This document shows positions 1-64,000 of a stretch of 64,000 bases of DNA, piece by piece (within the stretch, counting starts at the first letter, position 1; each line of letters starts with the position of its first letter). A model generated the notes under the pieces. The model saw only the letters and a program-made list of their open reading frames with translations. It ran no database searches and had not been told where the DNA came from. The stretch spans positions 41,099 through 105,098 of the forward strand of contig JAFZXZ010000032.1 of the NCBI GenBank assembly GCA_017616555.1. Direction: 5' to 3'. Source of the stretch: a bacterium (GTDB lineage Bacteria > Auribacterota > UBA3054). The translations under genes were made by a program, and so were the position numbers.

Positions 1-1928
1 CGGCCATTTCCGGAACGGGCGTAGGCGATTTGGGCGATCTTTTGTTCATGCCGTTTATTGGCGAAGCGCAGTCCGCGACGAATTTCTATGAATGCCCCGT
101 CAAGAAGGAGACGGAAAAATATGCTCCCGGCTACTATGCCATCGAGCTGGACCGCTTCAATGTGAAGGTCGAGACCACTTGCTCCGATCATACGGCTATC
201 TACCGCCTTGTTTATCCCAAGGGCGAAGAGCAGAAGATCATGCTCGACTTCGCAAACTGCATCGGCGACGGCGACGAGGAGAGAGTTTACAACCATGAGC
301 TGACTTTCCCGAACGACACTACGATGCTCGGCACGACGGAAAAAGGCGGCTGGGTGCATCGCCAGTACAGCTTCAAGATCGAGTTCAACCGTCCCATAAA
401 GCATCACTTCCCCCTGGAGAAGAGACTCTCAAAGAAGGGCAAGAAGGAACGCAGCGGCAGAGAGATCTTCGTTTTCGAACCGAGCGAAGAGCCCCTTATG
501 CTTAAGATCGCCTTGTCAACGGCTGATACTGACGGCGCTGCCAAGAATATGGAAGCGGAAATCCCGGGCTGGGATTTCGAAGGAGTGAAGCAGGCTGCTC
601 ACGACGCTTGGAACAAGCTTTTAGGCAGAGTGAAGGTGGAAGGTTCCGAAAAGGAAAAGAGAGTCTTCTACACCTGCATGTACCATGCGTTTGTTGCGCC
701 CTCTAACATCGCGGACGTTGACGGACGCTACAGAGGTCCGAACGGCCAGATCAGCAAAGCCGAGAACGGAAAATATTATTCCACTCTGTCCACTTGGGAC
801 ACCTTCAGGGCGCTGCATCCTCTTTTGACGATCGTGGTTCCGGAAATGGTGCCTGATCTCGTCGCCTCTATGGTCGAACATTACAAGCAGGCCGGATATC
901 TGCCGATCTGGGCCTTGTGGGGCAAGGACAACCAGTGCATGATCGGCACGCACTCCATCCCGCCGATGGTGGACGCTTACTTCAAAGGCCAGGTTCCGGA
1001 AGGCTTGGACATCTGGACTCCTATTAAGGATACTTTGACGAGAAAACATGACGGCCGTTGGAGAGAAGAATGGGAATACCTGGAAGACCCGGGTTATTAT
1101 CCCTGCGACAAGTGGTCCGAATCCGTCTCCTGCACGCTGGAATGCTCCTACGACGACTGGTGCGCCTATAAGCTCGCCGAAGCCCTGGAGAAGAAGGGTC
1201 TGGTTTCCAAGGAAGACGTCGAGTACTTCAAGAAACGCTCGGAAAACTGGAAGAACGTCATCGATCCTAAGACCGGTTTCGCCAGGCCTAAGAAACTCGA
1301 CGGTACCTGGAAGAAAGATTTCGATCCGACCAGAGTGGGCGGCGACTTCACGGAAGGCAACTCCTGGCAGTACACCTGGCACGTCATGCAGGATCCCGAA
1401 GGTCTTATAGAAGCTTTGGGCGGCAAAGAGAAGGCTCTGGCTAAGCTGGAGAGCCTCTTCGAGCAGGAAGAGAAGAGCGACAGGCTTGTGGACGTTTCCG
1501 GCCTTATCGGCGAATACGCGCACGGCAACGAGCCGAGCCACCATGTGGTCTATCTGTTCCCGTATTTCGGACGTCCTGAAAAGACCGCGGAACTCGTCAA
1601 GAAGATCTGCGACGAACTTTACGACGATACGCCGGAAGGCGTCTGCGGCAACGAGGACTGCGGACAGATGAGCGCCTGGTACGTGATGAGCTGCATGGGC
1701 TTCTATCCCATGAACCCCTGCGGTGGCGAATACGTTTTCGGCATTCCGCGCTTCTCTAAGATGACCATTGCGGTCCCGGGCCAGAATACGCTTGAAATAG
1801 ACGCCAAGGGAATCGAGACCGGCAAGAAAGTGAAGAGCGTTACTCTGAACGGCAAGAAAGAGGAAGGCTTCACCATCCAGCATGACGACCTCATTAAGGG
1901 CGGCAAGCTGGTCTACGAATTAGAATAA
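1..1928 (+). CDS. Glycoside hydrolase family 92 (alpha-mannosidase-like), 5'-truncated by the window edge
   Basis: The frame is open back to base 3 (..AISGTGVGDLGDLLFMPF..), so the listed TTG start at 30 is not the true start. GH92-like blocks are present: YYSTLSTWDTFRALHPLL, GYLPIWALWGKDNQCMIGTHSIP, FTEGNSWQYTWHV, GEYAHGNEPSHHVVYLF, GNEDCGQMSAWYV. Confidence 0.85.
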   Translation, partial: AISGTGVGDLGDLLFMPFIGEAQSATNFYECPVKKETEKYAPGYYAIELDRFNVKVETTCSDHTAIYRLVYPKGEEQKIMLDFANCIGDGDEERVYNHELTFPNDTTMLGTTEKGGWVHRQYSFKIEFNRPIKHHFPLEKRLSKKGKKERSGREIFVFEPSEEPLMLKIALSTADTDGAAKNMEAEIPGWDFEGVKQAAHDAWNKLLGRVKVEGSEKEKRVFYTCMYHAFVAPSNIADVDGRYRGPNGQISKAENGKYYSTLSTWDTFRALHPLLTIVVPEMVPDLVASMVEHYKQAGYLPIWALWGKDNQCMIGTHSIPPMVDAYFKGQVPEGLDIWTPIKDTLTRKHDGRWREEWEYLEDPGYYPCDKWSESVSCTLECSYDDWCAYKLAEALEKKGLVSKEDVEYFKKRSENWKNVIDPKTGFARPKKLDGTWKKDFDPTRVGGDFTEGNSWQYTWHVMQDPEGLIEALGGKEKALAKLESLFEQEEKSDRLVDVSGLIGEYAHGNEPSHHVVYLFPYFGRPEKTAELVKKICDELYDDTPEGVCGNEDCGQMSAWYVMSCMGFYPMNPCGGEYVFGIPRFSKMTIAVPGQNTLEIDAKGIETGKKVKSVTLNGKKEEGFTIQHDDLIKGGKLVYELE

Positions 1929-1960
1929 ATTTTATAACCACCTTTTGGAGGTTTGATCCT

Positions 1961-4744
1961 ATGAAAGGAAAGATCTTCGGCTTGGCGGTATTCGCCATGC
2001 TGTCATCCCTTTTTGCGCTGGGGGATATGACGGTCGTTTACGAAAACGATTTCGAGAGCTATGAACTCGGCGAAGTGAGAAAACCGGTTCAGGACGGCGT
2101 ACCGTATGTGGAATACAACGCGCCGACCAACATTATCTACTGCGAGGTGGAGGCGGATTGCGGCGTGGGAGATTCGAAGGGCGTTCATTTCTATCTTTTG
2201 AAATCTGACGACATGTCCGTCACCGGTGGTGCCCAGTTCAATTCCGGCATCTCGCTTGATGTTTTCAAGCAGACAAGCGAGGTGGTCTATGAGTTTGCCT
2301 GGCGTCCCACCAACGGCAATCTAGCAAGCATAGAGATGACGGACGGCACGAACCTCTTCTTCAGGCTTTACAAGAACGGCGCTTGGGGGCGTCGTTACGG
2401 TTGCACTAATTTGACGACCGGCGTAACGTGCGAAGTCCCCAACGTTGACGGCGATCCTTCGGTCGTCACGATCGGAAGCGGCCTCAACATCTTCAAGATC
2501 CACGTGCTTTTCCCGGAAGGAAGGATTACCTTGATCGAAAGGGATTACGGAGAGGAACATTTAGAATTTCCTCAACAGGATCTCTACGGAATACCGGGAG
2601 TTCTTCCCACACATATCGGCGGCGGCATAAGGGCGAGGAGCTATGGGAAGGCCGACCGCAACGGCTATCTTGACGATCTCAAGGTCTCTTATGAGGTCAT
2701 CAGCAACCCTTCCATGAACGTATCCGGCAAGACCAAGGTCCTTATCAACGATGCTGATCCGGTCCTGAACGTCAACAATATCGGCACAGGATCATTTACG
2801 GCTAACGTGGAAGTTTTGGAAGGCAGCGGGTACTTCTCCTTCGCGGAGGATACCGAGCACGCGGGGTCCTTCAGCATAGATGTTACGAAGACCGTGGCGC
2901 TGCATACCGTCATCGACAGGGAAGCCCTGGGTGTGGCTTTCGGAAGGGCGAAAGTGAAAGTGACGGGCGCCGGCAGCGAAGAGATATTGACCTATTACGT
3001 TCAGTCCGGCAATTCTGAAGAAGGATACATGCTTTATCAGAGCGATTTCGAGGATGTCATTTTAGGCCCTGTTACGGAGGTGGATCCCAACTGGGTGCCC
3101 TCCGGAACCATCGACGGCTGTGAAGTGGTCCAGGATCCCGAAGCCGGGCAGTGTTTGAAAATTCGGACCGCAAAAGCTTTGCATCTGAACTGCAATATGC
3201 CGACCGGCATGGCGGAGCAGTACGACGTGAAGGTCAGCATGAAAGTCCGCATGCCGAACTATTCGGTCCTGAGCCGCGTCGTTCTCGGCACGGACCTCAG
3301 CCACAGGCAGGGCGAATATTCCCTGCGCCCCGACGCTTCCGGGATCGTGTCTTTCACCTGCGACAACTGCGTTGACAGCTCATGCGTTGAAAACCAGGCG
3401 TCGCTGGACGAATGGATCGAAGTGGAATATACCTACAGCTCCTATGTGGCAAACCGCATCCTGCGCTCGGTCAAGTTCGGAGACGAATATTACGATCTAA
3501 ATATTCCCATCGACCTGGGCGACGCCAGCGGCATCGACAAGGACTTCTTCAACCAGTTCAGGATCTATGTTTACAATTCCGACACGCTGGTCTATTTCGA
3601 CGACTTAGCCATCTCCCTTGTTCCCAAGGCCCAGGGCAAGCCGCCGGTCATGAGAGTAGAAGCCGGGTTCGATCCGGTGCCATTTGACGTGAACACCATC
3701 CCCGTCAAGATCTTCAACGACGGAGGCGGTTACTTCAATTATGATGTTAAGCTGGTGGACGGCCTCTCCAATGTCAGGCTTTCAAAATCCAGCGGCACGG
3801 TGGAGTCCGAAGACTCCATGGAATTGATCGTCAGGCGCACCCAGCTGGGATTCGGATTCTACACTTCCACGCTGCGCTTCACCTCCACTACCGAAGGCGT
3901 GGAAAGCTTCGATTTGAAGGTGCACATCCAGTCCGGCAACCCCGATGACGGATATGTGATCTATGAAAGCGATTTCAACGATCTTTTGGTGACAACCGAA
4001 GAGGAAGGCGGATTGAAGAATGAACTAAGCGAGCAGGATTCCTGCTGGCTCATAACGAATGCCAAGAACCGCATCGATGTCATAGAGGATCCTTACGAAG
4101 GAGGGAACAAATGCCTGCGCCTCGTTGATCTGAATCATTCCAGCAGCGGCTATCATCTCGCCTTGAACATCGCCTCCAATTACGTTGATGATTTCGACGT
4201 GGTGTACGCCATGCGGCTGAACATTCCCAAATCTTACGTTAGCGACGAAGAGTTGGGCACGGCGCTTTTCTGCATATCCCAGGAGAACTCAAGCCGCAAG
4301 TGCGAGGCAAAGCTCTACCTTTACACCGAGGATTCCTCTCTGCCGGTTTACACGCATCTTGAGGACCTTGAGGATCAGGATTGGTGGGCTAAGGAAGTAG
4401 AGACTGCCAAGAAGGTGGGAAACAGCGAGTGGTTCAATTTCTACATGCGCTTCAACTGCAAGTTCGTCGATTACGATCACAAAACACTTATCGCTTATAA
4501 TTTCGGCGAAAACGAGTATAGATTCGAAGGCGAGGAAGGGTATCTGACTTATCCGAACGGGATCGCCAGCGGCGCCCTGGAAAGGGAGAACCTTACAAAG
4601 CTGAAACTGTACAGTTATAAGAAGCAGGCGGACATTCTTGTTGACGATCTGAAAGTCCTTCTGGTGCCCAAGGCTGTTCCGGAACCGGCGTTCCTGGGAT
4701 TGCTCCTTCTTGCAGCCTTTCTTGCAAGAAGATCCGGACGATGA
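1961..4744 (+). CDS. Large secreted modular protein with a C-terminal PEP-CTERM sorting signal
   Basis: N-terminal signal peptide (MKGKIFGLAVFAMLSSLFALG). The C-terminus VPEPAFLGLLLLAAFLARRSGR gives a PEP motif, a hydrophobic helix and a basic tail. Three related modules each end in a DDLK/DDLA-V..VPK-like strand, separated by two Ig-like segments that each end in (V/I)QSGN. RBS ggagg lies upstream of the ATG. Confidence 0.8.
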   Translation: MKGKIFGLAVFAMLSSLFALGDMTVVYENDFESYELGEVRKPVQDGVPYVEYNAPTNIIYCEVEADCGVGDSKGVHFYLLKSDDMSVTGGAQFNSGISLDVFKQTSEVVYEFAWRPTNGNLASIEMTDGTNLFFRLYKNGAWGRRYGCTNLTTGVTCEVPNVDGDPSVVTIGSGLNIFKIHVLFPEGRITLIERDYGEEHLEFPQQDLYGIPGVLPTHIGGGIRARSYGKADRNGYLDDLKVSYEVISNPSMNVSGKTKVLINDADPVLNVNNIGTGSFTANVEVLEGSGYFSFAEDTEHAGSFSIDVTKTVALHTVIDREALGVAFGRAKVKVTGAGSEEILTYYVQSGNSEEGYMLYQSDFEDVILGPVTEVDPNWVPSGTIDGCEVVQDPEAGQCLKIRTAKALHLNCNMPTGMAEQYDVKVSMKVRMPNYSVLSRVVLGTDLSHRQGEYSLRPDASGIVSFTCDNCVDSSCVENQASLDEWIEVEYTYSSYVANRILRSVKFGDEYYDLNIPIDLGDASGIDKDFFNQFRIYVYNSDTLVYFDDLAISLVPKAQGKPPVMRVEAGFDPVPFDVNTIPVKIFNDGGGYFNYDVKLVDGLSNVRLSKSSGTVESEDSMELIVRRTQLGFGFYTSTLRFTSTTEGVESFDLKVHIQSGNPDDGYVIYESDFNDLLVTTEEEGGLKNELSEQDSCWLITNAKNRIDVIEDPYEGGNKCLRLVDLNHSSSGYHLALNIASNYVDDFDVVYAMRLNIPKSYVSDEELGTALFCISQENSSRKCEAKLYLYTEDSSLPVYTHLEDLEDQDWWAKEVETAKKVGNSEWFNFYMRFNCKFVDYDHKTLIAYNFGENEYRFEGEEGYLTYPNGIASGALERENLTKLKLYSYKKQADILVDDLKVLLVPKAVPEPAFLGLLLLAAFLARRSGR

Positions 4745-4750
4745 TGCGAG

Positions 4751-4790
4751 GACCTGCCGGCGGATACTTGACAATGGCAGGTCTTTTTTT
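4751..4790 (+). terminator. Rho-independent terminator after the PEP-CTERM gene
   Basis: Stem gacctgcc (4751-4758) pairs with ggcaggtc (4776-4783) and is followed by a T7 run (4784-4790). The loop is long at 17 nt. Confidence 0.6.
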
Positions 4791-4797
4791 GTACACT
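4768..4797 (+). promoter_or_regulatory. Putative sigma-70 promoter for the tRNA pair (TTGACA-18-TACACT)
   Basis: TTGACA at 4768-4773 lies inside the terminator loop. TACACT at 4792-4797 is about 20 nt upstream of the tRNA-Ile 5' end. Confidence 0.4.
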
Positions 4798-4817
4798 ATG
4801 TCTAATAATGATTTCGT

Positions 4818-4894
4818 GGGCTTATAGCTCAGTTGGTTAGAGCGCGCGCTTGATAAGCGCGAGGTCGTTAGTTCAAGTCTAACTAGGCCCACCA
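4818..4894 (+). tRNA. tRNA-Ile (anticodon GAT)
   Basis: Cloverleaf readable by eye. Acceptor gggctta pairs with taggccc. D-arm agctcagttggttagagc. Anticodon stem cgcgc/gcgcg with loop ttGATaa. T-arm ggttcaagtc-like. The 3' CCA is encoded. Confidence 0.93.
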
Positions 4895-4934
4895 TCTTTC
4901 ACAGACCATAATTGCCGGGCGCAAACCTTCGAGT

Positions 4935-5010
4935 GGGGAATTAACTCAGCTGGTAGAGTGCCTGCTTTGCAAGCAGGATGTCACCGGTTCGAGTCCGGTA
5001 TTCTCCACCA
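4935..5010 (+). tRNA. tRNA-Ala (anticodon TGC)
   Basis: Acceptor ggggaat pairs with attctcc and includes the G3:U70 alanine identity pair. Anticodon stem cctgc/gcagg with loop ttTGCaa. T-arm ccggttcgagtccgg. The 3' CCA is encoded. Confidence 0.93.
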
Positions 5011-5074
5011 AGGGATTTCGCTTCGCTTTGATTTCGCATATAAAAACATATTCATCCATACACGGAGAAAAAAC

Positions 5075-6256
5075 ATGAAAAAAAGCATGTTAGTGGCCGC
5101 TCTTCTCATCGCGGTCGCCGCAAGCAGCGTAATGGCCGGATGGCAGCCTGTCCAGTTCACTTACGGTAACGACACGGTGTTCTACTATGTCAGCACCAAA
5201 GTTGGTCAGGACTGCTTCACGCTCTACAAGGACAACAATTCCTATAGAGTCTATGTCACTTTGCAGGGCGTCGGTTATGAGGAATTCAAACAATCCGTCG
5301 TCAAATGGAGCGCCGGTTCCAAACCGTCCACTGATACTGAGCTCGGTTATGGCTCCATGACCGCCTGCACTTTGACTGAAGGCTCGATGTTCGACGCCAA
5401 CGGAAACGTCAAGTTCGAAATGTACCTTGCTGATCGTTTCGCCGGAAGAAATCCGAAACTGTCCGTCGTTGTTATGCCTCATCCTACCGTGAATGCTCAC
5501 AACGGTGGTTCCCCCAGCGTGACCGTGACTTCTGCGAACTGCGACGTGTCCGGCGTCAAAGTGGTTTATTCTCCGCGCCCTGTTGATGCGAGCGGTTCTC
5601 AGCTTGCCCCGAACGGCACCGTGGTGGTGACCACCGGCACGGTTGATACTCCCTATTACTTTGGACCGAATTTCGGCCACCTTGGAACGATCGATGTCAT
5701 GGGCGGCCTCTTCGGTGACTGCAAGATCCGCGGAAACTGCGGCACTCTTCTAGCCCAGGCCCGCAAGTGCACGATCAAGCCGGGCGGCGCCAAGCAGAAA
5801 GTTCTTCAGGGCGGTTCCCTCGGCGACAGCCAGATTTTTATCGGCGGCAAGATTGGAACCATTTCCGCCCGCAACGGCCTAGTCGGCGCCGGTGGCAAAG
5901 AAGCCAAGAAGCGCATCGTCTCCGGTTATGCTGACAATGCAAATCCAAAATTTTATAGCTCTGCCGCTAACATCGGCCAAGTTGTAGTTAAGCGCGGCTG
6001 GGAAAAACCCTGCGTGGTGGCCGGCAGCGAAAGCGCTGGCAACTTTGACTCCACCGCTCCGACTTTCTACAATGGCTCCATCAAGCTGTTCCGTGTCAAC
6101 AATAAGGGAGACGGAACTTGCAGCGGTCAGACCGGCGCCGTCTTCACGAGCGACTTGCCGCCCCGTGTCACCGGCAAGATGAAATCTTCTGTCTCCGGAA
6201 ATACGATCTATGTCCAAAAACGGGGCAAATGCGATCTTAATGATTTCGTAAAGTAA
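5075..6256 (+). CDS. Secreted hypothetical protein (Gly/Val/Thr-rich, several Cys)
   Basis: I moved the start to ATG 5075 (MKKSMLVAALLIAVAASSVMA signal peptide, RBS ggag upstream), because the listed start at 4958 overlaps tRNA-Ala. I recognise no family. Confidence 0.65.
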   Translation: MKKSMLVAALLIAVAASSVMAGWQPVQFTYGNDTVFYYVSTKVGQDCFTLYKDNNSYRVYVTLQGVGYEEFKQSVVKWSAGSKPSTDTELGYGSMTACTLTEGSMFDANGNVKFEMYLADRFAGRNPKLSVVVMPHPTVNAHNGGSPSVTVTSANCDVSGVKVVYSPRPVDASGSQLAPNGTVVVTTGTVDTPYYFGPNFGHLGTIDVMGGLFGDCKIRGNCGTLLAQARKCTIKPGGAKQKVLQGGSLGDSQIFIGGKIGTISARNGLVGAGGKEAKKRIVSGYADNANPKFYSSAANIGQVVVKRGWEKPCVVAGSESAGNFDSTAPTFYNGSIKLFRVNNKGDGTCSGQTGAVFTSDLPPRVTGKMKSSVSGNTIYVQKRGKCDLNDFVK

Positions 6257-6274
6257 GGTAAAGGCATTTTGGCT

Positions 6275-6311
6275 GTTGCCCCGCTCCGGCGGGGCAACGC
6301 CTTTTTGTTTT
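6275..6311 (+). terminator. Rho-independent terminator
   Basis: A 10-bp GC-rich stem, gttgccccgc (6275-6284) with gcggggcaac (6289-6298), has loop tccg and is followed by gcctttttgtttt. Confidence 0.85.
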
Positions 6312-6335
6312 GGTTGATTAAGAAGGATGTACTGA

Positions 6336-7067
6336 ATGAAAGAAACGCTGAAAAAGCTTGTCGAACTTCAGGGGATCGATAGCGAGAAGCTCGATTTGAA
6401 GTATAAGAGACAAGAAGTGCTCAATAGCCTGGTGGCGGACAAGGAAGAATACAAGTCCTTGGAGCGTCGCGTGGCTGAAGAGAAACAGCGTCAGCAGAGC
6501 ATCAGGGAAGAAGGCCAGCGCCTTGTGCGCGAACAGGCTCAGTTGGAAGCTAGAGACAGTGAACTGAGAAAGAGGCTCGACATCGTCAGGAACACAGCAG
6601 AGAGTCAGGCAGTCGGCCGCGAGATCGTAGCCAACGAGAATAAGCTTCAGGAGCATTTCGAAAAAGTCGATCGCCAGCATTCCGATTTGGAAGAAAGCCT
6701 TCAGAGACTTGCTGCGTTGCAGTCCCAGTTTTTTACCAAAAGAGCGGAATTGGCAGATAAAATGCCCGGGATTAAGCAAACTTTGGCCGCTATGGACAAG
6801 GAGATCGAGAAAGTTGACGCTAAGCGCAAGTCCCTTTGTTCCGGGATACCGCAAGCCGTGATGCAGCAGTACACAGATCTTATCAGGACAAGGGCTCCTT
6901 ATATGGTCGTGGAAGTCCAGACTACGGGCGACGGCGACCACACCTGCTCCGGCTGCAACATCGGTCTGCCGCCTCAGGTGATAGGCGACATAATGAAAGG
7001 GGATCAGCTGGTCTGTTGCGAGAATTGCGGCCGGATCCTTTATCTGGCCGAAAAAGAGGAAAAATAA
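6336..7067 (+). CDS. Coiled-coil protein with a C-terminal C4 zinc ribbon (COG1579 / DUF164-like)
   Basis: Long heptad-rich coiled coil, then CSGCNIGLP...CCENCGRILY (CxxC...CxxC). This is the architecture of the COG1579 zinc-ribbon family. Confidence 0.7.
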   Translation: MKETLKKLVELQGIDSEKLDLKYKRQEVLNSLVADKEEYKSLERRVAEEKQRQQSIREEGQRLVREQAQLEARDSELRKRLDIVRNTAESQAVGREIVANENKLQEHFEKVDRQHSDLEESLQRLAALQSQFFTKRAELADKMPGIKQTLAAMDKEIEKVDAKRKSLCSGIPQAVMQQYTDLIRTRAPYMVVEVQTTGDGDHTCSGCNIGLPPQVIGDIMKGDQLVCCENCGRILYLAEKEEK

Positions 7068-7093
7068 AAAAGCGGCTGCGGCCGTTTTTTTTT
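7066..7093. terminator. Weak, possibly bidirectional terminator hairpin
   Basis: In aaaaaagcggctgcggccgttttttttt, a short stem (agcggc / gccgtt) is flanked by an A-run and a T9 run. Confidence 0.45.
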
Positions 7094-7106
7094 ACTTTAG
7101 ATTTTT

Positions 7107-7449
7107 GGAGATTCGTCCGGCAGTCGCCCTTCTTTGGAGGGGAGGAAAGTCCGGACTCCTGCATGCGAAACGCCGTGGGAAACCGCGGGACGCCACAAGC
7201 GGACGGATAGCGCCACAGAAAATTACCGCCGGGCAACCGGTAAGGGTGAAAAGGCGGTGTAAGAGACCACCGCCGGTCGCGGCAACGCGCCGGGCATAGG
7301 CAAGCCCCGTTTGGAGCAAGATCGTATAGGGCGCGCGGAGGCAACTCCGGGAAAGCATGTCTTCCCAGTCGCACCGGGTAGATCGCGTCAGTTGAATGAC
7401 TGCCTGAGTCGCAAGACAAGAACAGAATCCGGCTTATGGGCGAATCTCC
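7107..7449 (+). ncRNA. rnpB: RNase P RNA, bacterial type A
   Basis: Universally conserved blocks are present: GAGGAAAGTCCGGAC, CCACAGAAAA, GGTAAGGGTGAAA, GGTGTAAGAGACC and ACAGAATCCGGCTTAT. P1 closes with ggagattcgtcc (7107-) pairing to gggcgaatctcc (-7449), followed by a T-run. The ORFs listed across this span are spurious. Confidence 0.93.
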
Positions 7450-7460
7450 TTTTTTATTTT

Positions 7461-8417
7461 ATGCTTAAGCGAATAATTACAATACTTTTTCTCCTCCTCT
7501 GCACGGTCGCCGTCTCGGCGGCCAACTACGACGAAAAAGCAGGGGAGTCCTTCAATTCCGGGCTTGCTTGCGTCAGAAGCAACGATTATCGCTCAGCCCT
7601 GCGTTTTTTTAGGCAGGCTACGCAGTTTGACGCAACATTTGCCGCAGCGTACCTGAACATCGGGTCATGCCATGAGCGACTCGGGGAATTCGACAAGGCC
7701 AAACCGTTTTACGAAAAAGCTTTGAAGCTTGAGGGCGACAACGCCAATTTCGCCTTCATTTATGCCGGCGCGCTTTTGCGCCACGGAAAGATTGGAGAGG
7801 GGAAAAAATATCTTGAAAGCGCTGTTTACGCCGACCCCGCCAATCCCGATTATGTTTACGAACTCGGCGTGACCTGCCTCGTGCTTACCCAGAAGGTGGA
7901 GGCCGCCAAATGCTTCAGAGCCGCCGTGGACGTCTCCACGAACTACAGCGCAGCCTGGTTTCGGCTGGGAGTGCTGGAACTTGAGGGCGGAAAAACCAAC
8001 GAGGCATTGAGGCTCCTGGAGAAGGTCGAGCTCGACTGCGACCTAGCGCCGCAAGCGTATCATCTGAAGAGCCGTTTGAGAAAAAAGCTTGGCGACCTTG
8101 AGAGAGCGGAGAGTGACGTAAGGATGGCTCTTAAACTTTCGAAGGGTTACGAAGAAGCCTATCTTACTTTGGCGCAAATTTTGCGCGAAGAAAAAAAATA
8201 TCGAGAAGCCTGTGAACTGCTTGAGCGCGTGGAGCTGAAAGCAAGTCGCAGCAACTGGTCTTTTATGCTCGCACGTCTCTATGAGGAGTGGGGTGACGAG
8301 AGACTTGCCGCCGGAGAAGAGGAAACGGCACGCACCCTTTACAGGCAAGGATTGCGCTTCCTCCCGGAAGATCCTTCATTACTCGCCAAAAGTGCGGCGC
8401 AGGGAGGCTCAAAGTGA
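7461..8417 (+). CDS. Secreted TPR-repeat protein
   Basis: I moved the start to ATG 7461 (MLKRIITILFLLLCTVAVSAA signal peptide), because the listed start at 7311 lies inside rnpB. It has multiple TPR-like A..Y/F..G......A...Y..AL repeats. Confidence 0.75.
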   Translation: MLKRIITILFLLLCTVAVSAANYDEKAGESFNSGLACVRSNDYRSALRFFRQATQFDATFAAAYLNIGSCHERLGEFDKAKPFYEKALKLEGDNANFAFIYAGALLRHGKIGEGKKYLESAVYADPANPDYVYELGVTCLVLTQKVEAAKCFRAAVDVSTNYSAAWFRLGVLELEGGKTNEALRLLEKVELDCDLAPQAYHLKSRLRKKLGDLERAESDVRMALKLSKGYEEAYLTLAQILREEKKYREACELLERVELKASRSNWSFMLARLYEEWGDERLAAGEEETARTLYRQGLRFLPEDPSLLAKSAAQGGSK

Positions 8418-8443
8418 GGCCTTTCCTTCGCTTTGCCACTCCC

Positions 8444-8472
8444 TTGACAATAAAAGACGATTCAAGTAGAAT
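8444..8472 (+). promoter_or_regulatory. Near-consensus sigma-70 promoter for the pilus-like operon (TTGACA-17-TAGAAT)
   Basis: TTGACA at 8444-8449, an exact 17-nt spacer, and TAGAAT at 8467-8472. It sits about 100 nt upstream of the GTG start at 8573. Confidence 0.6.
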
Positions 8473-8572
8473 ATTCTCAAGTTTTATATGGCGGATTCTA
8501 ATCCTTTTCGCCATGTGAATTCGTACAAACCCTTCCCGGGAGACCGGGGCTAACTCAAAACGAAGGAAAACC

Positions 8573-10249
8573 GTGGCAGACAAAAAGGTTGTAAGTATTG
8601 ACCTAGGTCGCGAAGTAGTGAAATTCGCGTTTGCGCAGGTCAGTAAAGGCAGCGCCAAGCTCACCGGATGTCAGAGCGTTACTCTTGAAATCGCCCATGA
8701 CGCCGACGACAGCGCATGGCGCGCCGCTGTTTTGGAAGTGCTCAAGCAGCAGAAAGCTGCTGGTTCTCTGGACAAGAAATCCGAAATATACGTTACTCTT
8801 CCCAGCTCTCAGGTTCTTACCAGAGCCCTGAAAGTTCCCACTGCGGAACTGCAGACTCAGGTCGAGGAAGAGGCCAAGAAAAATCTGCCTCTGCCAATTG
8901 AGGAAGCCGAGTGGGGCTACAACGTTGTCGGCGAAGCCGGTGACCAGAGCCACATCTCCCTTTTGGCCGTGAAGACCACCGTCGTTGAAGAGATCAATTC
9001 GATTTTTGAGGAAGCCGGTCTTTCCCTTGCCGGCGCCACAAGCGGTGCCCTTAACCTGGCGAACCTCCTTATCGCTGAAGGCAAAGGCACTGTTGAGACT
9101 CCTACGGCCGTTCTTTCAATCGGTGCTTCTTCCACGAACCTCGTCATCGCCGAGGGAACGAAAGTTTGGATGCGTACCTTGCCGGTTTTCGGTTCCACTC
9201 TCGTTTCCGCTCTGACCTCCGGCGGCGCTTCTTTTGACGAAGCTCGCAAGACTCTTCTCGAACAGGTCGATCTCGGAAACGCCGAAGCCGAAAGCACCAA
9301 GGCCGTCGGTCAGGCTCTCTCCCGTCTCGTGATGGAGATCACCCGTTCGATCGTGAACTACCGCACGAGCCTTTCCGGCGAGAAACCGGCGCGTATTCTT
9401 CTGACGGGCGGTTACGCCAAGATCAAAGGCCTCGACGCTTATCTCCAGGACAAGCTTAAAACCGACGCCGCTTACCTTGAAGCCTTCACGGCCTTTGAAG
9501 GCGAGAGCGGCGACTCCTTCGCTTTTGCGGAAACCTTGGGCGCTCTGATCGCTGTTGCCGGAAAGAGCCCCTACAGCGTAAACCTCGTTCCCGCCAATCT
9601 GCAGTGGCAGCGTTCCTTCGACGGCAAGAAGCCCCTTATCATCGCTGCTGTCGCTTTGCTGGCGGTGCTTTTCGGCGCGCTCTTCTTCCTCAACCAGGGC
9701 AAGATCAGCAAAGAGTCCGAACAGGCTGCAACGGCTCAGCAGACCCTCGAGGAAGCTCAGAAATATGACAAGGCCATCAAGCAGGTCCAGAAAGACATCC
9801 AGACTCAGCTGGCCGAGAACGAAGTTTACGGCCGCCTGCTCTGGGAAAGAGAAGCTTACGTTTATACGATCTCGCAGTTGGCTGCCAAGATGCCGACCAA
9901 CATGTGGCTCTATGGTGTCAGAAGCTTCACTCTGGGCGACATCTCTGAAGAGAACGCTTTGAGCAGCAACGCCAGCGACGTCCTTGTCATCAACAATGAC
10001 GAAGACGCCAAGACGCTGGTCAGGATCGGCATTGACTGCGGTTACTACGGCAACTGGGCCGAGGCTATGGGCGACATTCAGAAGCTCGTGGCCGAGACCG
10101 TCGGCAACGCCGGTTTCAAAGTCGGCCGCGATCTCCCCTGGCTCAAGTACACTGAACTGCAGATGGTGGTCGACCTTGACTGGAACAACAATGACAAGGA
10201 CGACTTCTCCGAGTATAAAGAAAAATTCAGCCTCAAATCCGGCCGTTAA
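8573..10249 (+). CDS. PilM-like actin-fold pilus assembly protein fused to a TM + PilN-like C-terminal region (Amuc_1101-like)
   Basis: GTG start with RBS aaggaaaa. PilM/FtsA-like blocks: VVSIDLGREVVKFA, LSIGASSTNLVIAEG, ILLTGGYAKIKGLDAYLQDKL. Then a TM helix (KPLIIAAVALLAVLFGALFFL), a coiled coil and a C-terminal domain. Confidence 0.75.
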   Translation: MADKKVVSIDLGREVVKFAFAQVSKGSAKLTGCQSVTLEIAHDADDSAWRAAVLEVLKQQKAAGSLDKKSEIYVTLPSSQVLTRALKVPTAELQTQVEEEAKKNLPLPIEEAEWGYNVVGEAGDQSHISLLAVKTTVVEEINSIFEEAGLSLAGATSGALNLANLLIAEGKGTVETPTAVLSIGASSTNLVIAEGTKVWMRTLPVFGSTLVSALTSGGASFDEARKTLLEQVDLGNAEAESTKAVGQALSRLVMEITRSIVNYRTSLSGEKPARILLTGGYAKIKGLDAYLQDKLKTDAAYLEAFTAFEGESGDSFAFAETLGALIAVAGKSPYSVNLVPANLQWQRSFDGKKPLIIAAVALLAVLFGALFFLNQGKISKESEQAATAQQTLEEAQKYDKAIKQVQKDIQTQLAENEVYGRLLWEREAYVYTISQLAAKMPTNMWLYGVRSFTLGDISEENALSSNASDVLVINNDEDAKTLVRIGIDCGYYGNWAEAMGDIQKLVAETVGNAGFKVGRDLPWLKYTELQMVVDLDWNNNDKDDFSEYKEKFSLKSGR

Positions 10250-10269
10250 CAGATGTCAAGGATAGAGCA

Positions 10270-11109
10270 ATGAAATTTGATTTACAGAAAAACAAATTGT
10301 TCCTCGTAACTCTGGGCATCGTGGTAGTCATCGTCGTGGTGACTCTCGTGCTCTGGCGCGGATCGGTCAACAAACTGAACGAAGCCTCCGCCGATTATGA
10401 AACCGCGAACAGCGATTACGAAACGCTGTGCAAGAATTACAACGGCGCGCCCTGCGAGGCTCTGCAGAAGGCTTATGAGGCCGACCTCGAAGCCCTGAAG
10501 AAACAGGCCACGGATTTTGTCGAGGCCGTCAAGACCGAAAAGCTCAACGTTCTCGACCCCTCCAACTTCAAGATCGAGCTTCGCAAATACGACAACCAGA
10601 TAAAGGAAGAGCGCGAAAAACGCAACATCAACATTTACCCCGGCGAGGGTTTCTCGGAATTCTTGGGCGATGTGGTCGCCAAGGAAGCCGATATGCCTAA
10701 GCTCTCCGCCCAGTTCCAGACAGTGAAAGACGTCCTCGGCGTGCTTCTTGACAACGACGTTCTGGAAGTCGTTTCCATCGAAAGAAACCAGGGCGACCAG
10801 ATGAGCGATTATGACGAGGAGGAGGAGGAATCCTTCGGCGGCGCCAGCGCCAAGAAGGACGAAAAGGTCGCCAAGTACGAAGGCATCCCCGTTTACTTCC
10901 AGTTCGCCATTCGTCCGGACAAGATTTACGACGTTCTTTCCCAGCTGCGCGACAAGCCCTTCTTCTATATAGTAAGAAGCATAAGGACCGACCTTCAGCC
11001 CGATCCGGTGGGAACGGTGGAAGATCCTTCCGATATCTTAGAGCGCGTTACGGTCGATATGACCGTGGAAATGATCAAGATCAACAAGCCCGCTGAGGCC
11101 GCTAAATAA
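10270..11109 (+). CDS. Membrane-anchored coiled-coil pilus-system protein, Amuc_1100-like architecture
   Basis: N-terminal TM anchor, coiled coil, acidic linker (DYDEEEEESFGG), and a C-terminal domain (IPVYFQFAIRPDKIYDVLSQL..FFYIVRSIRTD..VTVDMTVEMIKINKP). The order and positions resemble Amuc_1100 as I recall it. The position between the PilM-like gene and the secretins also matches. Confidence 0.5.
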   Translation: MKFDLQKNKLFLVTLGIVVVIVVVTLVLWRGSVNKLNEASADYETANSDYETLCKNYNGAPCEALQKAYEADLEALKKQATDFVEAVKTEKLNVLDPSNFKIELRKYDNQIKEEREKRNINIYPGEGFSEFLGDVVAKEADMPKLSAQFQTVKDVLGVLLDNDVLEVVSIERNQGDQMSDYDEEEEESFGGASAKKDEKVAKYEGIPVYFQFAIRPDKIYDVLSQLRDKPFFYIVRSIRTDLQPDPVGTVEDPSDILERVTVDMTVEMIKINKPAEAAK

Positions 11110-11129
11110 ATCAAGAGGATTAGTAGATA

Positions 11130-12113
11130 ATGAAAGCTTTAAATGAACATTGGGAAAAATTGCTTTTCGTAGTGATCCTTCTGATCGTTTTGGTAGTGGT
11201 AGGCAAGGCCTTCACAAGCCAGAACGACGTTGACAGTTTTGAAGCCCGCGGCGAAGCCAAGGACGTCAAGGAAAGCGCTTTGGTCGGCATTCCTGGTTTG
11301 GTCGAGATCGTCAAGGCCTCCGCTCCCAAGCTGGTCAGGAACGTCTTTACACACGACTGGCTCCAGAGAAGCACGGCCAACCAGGCTGCCTTGACAAGAA
11401 AGTGGGGGATTACCTGCGACGAGACCGGGCAGATGATCACTTATCGTCCTGATGCCGACAACGACGGTATGCCCAACGAGTGGGAACAGAAATACGGCCT
11501 GGATTGGACGAATCCCGCCGACGCCGAGGAAGATCCTGACAAGGATTCCTTCACGAACCTCAAGGAATACCAACTCTCCCAGGAGCTCGGCATTGAAGTT
11601 CTCCCCAAGGATCCTGCGAGTCCCAACGTTGTGGCTCAGGACTGGCGCATCGGCAAGATCTATCATCCCGAACGCGACCTTCAGCTCGGCATGTTCACCA
11701 AAGGTTCTTCTTTGAAATTCAAATACAAGGGAAAGATCCTCCCCGCCGTCGAGCTTTCCGGCACTCAGATCGAGCCTGAAGAAGGCAAGATCTTCTATAT
11801 AGAGAAAGTGGAAGAAGTCAACGAAACTGACAAAAAAGGCAAAGAGAAATTCGTTGACTACAAAGTTACCCTCAAAGATGGCGAAACTGGCGAGATTTTC
11901 TTCTGCACCAAGAAAGACAAGAGCCTGGAATCCTTCGGCATCGTAGAGTTCGTCAGCAAGGACGACGCCAACAAGAAAGTCGTCTGCAAAGTCGGCGATG
12001 AAATAAGCCTTCCCATGATCCAAAAAGACGGGAAAGTGACCGTTATAGACGTTGAAAACAAGACTGTCACCGTCAATGCCAACGACATTGACTACACAGT
12101 GACCGCTGAATAA
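11130..12113 (+). CDS. Membrane-anchored pilus-system protein with a thrombospondin-type-3-like Ca-binding repeat (Amuc_1099-like position)
   Basis: N-terminal TM (LLFVVILLIVLVVVG). DADNDGMPNEWEQKYGLDWTNPADAEEDPDKDSFTNLKEY is a DxDxDG-type repeat. Lys-rich beta-like C-terminus. Confidence 0.5.
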   Translation: MKALNEHWEKLLFVVILLIVLVVVGKAFTSQNDVDSFEARGEAKDVKESALVGIPGLVEIVKASAPKLVRNVFTHDWLQRSTANQAALTRKWGITCDETGQMITYRPDADNDGMPNEWEQKYGLDWTNPADAEEDPDKDSFTNLKEYQLSQELGIEVLPKDPASPNVVAQDWRIGKIYHPERDLQLGMFTKGSSLKFKYKGKILPAVELSGTQIEPEEGKIFYIEKVEEVNETDKKGKEKFVDYKVTLKDGETGEIFFCTKKDKSLESFGIVEFVSKDDANKKVVCKVGDEISLPMIQKDGKVTVIDVENKTVTVNANDIDYTVTAE

Positions 12114-12154
12114 AATAAATAATCAAGATATAACAACTGATGGAGTTAACGAGC

Positions 12155-14719
12155 ATGAAAAACACAAAAGCCCTGACAGTAGTTGCAGTCTCCCTGGCTG
12201 CGATCCTGCTTCTGGCGCAGAACGTGATGGCTGAAGCTGCCGTAGACCAGGCCATGAGACAGACGGCTGCTCTTCGCGCCCAGGAACTGGCCCGCGAATT
12301 GCAGATCGAACGTCAGGAACAACGGCAGATGGCTGACCTTTTGTTCCAGCAGGCGCTTCCCCTAATCGAACAGGGTGAGTACCGCAAGGCTCACACGCTT
12401 CTGTCCGAAGCTCTGAGGCGTTGCCCGAACCACGTTGAATCTAACGTTAAGATCATCGAGGTCAACAGCGCGCTTTACGACTACTACACTTCCGTGGCTA
12501 ACGACAGGCTTCAGATGCGCGACTACGAATCCGCGATCAACTTCTATCGCCAGGCTCTCGAGCATAAGCAGGGCGATGAGGCGCTGAAGGGCATCAACAA
12601 GGCCCGCAAGCTTCTCGAGACCGCCGCCAGCCAGCAGCTCTCCAAGATCGTCAACACCGACCTCTCCGAAGAAGAACAGGTCTATCAGATGATCAAGCAG
12701 GCGGAAGAGAAAGTTGTCTACGGTCAGTACGAAGAAGCCAAGAGCATTCTGAAACAGGCTATCAAGCTTGAAAGCGAAGATCCCCGCCCCCGTCGTATGC
12801 TGAGGGACGTGATCGCCAAGCAGAACAAGCTTATCAAGAGCGATCAGGAACTTGAACGTTCCCAGATCATGCTCGAAGTGCTCCGCAAGATCTCTCCGGA
12901 AGCCGCCGAGGATACTGAGGAAGTCGGCAGCGAGTCCACCGACGCCCCGGGCGAAACCGCTCGCAAGGCTATGTGGGCTAAACTGATGAACAAGATTCCG
13001 GCCGTCAGCCTTGACAACAACACGGTCTCCGAAGCAGTCCAGTTCCTTATTGAAGAAGGCAACATCCCGATCGTTCTGGATGCCGCCGGCGTCAGCGACA
13101 AGATCTCCCTTGACGCTGAAGGTCCGACGATCCTGACCGTCATCGAATACATCTGCGACACCGCCAACCTGAATTACATCGTGACCGGTTCCGCCGTCAT
13201 CATCTCCAAAGGCGAAGGCCAGATGGAGACCAGGATCTGGACGGTTTCTCCCGGCGTCGTTTCTAAGGCCTCTGAAATAGAGACTGAGGACAGCAGCTCC
13301 GATGCTTTCGGCGGTATCTTTGACACCGACACCGGCAGCGACGAAGACTTCTCCGCCATGGAGACCGAACCCGAGCTGGTCCGCGCCCTGAAAGATTACA
13401 TCGGCGCCGAAGTCGAAGGCAGCTCGATTTTCCTGGAACCCGTTTCCGGAACCTTGGTGGCCCGCAACACCGTCAAGAACTTGGAACTCATCGACAGCTA
13501 CCTGAAGAACCTCGACGAAAGCGGCGATCAGGTGCAGGTCGAGATCCAGGCCCGCTTCGTTGAGATCAGCGATCAAGACCTCAACGAAATAAGCTTCGGC
13601 ATGAAGCTCAAGAGCCCCTGGAAAGTCATCAGCGCCCACAACAAGAACGGCAACGCCGTCGTGGCCAACCCGACCGACTTCACCGGCGCGCTCCGCCGCT
13701 ACTCCAAGGGTTCCCGCAGCAGCCGTTATGCCGATCGTCTCTCCTCCGTGATGAGCATGGTTGGTGTCGGCGCCATTGGCAAAAACCAGATCAATGACGA
13801 GGTCCTCGGTTTCTTCACCAATGCTCTGACCGATCCTGAAGTTGGTCTGATCTTCAACGCGATCGACAACAAGACCAACGCTGACGTTCTCTCCGCTCCT
13901 TCAGTTACCACCGTCAGCGGCCAGCCCAGGGTCACCATCAAGCAGATCACCGAGGTCATGTACCCCGAAGATTACACAGTCTATAAACCGGCTATTATTT
14001 ACAGCAACGCCCAGTCTTTCAGCCTGCTCAACCCGAGCTCGACTCCGGACGTCAGCGCTATGCCTGGTTACGCCACTGTTGAAAGCACTCTTAAAGAAGA
14101 TGTAGGTATCGAACTTCAGGTTTCCCCGATCGTCGCCGACGACAAGCGCACGGTCAGCATGGACATCACCTGCAAGACCTCTTCTGAAATCGAGCCGCGC
14201 GTTGTTTCCGTTTACGTCGGAAACTCGGCTCTCAATGTCGACCCCATTGAACTCGACATCCCGCGCTTCAAGTTCTCCGAAGTCAAGACACAGGTCGTAG
14301 TCGCTGACGGCGAGACCGTGGTCTTGGGCGGCATGGTCACCGAGACCCTCCGTCAGTACAAGGACAAAGTCCCCTTCCTGGGCGACCTCCCCTTGATCGG
14401 CCGTTTCTTCAGAGCTGAAGGCAGCTACAATGAGAAGAAGCATCTTCTGATATTCGTCAAGACCAACATCATTACTCCGACCGGCGAGCTCTATCGCGAC
14501 CGCGTCGCCAGCAAGCTGGCCTCCTCCCTCGAGCAGGAACGCGCCGACTATGAAGAAGGCGAACAGGTCACTGAAGCCGAAGAAGGTGAGGAAGAGAGCA
14601 GTGAGGTTGAAGATTCCACTGAATCCGAAGAAACCACAGAAGTAAGCGAAGCTTCCGAAGATGAGGAAGAGACCGAAGAAACTTCTGAGGACGAAGAAGA
14701 GGAATCCACTGAGGAATAA
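12155..14719 (+). CDS. Secretin family outer-membrane channel (GspD/PilQ-like) with a TPR-like N-terminus and a poly-acidic C-terminal tail
   Basis: I prefer ATG 12155 (RBS ggag 9 nt upstream; MKNTKALTVVAVSLAAILLLAQNVMA signal peptide); the alternative is ATG 12140. Secretin_N-like block VARNTVKNLELIDSYLKNLDE..VQVEIQARFVEIS. Secretin core VVLGGMVTE...KVPFLGDLPLIGRFFR...KKHLLIFVKTNII. The last 62 residues are almost all E/D/S/T. Confidence 0.88.
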   Translation: MKNTKALTVVAVSLAAILLLAQNVMAEAAVDQAMRQTAALRAQELARELQIERQEQRQMADLLFQQALPLIEQGEYRKAHTLLSEALRRCPNHVESNVKIIEVNSALYDYYTSVANDRLQMRDYESAINFYRQALEHKQGDEALKGINKARKLLETAASQQLSKIVNTDLSEEEQVYQMIKQAEEKVVYGQYEEAKSILKQAIKLESEDPRPRRMLRDVIAKQNKLIKSDQELERSQIMLEVLRKISPEAAEDTEEVGSESTDAPGETARKAMWAKLMNKIPAVSLDNNTVSEAVQFLIEEGNIPIVLDAAGVSDKISLDAEGPTILTVIEYICDTANLNYIVTGSAVIISKGEGQMETRIWTVSPGVVSKASEIETEDSSSDAFGGIFDTDTGSDEDFSAMETEPELVRALKDYIGAEVEGSSIFLEPVSGTLVARNTVKNLELIDSYLKNLDESGDQVQVEIQARFVEISDQDLNEISFGMKLKSPWKVISAHNKNGNAVVANPTDFTGALRRYSKGSRSSRYADRLSSVMSMVGVGAIGKNQINDEVLGFFTNALTDPEVGLIFNAIDNKTNADVLSAPSVTTVSGQPRVTIKQITEVMYPEDYTVYKPAIIYSNAQSFSLLNPSSTPDVSAMPGYATVESTLKEDVGIELQVSPIVADDKRTVSMDITCKTSSEIEPRVVSVYVGNSALNVDPIELDIPRFKFSEVKTQVVVADGETVVLGGMVTETLRQYKDKVPFLGDLPLIGRFFRAEGSYNEKKHLLIFVKTNIITPTGELYRDRVASKLASSLEQERADYEEGEQVTEAEEGEEESSEVEDSTESEETTEVSEASEDEEETEETSEDEEEESTEE

Positions 14720-14760
14720 CTTAAATGGCAATTAAAAAAGATATAGACTTTGGAGGTCTT

Positions 14761-17112
14761 ATGAACAAAAATATGCTGAAAATGAGCCTTATCATCGGGC
14801 TGGTCATGCTGGCGGTCTCTCCGCTTCTGGCTGCCGATGAGCAGACGTTTGAGCAGAAGGAACAGCAGCTCCTTAGCGCCGCTGAACCCGAAGTCCAGAC
14901 CGAAGCCAAGGCCGAGACCATCGAAATCCCCAAGGAAGTCGGTGAAGAAGACGGTTTTTGGACCAAAATCAAAAAAGCCTTCGCCACCAAAGAAGAAAAG
15001 CCCGACCTTGACAACAAGACCGAGCAGGAGATCCAGGTTCTGATGTTCGAAGGCCGCACTTACTATCGTAAGGGCGAATACCAGAAGGCTCTCAACACCT
15101 TCGCGGAAGTCACCAAGCGCGACCCCTACAATCCGCTGGCCCGCCGCTATATGAGCAGCTGCAACGAAAAGCTTCTCCGCATTGAAGAGGACAACGTTGA
15201 TCTGACCGCTCTCCAGCGCATCCAGGACGTCGAGAAGAGCATGCTGATCATGACTGAAAAGCAGAAAGACCGCGATGAAGCCGTCGCCAACGCCGGCATC
15301 TCCACCGTCACTGACGAGAAGATGAACCGCGTTATCAAACAGCTCAGCTTCGTTGATGAGCCGATGGCGAACGTTCTCGAAACCATCCGCGAAGAAGCGA
15401 ATCTGAACTTGGTCATGCAGCCGGCCGTTGCGAACGCTATTCAGAACGCCACTCTGACGCTCTCTTTGGATAACATCTCCGTGGCCGACGCTCTTGACAT
15501 GATCTGCAAACTCAGGAAACTGAACTACAGCGTGGACGGCGAGTCCATCACCATCACGACTCAGGATTCCGCCCGTATCATCAGCAAGACGTTCCGTCTG
15601 TCCCGCGGCCTCGATTCCATTGAAGTTTTGAACAAGGAATCTCTGCGCACCCCGACCGACAAGGCGAAGGAGCTGCTTCGGCGCATCGGCGTTACGGAAG
15701 TCAAGGATGCTTCCGTGGTGTATGATGCCAGAACCAACCAGCTCATCGTACGTAACACCGCCGAGAACCTTGCCCTGATCGAGAAGTTCCTCAAGAACTT
15801 CGACAAGACCCCGTCTCAGGTTGAGATCGAAGCCCGCTTCGTGACCGTCGCCAACGACGACATGAACGAGCTCGTTTTCCGTCATTTCCTGACTCACAAC
15901 TATCGTTGGAACCGCAAGGACAAATACGGCGACAAGTATTATCTTGAAGCCCCCAACAAAGAGCGCGAAATGACCTCCGGCCTCCGTTATATCCGCTCCT
16001 TCATGGATGAGGATGCTTACGATCCGGTGAACTCCGCTTACAGGCTCCCCTCCACGGTTGATACCGGCAGCGATTACGGCGACTATATGAGCGTTGCCAA
16101 TCTGCGCCCCAACCAACCGGCTTACGGATCTGCTACCATCGAGGACATACAGTCCATGTACTCCAGCCTTGAGCAGTCCACCGGCACAGCCAATGAGTAT
16201 AAGCGCAAAGCTCAGGCCTCCTATCAGGCCATGCAGAACTTCTATCGTCAGTATCAGAGCATCTTGGACGGCAGCAGCCCCAACAAGAGCTTCTATGTTG
16301 ATCAGCTTTCCAGCTTGAGGTCCAATTACGTGTCCAACGCCAAGAGCTATGTTGACGCTCTCGGCTCCATCGCTGGCAACCAGTCCAGCATCGCTAAAGC
16401 GAACGTTCAGGACACTGTCGCCAACGACGGCCTCGGCAAAGTTTTCGATATCAGCGGCGTTCTTGGCCCCGCCCAGTACCGCAGCGTGATCTACGCTCTT
16501 TCCAACCAGGAAGGCGTTGAGACGATCTTCGCCCCCAAGGTGACGGTCGTTTCCGGAAACCGCGCTGAATTGAAAGAAGTCATCAGAGTCCGTTACAACA
16601 AGACCATCGAAGAAGCTGAAGACCAGGACGTCGACGTTGGTGACGCTCAGTCCGTGATCTACGACTACGCCGTTACGCCGAAAGACTGGGAAACCAGAGA
16701 GTACGGCACGAAGCTGGTCGTGACCCCGTCTGTGCAGACTGACGAAAAGACGATCGAACTGGAAGTCAACCCCGAGGTCTCTGACCTTCTGGGCTTCCGT
16801 AGGTTCGTGTCTTCCCGTAACAACGTTTACGAACTGCCCCAGTTCTTCGTCCAGAACCTCAAGACGACCGTCTTGGTCAACGACGGCGACACGCTCGTCA
16901 TGGGCGGCCTCATGAAGAATGACGTGGTCCGCACCAAGGACCGCACGCCCATTCTGGCCGACCTCCCCTGGATCGGACGTTTCTGGCGCGGTGAATCCGA
17001 GGTTGCCAAGAAATCCAACCTCCTGATCTTCATCAACGCCAAGCTGGTCGATCCTAGCGGCACGCCGCGCCGCGGCGCCACCGTGAAGACGGCTCCCACT
17101 GCTTCCCGCTAA
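14761..17112 (+). CDS. Second secretin family outer-membrane channel (paralog of the upstream gene)
   Basis: I prefer ATG 14761 (RBS ggagg; MNKNMLKMSLIIGLVMLAVSPLLA signal peptide); the alternative is ATG 14725. The domain order matches the upstream gene: TPR-like, IVRNTAENLALIEKFLKNFDK..VEIEARFVTVA, then the core TLVMGGLMKN...RTPILADLPWIGRFWR...KSNLLIFINAKLV. Confidence 0.88.
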   Translation: MNKNMLKMSLIIGLVMLAVSPLLAADEQTFEQKEQQLLSAAEPEVQTEAKAETIEIPKEVGEEDGFWTKIKKAFATKEEKPDLDNKTEQEIQVLMFEGRTYYRKGEYQKALNTFAEVTKRDPYNPLARRYMSSCNEKLLRIEEDNVDLTALQRIQDVEKSMLIMTEKQKDRDEAVANAGISTVTDEKMNRVIKQLSFVDEPMANVLETIREEANLNLVMQPAVANAIQNATLTLSLDNISVADALDMICKLRKLNYSVDGESITITTQDSARIISKTFRLSRGLDSIEVLNKESLRTPTDKAKELLRRIGVTEVKDASVVYDARTNQLIVRNTAENLALIEKFLKNFDKTPSQVEIEARFVTVANDDMNELVFRHFLTHNYRWNRKDKYGDKYYLEAPNKEREMTSGLRYIRSFMDEDAYDPVNSAYRLPSTVDTGSDYGDYMSVANLRPNQPAYGSATIEDIQSMYSSLEQSTGTANEYKRKAQASYQAMQNFYRQYQSILDGSSPNKSFYVDQLSSLRSNYVSNAKSYVDALGSIAGNQSSIAKANVQDTVANDGLGKVFDISGVLGPAQYRSVIYALSNQEGVETIFAPKVTVVSGNRAELKEVIRVRYNKTIEEAEDQDVDVGDAQSVIYDYAVTPKDWETREYGTKLVVTPSVQTDEKTIELEVNPEVSDLLGFRRFVSSRNNVYELPQFFVQNLKTTVLVNDGDTLVMGGLMKNDVVRTKDRTPILADLPWIGRFWRGESEVAKKSNLLIFINAKLVDPSGTPRRGATVKTAPTASR

Positions 17113-17125
17113 TAGCGGAAGCGAC

Positions 17126-17158
17126 ATCGGGCCGCTCGCATGAGCGGCCCGATTTTTA
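17126..17158 (+). terminator. Rho-independent terminator ending the pilus-like operon
   Basis: A 12-bp stem, atcgggccgctc (17126-17137) with gagcggcccgat (17142-17153), has loop gcat and is followed by a T5 run. Confidence 0.85.
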
Positions 17159-17230
17159 CTCCCTCCCCCTAATTTTCCCTCCACCTGATCACTCCTCTCT
17201 TTTTTGCGCTTTTTTGCGCTTTTTTGAATA

Positions 17231-18127
17231 ATGACTAAAACCCTGCTCGCCGTCGACGGCATGGCTTACGTTTTCCGCGCTTTTTACGCCGTTCCTTATA
17301 TGTGCAGCCATGCGGGAATACCAACGAACGCCGTTTACGGTTTCCATAAATTATTGCAAAGCCTTGTCAATGAGATAGAGCCTGATCATCTCGTGGTCGC
17401 TTTCGACGTTGCAGAACCGACTTTCCGCGACGAAGTCTTCAGCGACTACAAAGCAAATCGCCCTGAGGCTCCCGAAGAGCTTATTTCCCAGATCGATCTG
17501 GTCAAGGAATACCTCAGGGCCATGCGCATTCCTATCCTGGAATGCCCGGGATTCGAGGCGGACGATGTTCTGGCAACTGTAGCCGTGAAAGCCAAGGAAG
17601 CCGGTATTAAGGCTCTGATAGCGACAGGAGACAAAGACCTCTGCCAATTGGTGGACGACGACATATTCATTGTCAGGAGCAGCATGCGGGAAGTCGAGAT
17701 ATTGGACAGGGGCGGCGTTATGCGCCATTACGGCGTCTGGCCCGAACAGATCGTAGATTACCTCACCATCGTGGGGGATTCCGCGGACAATGTGCCAGGC
17801 GTCAAGGGCATTGGCCAGAAAGGTGCCAGGGACCTTCTTGAAGCCTACGGCACACTTGACAATATCTACGCTTCCCTTGACAAGCTTTCCCTTTCCAACC
17901 AGAGAAAACTGGAGGAAGCCAAGGACCATATCGAGAGCACCCGCTTCCTCATCAAGATCAGATGCGACGCGCCGGTTAAAATTGAACTTAAGGACACCAT
18001 GCGCTGCGAATGTGACTGCGGACTCGTGAATGAATTCTGCCGGAAATACGACTTCCAGTCCCTGCGCGCGCCGGAAGCAAAAAAAGTCGAATCGCCAAAA
18101 GAACCGCAACAGCAGGAGCTTTTCTAA
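17231..18127 (+). CDS. Stand-alone 5'-3' exonuclease (Pol I N-terminal / flap endonuclease family)
   Basis: LLAVDGMAYVFRAFYA, FDVAEPTFRDEVFSDYKANR, GFEADDVLATVA, ATGDKDLCQLV and GDSADNVPGVKGIGQKGA (H3TH). There is no polymerase domain. Confidence 0.85.
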   Translation: MTKTLLAVDGMAYVFRAFYAVPYMCSHAGIPTNAVYGFHKLLQSLVNEIEPDHLVVAFDVAEPTFRDEVFSDYKANRPEAPEELISQIDLVKEYLRAMRIPILECPGFEADDVLATVAVKAKEAGIKALIATGDKDLCQLVDDDIFIVRSSMREVEILDRGGVMRHYGVWPEQIVDYLTIVGDSADNVPGVKGIGQKGARDLLEAYGTLDNIYASLDKLSLSNQRKLEEAKDHIESTRFLIKIRCDAPVKIELKDTMRCECDCGLVNEFCRKYDFQSLRAPEAKKVESPKEPQQQELF

Positions 18128-18720
18128 TGAAAAAAATAGGAATTACGGGCGGGATCGGCTGCGGCAAGAGTTTCGCCTTGGAAATAATAAAGGAAGCAGG
18201 ATATCAGGCCATTGACGCCGACGATCTTACCAGAGAACTCTGGCAGGACGAGAGCGTCGTAAAAAAGATTGGCTTGAAACTTCATGAATACGGATATTTG
18301 AAAGAAGAATTCACCGCCCAGGCGGTGAGAGCGGTGGCCAGGAATGCTTTCAAAGACATGCAGGTCATAAACGCGCTTGAACGGGTCTTGCAGCCCATGA
18401 TACTGGATAAGCTGACGCTTTGGATGAAAGAAAAGGAAAAAGAAGGGGAGAAGGTCGTTTTTGTGATCGTTCCTTTGCTTTTCGAGTGCGGTCTGCAGTA
18501 TCTATTCGACGAGACTGTCACCATAAACGCCGATAATGAAATAAGGGAACGCAGGCTGCAATTGTCACGGCCGCTTTCCGCCGCCGACATCAATTTGCGC
18601 TTCAACCGCCAGTGGGCCAACTGGGCCCGCTCGCATTATGCGAACCACACCATAGAGAACAACGGAACCAAGGAAGAATTCAAAGAGGCCATTAAAGCAT
18701 TCTTAAGAGAAAAATTATGA
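18127..18720 (+). CDS. coaE: Dephospho-CoA kinase
   Basis: P-loop IGITGGIGCGKS at the N-terminus and about 197 aa in length. The start overlaps the upstream stop (TAATG). Confidence 0.85.
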   Translation: MKKIGITGGIGCGKSFALEIIKEAGYQAIDADDLTRELWQDESVVKKIGLKLHEYGYLKEEFTAQAVRAVARNAFKDMQVINALERVLQPMILDKLTLWMKEKEKEGEKVVFVIVPLLFECGLQYLFDETVTINADNEIRERRLQLSRPLSAADINLRFNRQWANWARSHYANHTIENNGTKEEFKEAIKAFLREKL

Positions 18721-20519
18721 ACGGATATTACAAAGTATTGACCGGAGCCCCCGGACGCCCCAAACGCTACGCAACCAAAGAAGAGATCCCGAAAGAACTG
18801 ACGGACCAGTATGAAGTGGTCTTCGTCCCCGAGGATGTTAAGAAAAGCAAATGGGAGGAAGCTGTCAAAAAGCACCCCATAGAGTTCACGGAAGGCGAAC
18901 CAATCGTAGGAGAAAAGCCGGGCGACGAAATGGTCGAAAGGCCTGCCAAGAAAAAAAGAGGGCGCAAGCCGAAAGCGTTGAAGGTAGTGGAAGAAGTTCC
19001 TTTCAATCCTCTTGACCCCACTGCGGAATTTACCGAGGGCGAGACTATTGAGAACGAAACTCCCTCCGAGGTGACCGTCGGACGCCCTATCCCCATTGTT
19101 GAAGCCAAGGATCAGACTTACTCAAGGCGCCACGGACACCGCCACCCCAAAGGCAAGAAAGAAGAGGGCGAAGTTCAGGATCAGACTCAAGAACAAGCCG
19201 CCGAAAAAGAACCAGAAACTCCGGCTGAATGTACGCCCGACGACGTCAACGTTGAGAGCGATTTGGTCAACATAGCCTTTCTTCTGAGGCAGACCAATGA
19301 GGAATTGAGGAATTTGGCCGCGGCCAACGGAGTCCGCCGTATTCCGGAACTTAGGCGACAGGATCTTATCTACGAGATAATGCGCACGGAATACGCCAAA
19401 TTCGGCTTCCGTTTCGGAAAAGGCGTACTGGATATCCAGAAATTCAACAATTACGGTTTTTTGAGGCGCAGCGAGCGCAATTACCGCATCTGCGACGACG
19501 ACGTCTATGTTTCTCCCACCCAGATCAGGCGCTTCCATCTCCAGAGAGGCGACACCATCTACGGCGTTTTCAGAAGGCCGAGGAACAATGAGAAGAGCGG
19601 TGCTGTAATAAAGGTTGCCGCGGTGAATCTCGATACGCCCGATTCCAAAGCGAACAAAACGCCGTTTGACGAACTGACCCCGCAATTTTCCGCGGAACGC
19701 TTCCTCATGGAATACAGGCCTGACGGAGTCTCGACAAGGATCATGGACCTTATTTCACCGATCGGCAAAGGCCAGCGCGGGCTTATCGTCGCTCCGCCCA
19801 GAGCCGGAAAAACGCTTCTTCTTAGAGATATTGCCAATGCCATATCCAGCAACAACCCCAGCGCCGAACTCATCATGCTTCTTATAGACGAAAGGCCTGA
19901 GGAAGTGACCGACATGCAGCGCTCCGTCAAGGGAGAAGTCATAAGCTCGACCTTCGACGAATCGGGAGACCGTCATCTGGCGGTGGCCGAAATGGTGCTG
20001 GAAAAAGCCAAGCGCCTCGTTGAGCATGGCAAGGACGTCATCATTCTTCTGGACAGCCTGACGAGACTGGCCAGAGCTTACAACAGCGGCCACAATCTGA
20101 GCGGCAAGACGCTTTCCGGCGGCATGGACGCCAACGCCCTGCAGAAGCCCAAACGCTTCTTCGGCTCGGCCAGAAGCTGCGAAGGCGGCGGAAGCCTGAC
20201 GATCATCGCCACGGCGCTCATAGAGACCGGCAGCCGTATGGACGACCTCATCTACGAGGAGTTCAAAGGCACAGGAAACATGGAGTGCGTCCTGGACCGC
20301 CGCATCAGCGAAAAGCGCGTTTTCCCGGCCATCGACATCGACCGTTCCGGCACGAGGAAGGAAGAACTGCTCTTCGACGCCGAGGAGCTTAAGAAAGTCT
20401 GGCTCCTGCGCAATATGCTCTCCGGCCTTTCTCCGCTCCAGAAGATCGAACGCCTTATAGACCAGGTCAAGCTCACTTCCTCCAACGCGGAACTCTTAAT
20501 GATGCTCAGGGAGCGCTGA
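18717..20519 (+). CDS. rho: Transcription termination factor Rho with a ~180-aa N-terminal extension
   Basis: Rho core: GFLRR.. (CSD-like RNA-binding domain), Walker [50 protein letters not shown]. The ATGA start overlaps the coaE stop. Confidence 0.92.
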
Positions 20520-20521
20520 TC

Positions 20522-21325
20522 ATGAACAAAACGGTAAAAAGCATTCTGAGCACTATCGCTCTTATTCTCCTGGCGCTGCTGCTGAAATCCAATACGATAG
20601 AGCTTTTCAAGATCCCGACCGGCAGCATGGAGCCGACCCTGTACGGCGCCAAGGAAATGGGCCGCGGTTTCGGCGATCATATCTTCGTTCTGCGCTGCGC
20701 CTACGGTTTCAACTGCAAGATAAAGATCCCGCTTATCGACTGGACGCTGCCTTTGCCGGACGGATATTGGATGCTGCCATTCATGCATCTTCCCGAAGTG
20801 GGGGACGTAGTGGTTTTCGAGCATCCTGCCAACCGTAACATCGACTACATCAAACGCTGCGCCGGAACTCCCGGAGACACCGTCATGGTGAAGGACGGCC
20901 GCCTTTACGTCAACGATCATATCGTGACCAACCGACCGGCCACGGCAACGTATGTCCGCTACACCTATGACGGGATCTTCAGCAGACAGCTTCAGACGAT
21001 CGCCAACGCGCTTCTGGAAGTTGAGCGCCGGACCGGCAACAAAGAGATCTACGACGCGCTTTACATTGACGGCGTGCCCTTCCGTGCCATTAGGCCTGTG
21101 GAGGGGGAGCGCAACTACGTTATGGTAGGCGACAGGAAAGTTCATGTCATAAAGGACGAGGTCACGCCCGTAGTTAAGGTCCCGGAAAATTGTTTCTTCA
21201 TGCTTGGCGACAACTCCGCCCATTCCGCCGACAGCCGCTACTGGGGCTTTGCCCACCGCGACACCCTTAAAGGCCGCGCTCTTTGCGTCTATCTTCCCTT
21301 TAAACGAATTAGAGCTATCCACTGA
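20522..21325 (+). CDS. lepB: Signal peptidase I
   Basis: IPTGSMEPTL (catalytic Ser), YIKRCAGTPGDTV, GDNSAHSADSRYWGF. Confidence 0.9.
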   Translation: MNKTVKSILSTIALILLALLLKSNTIELFKIPTGSMEPTLYGAKEMGRGFGDHIFVLRCAYGFNCKIKIPLIDWTLPLPDGYWMLPFMHLPEVGDVVVFEHPANRNIDYIKRCAGTPGDTVMVKDGRLYVNDHIVTNRPATATYVRYTYDGIFSRQLQTIANALLEVERRTGNKEIYDALYIDGVPFRAIRPVEGERNYVMVGDRKVHVIKDEVTPVVKVPENCFFMLGDNSAHSADSRYWGFAHRDTLKGRALCVYLPFKRIRAIH

Positions 21326-21330
21326 TCAAT

Positions 21331-22485
21331 ATGAAAACAGCCAGATTGATTACGCTTGTTTTGGCCGCGCTTGTTTTGGCCGGCTGCGGAGTAACTTCCG
21401 AGGTCATCATTCCCGTGATCGGGGCCACTCTCAACAAGCAGGAGACCGTCAGAGTCGCCATCAAGAGCAAGGTGAATTCTGTCACGGTCAACATCTCGGG
21501 CGCCGGTTCTTACTACGACCAGGCGAGCGGAACATACATGGGACGCTTTGCCAAAGTGGCGAACGCCAGGATCACAGTCGAAAACGGCTTCCTTGCCATA
21601 AACGGCAAGACCGGCCAGGGCAAATACCGCTCCTCCCGCATTATGATGGTTCCGGAAGAGGGTGCGCTCATAAACGTTGACGGCGTCAATTACCGCGGGC
21701 AGATGGAATTCATCTCCAACGGCAGCACCCTTACCGTGGTCAATCATCTCGGCTTGGAAGAGTATCTCTGCGGCGTTGTGCCGAAAGAGACTTTCGCCTC
21801 CTGGCCTACGGAAGCCCTCAAGGCTCAAGCTATTTGTTCCCGCTCGTACACCATCGCCAAGTGCGAGGAGAATTACCAGAAGGACTATGACCTGACTTCG
21901 CCGGGCGACCAGTTATACGGCGGCGCCAGCGCCGAGGCGGCCTCGACTACGGCGGCCGTTTACGGCACTGCCGGCAATTACCTTGAATACAACGGCAAGC
22001 CTCTTTTGACGTTCTTCCACACTTGCTGCGGCGGCGCCACGGAAGACGGCGAAAAGATTTTCACCTATGTCAGGTTTTACCCTTCCGGCGTGACTAGCCC
22101 CTATTGCAAAGGCTGCAAGCACTACGACTGGGAGTATTCTATCGGCGCCGCAGATCTGGCTTCAAAATTGAAAGCGGCCGGCTACAATCCCGGGAACGCC
22201 GCGCCTTTGCAGGTGACGAAGCGCTTCAATTCCGGCCGGGTGGCTGAGATCAGAATTGGCAGCGCTACTCTGACAGGCGAGCAATTGAGGAAGGCCGTAG
22301 GCTACGACGTCATAAAATCCACGCGTTTTTCTGTTTCGCTTAACGGCAGCGTCTATACTTTTAAGGGCAACGGCTGGGGACATGGCGTCGGCATGTGCCA
22401 ATGGTGCACGAAAGGCATGGCCGACCAGGGTATAACCCATGAAAAGATGCTGGAGCATTTCTATCCCGGCGCAAAGTTGAGATGA
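21331..22485 (+). CDS. SpoIID/LytB domain-containing protein
   Basis: Lipoprotein-like signal (LVLAGCG). SpoIID signature EEYLCGVVPKE..WPTEALKAQAICSRSY and FHTCCGGATEDG. Confidence 0.8.
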   Translation: MKTARLITLVLAALVLAGCGVTSEVIIPVIGATLNKQETVRVAIKSKVNSVTVNISGAGSYYDQASGTYMGRFAKVANARITVENGFLAINGKTGQGKYRSSRIMMVPEEGALINVDGVNYRGQMEFISNGSTLTVVNHLGLEEYLCGVVPKETFASWPTEALKAQAICSRSYTIAKCEENYQKDYDLTSPGDQLYGGASAEAASTTAAVYGTAGNYLEYNGKPLLTFFHTCCGGATEDGEKIFTYVRFYPSGVTSPYCKGCKHYDWEYSIGAADLASKLKAAGYNPGNAAPLQVTKRFNSGRVAEIRIGSATLTGEQLRKAVGYDVIKSTRFSVSLNGSVYTFKGNGWGHGVGMCQWCTKGMADQGITHEKMLEHFYPGAKLR

Positions 22486-23552
22486 CAAACGAACAGGAAT
22501 ATCCCTGGTGGGATCTGAGGGCTTACGAATACGACTTGCCCAAGGAACTCATCGCCCAAACTCCGGCTCCCAAAAGAGACGAGAGCAGGCTCATACGCTA
22601 CTCAAAAGCCAGCGGCAAGATCACCCAGGGGATATTCAGGGACATCGTCTCATACTTCAAGGCCGGCGACGTGCTCGTTCTGAACAATTGCAAAGTGATC
22701 CCGGCCAGGCTTTACGTCAAAAGAGTCGGCACCGGAACGAAAATAGAACTCTTGCTTACCAAAGAAGAAGGCGAGGGTGAATTCGTCGCCACCGTCCGCC
22801 CGGGCCACTCCTGCAAACCGGGGGTCAAGGTCATTTGTGGCGATTTAAAGGGCGAATTTACGGAAATACTCCCTGATGGTCAGCGGATAGTGCGTTTTGA
22901 GGCCTCCAGCGCCGCCGTAAACGCGTTTTTGGAAAAAGAGGGGACAGTTCCCCTCCCTCCCTACATAGAACGCCCCAAAGGTCCTTCAGAGGCTTCCGAC
23001 AGGGAACGCTACCAGACCGTTTATGCCAAGAGCGGCCGGGCCGTGGCGGCCCCCACCGCCGGTCTCCATTTTACACCGGAAATTTTAAAAGCTCTTAAAG
23101 ACCTTGGCGTAACGCTTTTGGAAGTCACCCTGAACGTGGGCTTGGGCACTTTCAAGCCGGTCAAGGTGAATGACATCCGCCAGCATGAGATGCACGAGGA
23201 GACCTTCACCTTCACTCCCGATCAGGCGGAACTGCTTAACCAGGCCAGGAGTGAGGGCAGAAGAATAATCGCCGTTGGCACGACCTCTCTGAGAGTTTTG
23301 GAGTCCTGCCTGGACGAGGAAGGGAAATTCCGTTCCGGCTTGCTGGCCACGAGCATCTTCATTCATCCGCCAGTTAAGGTCCGCTCCATCGATGCGCTGC
23401 TGACGAACTTTCATCTGCCGAAGTCCACTCTCCTCATGCTGGTGGCCGCGCTCATTGGCGACGAGTGGCGCAGGATCTACGAGCTGGCAGTAAAAGAGCG
23501 CTACCGCTTTTTCTCTTACGGCGACTGCATGCTTTTGGAGGACCTGAGATGA
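22482..23552 (+). CDS. queA: S-adenosylmethionine:tRNA ribosyltransferase-isomerase
   Basis: YDLPKELIAQTPA, RDESRL, VLNNCKVIPARL, PLPPYI, AAPTAGLHFT, FFSYGDCMLL. Confidence 0.92.
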   Translation: MTNEQEYPWWDLRAYEYDLPKELIAQTPAPKRDESRLIRYSKASGKITQGIFRDIVSYFKAGDVLVLNNCKVIPARLYVKRVGTGTKIELLLTKEEGEGEFVATVRPGHSCKPGVKVICGDLKGEFTEILPDGQRIVRFEASSAAVNAFLEKEGTVPLPPYIERPKGPSEASDRERYQTVYAKSGRAVAAPTAGLHFTPEILKALKDLGVTLLEVTLNVGLGTFKPVKVNDIRQHEMHEETFTFTPDQAELLNQARSEGRRIIAVGTTSLRVLESCLDEEGKFRSGLLATSIFIHPPVKVRSIDALLTNFHLPKSTLLMLVAALIGDEWRRIYELAVKERYRFFSYGDCMLLEDLR

Positions 23553-24235
23553 CAGTTGACCGCACAGCCCTCCTTTACAGCTCGGAAAAGGCGGCCGCTT
23601 TCCGCGGGAAGAAGATCGTCCTCGTGGGCTTGGGCGGCGTCGGCCTCTACGCCTTGGAGAACCTGGCGAGAGCCGGCATAAAGAGTTTCGCCCTCATCGA
23701 CGGCGACGTCTTCGAGGAATCAAACCTGAACCGCCAGCTCTACGCCACGCTTGAGACGCTCGGACAAAAGAAAGCGGAAGTCGCCAAGAGAAGGATCGCC
23801 AATATCGATCCCGGAATAGAGGTAAACGCCGTTCCGGAATTCCTGACCGCCGACAACATCGAAGCGATCGTTCCCAAGAACGCCGATTTTATAATAGACG
23901 CGATCGACGACATTCCGGCGAAAGCGGAGCTCATTCTTTTCGCCTTGAGGAACGGTATTCCAATCGTTTCCTCCATGGGCACCGCCAGGAGGACGGACCC
24001 CTCCAAGATCATCATAACCACCCTCGGCAAGACCAGCGCTTGCCCTCTAGCCAGAAAATTGAGAAAATTATTACGGGAGGAGCCTGCCTCCAAGGCTGTT
24101 CCCGTAGTTATGTCAAAAGAAACACCCTGCGAAGTGGAGAAGGATTCCCCTCTGCCGAGTTCCGGCATGGTCCCCGCCGCCGCAGGCATAAATATGGCCG
24201 CCTTTGTAATCAACACCTTCTGTAAAGAACTATGA
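23549..24235 (+). CDS. tcdA: tRNA threonylcarbamoyladenosine dehydratase (ThiF/HesA family)
   Basis: I moved the start to ATG 23549 (ATGA overlap with the queA stop). Rossmann motif VGLGGVGLYALENLARAGI, DGDVFEESNLNRQ. Confidence 0.75.
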   Translation: MTVDRTALLYSSEKAAAFRGKKIVLVGLGGVGLYALENLARAGIKSFALIDGDVFEESNLNRQLYATLETLGQKKAEVAKRRIANIDPGIEVNAVPEFLTADNIEAIVPKNADFIIDAIDDIPAKAELILFALRNGIPIVSSMGTARRTDPSKIIITTLGKTSACPLARKLRKLLREEPASKAVPVVMSKETPCEVEKDSPLPSSGMVPAAAGINMAAFVINTFCKEL

Positions 24236-24864
24236 AAAAGCTTGTCTTCCTGATCTCTCTTACGCTTCTCGTCACCGCTTGCTTCGGCAAGAAAGCTCCA
24301 AAGCCGACTAAGGAGGCTCTTAATTTCGCCGTTATCGATACTGAGAGCGGCAAAAACAAGCTCGAATTCTTATCCGAGCTTCCCAAGACAGTCGGTGATG
24401 ACGATATGGTCTTTGTCAAAGTGAATCCCGGGACCGTGACGGTCGGCACTTTGAGTTCCGCAAACGACGAAAGCTATTTCATAATGACCAAGCCCGTGAC
24501 TCAAAAACAGCTCTCCAATCTCATAGGGGCTGAAGCCGGAGAAACCGCGGCTTTTTCCGTGCCTTTCGAGAGCATTGGGAAAGTAGTTGACAAACTCTCC
24601 AAGGAGAATCCCGGCGTTGCCTTCTCGCTGCCTAAAGCCAAGCAGTGGGATTTCGCTTTCCTATCAGGTAAGATCAACGAGAACGAACAGCCGATCTGCT
24701 GGGAATGGGCCGTCATGAACAACGGAAAAGCCTACACCTGGCGCGGCAGGATCTGGCACATTATGGAGCTCTACGAAGAAGATGAGAAGGAGAGGAGCAC
24801 GGACGAAGTTAAGAGCGACCTGAGCTTCCGTCTGGCTTTCCCGGAAACAAAGCCCGCGAAATAA
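24232..24864 (+). CDS. Lipoprotein, possibly a short degenerate SUMF1/FGE-like domain
   Basis: Lipobox LVTAC. FIMTKPVTQKQL and ICWEWAV resemble blocks of the formylglycine-generating-enzyme fold, but the protein is short. Confidence 0.4.
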   Translation: MKKLVFLISLTLLVTACFGKKAPKPTKEALNFAVIDTESGKNKLEFLSELPKTVGDDDMVFVKVNPGTVTVGTLSSANDESYFIMTKPVTQKQLSNLIGAEAGETAAFSVPFESIGKVVDKLSKENPGVAFSLPKAKQWDFAFLSGKINENEQPICWEWAVMNNGKAYTWRGRIWHIMELYEEDEKERSTDEVKSDLSFRLAFPETKPAK

Positions 24865-24887
24865 TCTTTGCTTCTCTGCTTTTCCTT

Positions 24888-24964
24888 TCCGTCAGGAAAA
24901 AATAAGCCCCTCTTGATTTTACTTCGTAACAAAATCTTGAGGGGTTTATTTTTTCCCTGACGGA
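24888..24964. terminator. Long near-perfect hairpin between convergent genes (probable bidirectional terminator)
   Basis: tccgtcaggaaaaaataagcccctc ... gaggggtttattttttccctgacgga. The arms are about 25 nt, with A/T runs on both sides of the GC clamps. Confidence 0.55.
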
Positions 24965-24970
24965 AAAAGT

Positions 24971-25075
24971 AAGGAGCGAAGTGCGGCGTATGCCCCTGAG
25001 CGAACTCACGGAGGACGCTAATCAAGGCAAGGCGCGCGTAGTCCGTGAGCGAGGGGCATGCGCCGACTTCGCGAC
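24971..25075 (+). repeat. Palindromic intergenic repeat, copy A (~105 nt)
   Basis: Near-identical to 50148-50252, and reverse-complementary to 63007-63102 and (core only) 50027-50118. Internal inverted repeat gtgcggcgtatgcccct / aggggcatgcgccg around the core cgaactcacggagga..aatcaaggc..gtagtccgtgagcg. Confidence 0.85.
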
Positions 25076-25078
25076 TTG

Positions 25079-26536
25079 TTATTCTTGCGGTTGAGCGAAG
25101 GCTTTGTCAATCACTTCCTGCGGCACTTTTTCCGTGAAGGAACTAACGATAGGCACCACCGCGAAGGGGACGATGATGGAGATCATGGAGCAAAGCGTGG
25201 AAGGAAGAGGAGTAAGGGCGATCAAAACCATCTGCAAGCCCAGTCCGCAGATTATGCCGGACAAAGCGCCCGCTTTGGTCGTTCCTTTCCAGTAAAGGCC
25301 GAGGAGATAGGGAGCGATGAAGGCTCCGCCCACGGCGCCCCAGCTTAAGCTCATAAGGTCAACGATGAACTTGCTGTCGGAGTGGGCGATGATGTAAGAG
25401 AGAAGCAGGAATATGGCGCTCATGATGCGCATCAGAGTGACCGTGGTACCTTCGGAAGCTTCCTTGTTGACGATGCCCTTGTAGAAGTCGATGGTGACCG
25501 TCGAACTTGAGACCAAGACCAGAGAGGAAAGGGTGCTCATGGAAGCGGACAGAATTAAAAGCAGGAACAGAGCCATCAGGGGAGCCGGCAGCCAATCCTT
25601 CAGCATGATGGGGACCAGAGTGTCGTAAACGCCCTTGGCGTCGGGGAGCCCGGCCTTGAAGTAGAGGTGCGTCATGGCGCCGGTGAAGTAAGCCGCGCAG
25701 CCTATTATCATGGCGAAGATGGTGGTGATTATAGTGGCCTTGAAGATAACCTTCTCGTTCTTGATGGCGTAATATTTCTGGATCATCTGCGGAAGACCCC
25801 AAGGGGCGAACGAGGTCATCATCACGGCGGAAGCCAGCGTTATCCAGCCGAAGGTGGAAACGGGAGTGTGCTCAATTCTGGCGGCGGTGATGTTCTGGAA
25901 AACATTAGCCCAGCCGCCGCCCTTATTGGCCAGAAGGCACATGATCAGAATGGAGCCGGCCAGCATGATCATGCCCTGGATGAAGTCCGTAAGAGTCATG
26001 GCCAGGTACCCGCCCAGCATGAGGTAGATGGCGGCCACGCCGGTCATGAGCCACAAGGCCACTTCGTAGGGGATGTTGAAGTTTTCGACGAAAAGATAGC
26101 CCAAGCCTTTGTAAACGGAGGCGGAATAGGGGACAAGGAAAATGAAAATGATGATGGCGGCCAGCGGCTTCAAATACGGCGCCGCGTAGCGTTCGCAGAA
26201 GAAGCCCGGCATGGTCATGGCGCCGAGGTTCTGGGTCATACGGCGCGTTCTCTTCGCCAAAACGATCCAGGCCAAAAGCGCGCCGAAAATGGCGTTGCCG
26301 ACGCCGATAGACATGGCGGGATAGCCGAATTTCCAGCCTAAGCTTCCCGCGAAGCCGATGAAGATGACCGCGGAGAAATAGCTGGTTCCATAGGAGAAGG
26401 CCGAGATCCAGGGGCCGACGTTGCGGCCGCCCAGGAAGAAGTCCTCAAGGTTCTTGGTCCTGCGCATGGCGTAAACGCCAGTGGTGACCAGAAGAATAAT
26501 GAAGGCAACTAGAAGGATGGTTGTTAAGGATGACAT
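25079..26536 (-). CDS. Sodium:solute symporter family transporter
   Basis: About 13 predicted TM segments, SSF-like N-terminus (FFLGGRNVGPWISAFSYGTSYFSAVIFIG). It lies 3 nt downstream of the aryl-CoA ligase gene. Confidence 0.8.
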   Translation of the reverse strand: MSSLTTILLVAFIILLVTTGVYAMRRTKNLEDFFLGGRNVGPWISAFSYGTSYFSAVIFIGFAGSLGWKFGYPAMSIGVGNAIFGALLAWIVLAKRTRRMTQNLGAMTMPGFFCERYAAPYLKPLAAIIIFIFLVPYSASVYKGLGYLFVENFNIPYEVALWLMTGVAAIYLMLGGYLAMTLTDFIQGMIMLAGSILIMCLLANKGGGWANVFQNITAARIEHTPVSTFGWITLASAVMMTSFAPWGLPQMIQKYYAIKNEKVIFKATIITTIFAMIIGCAAYFTGAMTHLYFKAGLPDAKGVYDTLVPIMLKDWLPAPLMALFLLLILSASMSTLSSLVLVSSSTVTIDFYKGIVNKEASEGTTVTLMRIMSAIFLLLSYIIAHSDSKFIVDLMSLSWGAVGGAFIAPYLLGLYWKGTTKAGALSGIICGLGLQMVLIALTPLPSTLCSMISIIVPFAVVPIVSSFTEKVPQEVIDKAFAQPQE

Positions 26537-26539
26537 TTT

Positions 26540-27856
26540 TTATTTTTCCTTGGGTCGATTGTCGATTACGCGGGCTGCTTTGCCGGTGAAGCGCTCGATG
26601 CTTTGCGGCTGGACCAGGTCCACTTCGAAGTGGATGCCGGTATAGGAGCGGATGGTCTCCTCCAGCCTGTTTTTAAGCATCTGCATCTCGCTCATCTTGT
26701 CGGAGAAGAAGGCCGGGGCCATCTCCACTTTCACGACCGAGCGGTCGAGGGAGCCGGGGCGGTCCAATACGATGAGGAAGTTCGGCGTGACGTCTTTGCA
26801 CTGCAGAAGCGCTTCTTCCACCTGGCTGGGGAAGACGTTGACGCCTCTTATTATCAGCATGTCGTCGGAACGGCCTTTAATTCTGCTCATCCTCTTGGTC
26901 GTTCTGCCGCAGGGGCAGTCAGTGTCGCTGATAAGGTAGGCCAGGTCTCTGGTGCGGTACCTTATCATAGGCATGGCTTCCTTGTTGAGGGCGGTGATGA
27001 CCAGCTCTCCCAGCTGTCCGTCCGGAACGGGCTCCAGCGTTTCGGGATCCAGGCATTCCACCAGGAAGTAATCCTCCTGGATGTGCATGCCGGTGTGATA
27101 GACGCACTCTCCGCTGATGCCAGGCCCCAGGACTTCCGAGAGACCGTAGTTGTTGCAGGTGTTGACCTGGAGCTTATCCTCGATGTAGAGGCGCATGTCT
27201 TCGGTCCAGGGTTCGCTGCCAAGGAAGGCCACTTTCAGATTCAAGCTTTCCCTTGGGATCTTCTCCTCTTCCATGTACTCGATCAAGCGCAGTGCGTAGG
27301 TCGGAGTGCAGACCAAAAGCTCCGGCTGAAGGTCCTGCAGGAGCGTGAACTGGCGCCTGGTGTTGCCGCTGGCGGCGGGGATGATGGAGGAGCCGATCTT
27401 CTCAAGGCCGTAGTGCAATCCGAAGCCGCCGGTGAAGAGGCCGTAGCCGAAACTGATCTGGGCGGTGTTGCCGGGGCGGGCGCCGCCAGCGTACAAAAAG
27501 CGGGCCACAAGGTCGGACCACATCTCAAGGTCGTTTTTCGTGTAGGCGACGAAGGTCGGTTTGCCCGTCGTGCCAGAGGAGCCGTGGAAACGCAAAACCT
27601 TTTCCTTGGGCACAGCCAGCAGTCCCAGGGGATAGTTGTTGCGCATGTCGGTCTTGGTCGTGAAGGGCAGATGCCTTACGTCGGCTACGCTCTTTATGTC
27701 CTCAGGCCCTATGCCGATCTCCTTGAACTTCTTTGCGTAGAAGGGGACGTTCATCACCTGCTTGACAGTCGCTCTCAGTCTCTGGACCTGAATGTTCTCG
27801 ATCTCGTCTCTGGATAAGCATTCCGCCTTATCCCAAATCTTGTTTTCCAGTTTCAT
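26540..27856 (-). CDS. Phenylacetate-CoA ligase family protein (PaaK / coenzyme F390 synthetase-like), copy 1
   Basis: Adenylate-forming motifs HGSSGTTGKPT, YGLFTGGFGLHYG, YGLSEVLGPG, YRTRD, DDMLIIRGVNVFPSQVE. Confidence 0.85.
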   Translation of the reverse strand: MKLENKIWDKAECLSRDEIENIQVQRLRATVKQVMNVPFYAKKFKEIGIGPEDIKSVADVRHLPFTTKTDMRNNYPLGLLAVPKEKVLRFHGSSGTTGKPTFVAYTKNDLEMWSDLVARFLYAGGARPGNTAQISFGYGLFTGGFGLHYGLEKIGSSIIPAASGNTRRQFTLLQDLQPELLVCTPTYALRLIEYMEEEKIPRESLNLKVAFLGSEPWTEDMRLYIEDKLQVNTCNNYGLSEVLGPGISGECVYHTGMHIQEDYFLVECLDPETLEPVPDGQLGELVITALNKEAMPMIRYRTRDLAYLISDTDCPCGRTTKRMSRIKGRSDDMLIIRGVNVFPSQVEEALLQCKDVTPNFLIVLDRPGSLDRSVVKVEMAPAFFSDKMSEMQMLKNRLEETIRSYTGIHFEVDLVQPQSIERFTGKAARVIDNRPKEK

Positions 27857-27866
27857 TTTTCCAGTC

Positions 27867-28295
27867 TTATTTATTGGTGTTGAAAAGTTCGTGCGAACTC
27901 AATACGCAGAATCCGTTGGATATAAGTTTCTGATAGGCCTTTTCCGTATTGTCCACGCGGTAGAGGAAGATGTGGCGGTTGGCGAAGGCGTAAACGTACT
28001 CCACGTTGATGCCCTCTTTGTTCAGGATCTCGGCGACCTGCGCCAATCTTCCGGGCTGGTTGTCGATCCTGACCGCCAGGACATCGGCGATGTTGACGAT
28101 GAAGCCCTCTTTCTCCAATAGGGCCTTCGAGGATTCCGCATCCTCGACGATCAGACGCAGGATGCCGAACTGGGCGGTGTCGGCCAGAGTCAGGGTGTAG
28201 ATGTTTATTCCGGCGTCGCCCAAAGCCTTGCAGATGCTATAGACGTGTCCGGGCTTGTTTTCCAAAAAGAGGGAAAGCTGTTTTACGGTTTCCAT
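27867..28295 (-). CDS. ACT domain-containing protein, copy 1
   Basis: Two ACT-like halves (LSLFLENKPGHVYSICKALGDAGINI ; IDNQPGRLAQVAEILNKEGINVEY). 142 aa. Confidence 0.75.
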   Translation of the reverse strand: METVKQLSLFLENKPGHVYSICKALGDAGINIYTLTLADTAQFGILRLIVEDAESSKALLEKEGFIVNIADVLAVRIDNQPGRLAQVAEILNKEGINVEYVYAFANRHIFLYRVDNTEKAYQKLISNGFCVLSSHELFNTNK

Positions 28296-28403
28296 TTATT
28301 TATGCTCCTTTGGTTAGAGAAAATAGTTTCTAATCTTATATGATAACATACCGGGCAAGAGGGTGGTCCTGCCCGGTATGAAAAGCGCGGAAAAACGGAG
28401 CGC

Positions 28404-29717
28404 TTATTTGTTGCGCAGGTCGGTGACGCGCTTGGCTTTGCCCATGGAGCGCTCTAGGCTTCCCGGCTCCACGGGAGTGACCGTGACGGCCAGGCCGATG
28501 ATGCTCTTAATGGCGTTGCCGATCTTTTTCTGGATGACTTCGATGGAGCGGATGGTGTCGCCGAAGAGCTCGGCGGAAAGCTCCACCTGCACTTCCAGGG
28601 TGTCGAGGTCGCCGTGGCGCCTGACGATGATGTGGTAGTGCGGCTGGACGCCCGGGATCGTCAGGAGCGCCGCTTCGATCTGGCTCGGGAAGACGTTGAC
28701 GCCTCTTATTATCAGCATGTCGTCGTTCCTGTGGTCGATGCGTTTTATTCTCCTGATGGTGCGGCCGCATTCGCAAGTCCCCTTGACGATGACGGAGATG
28801 TCCCTGGTGCGGTACCTTATCATGGGCATGCCGAACTTGTGCAAAGTAGTGATGACCAGTTCGCCTTCCGTGCCGTCAGGCAGCGCTTCGCCGGTCTCGG
28901 GGTCGATGATCTCGGGATAATAGAGGTCTTCGAACATGTGCAATCCCGTCCTGGCAGGGCAGTCCATGGCCACGCCCGGTCCACTGATCTCGGTCAGCCC
29001 GTAGATGTCCCAGGCCTTGATGCCGGATTCTTCCTCGATCCTCTGGCGCATCTCGTTGGTCCAGGGCTCGGCGCCGAAGATGCCGTTACGAAGTTTCATC
29101 TTCTTGAAGTCGTAGCCCAGCTGCTTGGCTTTTTCGATGATGTGCAGGAAGTAGCTTGGCGTGCAGCTTATGCAGGTCACGCCGAAGTCGCTCATCAGTT
29201 TTATCTGGCGCTCAGTGTTGCCGCTGGAGATGGGCAATACGGTGGCGCCCAGTCCTTCGGCGCCGTAATGCAACCCCATGCCGCCGGTGAAGAGGCCGTA
29301 GCCGTAGGCATTCTGGATGATGTCGCCGCTTCCTATGCCGGCGATCATGAGGGCGCGCATGGTGGCTTCCTGCCAGCAGGCCACGTCTTCCCTGGTATAG
29401 GCGATGACGATGGGGCTTCCGGTGGTGCCGGAACTGGCCTGCAGTCTGATGATGTCATCCATGGGGACGGACAAGAGGCCGAAGGGATAAGTGTCCCTGA
29501 GGTCAACTTTCTTGAAGAAGGGCAGCTTCTGGATGTCCTTCATCTCCTTGATGCAGGTGTCGTCAAGACCTTTCTCCTGCATGCGGGATCTGAAGAGCGC
29601 CTGGTTTTTGTAGGCGTGGGAAACTATGTTTTTAAGCCTTGCGAGCTGGATGGACTCCAGTTCGTCGCGGCTCATGAAATCTTTTTGCGCTAAGGCTTGT
29701 AGGGCGGATTTTTCCAT
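28404..29717 (-). CDS. Phenylacetate-CoA ligase family protein, copy 2 (diverged paralog)
   Basis: QASSGTTGSPI, YGLFTGGMGLHYG, YGLTEISGPG, YRTRD, DDMLIIRGVNVFPSQIE. Confidence 0.85.
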   Translation of the reverse strand: MEKSALQALAQKDFMSRDELESIQLARLKNIVSHAYKNQALFRSRMQEKGLDDTCIKEMKDIQKLPFFKKVDLRDTYPFGLLSVPMDDIIRLQASSGTTGSPIVIAYTREDVACWQEATMRALMIAGIGSGDIIQNAYGYGLFTGGMGLHYGAEGLGATVLPISSGNTERQIKLMSDFGVTCISCTPSYFLHIIEKAKQLGYDFKKMKLRNGIFGAEPWTNEMRQRIEEESGIKAWDIYGLTEISGPGVAMDCPARTGLHMFEDLYYPEIIDPETGEALPDGTEGELVITTLHKFGMPMIRYRTRDISVIVKGTCECGRTIRRIKRIDHRNDDMLIIRGVNVFPSQIEAALLTIPGVQPHYHIIVRRHGDLDTLEVQVELSAELFGDTIRSIEVIQKKIGNAIKSIIGLAVTVTPVEPGSLERSMGKAKRVTDLRNK

Positions 29718-29732
29718 ATTGTTATTTTTGTT

Positions 29733-30161
29733 TTAGTTTTCGTCGGAGAAGAGTTCCTCGTGGGAGAGAAGGGTGAAGCCGTTCTCGCTCAGGATCTGGA
29801 AGGCTTTTTCGTTGTCGCTCACCCTGAGGAGGAAGATGCGGCGCATCGCGAAAGCGTAAGCGTATTCCAAGTTGATGTCAAGTGAGGAGAGCAGTTCGTA
29901 GATCTTGGCCAAAACTCCCGGACGGTTGTCTATTCTGACCGCCAGAAGCTCGGTTATGTTAACTATCACTCCTCCTTTTTTAAGCAGCTCGCCGGCCGCT
30001 TCGGGTTTCTCTACGATCAAACGCAGAAGCCCGAACTGATTCGTGTCGGCCAAGGATAGCGTAAAGATGTTTATGCCGGCGTCGCCTAAAGTCTTGCAGA
30101 TGTTGTAAGCGTGCCCCGGCTTGTTCTCCAGAAAAACGGAAAGCTGTTTTGCAGTTTTCAT
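29733..30161 (-). CDS. ACT domain-containing protein, copy 2
   Basis: Same length (142 aa) as copy 1 and clearly homologous to it (LSVFLENKPGHAYNICKTLGDAGINI ; IDNRPGVLAKIYELLSSLDINLEY). Confidence 0.75.
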   Translation of the reverse strand: MKTAKQLSVFLENKPGHAYNICKTLGDAGINIFTLSLADTNQFGLLRLIVEKPEAAGELLKKGGVIVNITELLAVRIDNRPGVLAKIYELLSSLDINLEYAYAFAMRRIFLLRVSDNEKAFQILSENGFTLLSHEELFSDEN

Positions 30162-30301
30162 TTGTTTGTCTCCATAATGGGAAGCGGTGAACTTTATACT
30201 TCCTTTCGTTGTCGGAATGTATTTTCTATAAGTTTAGCAAAAAACTTCCGGAAAAATCCACTGCTTAATCTTTTTTCCGACCCGCCTTTCTCCCTAAGCC
30301 C

Positions 30302-30330
30302 TTGCAAAATGAAAATGAAAGTGCTACCAT
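30302..30330 (+). promoter_or_regulatory. Putative sigma-70 promoter of the aromatic supraoperon leader (TTGCAA-17-TACCAT)
   Basis: TTGCAA at 30302-30307, a 17-nt spacer, and TACCAT at 30325-30330. It would start transcription about 20-30 nt before the leader ATG at 30363. Confidence 0.35.
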
Positions 30331-30362
30331 ATTCGCAATCAATCACGGAAAACTGTCTCTTA

Positions 30363-30437
30363 ATGAAAATCAATTTCGGCTATTGGTTCTACTTTTATTA
30401 CACCGAGCTTTCTCAAGCTGGGGGAACCTTGTCGTAG
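30363..30437 (+). CDS. Candidate attenuator leader peptide MKINFGYWFYFYYTELSQAGGTLS (24 aa)
   Basis: Read directly: atg aaa atc aat ttc ggc tat tgg ttc tac ttt tat tac acc ... tag. Eight of nine consecutive codons are Phe/Tyr/Trp. It lies between a putative promoter and a strong terminator upstream of the DAHP synthase gene. The SD is weak (ggaaaa). Confidence 0.55.
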   Translation: MKINFGYWFYFYYTELSQAGGTLS

Positions 30438-30464
30438 TTGAATAAAAGTGGATTCCGAATACGA

Positions 30465-30503
30465 AAAGAGCCTGGCTTGAGCAAAGCCAGGCTCTTTCTT
30501 TTT
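30465..30503 (+). terminator. Intrinsic terminator within the 5' leader of the aromatic supraoperon (candidate attenuator)
   Basis: A 12-14 bp stem, aaagagcctggc(tt) 30465-30478 with (aa)gccaggctcttt 30484-30497, followed by cttttt. It sits only about 35 nt upstream of the ATG at 30537. Segment 30412-30422 (ctcaagctggg) can pair instead with 30471-30481 (cctggcttgag) as an antiterminator. Confidence 0.7.
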
Positions 30504-30536
30504 AAGCAAATAATAATCAACAAATAAGGAAAAACT

Positions 30537-31544
30537 ATGATAATCATCATCAAGCAAGGCGCCCAGAAAAGCCAGGTGGACAACCTCATCAATTGGCTGA
30601 AGGCCCAGAACATCGATCCGCACATCTCCGTCGGTTCCCATGAAACTCTTATTGGCTGCGTCGGCGACGTGGCGCATCTCGACATCGACCTTGTCTCCGC
30701 CCTCGACGTGGTGGCCAGCGTGCAGCGCGTGGGCGACCCCTACAAGGCCGCCAACCGCAAGTTTCATCCGGACGACTCCATAATAGACTGCGGCGGCGTG
30801 CTTATCGGCGGCGGTAATTTTCAGGTCATCGCCGGCCCCTGCAGCGTGGAGAGCGAGGAGCAGATAATAGAGGTGGCCAAGGCGGTCAAAGCCGCCGGCG
30901 CGACGCTTCTAAGGGGCGGCGCCTTCAAGCCCAGGACGAGCCCATACTCCTTCCAGGGCTTGGGCGTGGAAGGCTTGAAGATGCTTCTGGCGGCCAAGAA
31001 GGAAACAGGCCTTCCTATCGTCACAGAGCTTATGAACTTCTCCCAGTTCGAATATTTCAACGACGTGGACGTCATCCAGATCGGCGCCCGCAATATGCAG
31101 AACTTCGACATCCTCAAAGAAGTCGGCCACAACACCAAGAAGCCCATCCTTCTGAAGAGAGGACTTTCCTCCACTTTGCAGGAACTACTTATGAGCGCGG
31201 AATACATCATGGCGTCCGGCAACCCCAACGTCATCCTCTGCGAACGCGGCATCAGGACCTTCGAGACGGCCACCAGGAACACCATCGACCTTTCCGTGGT
31301 GCCGCTTCTCCACCAGTTCTCGCACCTTCCGGTGGTGGTCGATCCCAGCCACGCCACCGGCGTCGCCAGGCTCGTGCATCCGGTGGCGGTGGCCGCCACG
31401 GCCATCGGCGCGGACGGCCTCATAATAGAAGTCCACAACGATCCGCCCAAGGCCAAGTGCGACGGCGCCCAGAGCCAGACGCCCGCCATGTTCGCCGAGA
31501 CTATGAAGGCGATCAAAGCGGTCAGGCCCTACGCTTGCCGTTAA
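30537..31544 (+). CDS. aroF: 3-deoxy-7-phosphoheptulonate (DAHP) synthase, type I-beta with an N-terminal ferredoxin-like regulatory domain
   Basis: N-terminal ~70-aa ACT/FL-like domain (MIIIIKQGAQKSQVDNLINWLK). Core blocks: IAGPCSVES, LRGGAFKPRTSPYSFQG, IQIGARNMQNF, ILCERGIRTFE, VVDPSHATG. Confidence 0.9.
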   Translation: MIIIIKQGAQKSQVDNLINWLKAQNIDPHISVGSHETLIGCVGDVAHLDIDLVSALDVVASVQRVGDPYKAANRKFHPDDSIIDCGGVLIGGGNFQVIAGPCSVESEEQIIEVAKAVKAAGATLLRGGAFKPRTSPYSFQGLGVEGLKMLLAAKKETGLPIVTELMNFSQFEYFNDVDVIQIGARNMQNFDILKEVGHNTKKPILLKRGLSSTLQELLMSAEYIMASGNPNVILCERGIRTFETATRNTIDLSVVPLLHQFSHLPVVVDPSHATGVARLVHPVAVAATAIGADGLIIEVHNDPPKAKCDGAQSQTPAMFAETMKAIKAVRPYACR

Positions 31545-31587
31545 GGGTATAATATAAATACTTTGAGATAAACGAAAAAGAAGACCT

Positions 31588-32733
31588 ATGGACAAGGAAA
31601 ACATCAGAAACGAGATCGACGCCATCGACGACAAAATAGTCGATCTTTATTTGAAGCGCTTCGAGTGCGTCAAAAAAGTCGCTGAAGTGAAGCAGCAGGA
31701 AAATCTGCCTGTCAGCGATCCGGCAAGGGAAAGGGAGATCCTGAACAGACTGTCCCTCGCCGCCGGACCGGAATACGAAAACGAGATCGCCATGCTCTTC
31801 AGTACGCTCTTCAGTCTTTCCCGCGCCAAGGAACGCAAGTTCATTACGAAGGAAAGCAAACTGGAAGGCGAGATCAAAAGAGCCGTGGCCATGGCTCCCT
31901 CTGAGTTCCCCTCCCACGCCACGGTGGCCTGCCAGGGGACGGAAGGCGCTTTCAGTCAGCAGGCGGCCTCCACCTTCTTCAAGTTTCCCGCCATTCTCTT
32001 CTTCAACTCCTTTGCCGACATCTTCAGCGCCGTGGAGAAAGGCATGTGCCAGTACGGCGTGCTGCCAATAGAAAACTCCTCGGCCGGCTCCGTCACCACG
32101 GTCTATGACAACATGCTGCGTCACGACTTCAGGATCGTCAAGGCCTGCAAGCTGCATGTCTCCCACGTCCTTCTGGCCAAGAAAGGCGTCAGGATGAGCG
32201 ACATCAAGGAAATAAAGAGCCATCCCCAGGCGCTCTCCCAGTGCTCGAAGTTTTTACTTAACATGCGGAACGTCAAGCAGACGCCCACCGCCAACACGGC
32301 TCTGGCCGCCAGGGAACTCAGTGAGAGCGGACGCACGGACCAGGCGGTCATCGCCTCCAGAAAGTGCGCCGAGCTTTACAATCTCGAAATTATAAAGGAC
32401 GAGATCTGCGACACGCCCTCCAACTTCACCCGCTTCATCTGCATATCCAGGGAACTGGAGATCTACAAGGACGCCTCCAAGATCTCCCTAATCATGACGC
32501 TGCCCCACAAGCCGGGCTCTTTGGCCAATATTCTGGCAAGGTTCTCCTCCATCGGGCTGAATCTCACCAAATTGGAATCGCGTCCCATTCCCGGCATGGA
32601 ATTCGAGTTCCGCTTCACCTTCGAGTTCGAATCCAAGCCCAACGACCCGGGCGCCATCAAGCTTTTATCCGAACTCTCCACCGACCCGGACATCGAGCAG
32701 TTCACTTTCTTAGGAGCGTATGCAGAGATCTGA
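31588..32733 (+). CDS. pheA: Bifunctional chorismate mutase / prephenate dehydratase (P-protein)
   Basis: CM domain (IRNEIDAIDDKIVDLYLKRFECVKKVAEVK), PDT domain (VACQGTEGAFSQQAA..YGVLPIENSSAGSV), C-terminal ACT (SLIMTLPHKPGSLANILARFSSIGLNLTKLESRP). Confidence 0.9.
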   Translation: MDKENIRNEIDAIDDKIVDLYLKRFECVKKVAEVKQQENLPVSDPAREREILNRLSLAAGPEYENEIAMLFSTLFSLSRAKERKFITKESKLEGEIKRAVAMAPSEFPSHATVACQGTEGAFSQQAASTFFKFPAILFFNSFADIFSAVEKGMCQYGVLPIENSSAGSVTTVYDNMLRHDFRIVKACKLHVSHVLLAKKGVRMSDIKEIKSHPQALSQCSKFLLNMRNVKQTPTANTALAARELSESGRTDQAVIASRKCAELYNLEIIKDEICDTPSNFTRFICISRELEIYKDASKISLIMTLPHKPGSLANILARFSSIGLNLTKLESRPIPGMEFEFRFTFEFESKPNDPGAIKLLSELSTDPDIEQFTFLGAYAEI

Positions 32734-33520
32734 TCTCAAAGAAATCGCCATCGTTGGCCTCGGCCTCATCGGCGGCTCTTTTTTCAAGGCCGCCCAAAAG
32801 GCCGGCTACAACGTCAGGGGCATCGACAGGAACGATCCTGTAGAGGTCTCGAATTCCGACCTCGTCATCATCGCTCTTCACCCGACGCTTACCGTAAAAT
32901 GGCTCCTTGAGCACGCCGCCGATCTGAAAAAAGGCGCGCTTACTATCGACGTCTGCGGCGTAAAAAGCGCCGTCATAAAAGAGCTCGCTCCCAAACTGAA
33001 CGGCAGCTTCACCTTCATCGGCGGACACCCCATGGCCGGGAAGGAAGTCAGTGGTTTCGAGAATTCCGATGCGGAGCTATTCCGAGGCGCTTCCATGATC
33101 CTGACGCCCTTCCCGCAGGATCAAAAGATTGCGGAAGACATTGTACCTTTCTTCACCGAACTGGGCTTCAAGGAAGTCGTTTTCACCACGCCCGAAGATC
33201 ACGACAAAAGGATCGCCTACACCAGCCAGCTCTGCCACCTTGTTTCCTCCGCCTACCTGAGGGACGAGCTTGCCCTTAAGCGCTCCGGCTTTTCCGCCGG
33301 CAGTTTCAGGGACCTGTCAAGAGTTGGCGCGCCCGACCCCGAGCTCTGGTCGGAATTGTTCCTCATGAACAAAACGGAGCTTCTGCCGGTTCTCAAGAGA
33401 ATGATCAAAAGGCTCACGGATTTCCAGACCGCCATCGCAAACGATGACAGGGAGAGCCTGGTCTCCCAGCTCGCGGAAGGCCAAGTTATAAAAGAAAAAC
33501 TGCAAGGGGAGGAAAAATAA
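32720..33520 (+). CDS. tyrA: Prephenate dehydrogenase
   Basis: Rossmann motif IAIVGLGLIGGSF, GGHPMAGKE, SQLCHLVS. Overlaps the pheA end by 14 nt. Confidence 0.85.
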   Translation: MQRSDLKEIAIVGLGLIGGSFFKAAQKAGYNVRGIDRNDPVEVSNSDLVIIALHPTLTVKWLLEHAADLKKGALTIDVCGVKSAVIKELAPKLNGSFTFIGGHPMAGKEVSGFENSDAELFRGASMILTPFPQDQKIAEDIVPFFTELGFKEVVFTTPEDHDKRIAYTSQLCHLVSSAYLRDELALKRSGFSAGSFRDLSRVGAPDPELWSELFLMNKTELLPVLKRMIKRLTDFQTAIANDDRESLVSQLAEGQVIKEKLQGEEK

Positions 33521-33521
33521 A

Positions 33522-34901
33522 ATGTCAGCAATCTTTCTTTACGGACCTCCCGCCAGCGGGAAGACCACCGTTGGCAGAAATCTCTCGCTCAGTTTAGGCA
33601 GGCCGTTTTTCGATCTCGACGAAGTGATCGAGGAAAAAGTTGGCAAAAAAATTCCTGCCATTTTCGAAGAAGGCGGCGAAGCGCTTTTCCGCAAGATCGA
33701 AAAAGAAACGCTCTTTGAGCTTACCCGAAAAGAGAACTTCAACAGCAGCGTGGTCTCTTTGGGCGGCGGCACGCTCCTCGATCCCGAGAACCGCATGCTG
33801 GCGGAAAGAGTAGGCCGCGTCTGGCTTCTGGAAGCACCTTCTCCTGAAGAATTGGAAAAGCGTTTTCAAAGGAACCCCAATGCCCGCCCGCTTGGCAACA
33901 AGGCCGAGGAAAGAAAAGAGCATTACGCTTCCTTCAAAAGCAGGATTGCCAAAACTTTCCTGCTTCCCACATCCCTTGTCATCGTCGGCGAAGGCCTTGG
34001 CCCCCTTTGTGATTTTGCCAAACTTGTGATCGCCGACACCAACGCCGCCAACTGCCAGCCGGAAGCTTTGAAAAACACCGCGCTGGAACTCATCCCTTCC
34101 GGCGAAGAGATAAAGAATATCACCACCATTGAAAAGATCTGGGGTCTTCTAAATGACCACGCCATCGGCAGGAAGGACATAATCGCTTCCTTCGGCGGGG
34201 GAGTGACCAGCGATCTAGTAGGTTTCGCCGCCGCCACCTGGATGCGCGGAATCGATTGGATCAATTTCCCAACGACCTTGCTTGCCATGGTGGACGCTTC
34301 CACCGGCGGCAAGACGGGCTGCGACCTCGCTATCGGAAAGAACCTGGTCGGCGCTTTCCATTCTCCCAGGCTTATTCTTATCGATGCCGACCGTTTGAAT
34401 ACTCTTCCACTTAAGGAACTGAAAGTCGGCAAGGCGGAAATGATCAAGCACGCGCTCATCAGCGGGAGCGAGCCGAAATTCTCCGAGATCCCGACCGCCA
34501 GGGAGATCGCCGACAATCTGAAAGTGAAAGTCGATATCGTCAGGGAAGATCCCTTCGAGAGAAGCGGAAAACGCATTCTTTTAAACTGCGGCCACACCGT
34601 CGGCCACGCCCTGGAACTCATGAGCAACTTTACGATAAGCCACGGCGAAGCGGTGGCCATAGGCTGCGTCGAGGAAGCACGTATCGCCCAAAGAATGGGC
34701 CTGGCCAAAGATAGTTTCCCCGAAGAACTGGCGGAGGTCTTCTCCGCCCACGGCCTTCCCACCAAGCTTCCCGAAGGCATAGTTCTGGACGACCTGAAGC
34801 TTATCATGCGCCGCGACAAAAAGAGATCCGGCAACACCGTTACTTTCTCCCTGCCCTGCGCCTGGGGCAGCGTCATAGCCACCAAGATCTCACTGGAGTA
34901 A
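33522..34901 (+). CDS. aroK/aroB: Fused shikimate kinase / 3-dehydroquinate synthase
   Basis: The N-terminal ~150 aa has the P-loop IFLYGPPASGKTTVGRNLS and LGGGTLLDPEN. The rest is DHQS: FGGGVTSDLVGFAAATWMRGIDWINFPTTLLAMVDASTGGKTG, NCGHTVGHALE, HGEAVAIG. Confidence 0.88.
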   Translation: MSAIFLYGPPASGKTTVGRNLSLSLGRPFFDLDEVIEEKVGKKIPAIFEEGGEALFRKIEKETLFELTRKENFNSSVVSLGGGTLLDPENRMLAERVGRVWLLEAPSPEELEKRFQRNPNARPLGNKAEERKEHYASFKSRIAKTFLLPTSLVIVGEGLGPLCDFAKLVIADTNAANCQPEALKNTALELIPSGEEIKNITTIEKIWGLLNDHAIGRKDIIASFGGGVTSDLVGFAAATWMRGIDWINFPTTLLAMVDASTGGKTGCDLAIGKNLVGAFHSPRLILIDADRLNTLPLKELKVGKAEMIKHALISGSEPKFSEIPTAREIADNLKVKVDIVREDPFERSGKRILLNCGHTVGHALELMSNFTISHGEAVAIGCVEEARIAQRMGLAKDSFPEELAEVFSAHGLPTKLPEGIVLDDLKLIMRRDKKRSGNTVTFSLPCAWGSVIATKISLE

Positions 34902-34904
34902 GCG

Positions 34905-36344
34905 ATGCCGTCCCTGATCTGCCTTACCATAACTGCCAAAACGCTCACGGAAGCGCAGAGGATAGCCGATGCCAACGCACCTTTTGTTGACCTAATTGAG
35001 CTAAGGGCGGATCATTTATCGAAAAACGAATATGCTTCCATAAAAGATTTTCCCAAGCAAGTAAAAAAGCCCTGCATCCTGACAGTCCGCAGAAAAAATG
35101 ACGGCGGAGCGTTCGAGGGCAGCGAAACGGAAAGGTTAGAGCTTCTTGAAAACTTAAGCGCTTTCGCCTATGTGGACCTGGAATCCGATCTCTCCGTTCC
35201 TGAACTTGAAGCTCTGGCCCATAAAAGCGGAGTAAGGATCATCAGAAGCGCCCATTACTTTGATCCTCAGGAAGCGGAGATCGTAAAAACCATCGACACC
35301 ATTTCCAGAAGCGAAAGCGAGATTCCCAAGATCGCTTTCCTTCCCAAGGACCTTACAACTGTTGCCAACATCTTCATGCTTTCCAAAGAGCTCAAGACAA
35401 AGGACAGGATCATCTGCGTCATGGGAAAACTTGGCGGCGTATCGAGAATTCTGGCTGACAGGCTCGGCTCATTTCTTACTTTCACTTCCCCCAAGGAACT
35501 TCTCAAAAACACTTCCGCCATCGGCCACATTGATCCCGAAACGCTGCTCGACGTTTACGATTTCAAGAACATCAATAACAACACCGCTCTCTGCGGCGTG
35601 ACCGGATTTCCCTTGAACGTCACCTCCAGTCCGGAAGTGCACAGAAGTTTTTACAAAGAGGAAAACCGCAACGCCGTCATGCTTCCCGTTCCGGCGGAAA
35701 ATATAAAAGAGGCGCTAATTTTTGCCGAGGCCTTAAAATTCAAAGGCCTGGCCGTCACCATTCCCCACAAGGAAACGCTCCTCAACTATCTTGACGAAGC
35801 GGACGAAGCGGTCAAAGAGATCGGCGCCGCCAACACGGTGGTTTTCAAAGAAGGCAAGAGGATCGGTCACAACACCGACTGGATCGGCTTTACAAAAGCG
35901 CTGAAGCATTTCCTCAAGACCGACAGCATAGAAGGGAAGCGCGTGGCCGTCCTTGGTTCCGGCGGCGCCGCCAAAGCCATCGCCTACGCTCTGCATAAAG
36001 AAAAAGCAGTGGCGACTATCTTTGCCAGGAATGTTGAGAAAGCCAAAGCTATAGCGGACAAATATGGCTTTACTTTCGCAAAACTAACAGACCTCACAAG
36101 CGACTTTGATCCCGACATCATCGTACAGTGCACTTCTGTTGGTTTGCAAGGTCAAAGCGAAACGGAAAACGATCCTATCCCACAGTATGAATTCACTGGC
36201 AAAGAAGCTCTTTACGATATCATCTACAAACCGGAAGTCACTCCCATTATGGCGCGCGCCAATAATAAGGGCTGTCTTACGGAAAACGGCTTCAGCATGC
36301 TCATAGAGCAGGCCAGGGAACAGAACAGACTTTTCTTCACATAA
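34905..36344 (+). CDS. aroD/aroE: Fused 3-dehydroquinate dehydratase (type I) / shikimate 5-dehydrogenase
   Basis: The N-terminal half is type I DHQase-like (LIELRADHL.., ILTVRRKNDGG, IPKIAF). The C-terminal half is AroE: VTIPHKE, GAANTV, HNTDWIGF, VLGSGGAAKAIAYAL. Confidence 0.85.
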   Translation: MPSLICLTITAKTLTEAQRIADANAPFVDLIELRADHLSKNEYASIKDFPKQVKKPCILTVRRKNDGGAFEGSETERLELLENLSAFAYVDLESDLSVPELEALAHKSGVRIIRSAHYFDPQEAEIVKTIDTISRSESEIPKIAFLPKDLTTVANIFMLSKELKTKDRIICVMGKLGGVSRILADRLGSFLTFTSPKELLKNTSAIGHIDPETLLDVYDFKNINNNTALCGVTGFPLNVTSSPEVHRSFYKEENRNAVMLPVPAENIKEALIFAEALKFKGLAVTIPHKETLLNYLDEADEAVKEIGAANTVVFKEGKRIGHNTDWIGFTKALKHFLKTDSIEGKRVAVLGSGGAAKAIAYALHKEKAVATIFARNVEKAKAIADKYGFTFAKLTDLTSDFDPDIIVQCTSVGLQGQSETENDPIPQYEFTGKEALYDIIYKPEVTPIMARANNKGCLTENGFSMLIEQAREQNRLFFT

Positions 36345-36362
36345 AAACCACCGATCACGTTT

Positions 36363-37379
36363 ATGTCCTCCACTTACGGCAAAAATCTTAAAGTGACGCT
36401 TTTCGGCGAATCCCATGGGCCTGCCATCGGCTGCGTTCTGGACGGCTTTCCCGCTAACTTCACACCCGACCTGGAAAAAGTCAAAGCCTTCATGGCAAGA
36501 AGGGCTCCCGGCTCTCAGCCAGGCTCCACCCAAAGATGTGAATCCGACGCTTTCGAGATCCTCTCAGGCCTCTTCAACGAGAAGACGTGCGGCACGCCTA
36601 TCACGGCTGTCATCAAAAACAGCGACGCTCATTCCAAGGATTACTCCAAATTGAGCGACCTTATGAGGCCCGGTCACGCCGATTACCCCATGAACGTCAA
36701 GACGGAAGGCGCCAACGACTATCGCGGCGGCGGACACTCTTCCGGCCGCATCATGGCCCCGGCTTGTTTCGCGGGAGCGTTGGCTATCCAGTACCTTGAA
36801 AGCAAAGGCATAAAAATAAAAGGCAGGATCGTTTCCATCGGCGCTCAAAAGAACGAGCCAAACGCAAATGATATTTTAAGCCCGGAAGCCAAGGCCGTGA
36901 TCGAAGCAGCCAGAGCGGAAGGGGACAGCGTGGGCGGCGTAATTGAGTGCGAGATAATGGGACTGCCTGTAGGCCTTGGCGAACCGATTTTCGAGGGAGT
37001 TGAGAACAGAATAGCCCAGGCTGTCTTCGGTATTCCGGCGGTCAAAGGAATTGAATTCGGCAGCGGTTTTTCCAGCACTACCTTAAAAGGCTCAGAAAAC
37101 AACGACGCTTTCACCGTTAAAGACGGAAAGATAGAAACGGCAACTAACAATCACGGCGGCTCTCTAGGCGGTATGACCAGCGGCATGCCAATTGTTTTCC
37201 GCGCAGCAGTGAAGCCTACGCCTTCCATCTCTAAGCCACAAAAAAGCGTTTCGCTTTCCAAGCAGACGGAGGAAGAACTTGTTATTGAAGGCCGCCATGA
37301 CGCCTGCATCGTTCCCAGAGCGCTTCCCGTAGTGGAAGCCATGGCCGCTATCGCCGCACTCGACCTGCTTCTTGATTGA
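36363..37379 (+). CDS. aroC: Chorismate synthase
   Basis: TLFGESHGPAIGCVLDG, MARRAPG, RPGHADY, GGGHSSGR, GDSVGGVIEC, GGSLGGMTSGMPIVFRAAVKPTPSI, GRHDACIVPRA. Confidence 0.92.
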   Translation: MSSTYGKNLKVTLFGESHGPAIGCVLDGFPANFTPDLEKVKAFMARRAPGSQPGSTQRCESDAFEILSGLFNEKTCGTPITAVIKNSDAHSKDYSKLSDLMRPGHADYPMNVKTEGANDYRGGGHSSGRIMAPACFAGALAIQYLESKGIKIKGRIVSIGAQKNEPNANDILSPEAKAVIEAARAEGDSVGGVIECEIMGLPVGLGEPIFEGVENRIAQAVFGIPAVKGIEFGSGFSSTTLKGSENNDAFTVKDGKIETATNNHGGSLGGMTSGMPIVFRAAVKPTPSISKPQKSVSLSKQTEEELVIEGRHDACIVPRALPVVEAMAAIAALDLLLD

Positions 37380-38467
37380 TCATGTCTCTTACGCTTCCAA
37401 CAGGCAAAAGAAAAGGCTCCATCACGCCGCCTTTTTCCAAATCCCACCTTCACCGTCTTTTGATAGCGGACTTCCTAGGCGGGAACTTCCAGCGTCTGGC
37501 TCTCAGCCAGACGGATCCGGAAGATATTGCCGCCACCAAGCGCTGCCTCCTTGCCCTGAAGGAAGACGATCTGAAACCAACTCTGGACTGCGGTGAATCC
37601 GGCTCCACCTTGCGCTTTTTGAAGCCTGTCGCAGCCGCCCTGGGTAAGAACCCCACCTATGTCACGAAAGGCCGTCTTTCGAAGCGCCCGGGGATCGATT
37701 ACGAAAAACTTGAGCCTGGCCTTTTCGAACTTCCAGGCAACGTCTCCTCGCAGTTCGCCACAGGGCTTCTTTTTGCCCTGCCTCTTCTCAACAAAGATTC
37801 TGAGATTAGATTCACCACGCCTTTGGAATCCAGAGGCTACGTTGACCTCACATTGCAAGTCTTAAAAGACAGCAATATCAAGATAGAGGAAACAGAAACC
37901 GGCTTCCTCGTTCCCGGCAACCAGACTTACATCGCGCCCGTAAACATCGAGCCTGAACGCGACTGGTCCGGCGCCTCCTTCTTCCTTACTATGAACTATC
38001 TCGGCTCCGAGATAGAGATCAAGGGTCTCAACAACGCTTCTCTTCAGCCCGACCGAGCCATTGCAAGTCTGCTCAACAACATTGGCAAAACCATCGACGT
38101 CTCCCAGTGCCCGGATATTTTCCCGCCTCTGGCTGTGGCCGCCGCCGGCACCGGTGCCAAAACGACTTTCATCGGCATAAAAAGACTAAGGCTAAAAGAA
38201 TCCGACCGTGTCGCCACCACCCAAGCGCTTCTCAAAACAATCGGCATCAACTGCCAAATAACAGAAGACGCTTTTACCGTGGAAGGCACGGACAAGCCCT
38301 TCCAAGTCAAAGAGGAAATAAAGACTTTCGGCGACCACCGTATCGCTATGTCCGCCGCCGCAGTCGCCACCAACGCCCAAAGCCCAATCATCATTGACAA
38401 CCCATCCTGCTGCGCCAAATCCTACCCCTCATTCTTCGAGGACTTCCTCGCTTTGACGCACATTTAA
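37376..38467 (+). CDS. aroA: 3-phosphoshikimate 1-carboxyvinyltransferase (EPSP synthase), unusually compact (~360 aa)
   Basis: PFSKSHLHRLLI (cf. PGSKS..R), CGESGSTLRFL (cf. LGNAGTAMR), GNVSSQFATGLLFALPL, ESRGYVDLTL, LRLKESDR, FGDHRIAMSAA, CCAKSYPSFFEDF. Starts at TTG 37376, overlapping the aroC stop, or at ATG 37382. Confidence 0.85.
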   Translation: MIMSLTLPTGKRKGSITPPFSKSHLHRLLIADFLGGNFQRLALSQTDPEDIAATKRCLLALKEDDLKPTLDCGESGSTLRFLKPVAAALGKNPTYVTKGRLSKRPGIDYEKLEPGLFELPGNVSSQFATGLLFALPLLNKDSEIRFTTPLESRGYVDLTLQVLKDSNIKIEETETGFLVPGNQTYIAPVNIEPERDWSGASFFLTMNYLGSEIEIKGLNNASLQPDRAIASLLNNIGKTIDVSQCPDIFPPLAVAAAGTGAKTTFIGIKRLRLKESDRVATTQALLKTIGINCQITEDAFTVEGTDKPFQVKEEIKTFGDHRIAMSAAAVATNAQSPIIIDNPSCCAKSYPSFFEDFLALTHI

Positions 38468-38508
38468 TACCGTTGTTAAAAACCTACCGAATTCGGTTGG
38501 GTTAAAAA

Positions 38509-38532
38509 GGGGTCGAAATCGCCCCTGTTTTT
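38509..38532 (+). terminator. Rho-independent terminator after aroA
   Basis: ggggtcg aaat cgcccc, followed by tgttttt. Confidence 0.6.
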
Positions 38533-38580
38533 AGTATTCGTGGCGGAATAATGGTCGGTTGGAGGATAATGCGCTGGCTA

Positions 38581-38589
38581 TGGTATAAT
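38581..38589 (+). promoter_or_regulatory. Putative extended -10 promoter element (TGgTATAAT) upstream of lipA
   Basis: tggtataat at 38581-38589, 35 nt upstream of the lipA ATG. I see no good -35 element. Confidence 0.35.
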
Positions 38590-38623
38590 AAAAAATACTG
38601 TGTAAATATATGCATTTTTTATT

Positions 38624-39472
38624 ATGCCGGAAAAACCAAGGATAAAGGTGCCGACTAGGGCGGAGCGCGAGAAAGTCAGGTCTCTCATAGAGGGGCTCGG
38701 GCTTAACACCGTCTGCAAAGAGGCGGCCTGTCCCAATATTTGGGAATGTTTCCAGAATCACACGGCGACTTTTATGATAATGGGGGACGTCTGCACCAGG
38801 AACTGCCGTTTTTGCAATGTGAAGACTGGGCGCCCCGCGCCGCTTGACCCGGAAGAGCCGGCGCGTTTGGCGTCGGCGATAAAGGAGCTTGGCTTGCGTT
38901 ATGCAGTCATTACCTGCGTGACGAGAGACGATCTGCCGGACGGGGGAGCGGAGCATTTCGTAAAGACGATAGAGGCGATCAAATCTGTGTCAAGTGAGAC
39001 GAAGGTGGAGGTCCTGACTTCGGATTTTGCCGGGAACAGTTCCGCTTTGGAAAAAGTTTTGGCAGCTGGTCCGGCGGTCTTCAACCATAATTTGGAAACG
39101 GTCAGGAGGCTGACGCCTGTTCTGAGGACCAAGGCGACGTATCTGCGGTCGCTGGCAGTATTGAATTATGCTTCCCGGATGTTCCCAGGTATTCCTGTGA
39201 AAAGCGGGATCATGATCGGCTGCGGCGAAACGATGGAGGAGATCAGGGAGGCTATTCGCGACCTGAGAGCCGCTGGCTGCTCCATCCTGACGGTGGGCCA
39301 GTACCTGGCGCCGGATGATTTGTGCCATCCTGTCGAGAAATATTATTCCGAAGCGGAATTCGCGGAAATAAAAGCTTATGCTCTGAGCTTGGGCTTTGTT
39401 GGCGCGGCCTGCGGGCCGCTTGTTAGAAGCTCGTACAGGGCGGGCGAAATGGCGGAGAAGATGAATGGCTGA
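38624..39472 (+). CDS. lipA: Lipoyl synthase
   Basis: CKEAACPNIWEC auxiliary cluster motif, radical-SAM CTRNCRFC, and an SSYRA-type C-terminus. Confidence 0.92.
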   Translation: MPEKPRIKVPTRAEREKVRSLIEGLGLNTVCKEAACPNIWECFQNHTATFMIMGDVCTRNCRFCNVKTGRPAPLDPEEPARLASAIKELGLRYAVITCVTRDDLPDGGAEHFVKTIEAIKSVSSETKVEVLTSDFAGNSSALEKVLAAGPAVFNHNLETVRRLTPVLRTKATYLRSLAVLNYASRMFPGIPVKSGIMIGCGETMEEIREAIRDLRAAGCSILTVGQYLAPDDLCHPVEKYYSEAEFAEIKAYALSLGFVGAACGPLVRSSYRAGEMAEKMNG

Positions 39473-40952
39473 TTTTTCCGCACAACTTAAAGCGCCCGTT
39501 TACGTCTGTCTTCTGACTTACGGCTGCCAGATGAATATTCTGGACAGTCAGATTCTTTCTGGGAATCTTACGCGCCAGGGTTTTGTCGTTACTGAGGACG
39601 AGACTGCTGCGGATGTGGTTTTGTTCATTACCTGCAGCGTGAGAGATCTGGCGGAAAGGAAAGTTTTGGGCAAAGCCGGGAAACTGAACGTCAAGAGAAA
39701 CCGCAGGCCGGAAGTCGTATTGGGCGTTACTGGCTGCATGGCGGAACTGAAAGGGGAAGCGCTGCTGGGCGGGAAAAACGTTTTCGATTTCGTGGCCGGA
39801 ACGCACAAGCGCCATCTTATCCCGGAATTGATATTGCGCGCTTTGTGCAAAAGAGTGGCCGCGGCGGAAGTGACGTCCGTCAACGCAGAGCATTTGGAGA
39901 GGCTTGGCGTCGCGCTTGAGCCTTACATGGAGGAATGCGCGCCGACTGAAGGGAAGCTTTTCGCCGTGGGTAGAGATGATACTGAAGCCGGTCTTGATGA
40001 ACTGGAGGCCATGCGCCCCAGGCCCTGGCAGGCTTTCGTGGAAATTATGAGAGGCTGCAGCAATTTCTGCTCCTACTGCGTTGTGCCTTACGCCAGAGGT
40101 CCGGAAGTCAGCCGGCCGGTGGATGAAATACTTCGGGAACTGGAGACCTTGGCGGCGAGCGGCTGCGTGGAGGTGACGTTGCTGGGCCAGAACGTCAATT
40201 CCTACGGAAAGGATCTGCCAAAGGGGAGCATGGGTTTTCCGGAACTTCTTGCTGCTGCGGCGAAGGTAGAAGGCTTGAAATGGCTGAGATTCGTCACGTC
40301 CAATCCGCAGGACATATCCGACGAACTTATCGCGTTGATGGCTTCGGAAAAGAAGATCTGCCGATATCTGCATTTCCCGCTGCAGTCCGGGTCGAACCGC
40401 ATCCTGAAAATGATGAACAGGAAGTACACCCTGGAACAGTATTTGGAGAAGGTTGGAAAGCTCAGGGCCGCCATGCCCGACCTTTGGCTGGCGGGGGATC
40501 TGATCGTCGGTTTCCCAGGGGAGACGCTGGAGGACTTCCAGGCGACTCTTGATGCGGTCGAAAAAATAGATTACGCCAACAATTTCCTCTTCAAGTACAG
40601 CGAGCGTCCGGGAACGGCTGCGGCTAGATTGAAAGACGACGTTCCGCTGGAGGAAAAGAAGAGACGCCATGCAGAGCTTATGGCTCTGCAGGGAAGGTTG
40701 ACGCACGAGCATTTAAAAAGTTTGGTGGGTACTACCCAGACAGTTTTGGTCGAGGGTCATAGTAAACGCAACCGGGCGGTGCTGCAAGGCAGAACTACCC
40801 ATTACGCGAACGTGGTGTTCGAGGGAGATCCTAAGCTTATCGGAAAGTTCGTTTCCGTTAAGATGGAGTCCGCGACGCCTTTGACGCTTTATGGCAGTTG
40901 TGAGCGTTTGCCCGGAGATGAGGAATTAACCAATGAAAAGGAGAGCGGCTGA
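39465..40952 (+). CDS. miaB: tRNA-i6A37 methylthiotransferase
   Basis: UPF0004 domain TYGCQMNILDS, radical-SAM CSNFCSYCVVP, and a TRAM domain at the C-terminus. The 8-nt overlap with lipA suggests translational coupling. Confidence 0.88.
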   Translation: MADFSAQLKAPVYVCLLTYGCQMNILDSQILSGNLTRQGFVVTEDETAADVVLFITCSVRDLAERKVLGKAGKLNVKRNRRPEVVLGVTGCMAELKGEALLGGKNVFDFVAGTHKRHLIPELILRALCKRVAAAEVTSVNAEHLERLGVALEPYMEECAPTEGKLFAVGRDDTEAGLDELEAMRPRPWQAFVEIMRGCSNFCSYCVVPYARGPEVSRPVDEILRELETLAASGCVEVTLLGQNVNSYGKDLPKGSMGFPELLAAAAKVEGLKWLRFVTSNPQDISDELIALMASEKKICRYLHFPLQSGSNRILKMMNRKYTLEQYLEKVGKLRAAMPDLWLAGDLIVGFPGETLEDFQATLDAVEKIDYANNFLFKYSERPGTAAARLKDDVPLEEKKRRHAELMALQGRLTHEHLKSLVGTTQTVLVEGHSKRNRAVLQGRTTHYANVVFEGDPKLIGKFVSVKMESATPLTLYGSCERLPGDEELTNEKESG

Positions 40953-41628
40953 TCTTGAAGCGAACGGGGCGGAACTGATGCCCCGGGAAAAATTAATGAA
41001 GTACGGCATCGAGGAATTGAATCTTCCCGAACTTCTGGCCCTGGTCTTGGGAACCGGCTACGGAGGAAAAAACGTCATGCAATTGAGCAACGAGATCGTA
41101 ATGGATTACGGTGCGGCGGGACTGAAAGATTTAAAGGAGATCAATTCCCTGAGGGAAGTGACCGGGATGCCTTTCGTAAAGAGCGCTATGCTTTTAGCTA
41201 GCCTTGAACTGGGCAGGCGCCTTTGCGGGAGGGCTGACGACGAGGAGATGATCCGCGTTACTCAGCCGGGCGACGTCTATCCTCTGACCAGGGACATGTG
41301 GGACTTGGAGCAGGAGCAGCTGAGGGGAATATACCTTAACACTGCTTCGAAGGTGATAGGCACGAAGGTCCTGACGGTCGGTACGGCGCGGCAGAGCCTT
41401 TCGGATCCGGCGACTGTCTTCCGGCCGGCCTTGAAGATGGGAGCCAGCTCGGTTATTTTGGCGCACAACCATCCTTCCGGAGAGACCGTGCCGAGCAAGG
41501 CTGACGTGGCGGTGACAGAGGAGATCGCCTCCGCAGGAAAGATACTTCACATTAAGCTGCTTGACCATTTGATAGTCACAAGGTCCGGCTACACATCGCT
41601 GTTGGGAGCCGGCTTACTGAAAAATTGA
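40933..41628 (+). CDS. radC: RadC-family JAB-domain protein
   Basis: PREKLMKYGIEELNLPELLALVLGTG (HhH-like N-terminus) and the JAMM motif ILAHNHPSGETVPSKAD. An alternative start is the second Met (MPRE, near 40978). Confidence 0.85.
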   Translation: MKRRAADLEANGAELMPREKLMKYGIEELNLPELLALVLGTGYGGKNVMQLSNEIVMDYGAAGLKDLKEINSLREVTGMPFVKSAMLLASLELGRRLCGRADDEEMIRVTQPGDVYPLTRDMWDLEQEQLRGIYLNTASKVIGTKVLTVGTARQSLSDPATVFRPALKMGASSVILAHNHPSGETVPSKADVAVTEEIASAGKILHIKLLDHLIVTRSGYTSLLGAGLLKN

Positions 41629-42506
41629 AAAACTATTTGAGAACAGAAAGAGCGAAAATTTTTGCCGGCGCGTTAGCGCTGGCGCTCTCTGCATTTTCTG
41701 TTTTCGGAGGAGAGATGGACAAGGGCGAAGCCTTTTATCTGCAGAAGCAGTACGGCAAGGCGGTGGAATGCTACCGCAAGGCCCTGGATGCGAAATTGAA
41801 CGACAACAACAGGGCGCTCTGCTGGTATATGGTCGGAAGATCGTACACGGCTCTCGACCGCTACGACGACGCCAAGATAAGCTTCATGAACATCGTGAAC
41901 CTCTACTCCAACACGGACTGGCTTCCGGAAGCCTACGTCGGGTTGGGGGACGTTGAATTTAAACGCAGGAAATATTCGGAAGCCTTGAAGCAGTACCGTA
42001 AGAGCCAGACCGAATCTTTCATGAAGCGCAGCGGCTCCAGAGTGCTTTTGAAGATCGCCAAGACGCAGAAGAATCTCGGCAATACGAAGGAAGCCCAGGA
42101 ATGTGAGAAGAAGATCTTAAAGGATTATCCGAGGAGTCTGGAAGCGCGGCTTTTGATGAAAGGAGGATCGTCTTCATCGACGAAGGTCGTCAAAGCCGAA
42201 AGCACCGGCTCTTCAAAGAGCACGGTCTCAACCAAGAGCAGCACCACTTCCCAGAGCAGCAGCAAAACGACGGCCAGCGCTCCGAAGACGAAATTCGCAG
42301 TGCAGGTCTCCTATACGCCGAAGCAGGATCTGGCCAACAATTACGCGGCCCAGCTGAAAAAGAAAGGCTACAAGGCCTACGTCAGGAAAGGCTCGAAAGG
42401 ATACTCGGTCCTGGTCGGCGACTACGCCACCAAGAGCGAAGCCCAGAGCGTCTGCGCGAAGCTGAGGAAATCGGAAAAGAACGACAGCTACGTCATCAGT
42501 TTGTAA
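41625..42506 (+). CDS. Secreted TPR + SPOR domain protein
   Basis: TTG start overlapping the radC stop. Signal-like N-terminus, TPR repeats, a Ser/Thr-rich linker, and a C-terminal SPOR domain (FAVQVSYTPKQDLANNYAAQLKKKGYKAYV..GYSVLVGDYATKSEAQSVCAKL). Confidence 0.75.
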   Translation: MKNYLRTERAKIFAGALALALSAFSVFGGEMDKGEAFYLQKQYGKAVECYRKALDAKLNDNNRALCWYMVGRSYTALDRYDDAKISFMNIVNLYSNTDWLPEAYVGLGDVEFKRRKYSEALKQYRKSQTESFMKRSGSRVLLKIAKTQKNLGNTKEAQECEKKILKDYPRSLEARLLMKGGSSSSTKVVKAESTGSSKSTVSTKSSTTSQSSSKTTASAPKTKFAVQVSYTPKQDLANNYAAQLKKKGYKAYVRKGSKGYSVLVGDYATKSEAQSVCAKLRKSEKNDSYVISL

Positions 42507-42507
42507 A

Positions 42508-45093
42508 ATGAAAGAAAAAGAAAACAGAACGCCCTCTCCGGCCGATTATGAGACGCCCATGATGCGCCAGTATTTCGAGCTTAAGCGCAAATATCCCGGA
42601 ATGCTGCTCTTCTTCCGTCTGGGCGACTTCTACGAGCTGTTCGACGACGACGCTAGGGAAGTGTCGACGCTCCTCGGTCTGACGCTGACGCACCGCGTAA
42701 ACATGCCGATGTGCGGCGTGCCATACCATGCCGCGGAAAGCTACATCAATAAGCTCGTCAAAATGCGGCGCAGAGTGGCGGTCTGCGATCAGATGGAAGA
42801 TCCAAAGAAAGCGAAAGGTCTTGTTAAGCGCGAAATAACCAGGATCGTGACGCCCTCCACAAATCTGGATGACGAACAGGCTTCAAAACAGGGGAACAAT
42901 TTCCTGGCGACCGTCTGCTCCGTCAAATCGAAGGGCAGGGAAGTTTTCGGCGCCGCCTTCCTCGACGTGGCCACCGGCAGTTTCGAGATGACGGAAATGA
43001 ATTCCTGTGAGGAGGCTGTGGAAGAACTGCGCCGCCTGCAGCCGACTGAGATCATTTACCCGGAGAGCGGGGAAAGCGTATGGCAGCCGGCTTTGAGCGG
43101 CATCCAGAATGCCTTGGTCATGGGGATCGACGACCTTTATTTCGACGACGGCTGCAACGTGCTGCTGTCGCATTTCCAGGTCGTTTCGCTGGACGGCTTC
43201 GGCTGCGCCGACAAAGTTTGCGGCGTGATGTGCGCCGGCGCTGCGCTCCGCTACATCAAAGAGAATTTCGCCATGCTGCCCCTCGACCACATCATGGGTC
43301 TGAGGTATTACGAGAAGTCGAATTTCATGCGCTTGGGCGAGCACACCAGGAGAAATTTGGAACTGGTGCGCTCCATGCGCGAAGGCGGAACGGAAGGCAC
43401 GCTTTTCTCCGTGCTGGACGAGACCGCGACGCCCATGGGCTCAAGGATGCTGCGCTCCTTTCTTCTGGCGCCTCTCATTGAAAAACAGCAGATCGAGGCG
43501 CGCTACGACGCTATCGAGCTTTTGATGTCGCGTCAGGGCGAATTAATGGAGATAAAGGAGACCCTGAAGAATTTCGGCGACCTTGAGAAGCTTGTCAGCA
43601 GGCTCTCCACCGGCTACGGAACGCCGAGGGATCTTTTGGCTCTGCGCTACTGTCTGCACCAGCTGCCGGCTTTGCGAGGATACGTCATGGAGTCGCTGGC
43701 GAAGGCGCGCTCTGAAGAGCTCTTCCCCAATGAAGACCGCTACGCGCTTTTGGAGGACATCTGCGAAAAACTGACGCCTCTGCCGGAATTGACGGAACTG
43801 CTTGACCGCGCGCTTTCCGACGACCCTCCCTTGCGCCTTACTGACGGCGGCATCATAAGGGACGGTTACAATGCGGAGCTTGACGAAGTAAGGGAGCTGT
43901 CCACCAACACCAAGAATTACATTGCAGAACTTCAGAACAAAGAATCCCAGAAGACCGGCATAAAGAAACTGAAGGTCGGCTATACGAAAGTGTTCGGCTA
44001 CTACATCGAAGTCTCCAGATCTTACCTGGACCAGGTGCCCGAGGAATATATCAGGAAGCAGACGGTCGTAAACGGCGAACGCTTCATCACGCCGGAGCTG
44101 AAGGAACTTGAGAACCGCATCCTGCATGCGGAGGAGCGCGCGCTGGAACTTGAAGGAGAGCTTTTCCAGGAATTGCGCCAGGAAGTTCTGAAGAATCACC
44201 AGAGGATCCAGGAGAGCGCGGCCGCGGTCGCTTCCCTCGACGTCTTCCAGTCTCTGTCCTGGATCTCTTTGCAGCGAGATTACAGAAGGCCGAAGATCTT
44301 TACCGACACCAGGCTCGTTATCAAGAAAGGGCGCCATCCGGTCGTTGAGCGTCTGCTGCCGGACAAACGTTTCGTCCCGAACGACACGTTCCTCAACACC
44401 ACCAGCGACCAGATCGTGCTTCTGACAGGGCCTAACATGGCCGGCAAATCGACCTATATCCGCCAGGTGGCGCTTCTCACGCTCATGGCTCAGAGCGGCA
44501 TATTTATTCCCGCGGAGGAAGCGGAGATCGGCCTGGCCGATCAGATCTTCACCAGAGTGGGCGCCAGCGACGAGCTGAGCAGGGGACAGTCGACCTTCAT
44601 GGTCGAAATGACGGAGACTGCCAACATCCTTCACAACGCGACGGAAAGGAGCCTGATCATTCTGGACGAGATAGGCCGCGGCACCTCCACTTACGACGGG
44701 CTGGCTATCGCCTGGGCGGTCGTCGATTATTTGAATTCCGAAACTAAGGTGAAAGCCAGGACGCTTTTCGCCACCCATTACCATGAGCTCATAAAGCTCG
44801 AGGAGACAATGAAGGGCGTCGTGAATTACAATGTGGCGGTTTGGGAGAACGGCAAGACCATCTCCTTCCTGCACGAGATCGTCCGCGGCGGCACCAACCG
44901 CAGCTACGGCATCCATGTGGCTAAGTTGGCAGGTCTGCCCAAGCCGGTCATCGAAAGGGCGGAAAAGATCCTGTCGGGCCTGGAAGGGAAGGGCGTCGAT
45001 CCCGCTCCGCAAGCGGCTAGCGAAGAACTGAAGGTCGAGGAGCCCGCCGAAGCGCCGGCCCCTGTTGAAGCGTCCCAAATGGAGCTGTTCTGA
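42508..45093 (+). CDS. mutS: DNA mismatch repair protein MutS
   Basis: TPMMRQYFELKRKYP..LLFFRLGDFYELF, Walker A TGPNMAGKST, ILDEIGRGTSTYDG, FATHYHEL. Confidence 0.95.
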   Translation: MKEKENRTPSPADYETPMMRQYFELKRKYPGMLLFFRLGDFYELFDDDAREVSTLLGLTLTHRVNMPMCGVPYHAAESYINKLVKMRRRVAVCDQMEDPKKAKGLVKREITRIVTPSTNLDDEQASKQGNNFLATVCSVKSKGREVFGAAFLDVATGSFEMTEMNSCEEAVEELRRLQPTEIIYPESGESVWQPALSGIQNALVMGIDDLYFDDGCNVLLSHFQVVSLDGFGCADKVCGVMCAGAALRYIKENFAMLPLDHIMGLRYYEKSNFMRLGEHTRRNLELVRSMREGGTEGTLFSVLDETATPMGSRMLRSFLLAPLIEKQQIEARYDAIELLMSRQGELMEIKETLKNFGDLEKLVSRLSTGYGTPRDLLALRYCLHQLPALRGYVMESLAKARSEELFPNEDRYALLEDICEKLTPLPELTELLDRALSDDPPLRLTDGGIIRDGYNAELDEVRELSTNTKNYIAELQNKESQKTGIKKLKVGYTKVFGYYIEVSRSYLDQVPEEYIRKQTVVNGERFITPELKELENRILHAEERALELEGELFQELRQEVLKNHQRIQESAAAVASLDVFQSLSWISLQRDYRRPKIFTDTRLVIKKGRHPVVERLLPDKRFVPNDTFLNTTSDQIVLLTGPNMAGKSTYIRQVALLTLMAQSGIFIPAEEAEIGLADQIFTRVGASDELSRGQSTFMVEMTETANILHNATERSLIILDEIGRGTSTYDGLAIAWAVVDYLNSETKVKARTLFATHYHELIKLEETMKGVVNYNVAVWENGKTISFLHEIVRGGTNRSYGIHVAKLAGLPKPVIERAEKILSGLEGKGVDPAPQAASEELKVEEPAEAPAPVEASQMELF

Positions 45094-46493
45094 TGGACTT
45101 TAAGGAAGCGTTAGGAAAACTGCCCGCATACGATCGCTACGCCGTGGCCTGTTCCGGCGGCGCTGATTCTTTGGCGCTGCTTAATGCTTCCTTTGAGTAT
45201 TTCGGGCCGGAAAAGATAGTCGCCTTGCATTTTGATCACGGGATCAGAGAAATGGAGAGCGCCGAGGACGCCGCTTTCTGCAAACGTTTTGCAAAGGAAC
45301 TCGGAGTAAAGTTTTTCCTCGGCAAGGCCGAAGCCGGCCTGCTCCTGGATCCTCCGAAAGGGGAGAACCAGGAGGCGCTGGCCAGGAAGTTGCGCTATCT
45401 TTGGTTCGCCACCGTTTGCGAAAAGGAGAATATCCATTGCCTCCTGACCGCCCACCATGCCGACGACGTCGCCGAGACGATGCTCATGCATCTGATGCGC
45501 GGTTCAGGTTTGAAAGGCCTGGCAGGTCTCAGCGAGAGCGCAAAACTGTCGGATCTATTCAAGGAGATCTCCTGCGATATCACAGTTTACCGTCCGCTTC
45601 TTGAAATCAGGGCCAAAGACTGCGTGGACTACTGCCAGGCGCACAATCTTGCTTACCGCACCGACAGCACCAACAGCGACAAAAACTACACGCGCAATTG
45701 GCTTAGGCACGAGATATTGCCGAAACTCAGGGAGCGCGCCGGAGGAGACCTTACGCTTAAATTCCGCCGGACCGCCAAGCAGCTGTTTGAGCAATGGGAG
45801 TTCATAAGGGATGCGGCCGAGGATTTTTTGCGCCAGAACGCTTTAAAAGCCCACTTCGGCACGATAGTCGACTACTCAGCCTTCCTCAATGCCAAAGCAG
45901 CCTTGCAGCGCGAGGTGCTGCGTATTTTGGCCGCTGAGGAAGGAAGCTGGGACTTTGAGACGGCGGACAAGGTCCTTGCCTGTCTGAAAAACGGAACTGA
46001 GCCGGATTTCCAGCCCGCCGGCAGCATTCGCTGGCTCAAGATTGACGGCAAGCTCATTTTTTACAACGAGCAGGCTTCTTTGAAAGATTTTTTCCAGAGC
46101 GCGCTCAAAATCAAAAAGGCTGAAGCGAGGGGATGCGGTTTTTCCGACAACGGCGCCGGCTGGCTCAGATGGCTTACTGGGGAAGGCGTGACGTACAGGG
46201 AATACTTGAAAGCGGATGACTACACTGTTTCCACATTTTCCGCCGGCTTGCGCTACACTCCCACGAACGGCCCGGAGCGCAAGGCGGGCGACATGATGAC
46301 GGACGCCAAGATCCCGCTTTTCCTGCGCAAGGAGATACCCATACTTTTTTCTAAGGATTCGGCGTCCTGGATAGCAGGCTGGCGCATAGCAAAGAGCGCC
46401 GCGGTATCAGGCGCCGATGAAATAGCGGAGGTTACTCTTGAATTGCCGGGCGCAACGCCCTGGAACGGTAACAAAGGCGGTGACGCATGCTGA
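45093..46493 (+). CDS. tilS: tRNA(Ile)-lysidine synthetase
   Basis: PP-loop VACSGGADSLALL, HFDHGIR, TAHHADDVAET. Confidence 0.85.
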   Translation: MDFKEALGKLPAYDRYAVACSGGADSLALLNASFEYFGPEKIVALHFDHGIREMESAEDAAFCKRFAKELGVKFFLGKAEAGLLLDPPKGENQEALARKLRYLWFATVCEKENIHCLLTAHHADDVAETMLMHLMRGSGLKGLAGLSESAKLSDLFKEISCDITVYRPLLEIRAKDCVDYCQAHNLAYRTDSTNSDKNYTRNWLRHEILPKLRERAGGDLTLKFRRTAKQLFEQWEFIRDAAEDFLRQNALKAHFGTIVDYSAFLNAKAALQREVLRILAAEEGSWDFETADKVLACLKNGTEPDFQPAGSIRWLKIDGKLIFYNEQASLKDFFQSALKIKKAEARGCGFSDNGAGWLRWLTGEGVTYREYLKADDYTVSTFSAGLRYTPTNGPERKAGDMMTDAKIPLFLRKEIPILFSKDSASWIAGWRIAKSAAVSGADEIAEVTLELPGATPWNGNKGGDAC

Positions 46494-47341
46494 TATTTCT
46501 CATTTTCGCTTTTCTTTTCGGAGCGTCGATCGGTTCCTTCCTGAACGTGGTCATTTTGAGGCTTCCCAAGGACGAATCGCTCTGGCGCCGCAGTTCCCAC
46601 TGCTTTTCCTGCGACAAGCCGATCAAATGGTATCACAACATACCGGTCGTCAGCTATCTTGTCCTGAGAGGGAAGTGCGCCATGTGCGGCGCGCCCTTCA
46701 GCTGCCAATATTTTTTCGTTGAGCTGATAACCGGAATAGCCTTCACCGTACTCTGTTATTTCCGCTTCCGGGGACTTTTGCCGTTTTTGCCGACCGAGCC
46801 TATCGACTACCAGCTGATCCTGCCTGCGGCCGCGGCTTACGTAAGGGATGTCGTCCTTTTCTCCTCGCTTTTAGCCATAACTGTGATCGACGCCAGGGAA
46901 TTGATAATTCCTTACGAGATAACTTTGACGACCTTCATTCTGGGAATGATCATCGTTTACGCAATGCCTCAGGTTTATCCTGCTCCCGACAGGCTGACGC
47001 TAACCATAGAGCTTTTCCTTTCGGCGCTGGCGGGCGGAGCCTTGATGTGGATAGTTAGGATTGTCGGAGGCTTCGTTTTCAAAAGGGAGGCGCTGGGTTT
47101 GGGCGACGTGCACCTTATGTTTATGCTCGCGCCTTTCCTCAACTGGCCGAGAATCCTCCTTACAATTTTTCTGGCCTCCATCATAGGCTGCATAGGCGGG
47201 CTTGCTTTGAAAGCACTCTCAAAAGGGGAGAAAAAAGTCGAGATCCCCTTCGGGCCTTACCTTTCCATTTCCGCCTTCATCGCTTACTTTTGGGGGCACC
47301 TGATCATAGGCTGGTACTGGAGTCTCATGATCGGCAAATAA
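46487..47341 (+). CDS. Prepilin peptidase (A24 family, PilD-like)
   Basis: GASIGSFLNVVILRLP, Cys box SHCFSCDKPIKWYHNIPVVSYLVLRGKCAMCGAPFS, catalytic-Asp regions (VIDARE.., LGLGDVHLM), multi-TM. Confidence 0.85.
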   Translation: MLIFLIFAFLFGASIGSFLNVVILRLPKDESLWRRSSHCFSCDKPIKWYHNIPVVSYLVLRGKCAMCGAPFSCQYFFVELITGIAFTVLCYFRFRGLLPFLPTEPIDYQLILPAAAAYVRDVVLFSSLLAITVIDARELIIPYEITLTTFILGMIIVYAMPQVYPAPDRLTLTIELFLSALAGGALMWIVRIVGGFVFKREALGLGDVHLMFMLAPFLNWPRILLTIFLASIIGCIGGLALKALSKGEKKVEIPFGPYLSISAFIAYFWGHLIIGWYWSLMIGK

Positions 47342-47412
47342 AAAAGAGTCTTTTTGATAAAATATCCATTTGGGTTTTTTATAAGAAAAAAATCAAAGGA
47401 ACGGACATAGAT

Positions 47413-47835
47413 ATGAAAAAAATTCTGGCGATCATGGCAGTTATTCTGCTCTCGGGCTGCGCCTCCACGCTCTCCAACCGTGTGGCCAACACCCAAAAGG
47501 AAATCGACCTGGCTATTTCAGCCCTTGGTTATACCAAGAGCGACATCCTTCAGAGTCAGTTCGAAGAGACTACAAAGACCAAGGATGACGAGACCTACAC
47601 TTGGAAGAAAAAACACTTAAGGCTAAGGGACAACTACAAGCTCGACTGGGCGGCGCTGCACAAGTATTTCAAGACGGAAGTCGATTACTCCGAAAAAGAT
47701 TCTCTAGGAATGAGGGTCGGAGAAGCCGAGGCTGATAAGCAGAAAGTCCGTTCTTTCGAATTCGTGCTTGACAAGTGGTGCGAAGTCTATTACGTAGAAT
47801 TCGTCAGAGACATTGTAACGATCAAGAAGAAGTAA
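47413..47835 (+). CDS. Small lipoprotein, hypothetical
   Basis: I moved the start to ATG 47413. Lipobox LLSGC. Confidence 0.6.
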   Translation: MKKILAIMAVILLSGCASTLSNRVANTQKEIDLAISALGYTKSDILQSQFEETTKTKDDETYTWKKKHLRLRDNYKLDWAALHKYFKTEVDYSEKDSLGMRVGEAEADKQKVRSFEFVLDKWCEVYYVEFVRDIVTIKKK

Positions 47836-48843
47836 GTGATAGTTCTTGGCATAGAGAGTTCCTGCGACGACACGGCCGTGGCGCTTTACCGCCCCGGCAG
47901 CGAAGAGCAATTCAGTGAAGTCGTCTCGCGTCAGTACCAGATCCACGACCCCTACGGCGGCGTGGTTCCGGAACTGGCCAGCCGCAGCCATCTGGAAGCT
48001 GTTCCCAACATTACGAGGGAGTTGCTGGAGAAGAGTAACGTCAAGCTTTCAGACGTTGACCTCATTGCGGCTACCAACGGCCCCGGATTGACGGGCGCTC
48101 TTATCGTCGGGCTCACTTTCGCCAAAGGCTTAGCGCTTTCTGCAGGGAAGCCCTTCGTTCCAGTAAACCATATCGAGGCCCATATGTTTGCGGCCACCGC
48201 TGAGAACGACGTGGAGTATCCTTTCCTGGCGCTGGTGATTTCCGGCGGCCACACTTTGCTGGCCTTGGTAAGATCGACCGACGATTACGAGATCATAGGC
48301 CGCACCAGGGACGACGCGGCCGGCGAAGCGCTCGACAAGGGCGCGAAGATCCTTGGGCTTCCCATGCCCGGAGGCTTGAACCTCGCTCTGCGTGCCGAAA
48401 AAGGGCAAAGAGGAACGCCGGACGGAACGAGATTCCCGAGAGCTTACCTGAAGCCTTCCTTTGACTTCAGCTTTTCCGGCGTCAAGACCGCCCTGCTTTA
48501 CCATGTGCAGAAAAATCCTCCCAAAAGCGAGGAGGCGCTCTGCAACGTCGCCGCGGATTACGTCGAGGCGATCATGGATGTCCTGGTGAAAAAGGCTGTA
48601 AGGGCCGCCAGGGAGTTCAAGGTAAAGACTATCGTGGTGGGCGGCGGAGTCAGCTCCAACAGCCGGCTTAGGGAACTTTTCAAGAACCGCTCACGCGGCA
48701 AAGATGCCCTGAAAGTTATTTTCCCATCCTTGCCGCTCTGCACTGACAACGCGCGTATGATAGCCGCCAGAGGCTTCCAGGTCTTCAAGAAAAAAGGACC
48801 GGGAGATCTTGGCGCTGATGTTTTTTCAACTTTCGTAAATTAA
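47836..48843 (+). CDS. tsaD: tRNA N6-adenosine threonylcarbamoyltransferase
   Basis: GTG start. VLGIESSCDDTAVAL, GGVVPELASRSH, ATNGPGLTGALIVG, PVNHIEAHM, ISGGHT, GGGVSSN. Confidence 0.92.
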   Translation: MIVLGIESSCDDTAVALYRPGSEEQFSEVVSRQYQIHDPYGGVVPELASRSHLEAVPNITRELLEKSNVKLSDVDLIAATNGPGLTGALIVGLTFAKGLALSAGKPFVPVNHIEAHMFAATAENDVEYPFLALVISGGHTLLALVRSTDDYEIIGRTRDDAAGEALDKGAKILGLPMPGGLNLALRAEKGQRGTPDGTRFPRAYLKPSFDFSFSGVKTALLYHVQKNPPKSEEALCNVAADYVEAIMDVLVKKAVRAAREFKVKTIVVGGGVSSNSRLRELFKNRSRGKDALKVIFPSLPLCTDNARMIAARGFQVFKKKGPGDLGADVFSTFVN

Positions 48844-48844
48844 A

Positions 48845-50014
48845 ATGAAGCTTAGTTCACGTATCAGATCTGTCAAACCGTCGGCCACGCTCAGCATCAA
48901 CAACAAGGCCAACGAACTGAAAGCCCAGGGATACCAGGTCATCTCGATGGCGGTGGGCGAGCCGGACTTCCCGACTCCGGAGCACATCTGCCGCGCCTGC
49001 ATTGACGCCCTGAAGGCCGGGAAAACGAAATACGCCGCCACCAACGGCATCCTGCCTTTAAGGGAAGTCATCGCCAAGAAATTCCAGAGAGAGAACCACC
49101 TCAATTACCTGCCCCAGCAGATAGTCGTGAACACCGGCGCCAAGCACAGCGTCTATTGCGTTTTCCAGATCCTTCTCGACCCTGGCGACGAAGTCATAAT
49201 CCCCGCCCCTTACTGGGTGAGCTATCCCGAAATAGTGACTTTGGCCGGCGGTATTCCCGTGATCGTCCAGACCAAAGAGGAAGACCGCTTCCTAATGAAG
49301 CCAGAGCAGCTGGAAGCCGCCATCACCGACAAGACCAGAGCGCTCATCATAAACACTCCCACGAACCCCACCGGCCAAGCTTATTCCGAAGAGGAGATCA
49401 GGGCTCTGGGCGCCGTACTTAGAAGACATCCCGACGTCGCTGTCGTTTCCGACGAAATATACGAGCATCTTGTTTACGACGGCTTCAAGCACGTCAGTTT
49501 CGCCGCAGCTCTGCCTGACCTTTACGACCGCGTTTTCACGATCAACGGATATGCCAAAACTTACTCCATGACCGGCTGGCGCCTTGGCTACGTCGCCTGT
49601 CCTTCCCTGGAGGCTTCCGACGCCATCAAGCGTCTCCAGGACCAGTCCACTTCCGGCATGACGACTTTTGCCCAGTACGGCGGCGTAGTCGCCCTAAGGG
49701 ACGACCAGGCCTGCGTCCAGCGCATGCTGGAAAGCTTCGACGAGAGGAGAAAATACATCGTTCAGGCTTTGAACGAACTGCCCGGCGTCCAGTGCCCGAA
49801 CCCCCGCGGCACCTTCTACGTTTTCCCGAACATTTCCGGCTGGGGACTGCCCAGCCACGAAGCGGCCATGCGTTTGCTTGAGGATGCTTATGTCGCGACG
49901 GTCCCCGGCAGCGCTTTCGGCGGCGAGGGGCATTTGAGGCTCTCTTTTGCGACGTCGATGGACGTGCTGGAAGAAGCTGTGAAGCGGATTGCCGAGTGGA
50001 TACCGACAATATAG
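48845..50014 (+). CDS. Class I pyridoxal-phosphate aminotransferase (aspartate aminotransferase-like)
   Basis: GEPDFPTP, INTPTNPTG, SDEIYEHLVY, NGYAKTYSMTGWRLGY (PLP Lys), LRLSFA. Confidence 0.85.
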   Translation: MKLSSRIRSVKPSATLSINNKANELKAQGYQVISMAVGEPDFPTPEHICRACIDALKAGKTKYAATNGILPLREVIAKKFQRENHLNYLPQQIVVNTGAKHSVYCVFQILLDPGDEVIIPAPYWVSYPEIVTLAGGIPVIVQTKEEDRFLMKPEQLEAAITDKTRALIINTPTNPTGQAYSEEEIRALGAVLRRHPDVAVVSDEIYEHLVYDGFKHVSFAAALPDLYDRVFTINGYAKTYSMTGWRLGYVACPSLEASDAIKRLQDQSTSGMTTFAQYGGVVALRDDQACVQRMLESFDERRKYIVQALNELPGVQCPNPRGTFYVFPNISGWGLPSHEAAMRLLEDAYVATVPGSAFGGEGHLRLSFATSMDVLEEAVKRIAEWIPTI

Positions 50015-50026
50015 AGGTCTCCCTCC

Positions 50027-50118
50027 GGCCGCGGCATAATATCAATCGCTCACAATTACGCGCGCCTTGCTTACGTTAGCGTCCTCCATGAGTTCGCTTA
50101 TTGATATATGCCGCGGCC
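50027..50118 (-). repeat. Palindromic intergenic repeat, copy B' (variant outer stem, opposite orientation)
   Basis: The core cgctcacaattacgcgcgccttgcttacgttagcgtcctccatgagttcgctta aligns to copy C (63007-63102). The outer arms ggccgcggcataatatcaat / attgatatatgccgcggcc differ from those of the other copies but are still complementary to each other. Confidence 0.75.
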
Positions 50119-50147
50119 GTCGTAAAACCGTGTGCGCCGTTTGTTTG

Positions 50148-50252
50148 AAGGAGCAAAGTGCGGCGTATGCCCCTAAGCGAACTCACGGAGGATGCTAATC
50201 AAGGCAATGCACGCGTAGTCCGTGAGCGAGGGGCATACGACGACTTTGCGAC
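50148..50252 (+). repeat. Palindromic intergenic repeat, copy B
   Basis: Aligns along its whole length with copy A (24971-25075), with only scattered substitutions. Confidence 0.85.
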
Positions 50253-50269
50253 ATGAAAACAAACGCGCA

Positions 50270-50304
50270 AAAAAAAGGAAGGTCGCAAGACCTTCCTTTT
50301 TTTA
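50270..50304. terminator. Bidirectional rho-independent terminator
   Basis: An A-run, then stem aggaaggtc / gaccttcct with loop gcaa, then a T7 run. It can serve both the + strand aminotransferase gene and the minus-strand DUF805 gene. Confidence 0.8.
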
Positions 50305-50320
50305 TTGCTTAATGTTCAGC

Positions 50321-50611
50321 TTATTTGCTGGGCAGGAAGCACAGGATGATTTCCAAAACAAGTCCGGCAGGCGGGCAGATGAAAAGAAGGGCCCACCAGC
50401 CAGTATGGCCGGAATCGTGCAGGCGGCGAACCGTCAGGGAGATCGTCGCGATAAAAACGATGATTGCAATGATCTTGCCGACAGTTCCCAAAGCACCGCC
50501 GAAAATTAAGCCAACGATCAGGCAGACAACGAGGGGAATGATGTAGCCTTTCTGGTTCGTTTTGCCGCTGAAATTCAGGATATTGGTGAAGAAGCTAATG
50601 AGTTCGTTCAT
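50321..50611 (-). CDS. DUF805-family small inner-membrane protein
   Basis: RRLHDSGHTGWW signature flanked by TM helices. Confidence 0.75.
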   Translation of the reverse strand: MNELISFFTNILNFSGKTNQKGYIIPLVVCLIVGLIFGGALGTVGKIIAIIVFIATISLTVRRLHDSGHTGWWALLFICPPAGLVLEIILCFLPSK

Positions 50612-50689
50612 GATGATACTCCTTATTTGTTGGATAAAGGTTAATGTCTAATTTATTATAGCTTATTTGACCGTAAAATTGAAATGGTT

Positions 50690-51139
50690 TCAGCCGTTTA
50701 TGGCTCTTTTAGCGACGTAAACGCGGAAGAGGGCGGCTGCTAAGAGCATGATTAGGATGTGCCAGAGCGCCGGCCAGGCGGCCGAAACGATGCAGGCGAT
50801 GATCGCGATGGGCACGATACCGAAGCCGCAGAGCAAAATTCCTACTATGAGCCACACAACGTTGAAGACGTTCAGGGTCAGATAGGCGGAAAAGACGAAA
50901 AGGAAAAAGCCCAGGATGTAGGAAATGATGAGGATCGGGGGCAGCAGGGGCCTCGTCAAGCCCGGTATTAGTGAGAGGATGACAAGTATCACGCCTATGC
51001 CTATGACGGTGGGGGAAATGAACGTCAGAGGCGCTATGAAGGCACTAAGGAACTGAGCTCCCTTGTAAATAAGGAAGATGATGAAGACGATCGCCAGCAA
51101 AACGAGGATGGAGGCGAGGAAGTTGCCGAGCTGTTTCAT
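50690..51139 (-). CDS. Hypothetical polytopic membrane protein
   Basis: About 4 hydrophobic helices. I recognise no motif. It lies 15 nt downstream of the XPB-like gene. Confidence 0.55.
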   Translation of the reverse strand: MKQLGNFLASILVLLAIVFIIFLIYKGAQFLSAFIAPLTFISPTVIGIGVILVILSLIPGLTRPLLPPILIISYILGFFLFVFSAYLTLNVFNVVWLIVGILLCGFGIVPIAIIACIVSAAWPALWHILIMLLAAALFRVYVAKRAING

Positions 51140-51154
51140 ATTTTAAGCCTTGTG

Positions 51155-52837
51155 TTATTGGTTAAATCTTTCGATGCGGTATTCGTAGCCCTGCTCCGTC
51201 AGGAACATCTGCCTGTTGAGGGCGAAGTCCTGCTCCATGGAGTTCTGGGTGACGATGGTGTAGAAGTAGGCGCTGTTGGGGCCGGGCTTCGGCCTAAGGA
51301 TGCGGCCTAAGCGCTGGGCCTCCTCCTGGCGGGAGCCGAAAGTACCGGAGATCTGGATGGCGACGTTGGCGTCCGGGAGATCTACGGCGATGTTGCCGAT
51401 CTTGGAGACCATGAGGACGTCTATCTCGCCCCTCTTGAACATACCGTAGTAGCGGTCGCGTTTTTCCTGGGTCGCCGAGCCCGTCAGAAGCGGTATCTTC
51501 AGTTCCTTTGAAAGCTTGGTGAGCTGCCCGATGTACTGGCCGATAATGAGGATGTGCGAGCCTTTGTGGCGTTTCAAAAGCTGCTTCACGACTTCCGTCT
51601 TCAGGGGGTTTTCAGACGCGATCCTGAAACGCACCCTGTCGCTGGCGACAGCGTAGTCGCATTTGCTCTCCTCTGAGAGCGGGATCCTTATTTCCGTGCA
51701 TTTGGCGGCGGCCAGCCACTGCTGGCTCTCCAGTTCCTTCCAGGGAACGTCGTAGCGTTTCGGCCCGACCAGGCTGAAAACTTCGCCTTCCTTGCCGTCT
51801 TCCCTGACAAGCGTGGCGGTGAGCCCTAATCTTCTTCTGGCCTGGATGTCGCTTGTGATCCTGAAGACCGGAGCCGGCAAAAGATGCACTTCGTCGTAGA
51901 TTATAAGGCCCCAGTTGCGTTTGTGGAAGAGCTTGAAATGCGGGAAGTCGTCGCTGCTCTTTTCCGGATGGTAAGTGAGGATCTGGTAGGTGGCAAGCGT
52001 TATCGGCGCGATCCTTTTTACTTGTCCGGAGTATTCCGCGATGTCTTCGGGCGGGATGTCGGTCTTGTCCAAAAGTTCTTCGCGCCACTGACGCAGCGCC
52101 GTTATGTTGGCGGAAAGAACGAGCGTGCAGGTCTGAAGCCTGGCCATGGCGCAGATGCCGATTATTGTTTTGCCTGAACCGCAGGGCATCACCACCACGC
52201 CGCAGCCGCCCTCGACGGAGCCGCCCTTGTAGAAATTCTCCACGGCCAGTTCCTGGTATTTCCTGATGGAAAATCCGCTTTCGCTTTCCGGTTTGAGATG
52301 GAAATGATAGGCGTCGCCCGGCTCGTAGCCTACAAGGTCTTTGACAGGGTAGCCGAACTGAGTCAAGAGCCTTTTGATCTCGCCGCGGTATTTCTTATCG
52401 ACAAGCCAGGAGATATACTGTCCGTAGCCTTGGACGTCATGCGTCAAAAGCTGCGAGATTTTCGGATGCGCCGACACATAGCGGGCGACCGTATCATCGG
52501 TGGAGTAGAGCCTGAGCCAGTCTCCCTCCGCGGGCGCTATGACCATTTTCCCATAGCGCGAGCTGATGTCTTTGATGTTGGCAAGGAGACCTTCCGGAAG
52601 AGGGAACTTGCTGTACTTGTCAAGCAGGACGATCAGTTCGTCAGGCGTCAGACCAGAGGCGATGGCGTTCCACAAGGAGATGTTGCTTATGCGGTAGGTG
52701 TGGATGTGCTCCGGGCTTTTTTCAAGCTCAGCAAAGCGCGCCAGGGCGTCCCGGGCTTCCGGGAAGAGGGGATTGTCGACTTCTAAAAGAACGGTGAGGT
52801 CGCTTTGGACTATGACAGGATTGGCTAAGTTTGGCAT
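51155..52837 (-). CDS. XPB/Ssl2 (ERCC3)-like SF2 DNA helicase
   Basis: Walker A VVMPCGSGKT, motif II IIYDEVHLLP, GLTATLVREDGKE containing the XPB-specific RED motif, motif VI QEEAQRLGRILR. The N-terminal ~150 aa resemble the XPB damage-recognition / helicase-associated domain. Confidence 0.85.
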   Translation of the reverse strand: MPNLANPVIVQSDLTVLLEVDNPLFPEARDALARFAELEKSPEHIHTYRISNISLWNAIASGLTPDELIVLLDKYSKFPLPEGLLANIKDISSRYGKMVIAPAEGDWLRLYSTDDTVARYVSAHPKISQLLTHDVQGYGQYISWLVDKKYRGEIKRLLTQFGYPVKDLVGYEPGDAYHFHLKPESESGFSIRKYQELAVENFYKGGSVEGGCGVVVMPCGSGKTIIGICAMARLQTCTLVLSANITALRQWREELLDKTDIPPEDIAEYSGQVKRIAPITLATYQILTYHPEKSSDDFPHFKLFHKRNWGLIIYDEVHLLPAPVFRITSDIQARRRLGLTATLVREDGKEGEVFSLVGPKRYDVPWKELESQQWLAAAKCTEIRIPLSEESKCDYAVASDRVRFRIASENPLKTEVVKQLLKRHKGSHILIIGQYIGQLTKLSKELKIPLLTGSATQEKRDRYYGMFKRGEIDVLMVSKIGNIAVDLPDANVAIQISGTFGSRQEEAQRLGRILRPKPGPNSAYFYTIVTQNSMEQDFALNRQMFLTEQGYEYRIERFNQ

Positions 52838-52843
52838 TTTGAA

Positions 52844-55024
52844 TTAAAGTTGGAAAGTCTGCAGCACCGCTCTTTTGTCTGTTATTTTCGTCATGGCTTG
52901 GCGCACTTCATTTAGGCTTTCCTCTTTGACCACGAATTGCCCGAGGCCCACCTGCGCGCTGAAATTACGGTACCAGGAGATGTGGCGCTGGAGCTGCTGC
53001 TTCGTCTGCGTCGGGCAGTTCATGAGGACTGTGACATTTCCTCGGCTGTAGAACAGCCCCATGCTGCGCATGATGCGCAGCTTCATGACCATGTCGGTGT
53101 CGGAGGAGAAGAGCCTGGACAACCTTTGATAGAAGATCTTGGGATTTTGGATGGCTGCCAGTTTGTCGTGCGAAAGGAAATAGTGTTCGCGGCCTTTTTC
53201 ATCCGTTGTTTTGTCGGCGATCTCAAGACCGAGCGCTTTTATTCTAAAGTCGTTGGAATGGTTGAAGATCACTTCGTTGTCCCTAGTGACAGTAATGGAA
53301 CCCGTCACAGGAATGGAATAGTCCACGGCGCTGATGCGGTTGGAGTTCATGAGTTTCATGATACTGTCGTCGCTCATGTAGCACAAAAGCATGTTGTCTC
53401 CCATCAGCGAAAAAGCTTTGGGATACTTTTGCAAGAGCCGCTGGGCGTCCTCGGATTTGTCGAAGGCGAAGAAGCAGGCGTCCTTGTGCAGCGTCACCTC
53501 GCCCATTACCCAGTCCCTAAGAGTAGTGAGCACGTTTTCAGGGATCGGCGCGGTGGCGTGCTTTTTCAGGAAATCTATCAGCATGCTGACCGGACGGCCG
53601 AGGGAAGCGGCGTCGCGGATGTTTTTCTGCTTGAGGTAAAAGAGCGAACTGTCATGGGTGGATTTGGGATCCATGTCCATGAAAAGGGAGAGGAAGTAGC
53701 GCACGTAATCCCAGCGCCCGGAATTGATGAGAACGATCTCGAAATCGTTCTTTACGAGAAGCTGGTCCTTGGATGAATCGTAGCTGGGAATGGGCGCGTC
53801 GCAGACGATGGCTTCGCCGAGCTCGGTCAAAGTTACGAATTCCTTGCCTTCAGAGGTTGTGCAGTGATAAGTTATGCCGGGGATGAAGAAACGCTGCTTC
53901 AGTTCGTGGTCGAAGATGTGGCGCATTTCCTCTTTCGTGCATTCTTTGAGCTTGGCGCTTTCCCAACCCCAGATCTTCTTTTTCCCGCCAACGGAATAGC
54001 AGTCTTTAATTTCTCTTTCTATCACCTCAAGGACTTCGTCGACGGAAAGCCAGTGCCCTGCGTACTGCCTCAGAAGGCGGGTGTAGATATGCACCAGGTA
54101 AAGTTCCAGCGAGGCTATTCTGTGTTCGCCTTTCTCGTTGTTCCAGACCGAGGGACAGGTGTTGCGCCATTCCACGTATTTTTTCATCTGGGCGCCGAGA
54201 GGAAGGAGGCGGAATTTGGAAAGGTTCGGTCCGGGAGCAATAACGCCGGAAGAGTCCATGCAGAGGATCCTCGAATCTATGCCGAAGCGCAAAATGTATT
54301 CGAAAAGCAGGTCGCGGTCTTTGACGTTCGCGAAGCGCTTTTCGAGCATGTCGCGGCTGAAGGCGTAGAAGCGGTGAAGGTTGCTGTAGCGCAGGTAGCC
54401 TTTTTCCGCCAGGGAAAGGAAGCTGTCGAGCCAGCGGCACATCTTTCCGGAGAATTCCGGATTGACGTTCTCCGGAAGATCATAGGAAGTTATGTTTTCA
54501 ATGCGCGGTTCCGGCAGGGGAATATCGTCTTTGTCAAAGAAGGGGGCGAGGATTATTTCGCTTTCCAGGTGATTTTCCGTGAAGACGCCGGGAGGCCAGA
54601 GAGTGGGGTCGGTGAAGAAGGCGACGCCGTAATAGTGGAGTTCGGCGATGTGCGAGAGGTCAAGCCCCCTGGTGTAGGCGCCGGCGTGGTACTGTAGTTC
54701 GCAGCATCTCATGATGCAGACGTTTCTCTGGCCAAGGTCTCCCATGGCCAAAGGCGAGGTAGGCTCTTCGGGATTGATCTTGTAGCGCAGCCCTTGGCGG
54801 TGCCTGAGGACGGCAACCAGAGCGTAGGCTTGGGGGGAAAGTTTTTTCAGGACAGCCTGGCGTTTTTCCTTGTCCGCCACGGCTTCCATATAATGGACGC
54901 CGTACATGTTCTCGCCGTCTTCCAGCTGACGCTTCGAAAGCCAGACTTTGAACATCTGCTTAAGGGAATGTCTCTCGTTGGCCTGCTTGAAAAGATGGAT
55001 GATGTCAAGAGAGTCACTTTCCAT
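52844..55024 (-). CDS. Large XPB-associated protein (contains a segment resembling the XPB N-terminal helicase-associated domain)
   Basis: 726 aa, 6 nt upstream of the XPB gene. The segment NIRDAASLGRPVSMLIDFLKKHATAPIPENVLTTLRDWV..GEVTL parallels ISLWNAIASGLTPDELIVLLDKYSKFPLPEGLLANIKDIS..GKMVI in the helicase. I see no catalytic motif. Confidence 0.6.
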   Translation of the reverse strand: MESDSLDIIHLFKQANERHSLKQMFKVWLSKRQLEDGENMYGVHYMEAVADKEKRQAVLKKLSPQAYALVAVLRHRQGLRYKINPEEPTSPLAMGDLGQRNVCIMRCCELQYHAGAYTRGLDLSHIAELHYYGVAFFTDPTLWPPGVFTENHLESEIILAPFFDKDDIPLPEPRIENITSYDLPENVNPEFSGKMCRWLDSFLSLAEKGYLRYSNLHRFYAFSRDMLEKRFANVKDRDLLFEYILRFGIDSRILCMDSSGVIAPGPNLSKFRLLPLGAQMKKYVEWRNTCPSVWNNEKGEHRIASLELYLVHIYTRLLRQYAGHWLSVDEVLEVIEREIKDCYSVGGKKKIWGWESAKLKECTKEEMRHIFDHELKQRFFIPGITYHCTTSEGKEFVTLTELGEAIVCDAPIPSYDSSKDQLLVKNDFEIVLINSGRWDYVRYFLSLFMDMDPKSTHDSSLFYLKQKNIRDAASLGRPVSMLIDFLKKHATAPIPENVLTTLRDWVMGEVTLHKDACFFAFDKSEDAQRLLQKYPKAFSLMGDNMLLCYMSDDSIMKLMNSNRISAVDYSIPVTGSITVTRDNEVIFNHSNDFRIKALGLEIADKTTDEKGREHYFLSHDKLAAIQNPKIFYQRLSRLFSSDTDMVMKLRIMRSMGLFYSRGNVTVLMNCPTQTKQQLQRHISWYRNFSAQVGLGQFVVKEESLNEVRQAMTKITDKRAVLQTFQL

Positions 55025-55223
55025 GGATCACGACCTTGATTGGGATGTTCATGCGGGCGCACTGGCGCTCTATGTCGGGGATGTTTTTCTCCGCCACGAG
55101 CCAGTGGGTGTCGTCGAGCTCGCTGATGATAGCTCTGCTGACGCAGTGGTTCTTTTTCAGTTCCTCGCTCATTTTCGGATCGGGAACCGTCAAGATGTGT
55201 ACATGGTAGTGCAGAACGTTCAT
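55014..55223 (-). CDS. Small hypothetical protein (69 aa), translationally coupled on both sides
   Basis: Its ATG overlaps the upstream methyltransferase stop (ATGA), and its 3' end overlaps the next gene by 11 nt. I recognise no family. Confidence 0.5.
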   Translation of the reverse strand: MNVLHYHVHILTVPDPKMSEELKKNHCVSRAIISELDDTHWLVAEKNIPDIERQCARMNIPIKVVIHGK

Positions 55224-56032
55224 TTTTTTAGGGGGCCTTTCCGCGACCAGAAGACATAATAGGCAATGGCCGAGGCCGCCGTCACGTTCAGGCTTTCAAC
55301 GCTTCCCACTGTCGGGATCGAATAAAGGGGAAGGATCTTCCTTACGCGCTCTGGCAGGCCGTGCGGTTCGTTGCCGGAGACGATAACCTTATTTACACTA
55401 TTATTATAGCACAAATCAAATTCAATTGAAGTTCCCTCGCCCGAAAGCGCGCAGACCCTTTCTTTGTTTTTCTTAAGGTAACTTAGGGTCTCCTCTTCTC
55501 CAAGGTAAAGAAAATTAGAGTCGAGCGCGGAGCCGGCGCTGGCTCTGATGCAGAGGGGATGAAGGTGCGAGACGCAGTTTTTGACCATAAGAAAGTTTTT
55601 GCAGCCAAATGAGGCGGCGCTTCTTATGATCGTGCCTAAGTTGCCGGGATCCTGAAGCTGCCAGAGGCAGGCGACGGGTCCGTCCTCGGGAAGTTCAGAC
55701 GGCTTGGAGAGAGGTTTTGCCGGTTCAACTAGCAGCGCCAATCCTTCGGGATTCTTCAAGACGCTTACCTTTTCAAAACATTCCTTGGTCAGGACATAAA
55801 AGGGAATGGATTGGGAGGAGAATTTTTTCGCAAGTTCAGCGCATTTCGGCGTCGCTTCCTGGGAAAGGAGCACGCCTTTCACGGAGTTTTTTAGTTTCAG
55901 GGCGTAGTCGGCCGCGACTGCTCCTTCGGCGAAGCAGAGACCGTGTTCCGATCTACCGCTCTTTTCCCTGAGGGAAAGCGCCAACTCGATTATCTTGGCG
56001 CGGCGGCTGGTTATAAGCTGCGGTTCTTTCAT
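55220..56032 (-). CDS. SpoU/TrmH-family RNA 2'-O-methyltransferase
   Basis: DPGNLGTIIRSAASFG, VSGNEPHGLP, SVESLNVTAASAIAYY. Confidence 0.85.
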   Translation of the reverse strand: MKEPQLITSRRAKIIELALSLREKSGRSEHGLCFAEGAVAADYALKLKNSVKGVLLSQEATPKCAELAKKFSSQSIPFYVLTKECFEKVSVLKNPEGLALLVEPAKPLSKPSELPEDGPVACLWQLQDPGNLGTIIRSAASFGCKNFLMVKNCVSHLHPLCIRASAGSALDSNFLYLGEEETLSYLKKNKERVCALSGEGTSIEFDLCYNNSVNKVIVSGNEPHGLPERVRKILPLYSIPTVGSVESLNVTAASAIAYYVFWSRKGPLKK

Positions 56033-56041
56033 CGTTTTCTC

Positions 56042-57145
56042 CTAGTAGATCACCTGTCTCGGATCGCAGGCTTTTTTCTGCAGTTTCGAGGCGAAGCTTT
56101 TCATTAGCGGGCTGGCGCCTTTGTGGATGTGGACGAGGGCGTAGCGGCGCAGAGCCTCGTCGCGTTCGCCCCTTTGGTCGGCGCATTTCCCGAGCATCAG
56201 CTGGGCGGCGGCCTGGATCCTTGGCTTTTTCATTCCCTCTTTGATAGCTATTTCGAACCATTTTTCGGCGCTAATACTGTAGCCAAGGGAAAGGGCGGCT
56301 GCGCCGGAAAGGAAGGCGGCGTCCGGCGTCAGGTCGCGCCAGGCGGCTTTGCTCCGGCAGCGGGCGTAGAAATTCGTTGCCGACGTCAGGGAGCCCTGGT
56401 GGTTGCCGGAACTGAGCTCCGTTCTTATGCTCATAATTTCGACAAAAGGGGAATTGGGATAACGCTTTTTCAAGTATTTCAGATGCCCCGAGGCGCATCT
56501 GGGGTAGCCTTCCCGGCAGTATTCCCAGACGAGGAAGATGCGCATTTCCGTTTCAAAGCGGGGGTTTTTATCAAACTGCTCCTCGATGATCGACAGGCTT
56601 TTGCTTAGGCTTTTCGGTTGCACGATCCAGCCTATGCACATGGGCAGCGGCCAGGGCGCGGTGTCCACGACGCAGTTGTAGGCGGAATTCAGCATGTTGG
56701 CGTCCGCGGCCGTTGCTTCGAATCTTTGCGCCCGCATAATTTGTGTCAGGGCGCGCTTCAGCCAGATCATAGTGTTGGCTGAATGGTCAGACCTTGCCTC
56801 CAAGGAGGCGCGCATAAGGAAACTGACGGCGGAGTAAAGGTAGGTTTCAGGGGAATCGTCTTTCTTAAGAAGCGATAGGCTAAGTTCGCAGCAGTCCTTT
56901 ATCCTCTGGTCGAGAAGCTCTAATTTTGCTTCGTCCTCGCCGTACATGACGATGGAACCGAGAGTGGAAGCCGCCAGGCAGAACAAGGGGGCGATGTCCT
57001 CCGGGGATTTTTTCTGTTCTTTCAAGAAAAGTTTTTCCGCTTCGGAAAAGCGCGCCGAGTAGAGCAGGTCGCGGCCTTTTTCCAAAGCGTCTTCGGCTTG
57101 GCAGGCGGCGGAAAAAAGGAGCAAAATTAAGAACGCCTTCCTCAT
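56042..57145 (-). CDS. Secreted helical-repeat (TPR-like) hypothetical protein
   Basis: Signal peptide MRKAFLILLLFSAACQA, then helical repeat-like composition. A 4-nt overlap with rpoN. Confidence 0.55.
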   Translation of the reverse strand: MRKAFLILLLFSAACQAEDALEKGRDLLYSARFSEAEKLFLKEQKKSPEDIAPLFCLAASTLGSIVMYGEDEAKLELLDQRIKDCCELSLSLLKKDDSPETYLYSAVSFLMRASLEARSDHSANTMIWLKRALTQIMRAQRFEATAADANMLNSAYNCVVDTAPWPLPMCIGWIVQPKSLSKSLSIIEEQFDKNPRFETEMRIFLVWEYCREGYPRCASGHLKYLKKRYPNSPFVEIMSIRTELSSGNHQGSLTSATNFYARCRSKAAWRDLTPDAAFLSGAAALSLGYSISAEKWFEIAIKEGMKKPRIQAAAQLMLGKCADQRGERDEALRRYALVHIHKGASPLMKSFASKLQKKACDPRQVIY

Positions 57146-58665
57146 AACAGCTTCTTCCTCAGCCTGCTTGAGGGAATCCCGAGCGCTTCCCTGTATTTCA
57201 CAACGGTGCGGCGGGCGATAGGGCAGCCCTTTTCCGCCATGATCCTGGCGATCTCGTCGTCGCCGTAGGGTTTCCCTTTGTCTTCGCCCTCAATTATTTC
57301 GCGCAGCAGATTCTTGGCGTCCGCTCCGGAAGTCTCGCTGCCGTTTTCGCTCACAGCCACTCTGCTGAAGAAATCTTTCATTTCCAGGAGCCCCTGCGGG
57401 GTGTCCATGTATTTTTTGGAGATGGCCCTGCTCACGGTGGAGTCGCTCAGATCAAGCTCTTCGGCCAGCTCGTGCATCGTAAGGGGACGCATGTGTCCGG
57501 GGCCGTTCCTGAGAAAGTCTTCCTGATGGGCGACGATGGCCTCGGCAACTCTTAAGATCGTGCGTTTGCAAAACTGCAGCTGAGAAATAAAATTTTTCCC
57601 GGCCTTTATCCTGTCGTTCACGAAAGCTCTGCTTTTAAGGTCTTTCGCGCGCATGGCGTTCACATAGCTTTTTGAGATCCTGACAAAGGGGAAGCGGTCG
57701 TCGTTCATTTCCGTCGTGAAGGAGCCGTCCTCGTTTTCCCTGACTATTACGTCGGCAACGGCGTTCTCAGGTTCGGAATAGGTCAGGTCCCTGCCGGGAC
57801 GGAAATCGAGTTCGCCTATTTTTTCCAAAGCTTCCTTGAGCTCTTCTTTCCCGATTTTCAGGCTGTTCATTATGGCCGGGAAGCGCTGGTGGAGCATGTC
57901 CTCGTAATGGTCGCGGATAATGGAATAGGCATTCGAATCGCCAAGCCCCTTCCTTTCCAACTGCAAAAGGAAACTTTCCCTAAGGTTGGCTGCGCCAAGA
58001 CCTGAAGGTTCGTAGCTTTGGAGAAGTTTTACGGCTTTTTCGACCTTGGCTTTTGGAACGCCCAGCTTTTTCGCCATTTCGTCCGCGCTTTCCGTAAGGA
58101 AGCCCTTTTCGTCAAGGCTGGAGATAAGATAGGTGTAGATCGGCTCGTATTCTTTGGGAAGGTCCAGGGCGAACTGATCCTTAAGGTCGTCGGCAAGAGT
58201 CGAAGGAGCGGAAAGGGAATTCATGACGAAATCGTAGTTTTTCCGCATGGTCTTCTGGTCGGAATAGGCAATGTCTTCGCCGGCTTCCTCGCGGTAATAG
58301 TTCTGCCAGTCTTCGTCCTCTTCATTCAGTTTGTCCAGCGCTTTTTCGCCTTCCTCGCTTTCCGTGTCGAGGCGGTCGGCATATTCGCTTTTCCTGCCCT
58401 CGTTTTCTTTTTCAGTTTCGTCCTGGCTGTCGGGGGAGAAGCGTTTTTCGAACGCTTCGTCCTCGCCGTCGTCTTCCTCGGGATAATACTCCTCAAGGGC
58501 CGGATTGGTGTCCAGCTCCTTTCTTACGGCGGCTTCCAGCTCGGCTCTCTGGGCTTGCAAAAGCAGGAGGGCCTGGCGCTGCTGCTGGCTCAGGCGCTGC
58601 TCTTGGCGGACGTTGAGGTCAAGGGCCAGATCCGGCTTCGGATTATATGAATTCTCGTTAGGCAT
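57142..58665 (-). CDS. rpoN: RNA polymerase sigma-54 factor
   Basis: Gln/Leu-rich region I (LSQQQRQALLLLQ), acidic region II, HTH, and a C-terminal RpoN box ARRTVVKYREALGIP. Confidence 0.92.
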   Translation of the reverse strand: MPNENSYNPKPDLALDLNVRQEQRLSQQQRQALLLLQAQRAELEAAVRKELDTNPALEEYYPEEDDGEDEAFEKRFSPDSQDETEKENEGRKSEYADRLDTESEEGEKALDKLNEEDEDWQNYYREEAGEDIAYSDQKTMRKNYDFVMNSLSAPSTLADDLKDQFALDLPKEYEPIYTYLISSLDEKGFLTESADEMAKKLGVPKAKVEKAVKLLQSYEPSGLGAANLRESFLLQLERKGLGDSNAYSIIRDHYEDMLHQRFPAIMNSLKIGKEELKEALEKIGELDFRPGRDLTYSEPENAVADVIVRENEDGSFTTEMNDDRFPFVRISKSYVNAMRAKDLKSRAFVNDRIKAGKNFISQLQFCKRTILRVAEAIVAHQEDFLRNGPGHMRPLTMHELAEELDLSDSTVSRAISKKYMDTPQGLLEMKDFFSRVAVSENGSETSGADAKNLLREIIEGEDKGKPYGDDEIARIMAEKGCPIARRTVVKYREALGIPSSRLRKKLL

Positions 58666-58847
58666 GAAAATTGCTAGTTCAGTACTTATTGTACCAAAAT
58701 CAAGGCCATAACAAAATTCAAAAGCAGCAGCCGGATGGAAAAATCTTACTTTGTATAGGTCTTTTTATAGAAAAACGCAAAAAGCTGGAAAAATTGACGA
58801 ACTTCTTGGAAAATAAAAGAAAAATGCCCAAAGGAGGAGATGCGCCA

Positions 58848-59501
58848 ATGAACAAAAAGACCGTGATCGTCGTGGACGATTTTCCCGTGGTGGCCCTCGG
58901 CTTGAAAAGCATTCTCGAGGAAGCCGGAGATTTTGAATTTAAAGGATACGCCATAAACGTGTACGCCATGAGGGCGATCCTGAAATACCGGACGCCCGAC
59001 CTTATCATCGTCGATTCCGTTCTTCCCAAGTCGGATCTCAGCGAGACTTTAAAAGAGCTTAAGCAAACAGCTCCTTTCTCACACATTCTTTTGTTCTGTT
59101 CCGCGGATGAGGAGTTCACAAGCGTACTAGGCCTGCGCTGCGGAGTGAAGGGGATAATCTCCAAAAGGGCTTCCAAAGACGAGATAGTGAAAGCCTCGAG
59201 AACGGTCTCCTGCGGCGGGACGTTTCTGTCGGGGACCGCGGCGGAAAAGCTGACAACTTACGTAGTTAAAAACGATATCGGCACGGCGTCCAGAAAAAGG
59301 CCGGTCTTTTCCACGCGGGAATACATGGTGCTAAAAAGACTGACCGGCGGCGACTCGATTGCGAAGATCGCCAAAGACTTCGCCCTCAGTCCGAAGACCG
59401 TGGCGACTTACAGGGAGAGGCTGATGGGGAAAATAGGCGTCAGATCGCTGGCGGGATTGATAAGATACGCGCTGCAGAACGATCTCTTGTCGGACTCTTA
59501 G
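58848..59501 (+). CDS. Orphan NarL/FixJ (LuxR-type) response regulator
   Basis: I moved the start to ATG 58848 (RBS aaaggagga 8 nt upstream). REC domain (VVDDFP, DLIIVDSVLP, GIISKRAS) and a C-terminal LuxR HTH (FSTREYMVLKRLTGGDSIAKIAKDFALSPKTVATYRERLMGKIG). Confidence 0.85.
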   Translation: MNKKTVIVVDDFPVVALGLKSILEEAGDFEFKGYAINVYAMRAILKYRTPDLIIVDSVLPKSDLSETLKELKQTAPFSHILLFCSADEEFTSVLGLRCGVKGIISKRASKDEIVKASRTVSCGGTFLSGTAAEKLTTYVVKNDIGTASRKRPVFSTREYMVLKRLTGGDSIAKIAKDFALSPKTVATYRERLMGKIGVRSLAGLIRYALQNDLLSDS

Positions 59502-60217
59502 GCCATTATGAATTCAAGCATCTCGGGAAGATGCGTGTCCCAGAAGAGCCAGTTGTGACTGCCGGGATATTCCTTGTACTCGTGGTCAATGCCGTGTTCA
59601 GTCAGCCACTTTTCCCACGCCCTGTTGTGCTCCAGAAGAAAATCTTCCGTTCCGCACAGGAATTTTATGCGCGGAGCTCGTTCGCTGGTAAGATCCTTGG
59701 CGATGATCTCAAGCCTGGAAGATTCGTCCCAAAGACGGGCGCTGAATTCCGGCAATTGCAGATATCTTCTCGAATCTACCGCACCACTAAAACTTCCGAT
59801 GGCAGAAAAGAGTTCGGGAAACTTGAGCCCTAACCTGAAGGAGCCGTAGCCGCCCATGGAAAGGCCGCAGATCGTTCTTTGTTCCCTCCCGATCCTAATA
59901 GGCAGATGGCTCTCAAAATAGGGGATCAGTTCTTTTATGAAAAAGCTTTCGTAGTTGCCGCCATGGGAATCCGTCGTGTCGGAATAGAAGGAGCGTCCGC
60001 CGTCGGGCATGACGATGATCAGTTCGGAATTGTATTTTTCCCAATAGCGCTCTATGCTCGTCATGCGCGTCCAGTTGGTGTAATCGTCGGAAAGGCCGTG
60101 CAGGAGATAGAGTATCTTTACGGGTTTGTCTTCTTTGAATTTGTCGGGGATAAGCGCGCGGAAGGCGTAGTTCACGTCGAGAACAGTGCTGAAAAAATGC
60201 CAGTCAACGTTAGCCAT
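59498..60217 (-). CDS. Alpha/beta-hydrolase esterase (esterase D / putative esterase family)
   Basis: YLLHGLSDD, nucleophile elbow GLSMGGYG, C-terminal GSHNW. Confidence 0.75.
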   Translation of the reverse strand: MANVDWHFFSTVLDVNYAFRALIPDKFKEDKPVKILYLLHGLSDDYTNWTRMTSIERYWEKYNSELIIVMPDGGRSFYSDTTDSHGGNYESFFIKELIPYFESHLPIRIGREQRTICGLSMGGYGSFRLGLKFPELFSAIGSFSGAVDSRRYLQLPEFSARLWDESSRLEIIAKDLTSERAPRIKFLCGTEDFLLEHNRAWEKWLTEHGIDHEYKEYPGSHNWLFWDTHLPEMLEFIMA

Positions 60218-61142
60218 CGATAGTATCCTTAGTGTAGAGTGGGAAAGAGGGGAAGCCCAGGAAGCGGCATTCCGGAACGGGAACGAGATTGAAGTTCTTA
60301 TAGACCAGTTTCTGCATTTCGCGCGCCAATCCTACGACGTCCGCGGAAGTCGCGCCTTCTTTAGTTTCCAGCATGTTGGCGTGCTTTCTGGAAACTACGG
60401 CCTGGCCGCAGGAGAGCGTTCCTTTGACTCCGACCTTGTCGAGGTAGTAGGCGACGCTCGGAACTTTTCCACCTGCTTCTTCCGGCAGGAAATTCCTGAA
60501 GAAGCTGCCGCAGGTCCTTTCCTTGGGATAGCGGCGGGACCTTTGGCGTATTATCTCGTAAGCTCGGCCTTTGGCGAAGGCAGTCTCGAATTCATTGCCC
60601 GGCTTCAAGAGAAACTTTACGGACCAGACGAGCCATTTTTCGCGATGCAGCCTGGAGACGTCGTAACCGTATTCGAACCAGTCTTTGTCAACTTCTATAA
60701 GAGAGCCGTCAAAAGATATGACTTTTGCCGAAAGCAGAAAATCCGCCAGGAAAAACTCGAAGAAGTGGGCGTTGATGAAAGCGGCGCCGCCAACAGTTCC
60801 GGGCAGTCCGGCGAATTCTTCCAAGCCCAGGGCGCTGTTATTGAGGGCGTAGTCGATCACGTCTTGCATGATTGCTCCGCAGCCGGCTTCCAAAACGATC
60901 CCTTCGGAACTTTGGTTAAGGGAAAGCTCTTTGTTGGCGGGATGGAGCACGAGGCCCTTGCATCCCGAATCGGAAACAAGCGTGTTGGCGCCTTCGCCCA
61001 AAACGTTCACGCTGAGGCCTTCTTTTTTGGCGAAGGCCAGATCTGACTGGGCGTCCTCAACAGTTTGAGGCTCGGAAAAATATTCGGCGTTTCCGCCGGT
61101 TTTGAACCAGTTAAGCTCTCTAAGCGGGAAATCTTTTAGCAT
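60210..61142 (-). CDS. murB: UDP-N-acetylmuramate dehydrogenase
   Basis: FAD-binding N-terminus (NWFKTGGNAEYF..., VLGEGANTLVSD), GLEEFAGLPGTVGGA, C-terminal CGSFFRN / SRKHANM. Confidence 0.85.
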   Translation of the reverse strand: MLKDFPLRELNWFKTGGNAEYFSEPQTVEDAQSDLAFAKKEGLSVNVLGEGANTLVSDSGCKGLVLHPANKELSLNQSSEGIVLEAGCGAIMQDVIDYALNNSALGLEEFAGLPGTVGGAAFINAHFFEFFLADFLLSAKVISFDGSLIEVDKDWFEYGYDVSRLHREKWLVWSVKFLLKPGNEFETAFAKGRAYEIIRQRSRRYPKERTCGSFFRNFLPEEAGGKVPSVAYYLDKVGVKGTLSCGQAVVSRKHANMLETKEGATSADVVGLAREMQKLVYKNFNLVPVPECRFLGFPSFPLYTKDTIDG

Positions 61143-61172
61143 GTTCCAATTATAGCATAAGCATCTTTTTTG

Positions 61173-61178
61173 TATAAT
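61173..61178 (+). promoter_or_regulatory. Possible -10 element (tgTATAAT) for the downstream PEP-CTERM gene
   Basis: TATAAT at 61173-61178, preceded by TG, 38 nt upstream of the ATG at 61216. The -35 is poor. Confidence 0.3.
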
Positions 61179-61215
61179 GAAAGAAAGATAATACGCAGTA
61201 AATTAAGGATATGTT

Positions 61216-63006
61216 ATGAGAAATATTTTGCTGTCCGCGCTGTTTTTTGCGGTCTCGGCTTCTGTTTTCGCCACGACCGGCAACCTTGATCTTAAGGTTG
61301 CGGTTGTTTGCTACAACCCTTACATGACGAACGTTGCCGAGCTTACCCAGGCCAGGAGATTGAACGCTGTTTTCGGCTGGCCGACCGGGCAGTCAATGGC
61401 CGCCCAGCAGAAGTCCTGGTGGAAAGAAGCCACTGACGGAATGGTCAAGGCTGATTTCGTCGTCGTCACGAACCTCAATATCTTCCCCTTGATGACGAGC
61501 GGCAAGCGCTTCGATCAGCAGAGCTACTACGACTATTGGAAAAAAGGCGAGAAGGACAAACATCCCGGAGGCTCTTTCGACTATGCGCATTTCCTTACCA
61601 ACGACGTGCCCTGGATGATCCCGGCTATCGAAGACGGCAGGATCGACCAGGTCTGGCTCTACGGCTGGCCTGGTATGGATACGAACGAGACGCGCCTCTT
61701 CGGCAAAGGGGCTTTCGGCTGCAATTCCTTCGGCTTCTCTGCGCTGCAGAACGAAAGGATGTTCATGATGTGCATGCCTAGTATCGAGCGTTCCGATACG
61801 CCGATGGAAAACTTCGGCCACGGCTGCGAATGGCACCTGGGCATTTCTTTTCACAACTACGTCTATTCCTTCGACGGCGGCATAAGGTACACCAACGTTC
61901 ATGACCTGGCTCTTTACAGGGCGCACGGCAGCGAGACAAGCGAGAACATCTGCATAGGCGACGTGCACTACGCTCCGAACTCCACCAGGGACTACGACTG
62001 GGGCAACACTACGCCAGTCCAATGCTACGCCGACTGCTGGTACGATTTTCCCAACATGACCAATTGGGTGCCCAGGACTATGACCTGCGCCGACTGGGGC
62101 GGCGGCGTAAACTACAAGCACAAGATTTGGTTCTTCCATCATATGCCGAGGAAGGTCGGGCTGCACCGCGGGCACATGATGAACTGGATCACGAAGTATA
62201 TGAATCCCAACATCGCAGCCTACCCGATCGGTTCGCACGAACAGATCCGTCAGGAAGACGTTGATCTGGCGGGTTATTTCGCCTTTGAGATGAACGTTCC
62301 CGATGGCACCACGCAGCTGGTCGTGAAAGTAGAGACCGGCCTTCCGGTGCAGCTGGGACTGAGGAAGAAATACATCCCTATGTTCGGCCGCTTCTACCAG
62401 TCCGGCTACGCTTACGATTATTATGCCTACGAGCGCGCAACGGAACACACCCTGACGCTTACAAATGACGACTGTTATGAAAAGGGGCTTACCGGCAAAT
62501 GGTATGTCTGCTTTGGAAACGCTTACGGCAGCGGCTCTGTCGCTTCGACAAGACCTCTGAATTCCAATACCTTCTACACCGTCGAGATGGAGCTTTCTCC
62601 GAAGCCTGCGCCATTGGACGGCACGGAATATGTGGAAGTGCTAAAACCCGCGGAAGGCGATTATTACCGCAATATGACGGAAGCCATCAAATGGGATTAC
62701 AAAGCGCCTTCGGACGGCTGGCGCGCCTTCTACCTCTCGTACTCCACGAACGATTTTGAAGGTCCCTGGATCGACATCTGCGAAGACTACTACTACGAGC
62801 TTGACAAAGATTATTCCTGGAATACCTTCCCGTACAGACAGGTCTCCGACAGGGCGAGAGTCCGCATCATCGCGGAAGATCTGCACGGCCACAACGTGAC
62901 AAACTATTCCGGCCTCTTTGGCATCAGCACCGATCCCATCCCCGAACCCACCGTGGTTGTTTTGATTTTAGCCGCAATTGCCAGCACAATTCTCAAGAAG
63001 GCGTAA
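61216..63006 (+). CDS. Secreted hypothetical protein with a PEP-CTERM sorting signal
   Basis: Signal peptide MRNILLSALFFAVSASVFA. The C-terminus PIPEPTVVVLILAAIASTILKKA gives a PEP motif, a TM helix and a basic tail. Confidence 0.75.
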   Translation: MRNILLSALFFAVSASVFATTGNLDLKVAVVCYNPYMTNVAELTQARRLNAVFGWPTGQSMAAQQKSWWKEATDGMVKADFVVVTNLNIFPLMTSGKRFDQQSYYDYWKKGEKDKHPGGSFDYAHFLTNDVPWMIPAIEDGRIDQVWLYGWPGMDTNETRLFGKGAFGCNSFGFSALQNERMFMMCMPSIERSDTPMENFGHGCEWHLGISFHNYVYSFDGGIRYTNVHDLALYRAHGSETSENICIGDVHYAPNSTRDYDWGNTTPVQCYADCWYDFPNMTNWVPRTMTCADWGGGVNYKHKIWFFHHMPRKVGLHRGHMMNWITKYMNPNIAAYPIGSHEQIRQEDVDLAGYFAFEMNVPDGTTQLVVKVETGLPVQLGLRKKYIPMFGRFYQSGYAYDYYAYERATEHTLTLTNDDCYEKGLTGKWYVCFGNAYGSGSVASTRPLNSNTFYTVEMELSPKPAPLDGTEYVEVLKPAEGDYYRNMTEAIKWDYKAPSDGWRAFYLSYSTNDFEGPWIDICEDYYYELDKDYSWNTFPYRQVSDRARVRIIAEDLHGHNVTNYSGLFGISTDPIPEPTVVVLILAAIASTILKKA

Positions 63007-63102
63007 GCAAAGGCGGCACATACCCCCCGCTCACGGACTACGCGCGCTTGGCCTTGATTTGCGTCCTCCGTGAGTTCGCTTAGGGGTATGTGCCGCCTTT
63101 GC
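63007..63102 (-). repeat. Palindromic intergenic repeat, copy C
   Basis: It starts immediately after the stop codon. Its reverse complement aligns with copies A and B. The outer stem differs (ggcggcacatacccc / ggggtatgtgccgcc), with compensatory changes. Confidence 0.85.
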
Positions 63103-63260
63103 TTTGCCGCTTGTCAATATCTTGAGGAAATCCTGTGCTCAACCACGGGAAATTTACAAGTTATCCACAAGAAGCTAAACTTAGCGCTAAAAGTTAAATG
63201 TCTTTAAAATGGATATTTATAAACTTTTGCGCAAGTATTCCCCAACTTATCGACAAGCGT

Positions 63261-63289
63261 TTGCAATTGTCACTGGCAAATGATAAAAT
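63261..63289 (+). promoter_or_regulatory. Putative sigma-70 promoter (TTGCAA-17-TAAAAT)
   Basis: TTGCAA at 63261-63266, a 17-nt spacer, and TAAAAT at 63284-63289. It lies 33 nt upstream of the ATG at 63322. Confidence 0.5.
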
Positions 63290-63321
63290 GACCTTCCCAC
63301 TTTAAATTTCAGGAATCCATT

Positions 63322-64000
63322 ATGTTCAGAAAAATCTTTTACGTTTTGCTAGTTCTGGCGCTCGTTGCCATAGCGGCTTTCGCTTTATGGAAGAATTCTG
63401 GTTCGGAAAAAGAGATGCAGAAACTTAGGGCGCAGATGTATGATCTGCAGAAGCAGGTGGAAAAGCAAAACCTTGCCAAGGCGGAGGAAAAGCAAAGCGT
63501 AGAGGTAAAGGAAGAAGTTAAGGAAGAAAAGGAAGAGCGCAAGATCTTAAGCGAAGCGCTGACGGCTCCTTCCCAGACTCCGCCGTCCGTCGTCCGTCCG
63601 GCCAGTGCCGAAGCGAAGAGCACGATCATTTCGGTTGCCGACTCCAACGATTTCGCCCAAAGTTTGGCCGACATTCAGGAAGAGGTGAAAGAGCAGGCGA
63701 TGAAAGAGACCATAAACGATGTGGCGGAAGCGATCACCAACGACTCAAAAGCCATCGATATGTCGGAAGTTGACGCCATGATAAAGGAAGCGGAAGAAAA
63801 GCTGGTCGCCCAGTACGGCGCGCAGATCCTGGAAAAGGAAGAGAAGAGCGCAAAAGTCGTGGAGACGGTGAAAGAAGAAGCGGAAGAAACGGTTGAAGAA
63901 GTCAAAGTTGTTTCCTCTCCTTCCTGGCAGGATGAAAACGCGCTTCCCGGTTCTGTTCCGGTAGTCAGCATCGACGAAAACGCAACGAGAAATTTGAACA
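63322..64000 (+). CDS. Membrane-anchored Glu/Lys-rich coiled-coil protein, 3'-truncated by the window edge (not in the ORF track)
   Basis: I translated it by hand: MFRKIFYVLLVLALVAIAAFALWKNSGSEKEMQKLRAQMYDLQKQVEKQ... It stays open for 226 codons to the window end. RBS aggaa lies 6 nt upstream and a promoter-like element sits further upstream. The two listed antisense ORFs (63339-63674 and 63675-63971) are its shadow. Confidence 0.65.
   Translation, partial: MFRKIFYVLLVLALVAIAAFALWKNSGSEKEMQKLRAQMYDLQKQVEKQNLAKAEEKQSVEVKEEVKEEKEERKILSEALTAPSQTPPSVVRPASAEAKSTIISVADSNDFAQSLADIQEEVKEQAMKETINDVAEAITNDSKAIDMSEVDAMIKEAEEKLVAQYGAQILEKEEKSAKVVETVKEEAEETVEEVKVVSSPSWQDENALPGSVPVVSIDENATRNLN

Follow-up and report, generated by a model that had tools for sequence, protein, structure and literature searches.

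What kind of machine is encoded by a five-gene envelope locus that ends in two tandem secretin genes and carries no gene for a motor? We addressed this question for positions 8444-17158 of a 64,000-nucleotide stretch of bacterial DNA, hereafter the window, from an uncultured rumen lineage whose records are labelled UBP3, Chlamydiota or 'bacterium', not Verrucomicrobiota. The locus is distantly related to the pilus-like cluster of Akkermansia that includes Amuc_1100, and we consider it probable that its products form the part of a type IV filament machine that spans the envelope, combining alignment with an outer-membrane channel, in the PVC-specific form described in Akkermansia as MUL2 (Amuc_1098-1102).

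Five co-oriented open reading frames occupy positions 8573-17112 of the + strand. They encode a PilM-like fusion protein (8573-10249, 558 aa), a coiled-coil transmembrane (TM) protein (10270-11109, 279 aa), a TM protein with DxDxDG repeats (11130-12113, 327 aa) and two secretins, A (ORF 12140-14719) and B (ORF 14725-17112), the starts of which were revised, from Shine-Dalgarno sequences and public gene calls, to 12155 (854 aa) and 14761 (783 aa; the ATG is preceded by GGAGG), leaving intergenic gaps of 20, 20, 41 and 41 nt. The genes are bracketed by a sigma-70-type promoter (TTGACA-17-TAGAAT, 8444-8472, + strand, 11 of 12 positions matching) and an intrinsic terminator on the same strand (17126-17158; a 12-bp stem at 17126-17153 with 9 G-C pairs, a loop of 4 and a T run), and no convincing + strand terminator was found between the five genes. 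In alignments of six relatives, the promoter hexamers and their spacing are invariant where the DNA upstream has diverged, and the terminator stem is likewise invariant, with a variable loop, between diverged flanks; thus, both elements are more than chance matches to a consensus, and the original prediction of a single transcription unit encoding these five proteins holds. The 5' leader (8473-8572, + strand) is also conserved and holds a pair of hairpins, with AAGGA as the Shine-Dalgarno sequence ahead of the GTG start; its predicted fold has an energy of -29.5 kcal/mol (z = -1.7), two aligned relatives (L013 and L015) form the second hairpin from other bases, and an Rfam search of the leader returned no match. 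Downstream of the secretins lie housekeeping genes, namely, those for a 5'-3' exonuclease, coaE and rho, and just upstream of the locus are genes for a GH92 hydrolase and large secreted proteins.

The kinship with Akkermansia, which had been proposed from gene order, is borne out by family models. The four NCBIfam Amuc models match the proteins in the right order (Amuc_1101_fam, 2e-58; Amuc_1100_fam, 5e-20; Amuc_1099_fam, 2e-5; Amuc_1098_fam, 3e-71 and 6.5e-61 for secretins A and B), each being the top match for its protein, with all five scores below the curated equivalog cut-offs. In Pfam, PilM_2 is matched at 73.5 bits and Secretin twice, at 104 (A) and 108 bits (B), with TPRs recognized in A and Secretin_N in B. 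A Chthoniobacteraceae locus of bridging position (L037) passes the curated cut-offs of all four Amuc models. The resemblance to MUL2 extends to the order of genes for the PilM fusion, the Amuc_1100-like protein, the Amuc_1099-like protein and a TPR-bearing secretin, to the coaE-rho pair downstream and to a cluster free of ATPase and platform genes. The present locus differs from MUL2 in scoring far below the equivalog cut-offs, in having two secretins rather than one and in lacking Amuc_1102 (Mul2A), in place of which a gene for a secreted TPR protein lies upstream.

The first gene encodes an Amuc_1101-like PilM-PilN fusion that retains the NLLP-type motif of PilN. Residues 1-330 form an actin-like cytoplasmic PilM domain; residues 337-340 then carry the motif as NLVP, ahead of a TM helix, and a long coiled coil (385-439) leads on to a periplasmic alpha/beta domain (444-535). 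In a comparison of 17 homologues, whose consensus is NLLP, both N337 and P340 are retained. The top Foldseek matches of the AlphaFold2 model (mean pLDDT 83) are Pseudomonas aeruginosa PilM bound to PilN(1-12) (5EOU, E = 3e-23) and the Thermus PilM-PilN complex (2YCH, TM-score 0.80). The second gene product, a bitopic coiled-coil protein of the Amuc_1100 type, corresponds to PilO (GspM): Amuc_1100_fam covers residues 5-239, public gene calls assign the protein to PF28028 (Amuc_1100), and its family profile retrieves the Amuc_1100 crystal structures 6LAD/6KNY at 4e-20. For Amuc_1100 itself, a fold resembling PilO/PilN has been reported (bioRxiv 10.64898/2025.12.30.696933). No sequence-level match to the Pfam PilN or PilO families was found for the proteins of the locus. 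The third, Amuc_1099-like bitopic protein, to which Amuc_1099_fam aligns over the full length, occupies the PilP (GspC) position. An N-terminal TM helix leads into a disordered linker, two small beta domains occupy residues 172-325, and the protein (AlphaFold2 mean pLDDT 70) includes two TSP3-type calcium-binding repeats (DADNDG, 108-113, and DPDKDS, 135-140) with invariant D/N/E columns; its homologues carry PF18884 (TSP3_bac). Neither Foldseek against the PDB (no significant match) nor Pfam at E-values up to 10 (no PilP match) points to a PilP-like fold.

Taken together, the locus corresponds to the pilMNOPQ operon. With the operons of P. aeruginosa, Myxococcus xanthus and Thermus thermophilus it shares the PilM fold, the NLLP-type motif, a bitopic coiled-coil partner and a secretin gene preceded by that for a periplasmic linker, with the genes for the ATPase, platform, pilin and peptidase located separately. 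It departs from them in the fusion of PilM to PilN, in secretin N-termini formed by TPRs instead of AMIN domains, in the TM-anchored TSP3-repeat protein at the PilP position and in the presence of two secretins.

This correspondence bears directly on the missing motor. The original prediction correctly noted that the operon lacks ATPase, platform and pilin genes, and across the full 64 kb, a motif scan together with family scans of essentially all large ORFs detected no T2SS or T4P gene for an ATPase, a platform protein or a prepilin. From this it had concluded that a secretin-containing machine without its own motor is an undescribed architecture, that is, a self-contained trans-envelope structure acting as a passive conduit or tether without a type IV filament ATPase or pilin. 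The absence here of the pilin-like Amuc_1102 gene of verrucomicrobial relatives, and a neighbourhood of conserved housekeeping genes (exonuclease, coaE and rho), would fit such a structure. However, the classical pilMNOPQ operons as a rule lack motor genes, as does MUL2, whose other pilus genes lie at different places in the genome. Indeed, in organisms with classical type IVa pili, the pilMNOPQ operon is separate from pilA/B/C/D/T, and to our knowledge, PilM-, PilN- and PilO-type parts occur only within ATPase-driven machines. Furthermore, prepilin genes adjoin the cluster in relatives, and the predicted prepilin peptidase (PilD/A24) is real: the + strand gene at 46487-47341, located among the housekeeping genes for MutS, TilS and TsaD, matches Pfam A24_N_bact (112 bits) and Peptidase_A24 (57 bits). 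A peptidase of this kind in the window implies that the organism has prepilins for it to cleave, and the enzyme is likely a partner of the locus acting in trans. A structure devoid of a motor is thus quite improbable, its novelty is not supported, and the missing genes are expected elsewhere in the genome.

The novelty lies in the form of the locus: it has two secretin paralogs, both retained throughout the lineage under strong purifying selection, it has no Amuc_1102-like gene, and a conserved TPR gene stands upstream instead. The secretin duplication of the original prediction is real and conserved. Secretin A comprises a signal peptide, a TPR region (about 65-230), N0/N1 domains, a secretin domain (575-778) and a C-terminal helix with an acidic tail; Amuc_1098_fam aligns to it in one collinear stretch (36-785), and its best PDB matches are the C-termini of GspD, including residues past the secretin domain. 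Secretin B has a signal peptide and a short TPR region; between its PilQ-like N0-N1 domains (about 199-392) and its secretin domain (591-776) about 180 residues are inserted, the tail is lacking, and the protein is best matched, N0-N1 included, by the Vibrio cholerae competence PilQ (6W6M, 2e-27). This split, B being more PilQ-like in N0-N1 and A more GspD-like at the C-terminus, could suggest that secretin B is no part of the system and comes from an adjoining T2SS or T4P gene set without relation to it. We found otherwise: Amuc_1098_fam outscores PilQ and GspD by 20-40 orders of magnitude for both proteins, both have the TPR-N0-N1-secretin layout, all five genes sit within one promoter-terminator bracket, and the next genes are the housekeeping ones, so that we place hardly any weight on a foreign origin.

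The two secretins are only about 22-30% identical, with strongly different middle regions and C-termini; their orthologues form separate clades, each with 100% bootstrap, and every complete UBP3-type locus has both of them side by side, in an unchanged order. Conservation in the region is highest for these two genes, with dN/dS values of 0.04-0.09 (A) and 0.07-0.10 (B). We propose that A and B are old paralogs with divided roles, both of which are required, A as the orthodox Amuc_1098-like channel and B as a channel with PilQ-like N0-N1 and a lineage-specific insertion. We weakly favour two separate homo-oligomeric channels that would dock on one inner-membrane platform. Alternatively, A and B could co-assemble into one hetero-oligomeric or stacked outer-membrane channel as obligate subunits, as might be suggested by their co-transcription across a 41-nt gap in which no terminator was found, their fixed adjacency, the equally strong selection on both, their common overall domain order and the independent emergence of tandem secretins in Chthoniobacter, which hints at a recurring advantage of having two. 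Given the low identity of the two proteins and the divergence of their middle regions and C-termini, and that a literature search turned up no cellular hetero-oligomeric secretin, such a mixed channel seems rather unlikely.

In Chthoniobacter (L030, L043 and L049), the cluster also closes with two adjacent Amuc_1098-family secretin genes. The Chthoniobacter pair, however, is about 49% identical and both members pass the Amuc_1098 cut-off; thus, it stems from a younger, independent duplication. More broadly, the order PilM fusion, Amuc_1100, Amuc_1099, secretin, coaE and rho is found in 49 genomes, which come from Verrucomicrobiota, Kiritimatiellia and the UBP3-type lineage, and the same coaE-rho synteny has been reported in Akkermansiaceae (PMC13174399).

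The Amuc models in order, the PilM fold, the PilN motif, the synteny and the prepilin peptidase lead us to favour the MUL2-type filament module, although the scores below the equivalog cut-offs, the missing Amuc_1102-like subunit and the lack of motor and pilin genes in the 64 kb weigh against it. From domain identities, gene order, operon boundaries and conservation, which are direct observations, we infer how its parts would make contact. The cytoplasmic PilM domain, joined through the PilN motif, TM helix and coiled coil to the periplasmic alpha/beta domain, would have the PilO-like Amuc_1100 homologue as its inner-membrane partner; from its TM anchor, the putatively calcium-binding Amuc_1099-like protein would extend through the periplasm as far as the secretin N0 domains, and the secretins would form the outer-membrane gate. 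The ATPase, the platform protein and the prepilin-type subunits would be encoded elsewhere, as for pilMNOPQ and MUL2, the subunits being processed by the peptidase at 46487-47341. The literature connects MUL2 with the uptake of mucin and with pilus-like proteins, its function being known only genetically. By analogy, in a rumen bacterium that degrades glycans, the module might build a surface fibre, help to acquire glycans, or both.

A different cargo is conceivable, namely, T2SS-like export of glycan-degrading enzymes instead of a surface pilus. GspL consists of a cytoplasmic actin-like domain, a TM helix and a periplasmic domain, a topology that the fusion reproduces; the third protein is TM-anchored like GspC and not a lipoprotein like PilP; the C-terminus of secretin A resembles that of GspD; and the GH92 hydrolase and large secreted proteins are encoded nearby. 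Nevertheless, none of the proteins matches the T2SS-specific GspL, GspM or GspC families, no gspE-K genes are nearby, the cytoplasmic domain is closest to PilM by both fold and sequence, secretin B is closest to the competence-pilus PilQ, and the homologous Akkermansia locus is tied to mucin uptake and pilus-like proteins and not to secretion. We therefore regard enzyme export as a minority possibility next to the filament module.

The start of the locus also varies. In 30 Verrucomicrobiota and Kiritimatiellia loci the gene immediately upstream is Amuc_1102-like; the three Chthoniobacter loci keep such a gene there, and it is absent from the locus of this lineage; this variant has a conserved TPR gene upstream instead. 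As predicted, that gene (7461-8417, + strand), a separate transcription unit directly upstream, encodes a secreted TPR protein, with many TPR Pfam matches and an N-terminal signal peptide without a lipobox. It is found at the same position in all UBP3-type loci, even those about 38% identical (L007 and L016-L021), and phmmer searches with it returned no match in Verrucomicrobiota loci, Chthoniobacter included. NCBIfam PilW (70 bits) and Tgl match below cut-off, no better than MamA or PrsT. A PilF/PilW-type pilotin role for this conserved neighbour is therefore speculative, the similarity being generic to TPRs. In relatives, links to type IV pilin-like proteins are seen in the 30 Amuc_1102-like neighbours and in one locus (L035), where a Verru_Chthon prepilin cassette lies directly upstream of the cluster.

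The locus consists of five genes on the + strand, encoding a PilM-PilN fusion (8573-10249, 558 aa), an Amuc_1100-like protein (10270-11109, 279 aa), an Amuc_1099-like protein (11130-12113, 327 aa), and two secretins, A and B, with gaps of 20, 20, 41 and 41 nt between consecutive genes. On the evidence of GGAG-type Shine-Dalgarno sequences and public gene calls, secretin A starts at 12155 and secretin B at 14761, yielding proteins of 854 and 783 aa in place of the 859 and 795 aa of the longest open reading frames. On the same strand, the genes are preceded by a promoter that matches the consensus at 11 of 12 positions (TTGACA-17-TAGAAT, 8444-8472) and followed by a terminator hairpin (17126-17153) with a 12-bp stem including 9 G-C pairs and a subsequent T run, the unit ending at 17158. 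By themselves, consensus scans for promoters and terminators prove little. Here, 6 relatives whose adjacent DNA has diverged retain both promoter hexamers at the same spacing and the same terminator stem, so that the unit spanning 8444-17158 and its boundaries are well supported, confirming the original prediction of a single five-gene unit. The 100-nt 5′ leader (8473-8572) is strongly conserved and contains two hairpins, the second of which is rebuilt from different bases in two related loci from our neighbourhood survey (L013 and L015); the leader folds only mildly better than shuffled sequences (z = -1.7) and has no match to known RNA elements in Rfam. Just 5′ of secretin A lies a second, weaker and ambiguous promoter-like site (TTGACT-17-TAAAAT, 12088-12116, 10/12 positions), with a conserved -10 element overlapping the stop codon of the Amuc_1099-like gene and a variable -35 element inside coding DNA.

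The likeness to the Akkermansia muciniphila Amuc_1101-1100-1099-1098 genes put forward in the original prediction was correct: the four corresponding NCBIfam models are the top matches, in the same order within one unit, but none of the five proteins reaches the respective equivalog cut-off. The first protein matches Amuc_1101_fam best (2e-58; 198.6 against a cut-off of 650) and passes Pfam PilM_2 (73.5 bits; cut-off 27). Its AlphaFold2 model (mean pLDDT 83) begins with an actin-like domain (residues 1-330) and continues through a TM helix and a coiled coil of 55 residues to an alpha/beta domain (444-535), and the highest-ranking Foldseek matches are Pseudomonas aeruginosa PilM:PilN(1-12) (5EOU) and Thermus PilM-PilN (2YCH). 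An NLLP-type peptide is the signature of the PilN N-terminus and binds PilM. The segment that joins the PilM domain to the TM helix, SVNLVPANLQWQR, contains NLVP, the family consensus is NLLP, and N337 and P340 are conserved among 17 homologues that include sequences of only 21% identity. Thus, given the PilM fold and the conserved NLLP-type motif, this protein is most likely PilM and PilN fused into one chain, and its overall topology is that of GspL. In terms of the type IVa pilus, the fusion has the actin-like ATPase fold of PilM, as judged by PilM_2, 5EOU and 2YCH; as to PilN, which has an INLLP-type N-terminal peptide followed by a TM helix, a coiled coil and a ferredoxin-like domain, the motif and the predicted topology fit, whereas the C-terminal part gives no Pfam PilN signal at E values up to 10.

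The second protein is most similar to Amuc_1100_fam (5e-20; 72.1 against a cut-off of 180), is annotated with PF28028 (Amuc_1100) in public gene calls and, when its family profile is searched against the PDB, retrieves the Amuc_1100 crystal structures at 4e-20; the profile is needed for this match, a single-sequence search yielding only noise. A preprint reports a PilO/PilN-like fold for Amuc_1100 (bioRxiv 10.64898/2025.12.30.696933). The putative PilO counterpart in the locus is a homologue of Amuc_1100 and may share that fold; it has no Pfam PilO match at E values up to 10. The third protein is matched best, weakly although over its full length, by Amuc_1099_fam (2e-5; 24.2 against a cut-off of 50) and has features in common with its homologues from Verrucomicrobiota and Kiritimatiellia: a TM helix at the N-terminus, a C-terminus rich in beta structure and two TSP3-type calcium-binding repeats, which are invariant. 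Its AlphaFold2 model (mean pLDDT 70) includes two small beta domains that are predicted with confidence, but a Foldseek search of this model against the PDB found nothing below E = 0.03, so that the PilP-like fold we had considered was dropped and only the position of PilP/GspC retained. Moreover, there is no Pfam PilP match at E values up to 10 and, unlike PilP of type IVa pili, which is a lipoprotein whose beta-sandwich domain binds secretin N0, the protein lacks a lipobox and is TM-anchored instead. Several Amuc_1099-like orthologues (survey loci L007, L016, L021 and L045-L047) carry a four-cysteine, zinc-ribbon-like CxxC...CxxC motif just before the TSP3 repeats; one of the four cysteines remains in the copy from the window (11400-11440) and its close relatives. 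Overall, the Pfam searches gave no signal of PilN, PilO or PilP in the C-terminal part of the fusion or in the second and third proteins.

Both secretins pass Pfam Secretin and have Amuc_1098_fam as the top match, below the cut-off of 750 (secretin A, 3e-71, 240.8; secretin B, 6.5e-61, 206.4), the GspD and PilQ models scoring at only 1e-32 to 1e-39. They are collinear, with 24-30% identity; in each, a signal peptide and an N-terminal TPR region precede N0, N1 and the secretin domain. Thus, N0, N1 and the secretin domain of type IVa pilus PilQ are present in both proteins, whereas the AMIN domains are missing, their place being occupied by the TPR repeats. Secretin A aligns with the Amuc_1098 model as one piece and ends (about 14540-14716) in a conserved helix followed by a 60-70 residue acidic tail rich in Glu, Ser and Thr, which is found, at variable length, in every secretin A orthologue and in no secretin B orthologue. 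Secretin B lacks the tail, carries an insertion of about 180 residues and has a PilQ-like N0-N1 region, its closest PDB match being the competence PilQ of Vibrio cholerae (2e-27).

Amuc_1098-1102 has been described as a type IV pili-like cluster that encodes abundant outer-membrane proteins, Amuc_1098 being its secretin. According to a paper that cites the primary work, this cluster, now denoted MUL2, is needed for mucin acquisition, a genetic phenotype reported for Akkermansia only; it includes Amuc_1102 (Mul2A), an archaeal-pilin-like protein (PDB 7DSZ), and Amuc_1101 (Mul2B, PilM), and is syntenic across Akkermansiaceae with genes for the secretion channel, dephospho-CoA kinase and Rho (PMC13174399). 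Given this description and the NCBI curated models for all five Amuc_1098-1102 proteins, the kind of system is already known. Beyond the gene order, the window shares with MUL2 the downstream coaE (18127-18720) and rho (18717-20519) but differs in having a 5′-3′ exonuclease gene inserted before coaE and in missing the Amuc_1102 gene directly upstream of the PilM gene.

The lineage represented in the window is uncultured and from the rumen; MAGs from goat, sheep, yak and buffalo, as well as “bacterium UBP3_UBA3054”, have near-identical loci. With one genome scanned for each species, 49 loci were recovered. All complete loci of the UBP3 type, that of the window's own lineage, display the order zinc-ribbon gene, TPR gene, PilM-PilN fusion, Amuc_1100-like, Amuc_1099-like, secretin A, secretin B, 5′-3′ exonuclease, coaE and rho, even in genomes where PilM is only 36-42% identical, some of which are labelled Chlamydiota. 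The zinc-ribbon coiled-coil gene (6336-7067), which every UBP3-type genome retains as the second gene upstream of the locus, encodes a protein with NCBIfam CdsZ as the best match, below its cut-off. Chthoniobacterales, Kiritimatiellia and Verrucomicrobiae have the Amuc_1102-like gene first, followed by the PilM-PilN fusion, 1100, 1099, one secretin, coaE and rho. One Chthoniobacteraceae locus, L037, scores above each of the four curated cut-offs and hence bridges the window and Akkermansia. A jackhmmer search detected the Amuc_1102-like gene immediately upstream in 30 Verrucomicrobiota and Kiritimatiellia loci and in no UBP3-type locus, including the window, where NCBIfam Amuc_1102_rel likewise had no match upstream of the PilM gene.

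A motif scan of the 64-kb window and family scans of essentially all its large ORFs found no ATPase, platform or prepilin genes. This organization had been taken for an undescribed, motor-less architecture, a reading that the comparison does not support: pilMNOPQ operons and MUL2 likewise come without motor genes, and the remaining pilus genes of Akkermansia sit elsewhere in the genome, according to the preprint (bioRxiv 10.64898/2025.12.30.696933). We infer the same location for the motor genes of this lineage, the counterparts of the PilB/PilT ATPases, PilC platform and major pilin of type IVa pili. Neither the window nor any surveyed locus had an ATPase Walker A motif in a motif scan; genuine prepilin leader motifs occurred only in three Verrucomicrobiota loci (L035, L042 and L049), none being found in the window or UBP3-type loci. 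In L035 (Verrucomicrobia MAG UBA6056), the Amuc_1102-like gene and the PilM-fusion cluster are immediately preceded by prepilin-type genes that form a “Verru_Chthon cassette” (5416-9219; TIGR02596, TIGR02598). Together with the prepilin peptidase encoded within the window and the Amuc_1102-like gene upstream in most relatives, this cassette ties the module to parts of type IV filaments. As for type II secretion, there are no GspL, GspM or GspC family matches, gspE-K are not adjacent and the neighbours are housekeeping genes. A Tad/Flp pilus, sought through a short RcpA-type secretin, TadZ/A/B/C and the Flp pilin, left no Tad genes within the window; in the PDB search with the secretins, RcpA is a weak match (8ODN, 1e-10 to 1e-11) behind PilQ and GspD.

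The survey of one- versus two-secretin neighbourhoods called for by the original prediction places the pair in the complete UBP3-type loci and in three Chthoniobacter loci, the other Verrucomicrobiota and Kiritimatiellia having one. In a tree built from a 778-column alignment, secretin A and secretin B orthologues form separate clades (bootstrap 100% each), with 96% for the Verrucomicrobiota side, and the three groups are equidistant by mean identity (A-B, 22.5%; A-Verrucomicrobiota, 22.2%; B-Verrucomicrobiota, 23.5%). Rooting with PilQ and GspD fragments from PDB alignments (136 usable columns) gave about 30% support for every alternative, so that the duplication may predate or postdate the split from Verrucomicrobiota. 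The tandem secretins of Chthoniobacter, both above the Amuc_1098 cut-off, are 49% identical and nested within Chthoniobacterales, indicating a younger and independent duplication.

Both secretins of the window are under strong purifying selection (dN/dS 0.04-0.10) and surpass all other genes of the region in conservation, including the housekeeping genes for the exonuclease and coaE, with 93% and 90% amino-acid identity to L013 compared with 70% for the adjacent exonuclease; neither copy is a decaying duplicate. Synonymous divergence from L013 is about 0.56-1.08 in the five genes of the locus (8573-17112) and about 2.1 in the exonuclease and coaE (17231-18720), a halving that could stem from strong codon bias due to high expression or from recombination. 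With regard to the division of labour, A and B could be combined in one mixed channel; a literature search on tandem or mixed secretins found nothing relevant, and our preference, weakly held, is for separate channels. We consider it improbable, albeit worth stating, that a MUL2-type machine was rebuilt without Amuc_1102 on an obligate secretin pair that diverged at about the time of the Verrucomicrobiota split, with a mixed or dual portal and a dedicated periplasmic TPR helper. Were this the case, it would be the first cellular two-secretin system, possibly with distinct channels, for a fibre or secretion as opposed to glycan uptake.

In Akkermansia, a gut bacterium of therapeutic importance, few loci have been studied more than the Amuc_1100 cluster. 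Our analysis extends the MUL2-type core, that is, the PilM-PilN fusion, Amuc_1100-like protein, Amuc_1099-like protein and TPR-secretin next to coaE-rho, to an uncultured rumen lineage beyond the named Verrucomicrobiota and makes it recognizable as an equivalent of pilMNOPQ. Three features, all outside the named Verrucomicrobiota, are new with respect to the literature searched: a co-transcribed pair of secretins that arose by an ancient duplication, a locus that has lost its Amuc_1102 gene, and the conserved TPR neighbour (7461-8417). For the TPR gene and the extra secretin, we found no usable literature description of Akkermansia MUL1 (Amuc_0543/0544) for comparison. The locus can thus lack the pilin-like Amuc_1102 gene, and two secretin copies can persist in it over very long periods. 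The two-secretin variant thus offers natural experiments on the essential parts and the role of the secretin and poses a testable question, that of mixed or separate channels; current views of type IV filament systems are not overturned.

Several other features of the window deserve mention. A GH92 glycoside hydrolase gene is followed by genes for two large secreted proteins (30-6256), for which no Pfam or NCBIfam match was found (1961-4744, 927 aa; 5075-6256, 393 aa). Adjacent genes for tRNA-Ile(GAT) and tRNA-Ala(TGC) (4818-5010), a pair resembling the spacer of an rRNA operon, stand between protein-coding genes, with no rRNA gene beside them. An XPB-type helicase (560 aa) is encoded beside a 726-aa partner, with which it has only the Helicase_C_3 domain in common, and a sigma-54 gene is nearby (51155-55024 and 57142-58665). 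Finally, two paralogous AMP-binding ligases (26540-27856 and 28404-29717), whose AMP-binding_C_2 domains are of the phenylacetate-CoA ligase type, adjoin a sodium:solute symporter.

Follow-up and report, generated by a model that had tools for sequence, protein, structure and literature searches.

A candidate ribosome-mediated attenuator upstream of the DAHP synthase operon of a rumen Kiritimatiellia, and its counterparts in related genomes

We wanted to know whether a short reading frame rich in aromatic codons and an intrinsic terminator, which share the gap of 375 nt (30162-30536) upstream of a DAHP synthase (DAHPS) gene, work together as a ribosome-mediated transcription attenuator. The gap belongs to a 64-kb stretch of DNA, here called the window, from a rumen Kiritimatiellia (PVC) MAG. 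An earlier reading of the sequence had guessed at a PVC bacterium, which fits the nearest genomes, all of them Kiritimatiellia MAGs. The sequence comparisons and folding predictions described below indicate that the element is very probably such an attenuator, sensing mainly Phe and Tyr and holding one conserved Trp codon in addition. The coordinates of the features are collected in Table 1.

Table 1. Features of the leader region and of the predicted operon (positions in the window)
Feature	Position	Strand	Remarks
Putative sigma-70-type promoter	30302-30330	+	Own scan; inferred
Leader-peptide ORF, 24 codons + stop	30363-30437	+	Translation MKINFGYWFYFYYTELSQAGGTLS*; equivalent ORFs in relatives
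Regulatory codon run	30375-30401	+	F5, Y7, W8, F9, Y10, F11, Y12, Y13
Long imperfect upstream stem, ribosome-free ("1:2", anti-antiterminator role)	30375-30465	+	Predicted; weakest part
Region 2, antiterminator 5' strand, inside leader ORF (codons 17-20)	30412-30422	+	CUCAAGCUGGG
Intrinsic terminator (attenuator)	30465-30503	+	14-bp stem, 5-nt loop, CUUUUU tail; covariation
Region 3, antiterminator 3' strand	30471-30481	+	CCUGGCUUGAG; 8 nt of terminator 5' arm + 3 loop nt
Shine-Dalgarno-like AAGGA of DAHPS gene	30526-30530	+	Downstream of terminator, not sequestered by it
Operon, predicted regulated	30537-38467	+	Pfam
DAHPS (FL domain)	30537-31544	+	Pfam
CM-PDT	31588-32733	+	Pfam
PDH	32720-33520	+	Pfam
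SK-DHQS	33522-34901	+	Pfam
DHQase-SDH	34905-36344	+	Pfam
Chorismate synthase	36363-37379	+	Pfam
EPSP synthase	37376-38467	+	Pfam
Terminator-like hairpin + GTTTTT past last operon gene	38508-38535	+	Probably operon end

Leader reading frame, promoter and terminator

The original prediction had placed a 24-codon ORF, with aromatic residues in eight of nine consecutive codons, and a GC-rich hairpin with a U-run in a 375-nt gap before a shikimate/Phe/Tyr supraoperon whose DAHPS has a ferredoxin-like domain. The length of the gap, the coordinates and translation of the ORF, the stem, tail and spacing of the hairpin and the Pfam content of the operon all agreed with this description. Codons 5-13 read F G Y W F Y F Y Y, that is 3 Phe, 4 Tyr and 1 Trp. 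The two strands of the window hold 2461 small ORFs of 8-60 aa, and among these the run is unique, as no other locus reached 7/9 and the runner-up had 6. The proposal that the leader senses all three aromatic amino acids held in part: a Trp codon exists, and one was found in 13 of 17 Kiritimatiellia leaders, but the codons are mainly Phe and Tyr, with a single Trp in the window. The peptide of the window has no entry in the protein collection searched. We saw no clear Shine-Dalgarno sequence for its ORF; only 19 of 36 genes of the window have one.

The intergenic region is AT-rich (36-41% GC). Our own scan found a putative promoter consisting of a -35 box TTGCAA (30302-07), a 17-nt spacer and an extended -10 box TGcTACCAT (30322-30), with a score of 8/12 plus TG, which is under the threshold of the automated promoter scan. 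Transcription from it would be predicted to start approximately 24 nt 5' of the leader ATG. Most relatives have extended -10 boxes 7-34 nt 5' of the leader ATG, and where the box lies 7-11 nt from the ATG, as in several of them, this suggests leaderless translation. The one promoter-like match of the automated scan, at 30517-30544 and overlapping the DAHPS start, was at chance level (1 found, 0.9 expected).

The terminator hairpin itself spans 30465-30497, with 14 bp (7 G-C) and an energy of -24.3 kcal/mol, and is followed by CTTTTT to 30503. The hairpin begins 27 nt past the leader stop, and 33 nt separate the end of the U-tract from the DAHPS ATG (30537). We rejected the possibility that it serves an upstream gene, because the upstream genes are encoded on the opposite strand, with their transcription pointing away from the region. 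When the window was aligned with 11 Kiritimatiellia relatives (12 sequences), 88% of the cells of the stem were paired and compensatory changes were seen in 10 of the 14 pairs, which none of 500 shuffles matched; the hairpin was also recovered by RNAalifold. The terminator starts 95-108 nt past the leader ATG in these sequences, and was present in all of the unique leaders analysed (96/96).

Alternative pairings and a model of the switch

The optimal RNAduplex pairing between regions 2 and 3 of the window comprises 11 bp including 2 G-U, at -18.0 kcal/mol, and is the same duplex as had been proposed from the sequence alone. Taken by itself it is marginally above chance (17/500 shuffles; p=0.09 against natural windows of the same sequence), and it is only through conservation in relatives that the pairing in the window is convincing. 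All 12 Kiritimatiellia leaders analysed have an equivalent of region 2, placed after the last aromatic codon and before the stop; the sequence of this segment differs by lineage. The pairing register shifts between lineages in the MAFFT alignment; column-wise covariation of the antiterminator was not found there, and RNAalifold returned the terminator only. As the antiterminator does not fit one set of alignment columns, we used duplex energies computed for each sequence and compared them with shuffles, non-cognate partners and natural windows. Against natural windows the duplexes of 10 non-redundant lineages gave a Fisher combined p of 4e-8; it should be noted that the compared sequences are phylogenetically related, so that this and the other p-values are optimistic. 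The matrix of non-cognate partners was not clean, because several lineages have a common CCGGAGCGG/CCGCUCCGG core.

Without a ribosome, the leader of the window is predicted to fold into a long upstream stem in which the aromatic codons are paired to sequence beyond the stop and region 2 is found at the apex. This protective stem was inconsistently predicted in relatives, many of which already form the antiterminator in their ribosome-free folds, including a relative that is 98% identical (L001).

The original prediction had also called for a comparison of the terminator and antiterminator folds, and had assumed that a ribosome at the stop codon covers region 2 and frees the terminator. Folding with the ribosome footprint masked followed the attenuator model when the ribosome was set on the aromatic codons: with codons 7-13 occupied, 11 of 14 bases of the terminator 5' arm were paired upstream in the window, compared with 2 of 14 in the ribosome-free fold; with the ribosome at codon 21 the arm was not paired upstream. 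At the stop codon of the window the ribosome covers only about 3 of the 11 region-2 nucleotides, and the minimum-energy fold still pairs the 5' arm, now with a far-upstream segment, which leaves this state ambiguous. The relatives were more in line with the assumption, as the sequestered fraction of the 5' arm was 0.86 for the stalled ribosome and 0.51 at the stop in the 12 Kiritimatiellia sequences (Wilcoxon p=0.002), and 0.71 and 0.47, respectively, in 83 other leaders (p=1e-9). Given the partial cover at the stop, region 2 would therefore be occluded during transit of codons 17-21, or through a re-formed upstream stem.

We suggest the following course of events. Transcription would start at the putative promoter, some 24 nt before the leader ATG, and the 24-codon leader would be translated as RNA polymerase proceeds. 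With Phe-, Tyr- or Trp-tRNA in short supply, the ribosome would stall on codons 5-13, the upstream stem would melt, and region 2, now free, would pair with region 3 once this has been made; the 5' arm of the terminator would then be unavailable, and the polymerase would enter the operon. When charged aromatic tRNAs are available, the ribosome would cross region 2 toward the stop, the 5' arm would be free, the 14-bp hairpin and U-tract would form, and transcription would end at about 30503. Termination would also be expected with no ribosome, since the upstream stem would hold region 2 fast at its apex. The switch would have to be kinetic, because at equilibrium the terminator is in every case more stable than the alternative. 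In terms of functional class, the predicted element combines an ORF of end-product codons, a terminator and a mutually exclusive antiterminator, with partial cover at the stop codon in the window. The conserved ORF, the covarying terminator, the lineage-specific pairing and the masked folds support the ribosome-mediated attenuation that was originally proposed.

Relatives and known attenuators

The search of relatives recommended along with that proposal showed that 16 related Kiritimatiellia loci (72-98% DAHPS identity) carry a diverged mini-ORF of aromatic codons ahead of the first gene of the aromatic operon, and that the 11 relatives analysed have the terminator and alternative pairing. 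The mini-ORF precedes DAHPS in 11 of the loci, pheA in 4 and a trpB-like gene in 1, where the leader contains two Trp codons. In every case the element stands directly before genes of aromatic biosynthesis, and where the operon opens with a different gene, the element goes along with that gene. Outside this class, most of the sampled Clostridial relatives of this DAHPS and one Flexilinea relative have an equivalent, unannotated mini-ORF and terminator. The arrangement was seen in over 100 loci belonging to three phyla. Longer Clostridial leader peptides carry the names "uncharacterised" or "unknown" in databases. An nhmmer profile of the leader matched Kiritimatiellia leaders only and detected no similarity to the Clostridial ones; repeated independent origin and common descent are both compatible with this.

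We compared the leader with catalogued RNA families. The Rfam family Phe_leader (RF01859) aligned to 30362-30501 with 28.2 bits (E=0.046), a weak resemblance which, at a gathering score of 55, does not make the leader a member. No Phe_leader match was found in gathering mode in the whole window or 20 related loci, nor at E up to 0.5 in 4 related loci. The T-box search gave no match at E up to 10 in 29500-31500, and none in related loci. Minus-strand matches to MicC, tp2 and Thr_leader were all located on the palindromic terminator, far below threshold, and were discarded.

In Clostridia the control of the aromatic pathway is usually discussed as T-boxes and TRAP. These Firmicutes systems act on the same target genes, likewise through a conditional terminator in the 5' leader which answers amino-acid or tRNA-charging status, whereas the sensing element in the window would be an ORF that is predicted to be translated. 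The E. coli pheL/trpL attenuators follow the same logic, with an ORF holding runs of regulatory codons, a terminator, a mutually exclusive antiterminator whose 5' strand directly follows those codons, and an upstream protective stem, which for the window is a prediction. The pheL leader responds to Phe only and controls pheA only, while the leader of the window has mainly Phe and Tyr codons plus one Trp codon and precedes a whole operon. In trpL region 2 follows the stop codon, as it does in the trpL-like layout of the Clostridial leaders, whereas in Kiritimatiellia leaders it is part of the ORF and ends 0-12 nt short of the stop.

The original prediction knew of no leader that senses all three aromatic amino acids ahead of a common-pathway operon; for a mixed aromatic leader in that position two precedents must be noted. 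The aroR leader of C. glutamicum (Neshat et al. 2014) reads Phe-Tyr-Phe, precedes the aroF (DAHP synthase) operon and exerts ribosome-mediated transcription attenuation with an experimental response to Phe limitation, as summarised in PMC11802643. Both aroR and the leader of the window are mixed aromatic leaders before a DAHPS-led operon. The aroR leader belongs to Actinomycetota and has three regulatory codons and no Trp, compared with eight aromatic codons, one of them Trp, in the window; unlike aroR, the Kiritimatiellia leader precedes a seven-gene supraoperon including pheA and tyrA, and a sequence relationship between the two is not expected. The second is uORFC-13-1 (Breaker laboratory, RNA Biol 2021; PMC8632094), a predicted uORF with "at least one" Phe codon directly 5' of an intrinsic terminator, found exclusively upstream of aroF, for which it was proposed that attenuation depends on how fast Phe is incorporated. 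It was described for 24 representatives, from Acholeplasma and unidentified environmental sequences only. Like the window it places a uORF and terminator before a DAHPS gene, a likeness drawn from its verbal description only, and its environmental members might include some of the Clostridial leaders.

The mechanism is textbook and changes no concept; the value of the element lies in annotation and scope. We tentatively propose, at somewhat less than even confidence, that it belongs to a large class, so far uncatalogued, of leader-peptide attenuators with Phe/Tyr(/Trp) codons, which would control operons led by type I-beta (ferredoxin-like-domain) DAHPS in gut and rumen anaerobes and would cover at least Kiritimatiellota, many families of Clostridia and a Flexilinea (Chloroflexota). 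If this is true, much of the gut Firmicutes would control the common aromatic pathway chiefly by leader-peptide attenuation and not by T-box or TRAP, and the PVC group would use such attenuation too. As the original prediction had held, we found no report of leader-peptide attenuation in the PVC group in the searchable literature, a scope that does not take in the cross-phylum attenuation survey of Lopatovskaya et al. 2010; the present element would extend the mechanism to that group. For an uncultured rumen Kiritimatiellia it also provides a concrete regulatory element that can be put to the test. Such leaders form a gap in annotation that a covariance or peptide model would close, and metatranscriptomic read-through could then report in situ when gut communities are limited for aromatic amino acids.

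Alternative explanations

The terminator could be conditional for another reason, namely a trans-acting factor (a TRAP-like RNA-binding protein, a tRNA or a small molecule) recognising the UUY/UAY run or some other leader structure, with the ORF incidental. Contiguous U-rich triplets could indeed serve as a protein-binding repeat, the leader is without a clear Shine-Dalgarno sequence, and the antiterminator of the window alone is weakly significant. Against this, the window and 24 related loci had no match to a T-box, riboswitch or other Rfam family at lenient E-values, and the run behaves as coding sequence: among 82 unique leader peptides it stands in frame with an ATG and stop in 80, an ATG-initiated ORF crosses it in shifted frames in only 5 of 164 cases, and position 2 is K or N in 51 of the 82, a bias like that of translated genes. 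Phe, Tyr and Trp also interchange freely among the leaders as the nucleotide sequence diverges. We hence consider a trans-acting factor improbable, and the same low standing is given to a functional small hydrophobic peptide, or a short sRNA, with a constitutive terminator and an operon expressed by read-through or from a separate promoter. Here one may point to the longer homologues that databases name as "uncharacterised" proteins, to the attenuator-derived RNAs and peptides acting in trans elsewhere (S. meliloti rnTrpL/peTrpL) and to the promoter-like match at 30517, but the latter is at chance level, the length and sequence of the peptides vary while aromatic codon composition alone is conserved, and the constant neighbourhood of aromatic biosynthesis genes, whichever gene comes first, would be unexpected. 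The conserved mutually exclusive pairing, which ribosome-mediated attenuation predicts, would be left unexplained.

That an AT-rich ORF and a hairpin should have met by chance in a long intergenic region is the least probable of all. The low GC content would favour UUY/UAY codons, and the antiterminator p-value of the single sequence is modest, but the run is unique among the small ORFs of the window, and the comparative data, with the arrangement in over 100 loci of three phyla and a terminator behind every unique leader analysed, effectively refute it.

The leader and terminator of the aromatic operon

The element upstream of the DAHP synthase (DAHPS) gene is very probably, judging from its sequence and modelled folds, a Phe/Tyr(/Trp)-sensing ribosome-mediated attenuator, and its functional class is most likely that of the classical leader-peptide attenuators. 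This was the reading of the original prediction, and it is supported by a conserved mini-ORF, a covarying terminator, an antiterminator and folds with a masked ribosome. The leader ORF and the aromatic run at its codons 5-13 were present exactly as described, and among 2461 small ORFs of 8-60 aa on both window strands no other locus has at least seven aromatic residues in nine, the runner-up having six. No clear Shine-Dalgarno sequence precedes the leader, although one is found in only 19 of the 36 presumed window genes. In most relatives the leader ATG is preceded, at a distance of 7-34 nt, by an extended -10 box (TGnTAnnnT), taken as an inferred promoter. For the related loci L002, L005, L007, L010, L013, L014 and L086 a strong box of this kind ends 7-11 nt before the ATG, and this short spacing implies that the leader ORF may there be carried on a leaderless or near-leaderless mRNA.

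The GC-rich hairpin and U-run expected before DAHPS were found, ending 33 nt from the ATG of this first gene. The proposed alternative pairing between region 2, inside the leader ORF, and region 3 was confirmed as the optimal duplex between the 3' part of the ORF and the terminator 5' arm (the upstream strand of the hairpin) plus loop. Taken alone this duplex is modestly unusual, as 17 of 500 mononucleotide shuffles reach its energy, and p=0.09 against natural windows of the same sequence. Sub-threshold Rfam matches (MicC, tp2, Thr_leader and others, 21-30 bits) on the minus strand at 30454-30558 all coincide with the palindromic terminator and the A/T-rich sequence on either side of it, and are most likely generic hairpin and U-run artefacts.

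Features of the leader, the aromatic operon and its surroundings (window positions)
Feature	Position	Strand	Details
tRNA gene	4818-4891		
tRNA gene	4935-5007		
RNase P RNA, bacterial class A	7108-7452		208.8 bits
Sodium:solute symporter	25079-26536	-	
Second ligase	26540-27856	-	
Second ACT pair	27867-28295	-	
PaaK-like aryl-acetate/AMP ligase	28404-29717	-	
ACT-domain-pair protein	29733-30161	-	
Putative promoter (inferred)	30302-30330		TTGCAA-17-TGcTACCAT
Leader ORF	30363-30437		MKINFGYWFYFYYTELSQAGGTLS*
Leader codons 5-13	30375-30401		3 Phe, 4 Tyr, 1 Trp
Region 2 / region 3 pairing	30412-30422 / 30471-30481		11 bp, 2 G-U, -18.0 kcal/mol
Terminator hairpin	30465-30497		14 bp (7 G-C), 5-nt loop, then CTTTTT; -24.3 kcal/mol
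DAHP synthase, N-terminal ferredoxin-like domain	30537-31544	+	Pfam (PF18152 + PF00793)
Chorismate mutase-prephenate dehydratase	31588-32733	+	Pfam
Prephenate dehydrogenase	32720-33520	+	Pfam
Shikimate kinase-DHQ synthase	33522-34901	+	Pfam
DHQase-shikimate dehydrogenase	34905-36344	+	Pfam
Chorismate synthase	36363-37379	+	Pfam
EPSP synthase	37376-38467	+	Pfam
Terminator-like hairpin after operon	38508-38526		

Conservation among Kiritimatiellia and ribosome-masked folding

The comparative evidence is the core of the attenuator case. The closest genomes are Kiritimatiellia MAGs from rumen and gut (DAHPS identity 98% in L001 and 82% in L002), and since Kiritimatiellia is a class within the PVC group, the PVC-type assignment holds. 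Among the Kiritimatiellia relatives compared (DAHPS identity 72-98%), the leader sought upstream of related DAHPS genes, an ATG-initiated mini-ORF with a run of Phe, Tyr and Trp codons, was found 150-200 nt before the orthologue in 11 loci (L001, L002, L003, L005, L007, L008, L009, L011, L012, L017 and L081). The peptides, for instance MNGRFEFTWFYYFGYEVRSGFAHT, MNTWLKFDFYYYFDFMSEQGLAH, MNNQFYFWAGFYFAYRVRGV and MNNNRYFYFSFFYFAFTKRGVS, have composition in common, not sequence or length; from the window to L001 the changes are K2N, I3F and Y13F, with aromatic content kept or raised. Over all loci 80 of 82 unique leader peptides start with ATG and 51 of 82 have Lys or Asn as their second residue, while of 164 shifted frames only 5 contain an ORF that begins with ATG and spans the run. 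In L010, L014, L084 and L086 the operon does not begin with DAHPS: pheA precedes it, and the aromatic leader lies upstream of pheA. In L013 (103-237) the leader stands before a TrpB-like PLP enzyme gene, and DAHPS comes next; the leader stays with the first gene of the operon, whichever gene that is. The two Trp codons of the L013 leader (MNKIYTSWRWYYG...) before the TrpB-like gene suggest that the codons of a leader reflect the genes of its operon. L008 is binned as 'Clostridium sp. CAG:138' and L015 as 'Methanomethylophilaceae archaeon', their DAHPS are 74-75% identical to that of the window, and the L008 leader is very similar to the Kiritimatiellia-type leader of L003; both contigs are probably mis-binned.

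The terminator starts 95-108 nt after the leader ATG in all 12 Kiritimatiellia sequences analysed, and in their alignment 88% of cells are paired, with compensatory changes at 10 of 14 pairs. None of 500 shuffles reached the observed covariation values, slid controls gave 30-50% paired, and RNAalifold independently recovered the stem. Each of the 12 leaders has, after its last aromatic codon and before its stop codon, a stretch that pairs with the terminator 5' arm (-15.5 to -28 kcal/mol), and these stretches differ in sequence (CUCAAGCUGGG, GGCGGGGUUCUUC, GGAGCAGGGUC, GCCGGAGCGGG, GCGGGGUU). Against natural windows of the same locus p<=0.17 in 12/12, with a Fisher combined p of 4e-8 over 10 non-redundant lineages. 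The predicted antiterminator is by this comparison conserved in position, not in sequence, and as its register varies by lineage it cannot be scored as one structure of alignment columns. Relatives lacking the mini-ORF or the alternative pairing had been named as counter-evidence; both are present in all 12 sequences, the window included.

The leader was folded with a 30-nt ribosome footprint masked, using transcripts truncated before the terminator 3' arm or full length. Without a ribosome the aromatic codons of the truncated window transcript pair with the post-stop region and region 2 is held at the apex. Upstream pairing then takes up only 2 of the 14 bases of the 5' arm, which leaves the terminator able to form. 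A ribosome on any of codons 7-13 gives the antiterminator envisaged for a stalled ribosome, 11 of the 14 bases being paired with region 2. The idea that a ribosome at the stop codon covers region 2 stood only in part: about three of its bases are covered, and it is a ribosome at codon 21 that leaves the 5' arm unpaired upstream. In the minimum-energy fold with a stop-codon ribosome, codons 5-9 (UUCGGCUAUUGGUUCU, 30375-30390) pair with the 5' arm (30466-30480). The modelled stop-codon state is hence ambiguous in the window, and this pairing could represent either another, long-range antiterminator or a mere folding artefact. The full-length RNA at equilibrium favours the terminator (-50.5 kcal/mol vs -36.8 with the antiterminator enforced), the energy comparison that had been suggested, and the switch must therefore be kinetic. 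In classical attenuators such as the trp system it is likewise kinetic.

For the 12 Kiritimatiellia sequences the sequestered fraction of the 5' arm was 0.86 when the ribosome was stalled, 0.51 when it stood at the stop codon and 0.56 when there was none (Wilcoxon p 0.002 for stalled vs stop codon, 0.02 vs no ribosome); for 83 other leaders it was 0.71, 0.47 and 0.54 (p ~1e-9 and ~2e-8). The protective '1:2' stem, predicted to hold region 2 when no ribosome is present, was not robustly predicted in relatives and is the least secure element of the model.

Known systems and distribution beyond the PVC group

The closest experimental case is aroR of C. glutamicum, a leader with Phe-Tyr-Phe that precedes the aroF operon and responds when Phe is limiting (PMC11802643). 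The closest predicted case, here compared by description only, is the uORFC-13-1 motif, which precedes aroF in Acholeplasma and in environmental sequences (PMC8632094). A 2010 survey knew leader peptides only from Proteobacteria and Actinobacteria, apart from a His leader in bacilli (PMC2965389). The novelty originally suggested is reduced by the C. glutamicum leader; our literature search, of incomplete coverage, gave no report of such leaders for PVC bacteria, including Verrucomicrobia and Kiritimatiellia, or for Clostridial aro operons. The kind of attenuator is already known, and it is the lineage that is without earlier examples in the literature searched. The mechanism will not surprise a specialist, while the annotation gap is real and easily tested. 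The window element falls outside the Rfam family Phe_leader (28.2 bits vs a threshold of 55).

A by-product more interesting than the window element is the spread of leaders ahead of this DAHPS type across phyla. Aromatic, Phe/Tyr-rich mini-ORFs lie 150-250 nt upstream of the DAHPS homologue in 56 of 63 Clostridia genome loci (DAHPS 62-68% identical; including Oscillospiraceae, Lachnospiraceae, Acutalibacteraceae and Ruminococcaceae), and precede it in most metagenome loci and, with a terminator, in one Flexilinea (L049). Clostridial and other loci with leaders sit among L018-L080 and L089-L160; MNISDKFFYFYFYFSKK and MKSIFVFAYYYYFTMDS are examples. A hairpin and U-tract lie between ORF and gene in 96/96 unique leaders with a score of 6 of 9 or higher. 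Region 2 usually comes just after the stop codon in the non-Kiritimatiellia leaders, a layout common to these and trpL, whereas in Kiritimatiellia it lies 0-12 nt before it; a Trp codon is found in 76% of Kiritimatiellia leaders vs 17% of others. An nhmmer profile of Kiritimatiellia leaders matched no Clostridial leader, Rfam searches of the related loci gave no family matching any leader, and the longer peptides are in databases solely as 'uncharacterised' or 'unknown'. The cross-phylum spread is apparently uncatalogued.

The operon and its neighbourhood

Pfam agrees with the proposed shikimate/Phe/Tyr supraoperon and with the ferredoxin-like domain of its DAHPS. Because this domain mediates Tyr/Phe feedback inhibition in Thermotoga-type DAHPS, dual allosteric and transcriptional control is plausible by analogy. 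With 363 aa the EPSP synthase ORF is short, and its TTG start overlaps the chorismate synthase stop codon. Two stretches match the Pfam model, and the one with the best score covers only profile positions 298-416 of 417 (C-terminal); the ORF of the L014 orthologue is likewise short (382 aa stop-to-stop). The 375-nt control region is common to the aromatic operon and a divergent minus-strand cluster (25079-30161) of two tandem ACT-pair/ligase pairs and a transporter. We speculate that this cluster serves uptake and activation of phenylacetate-type acids, an alternative aromatic amino acid route in the rumen.
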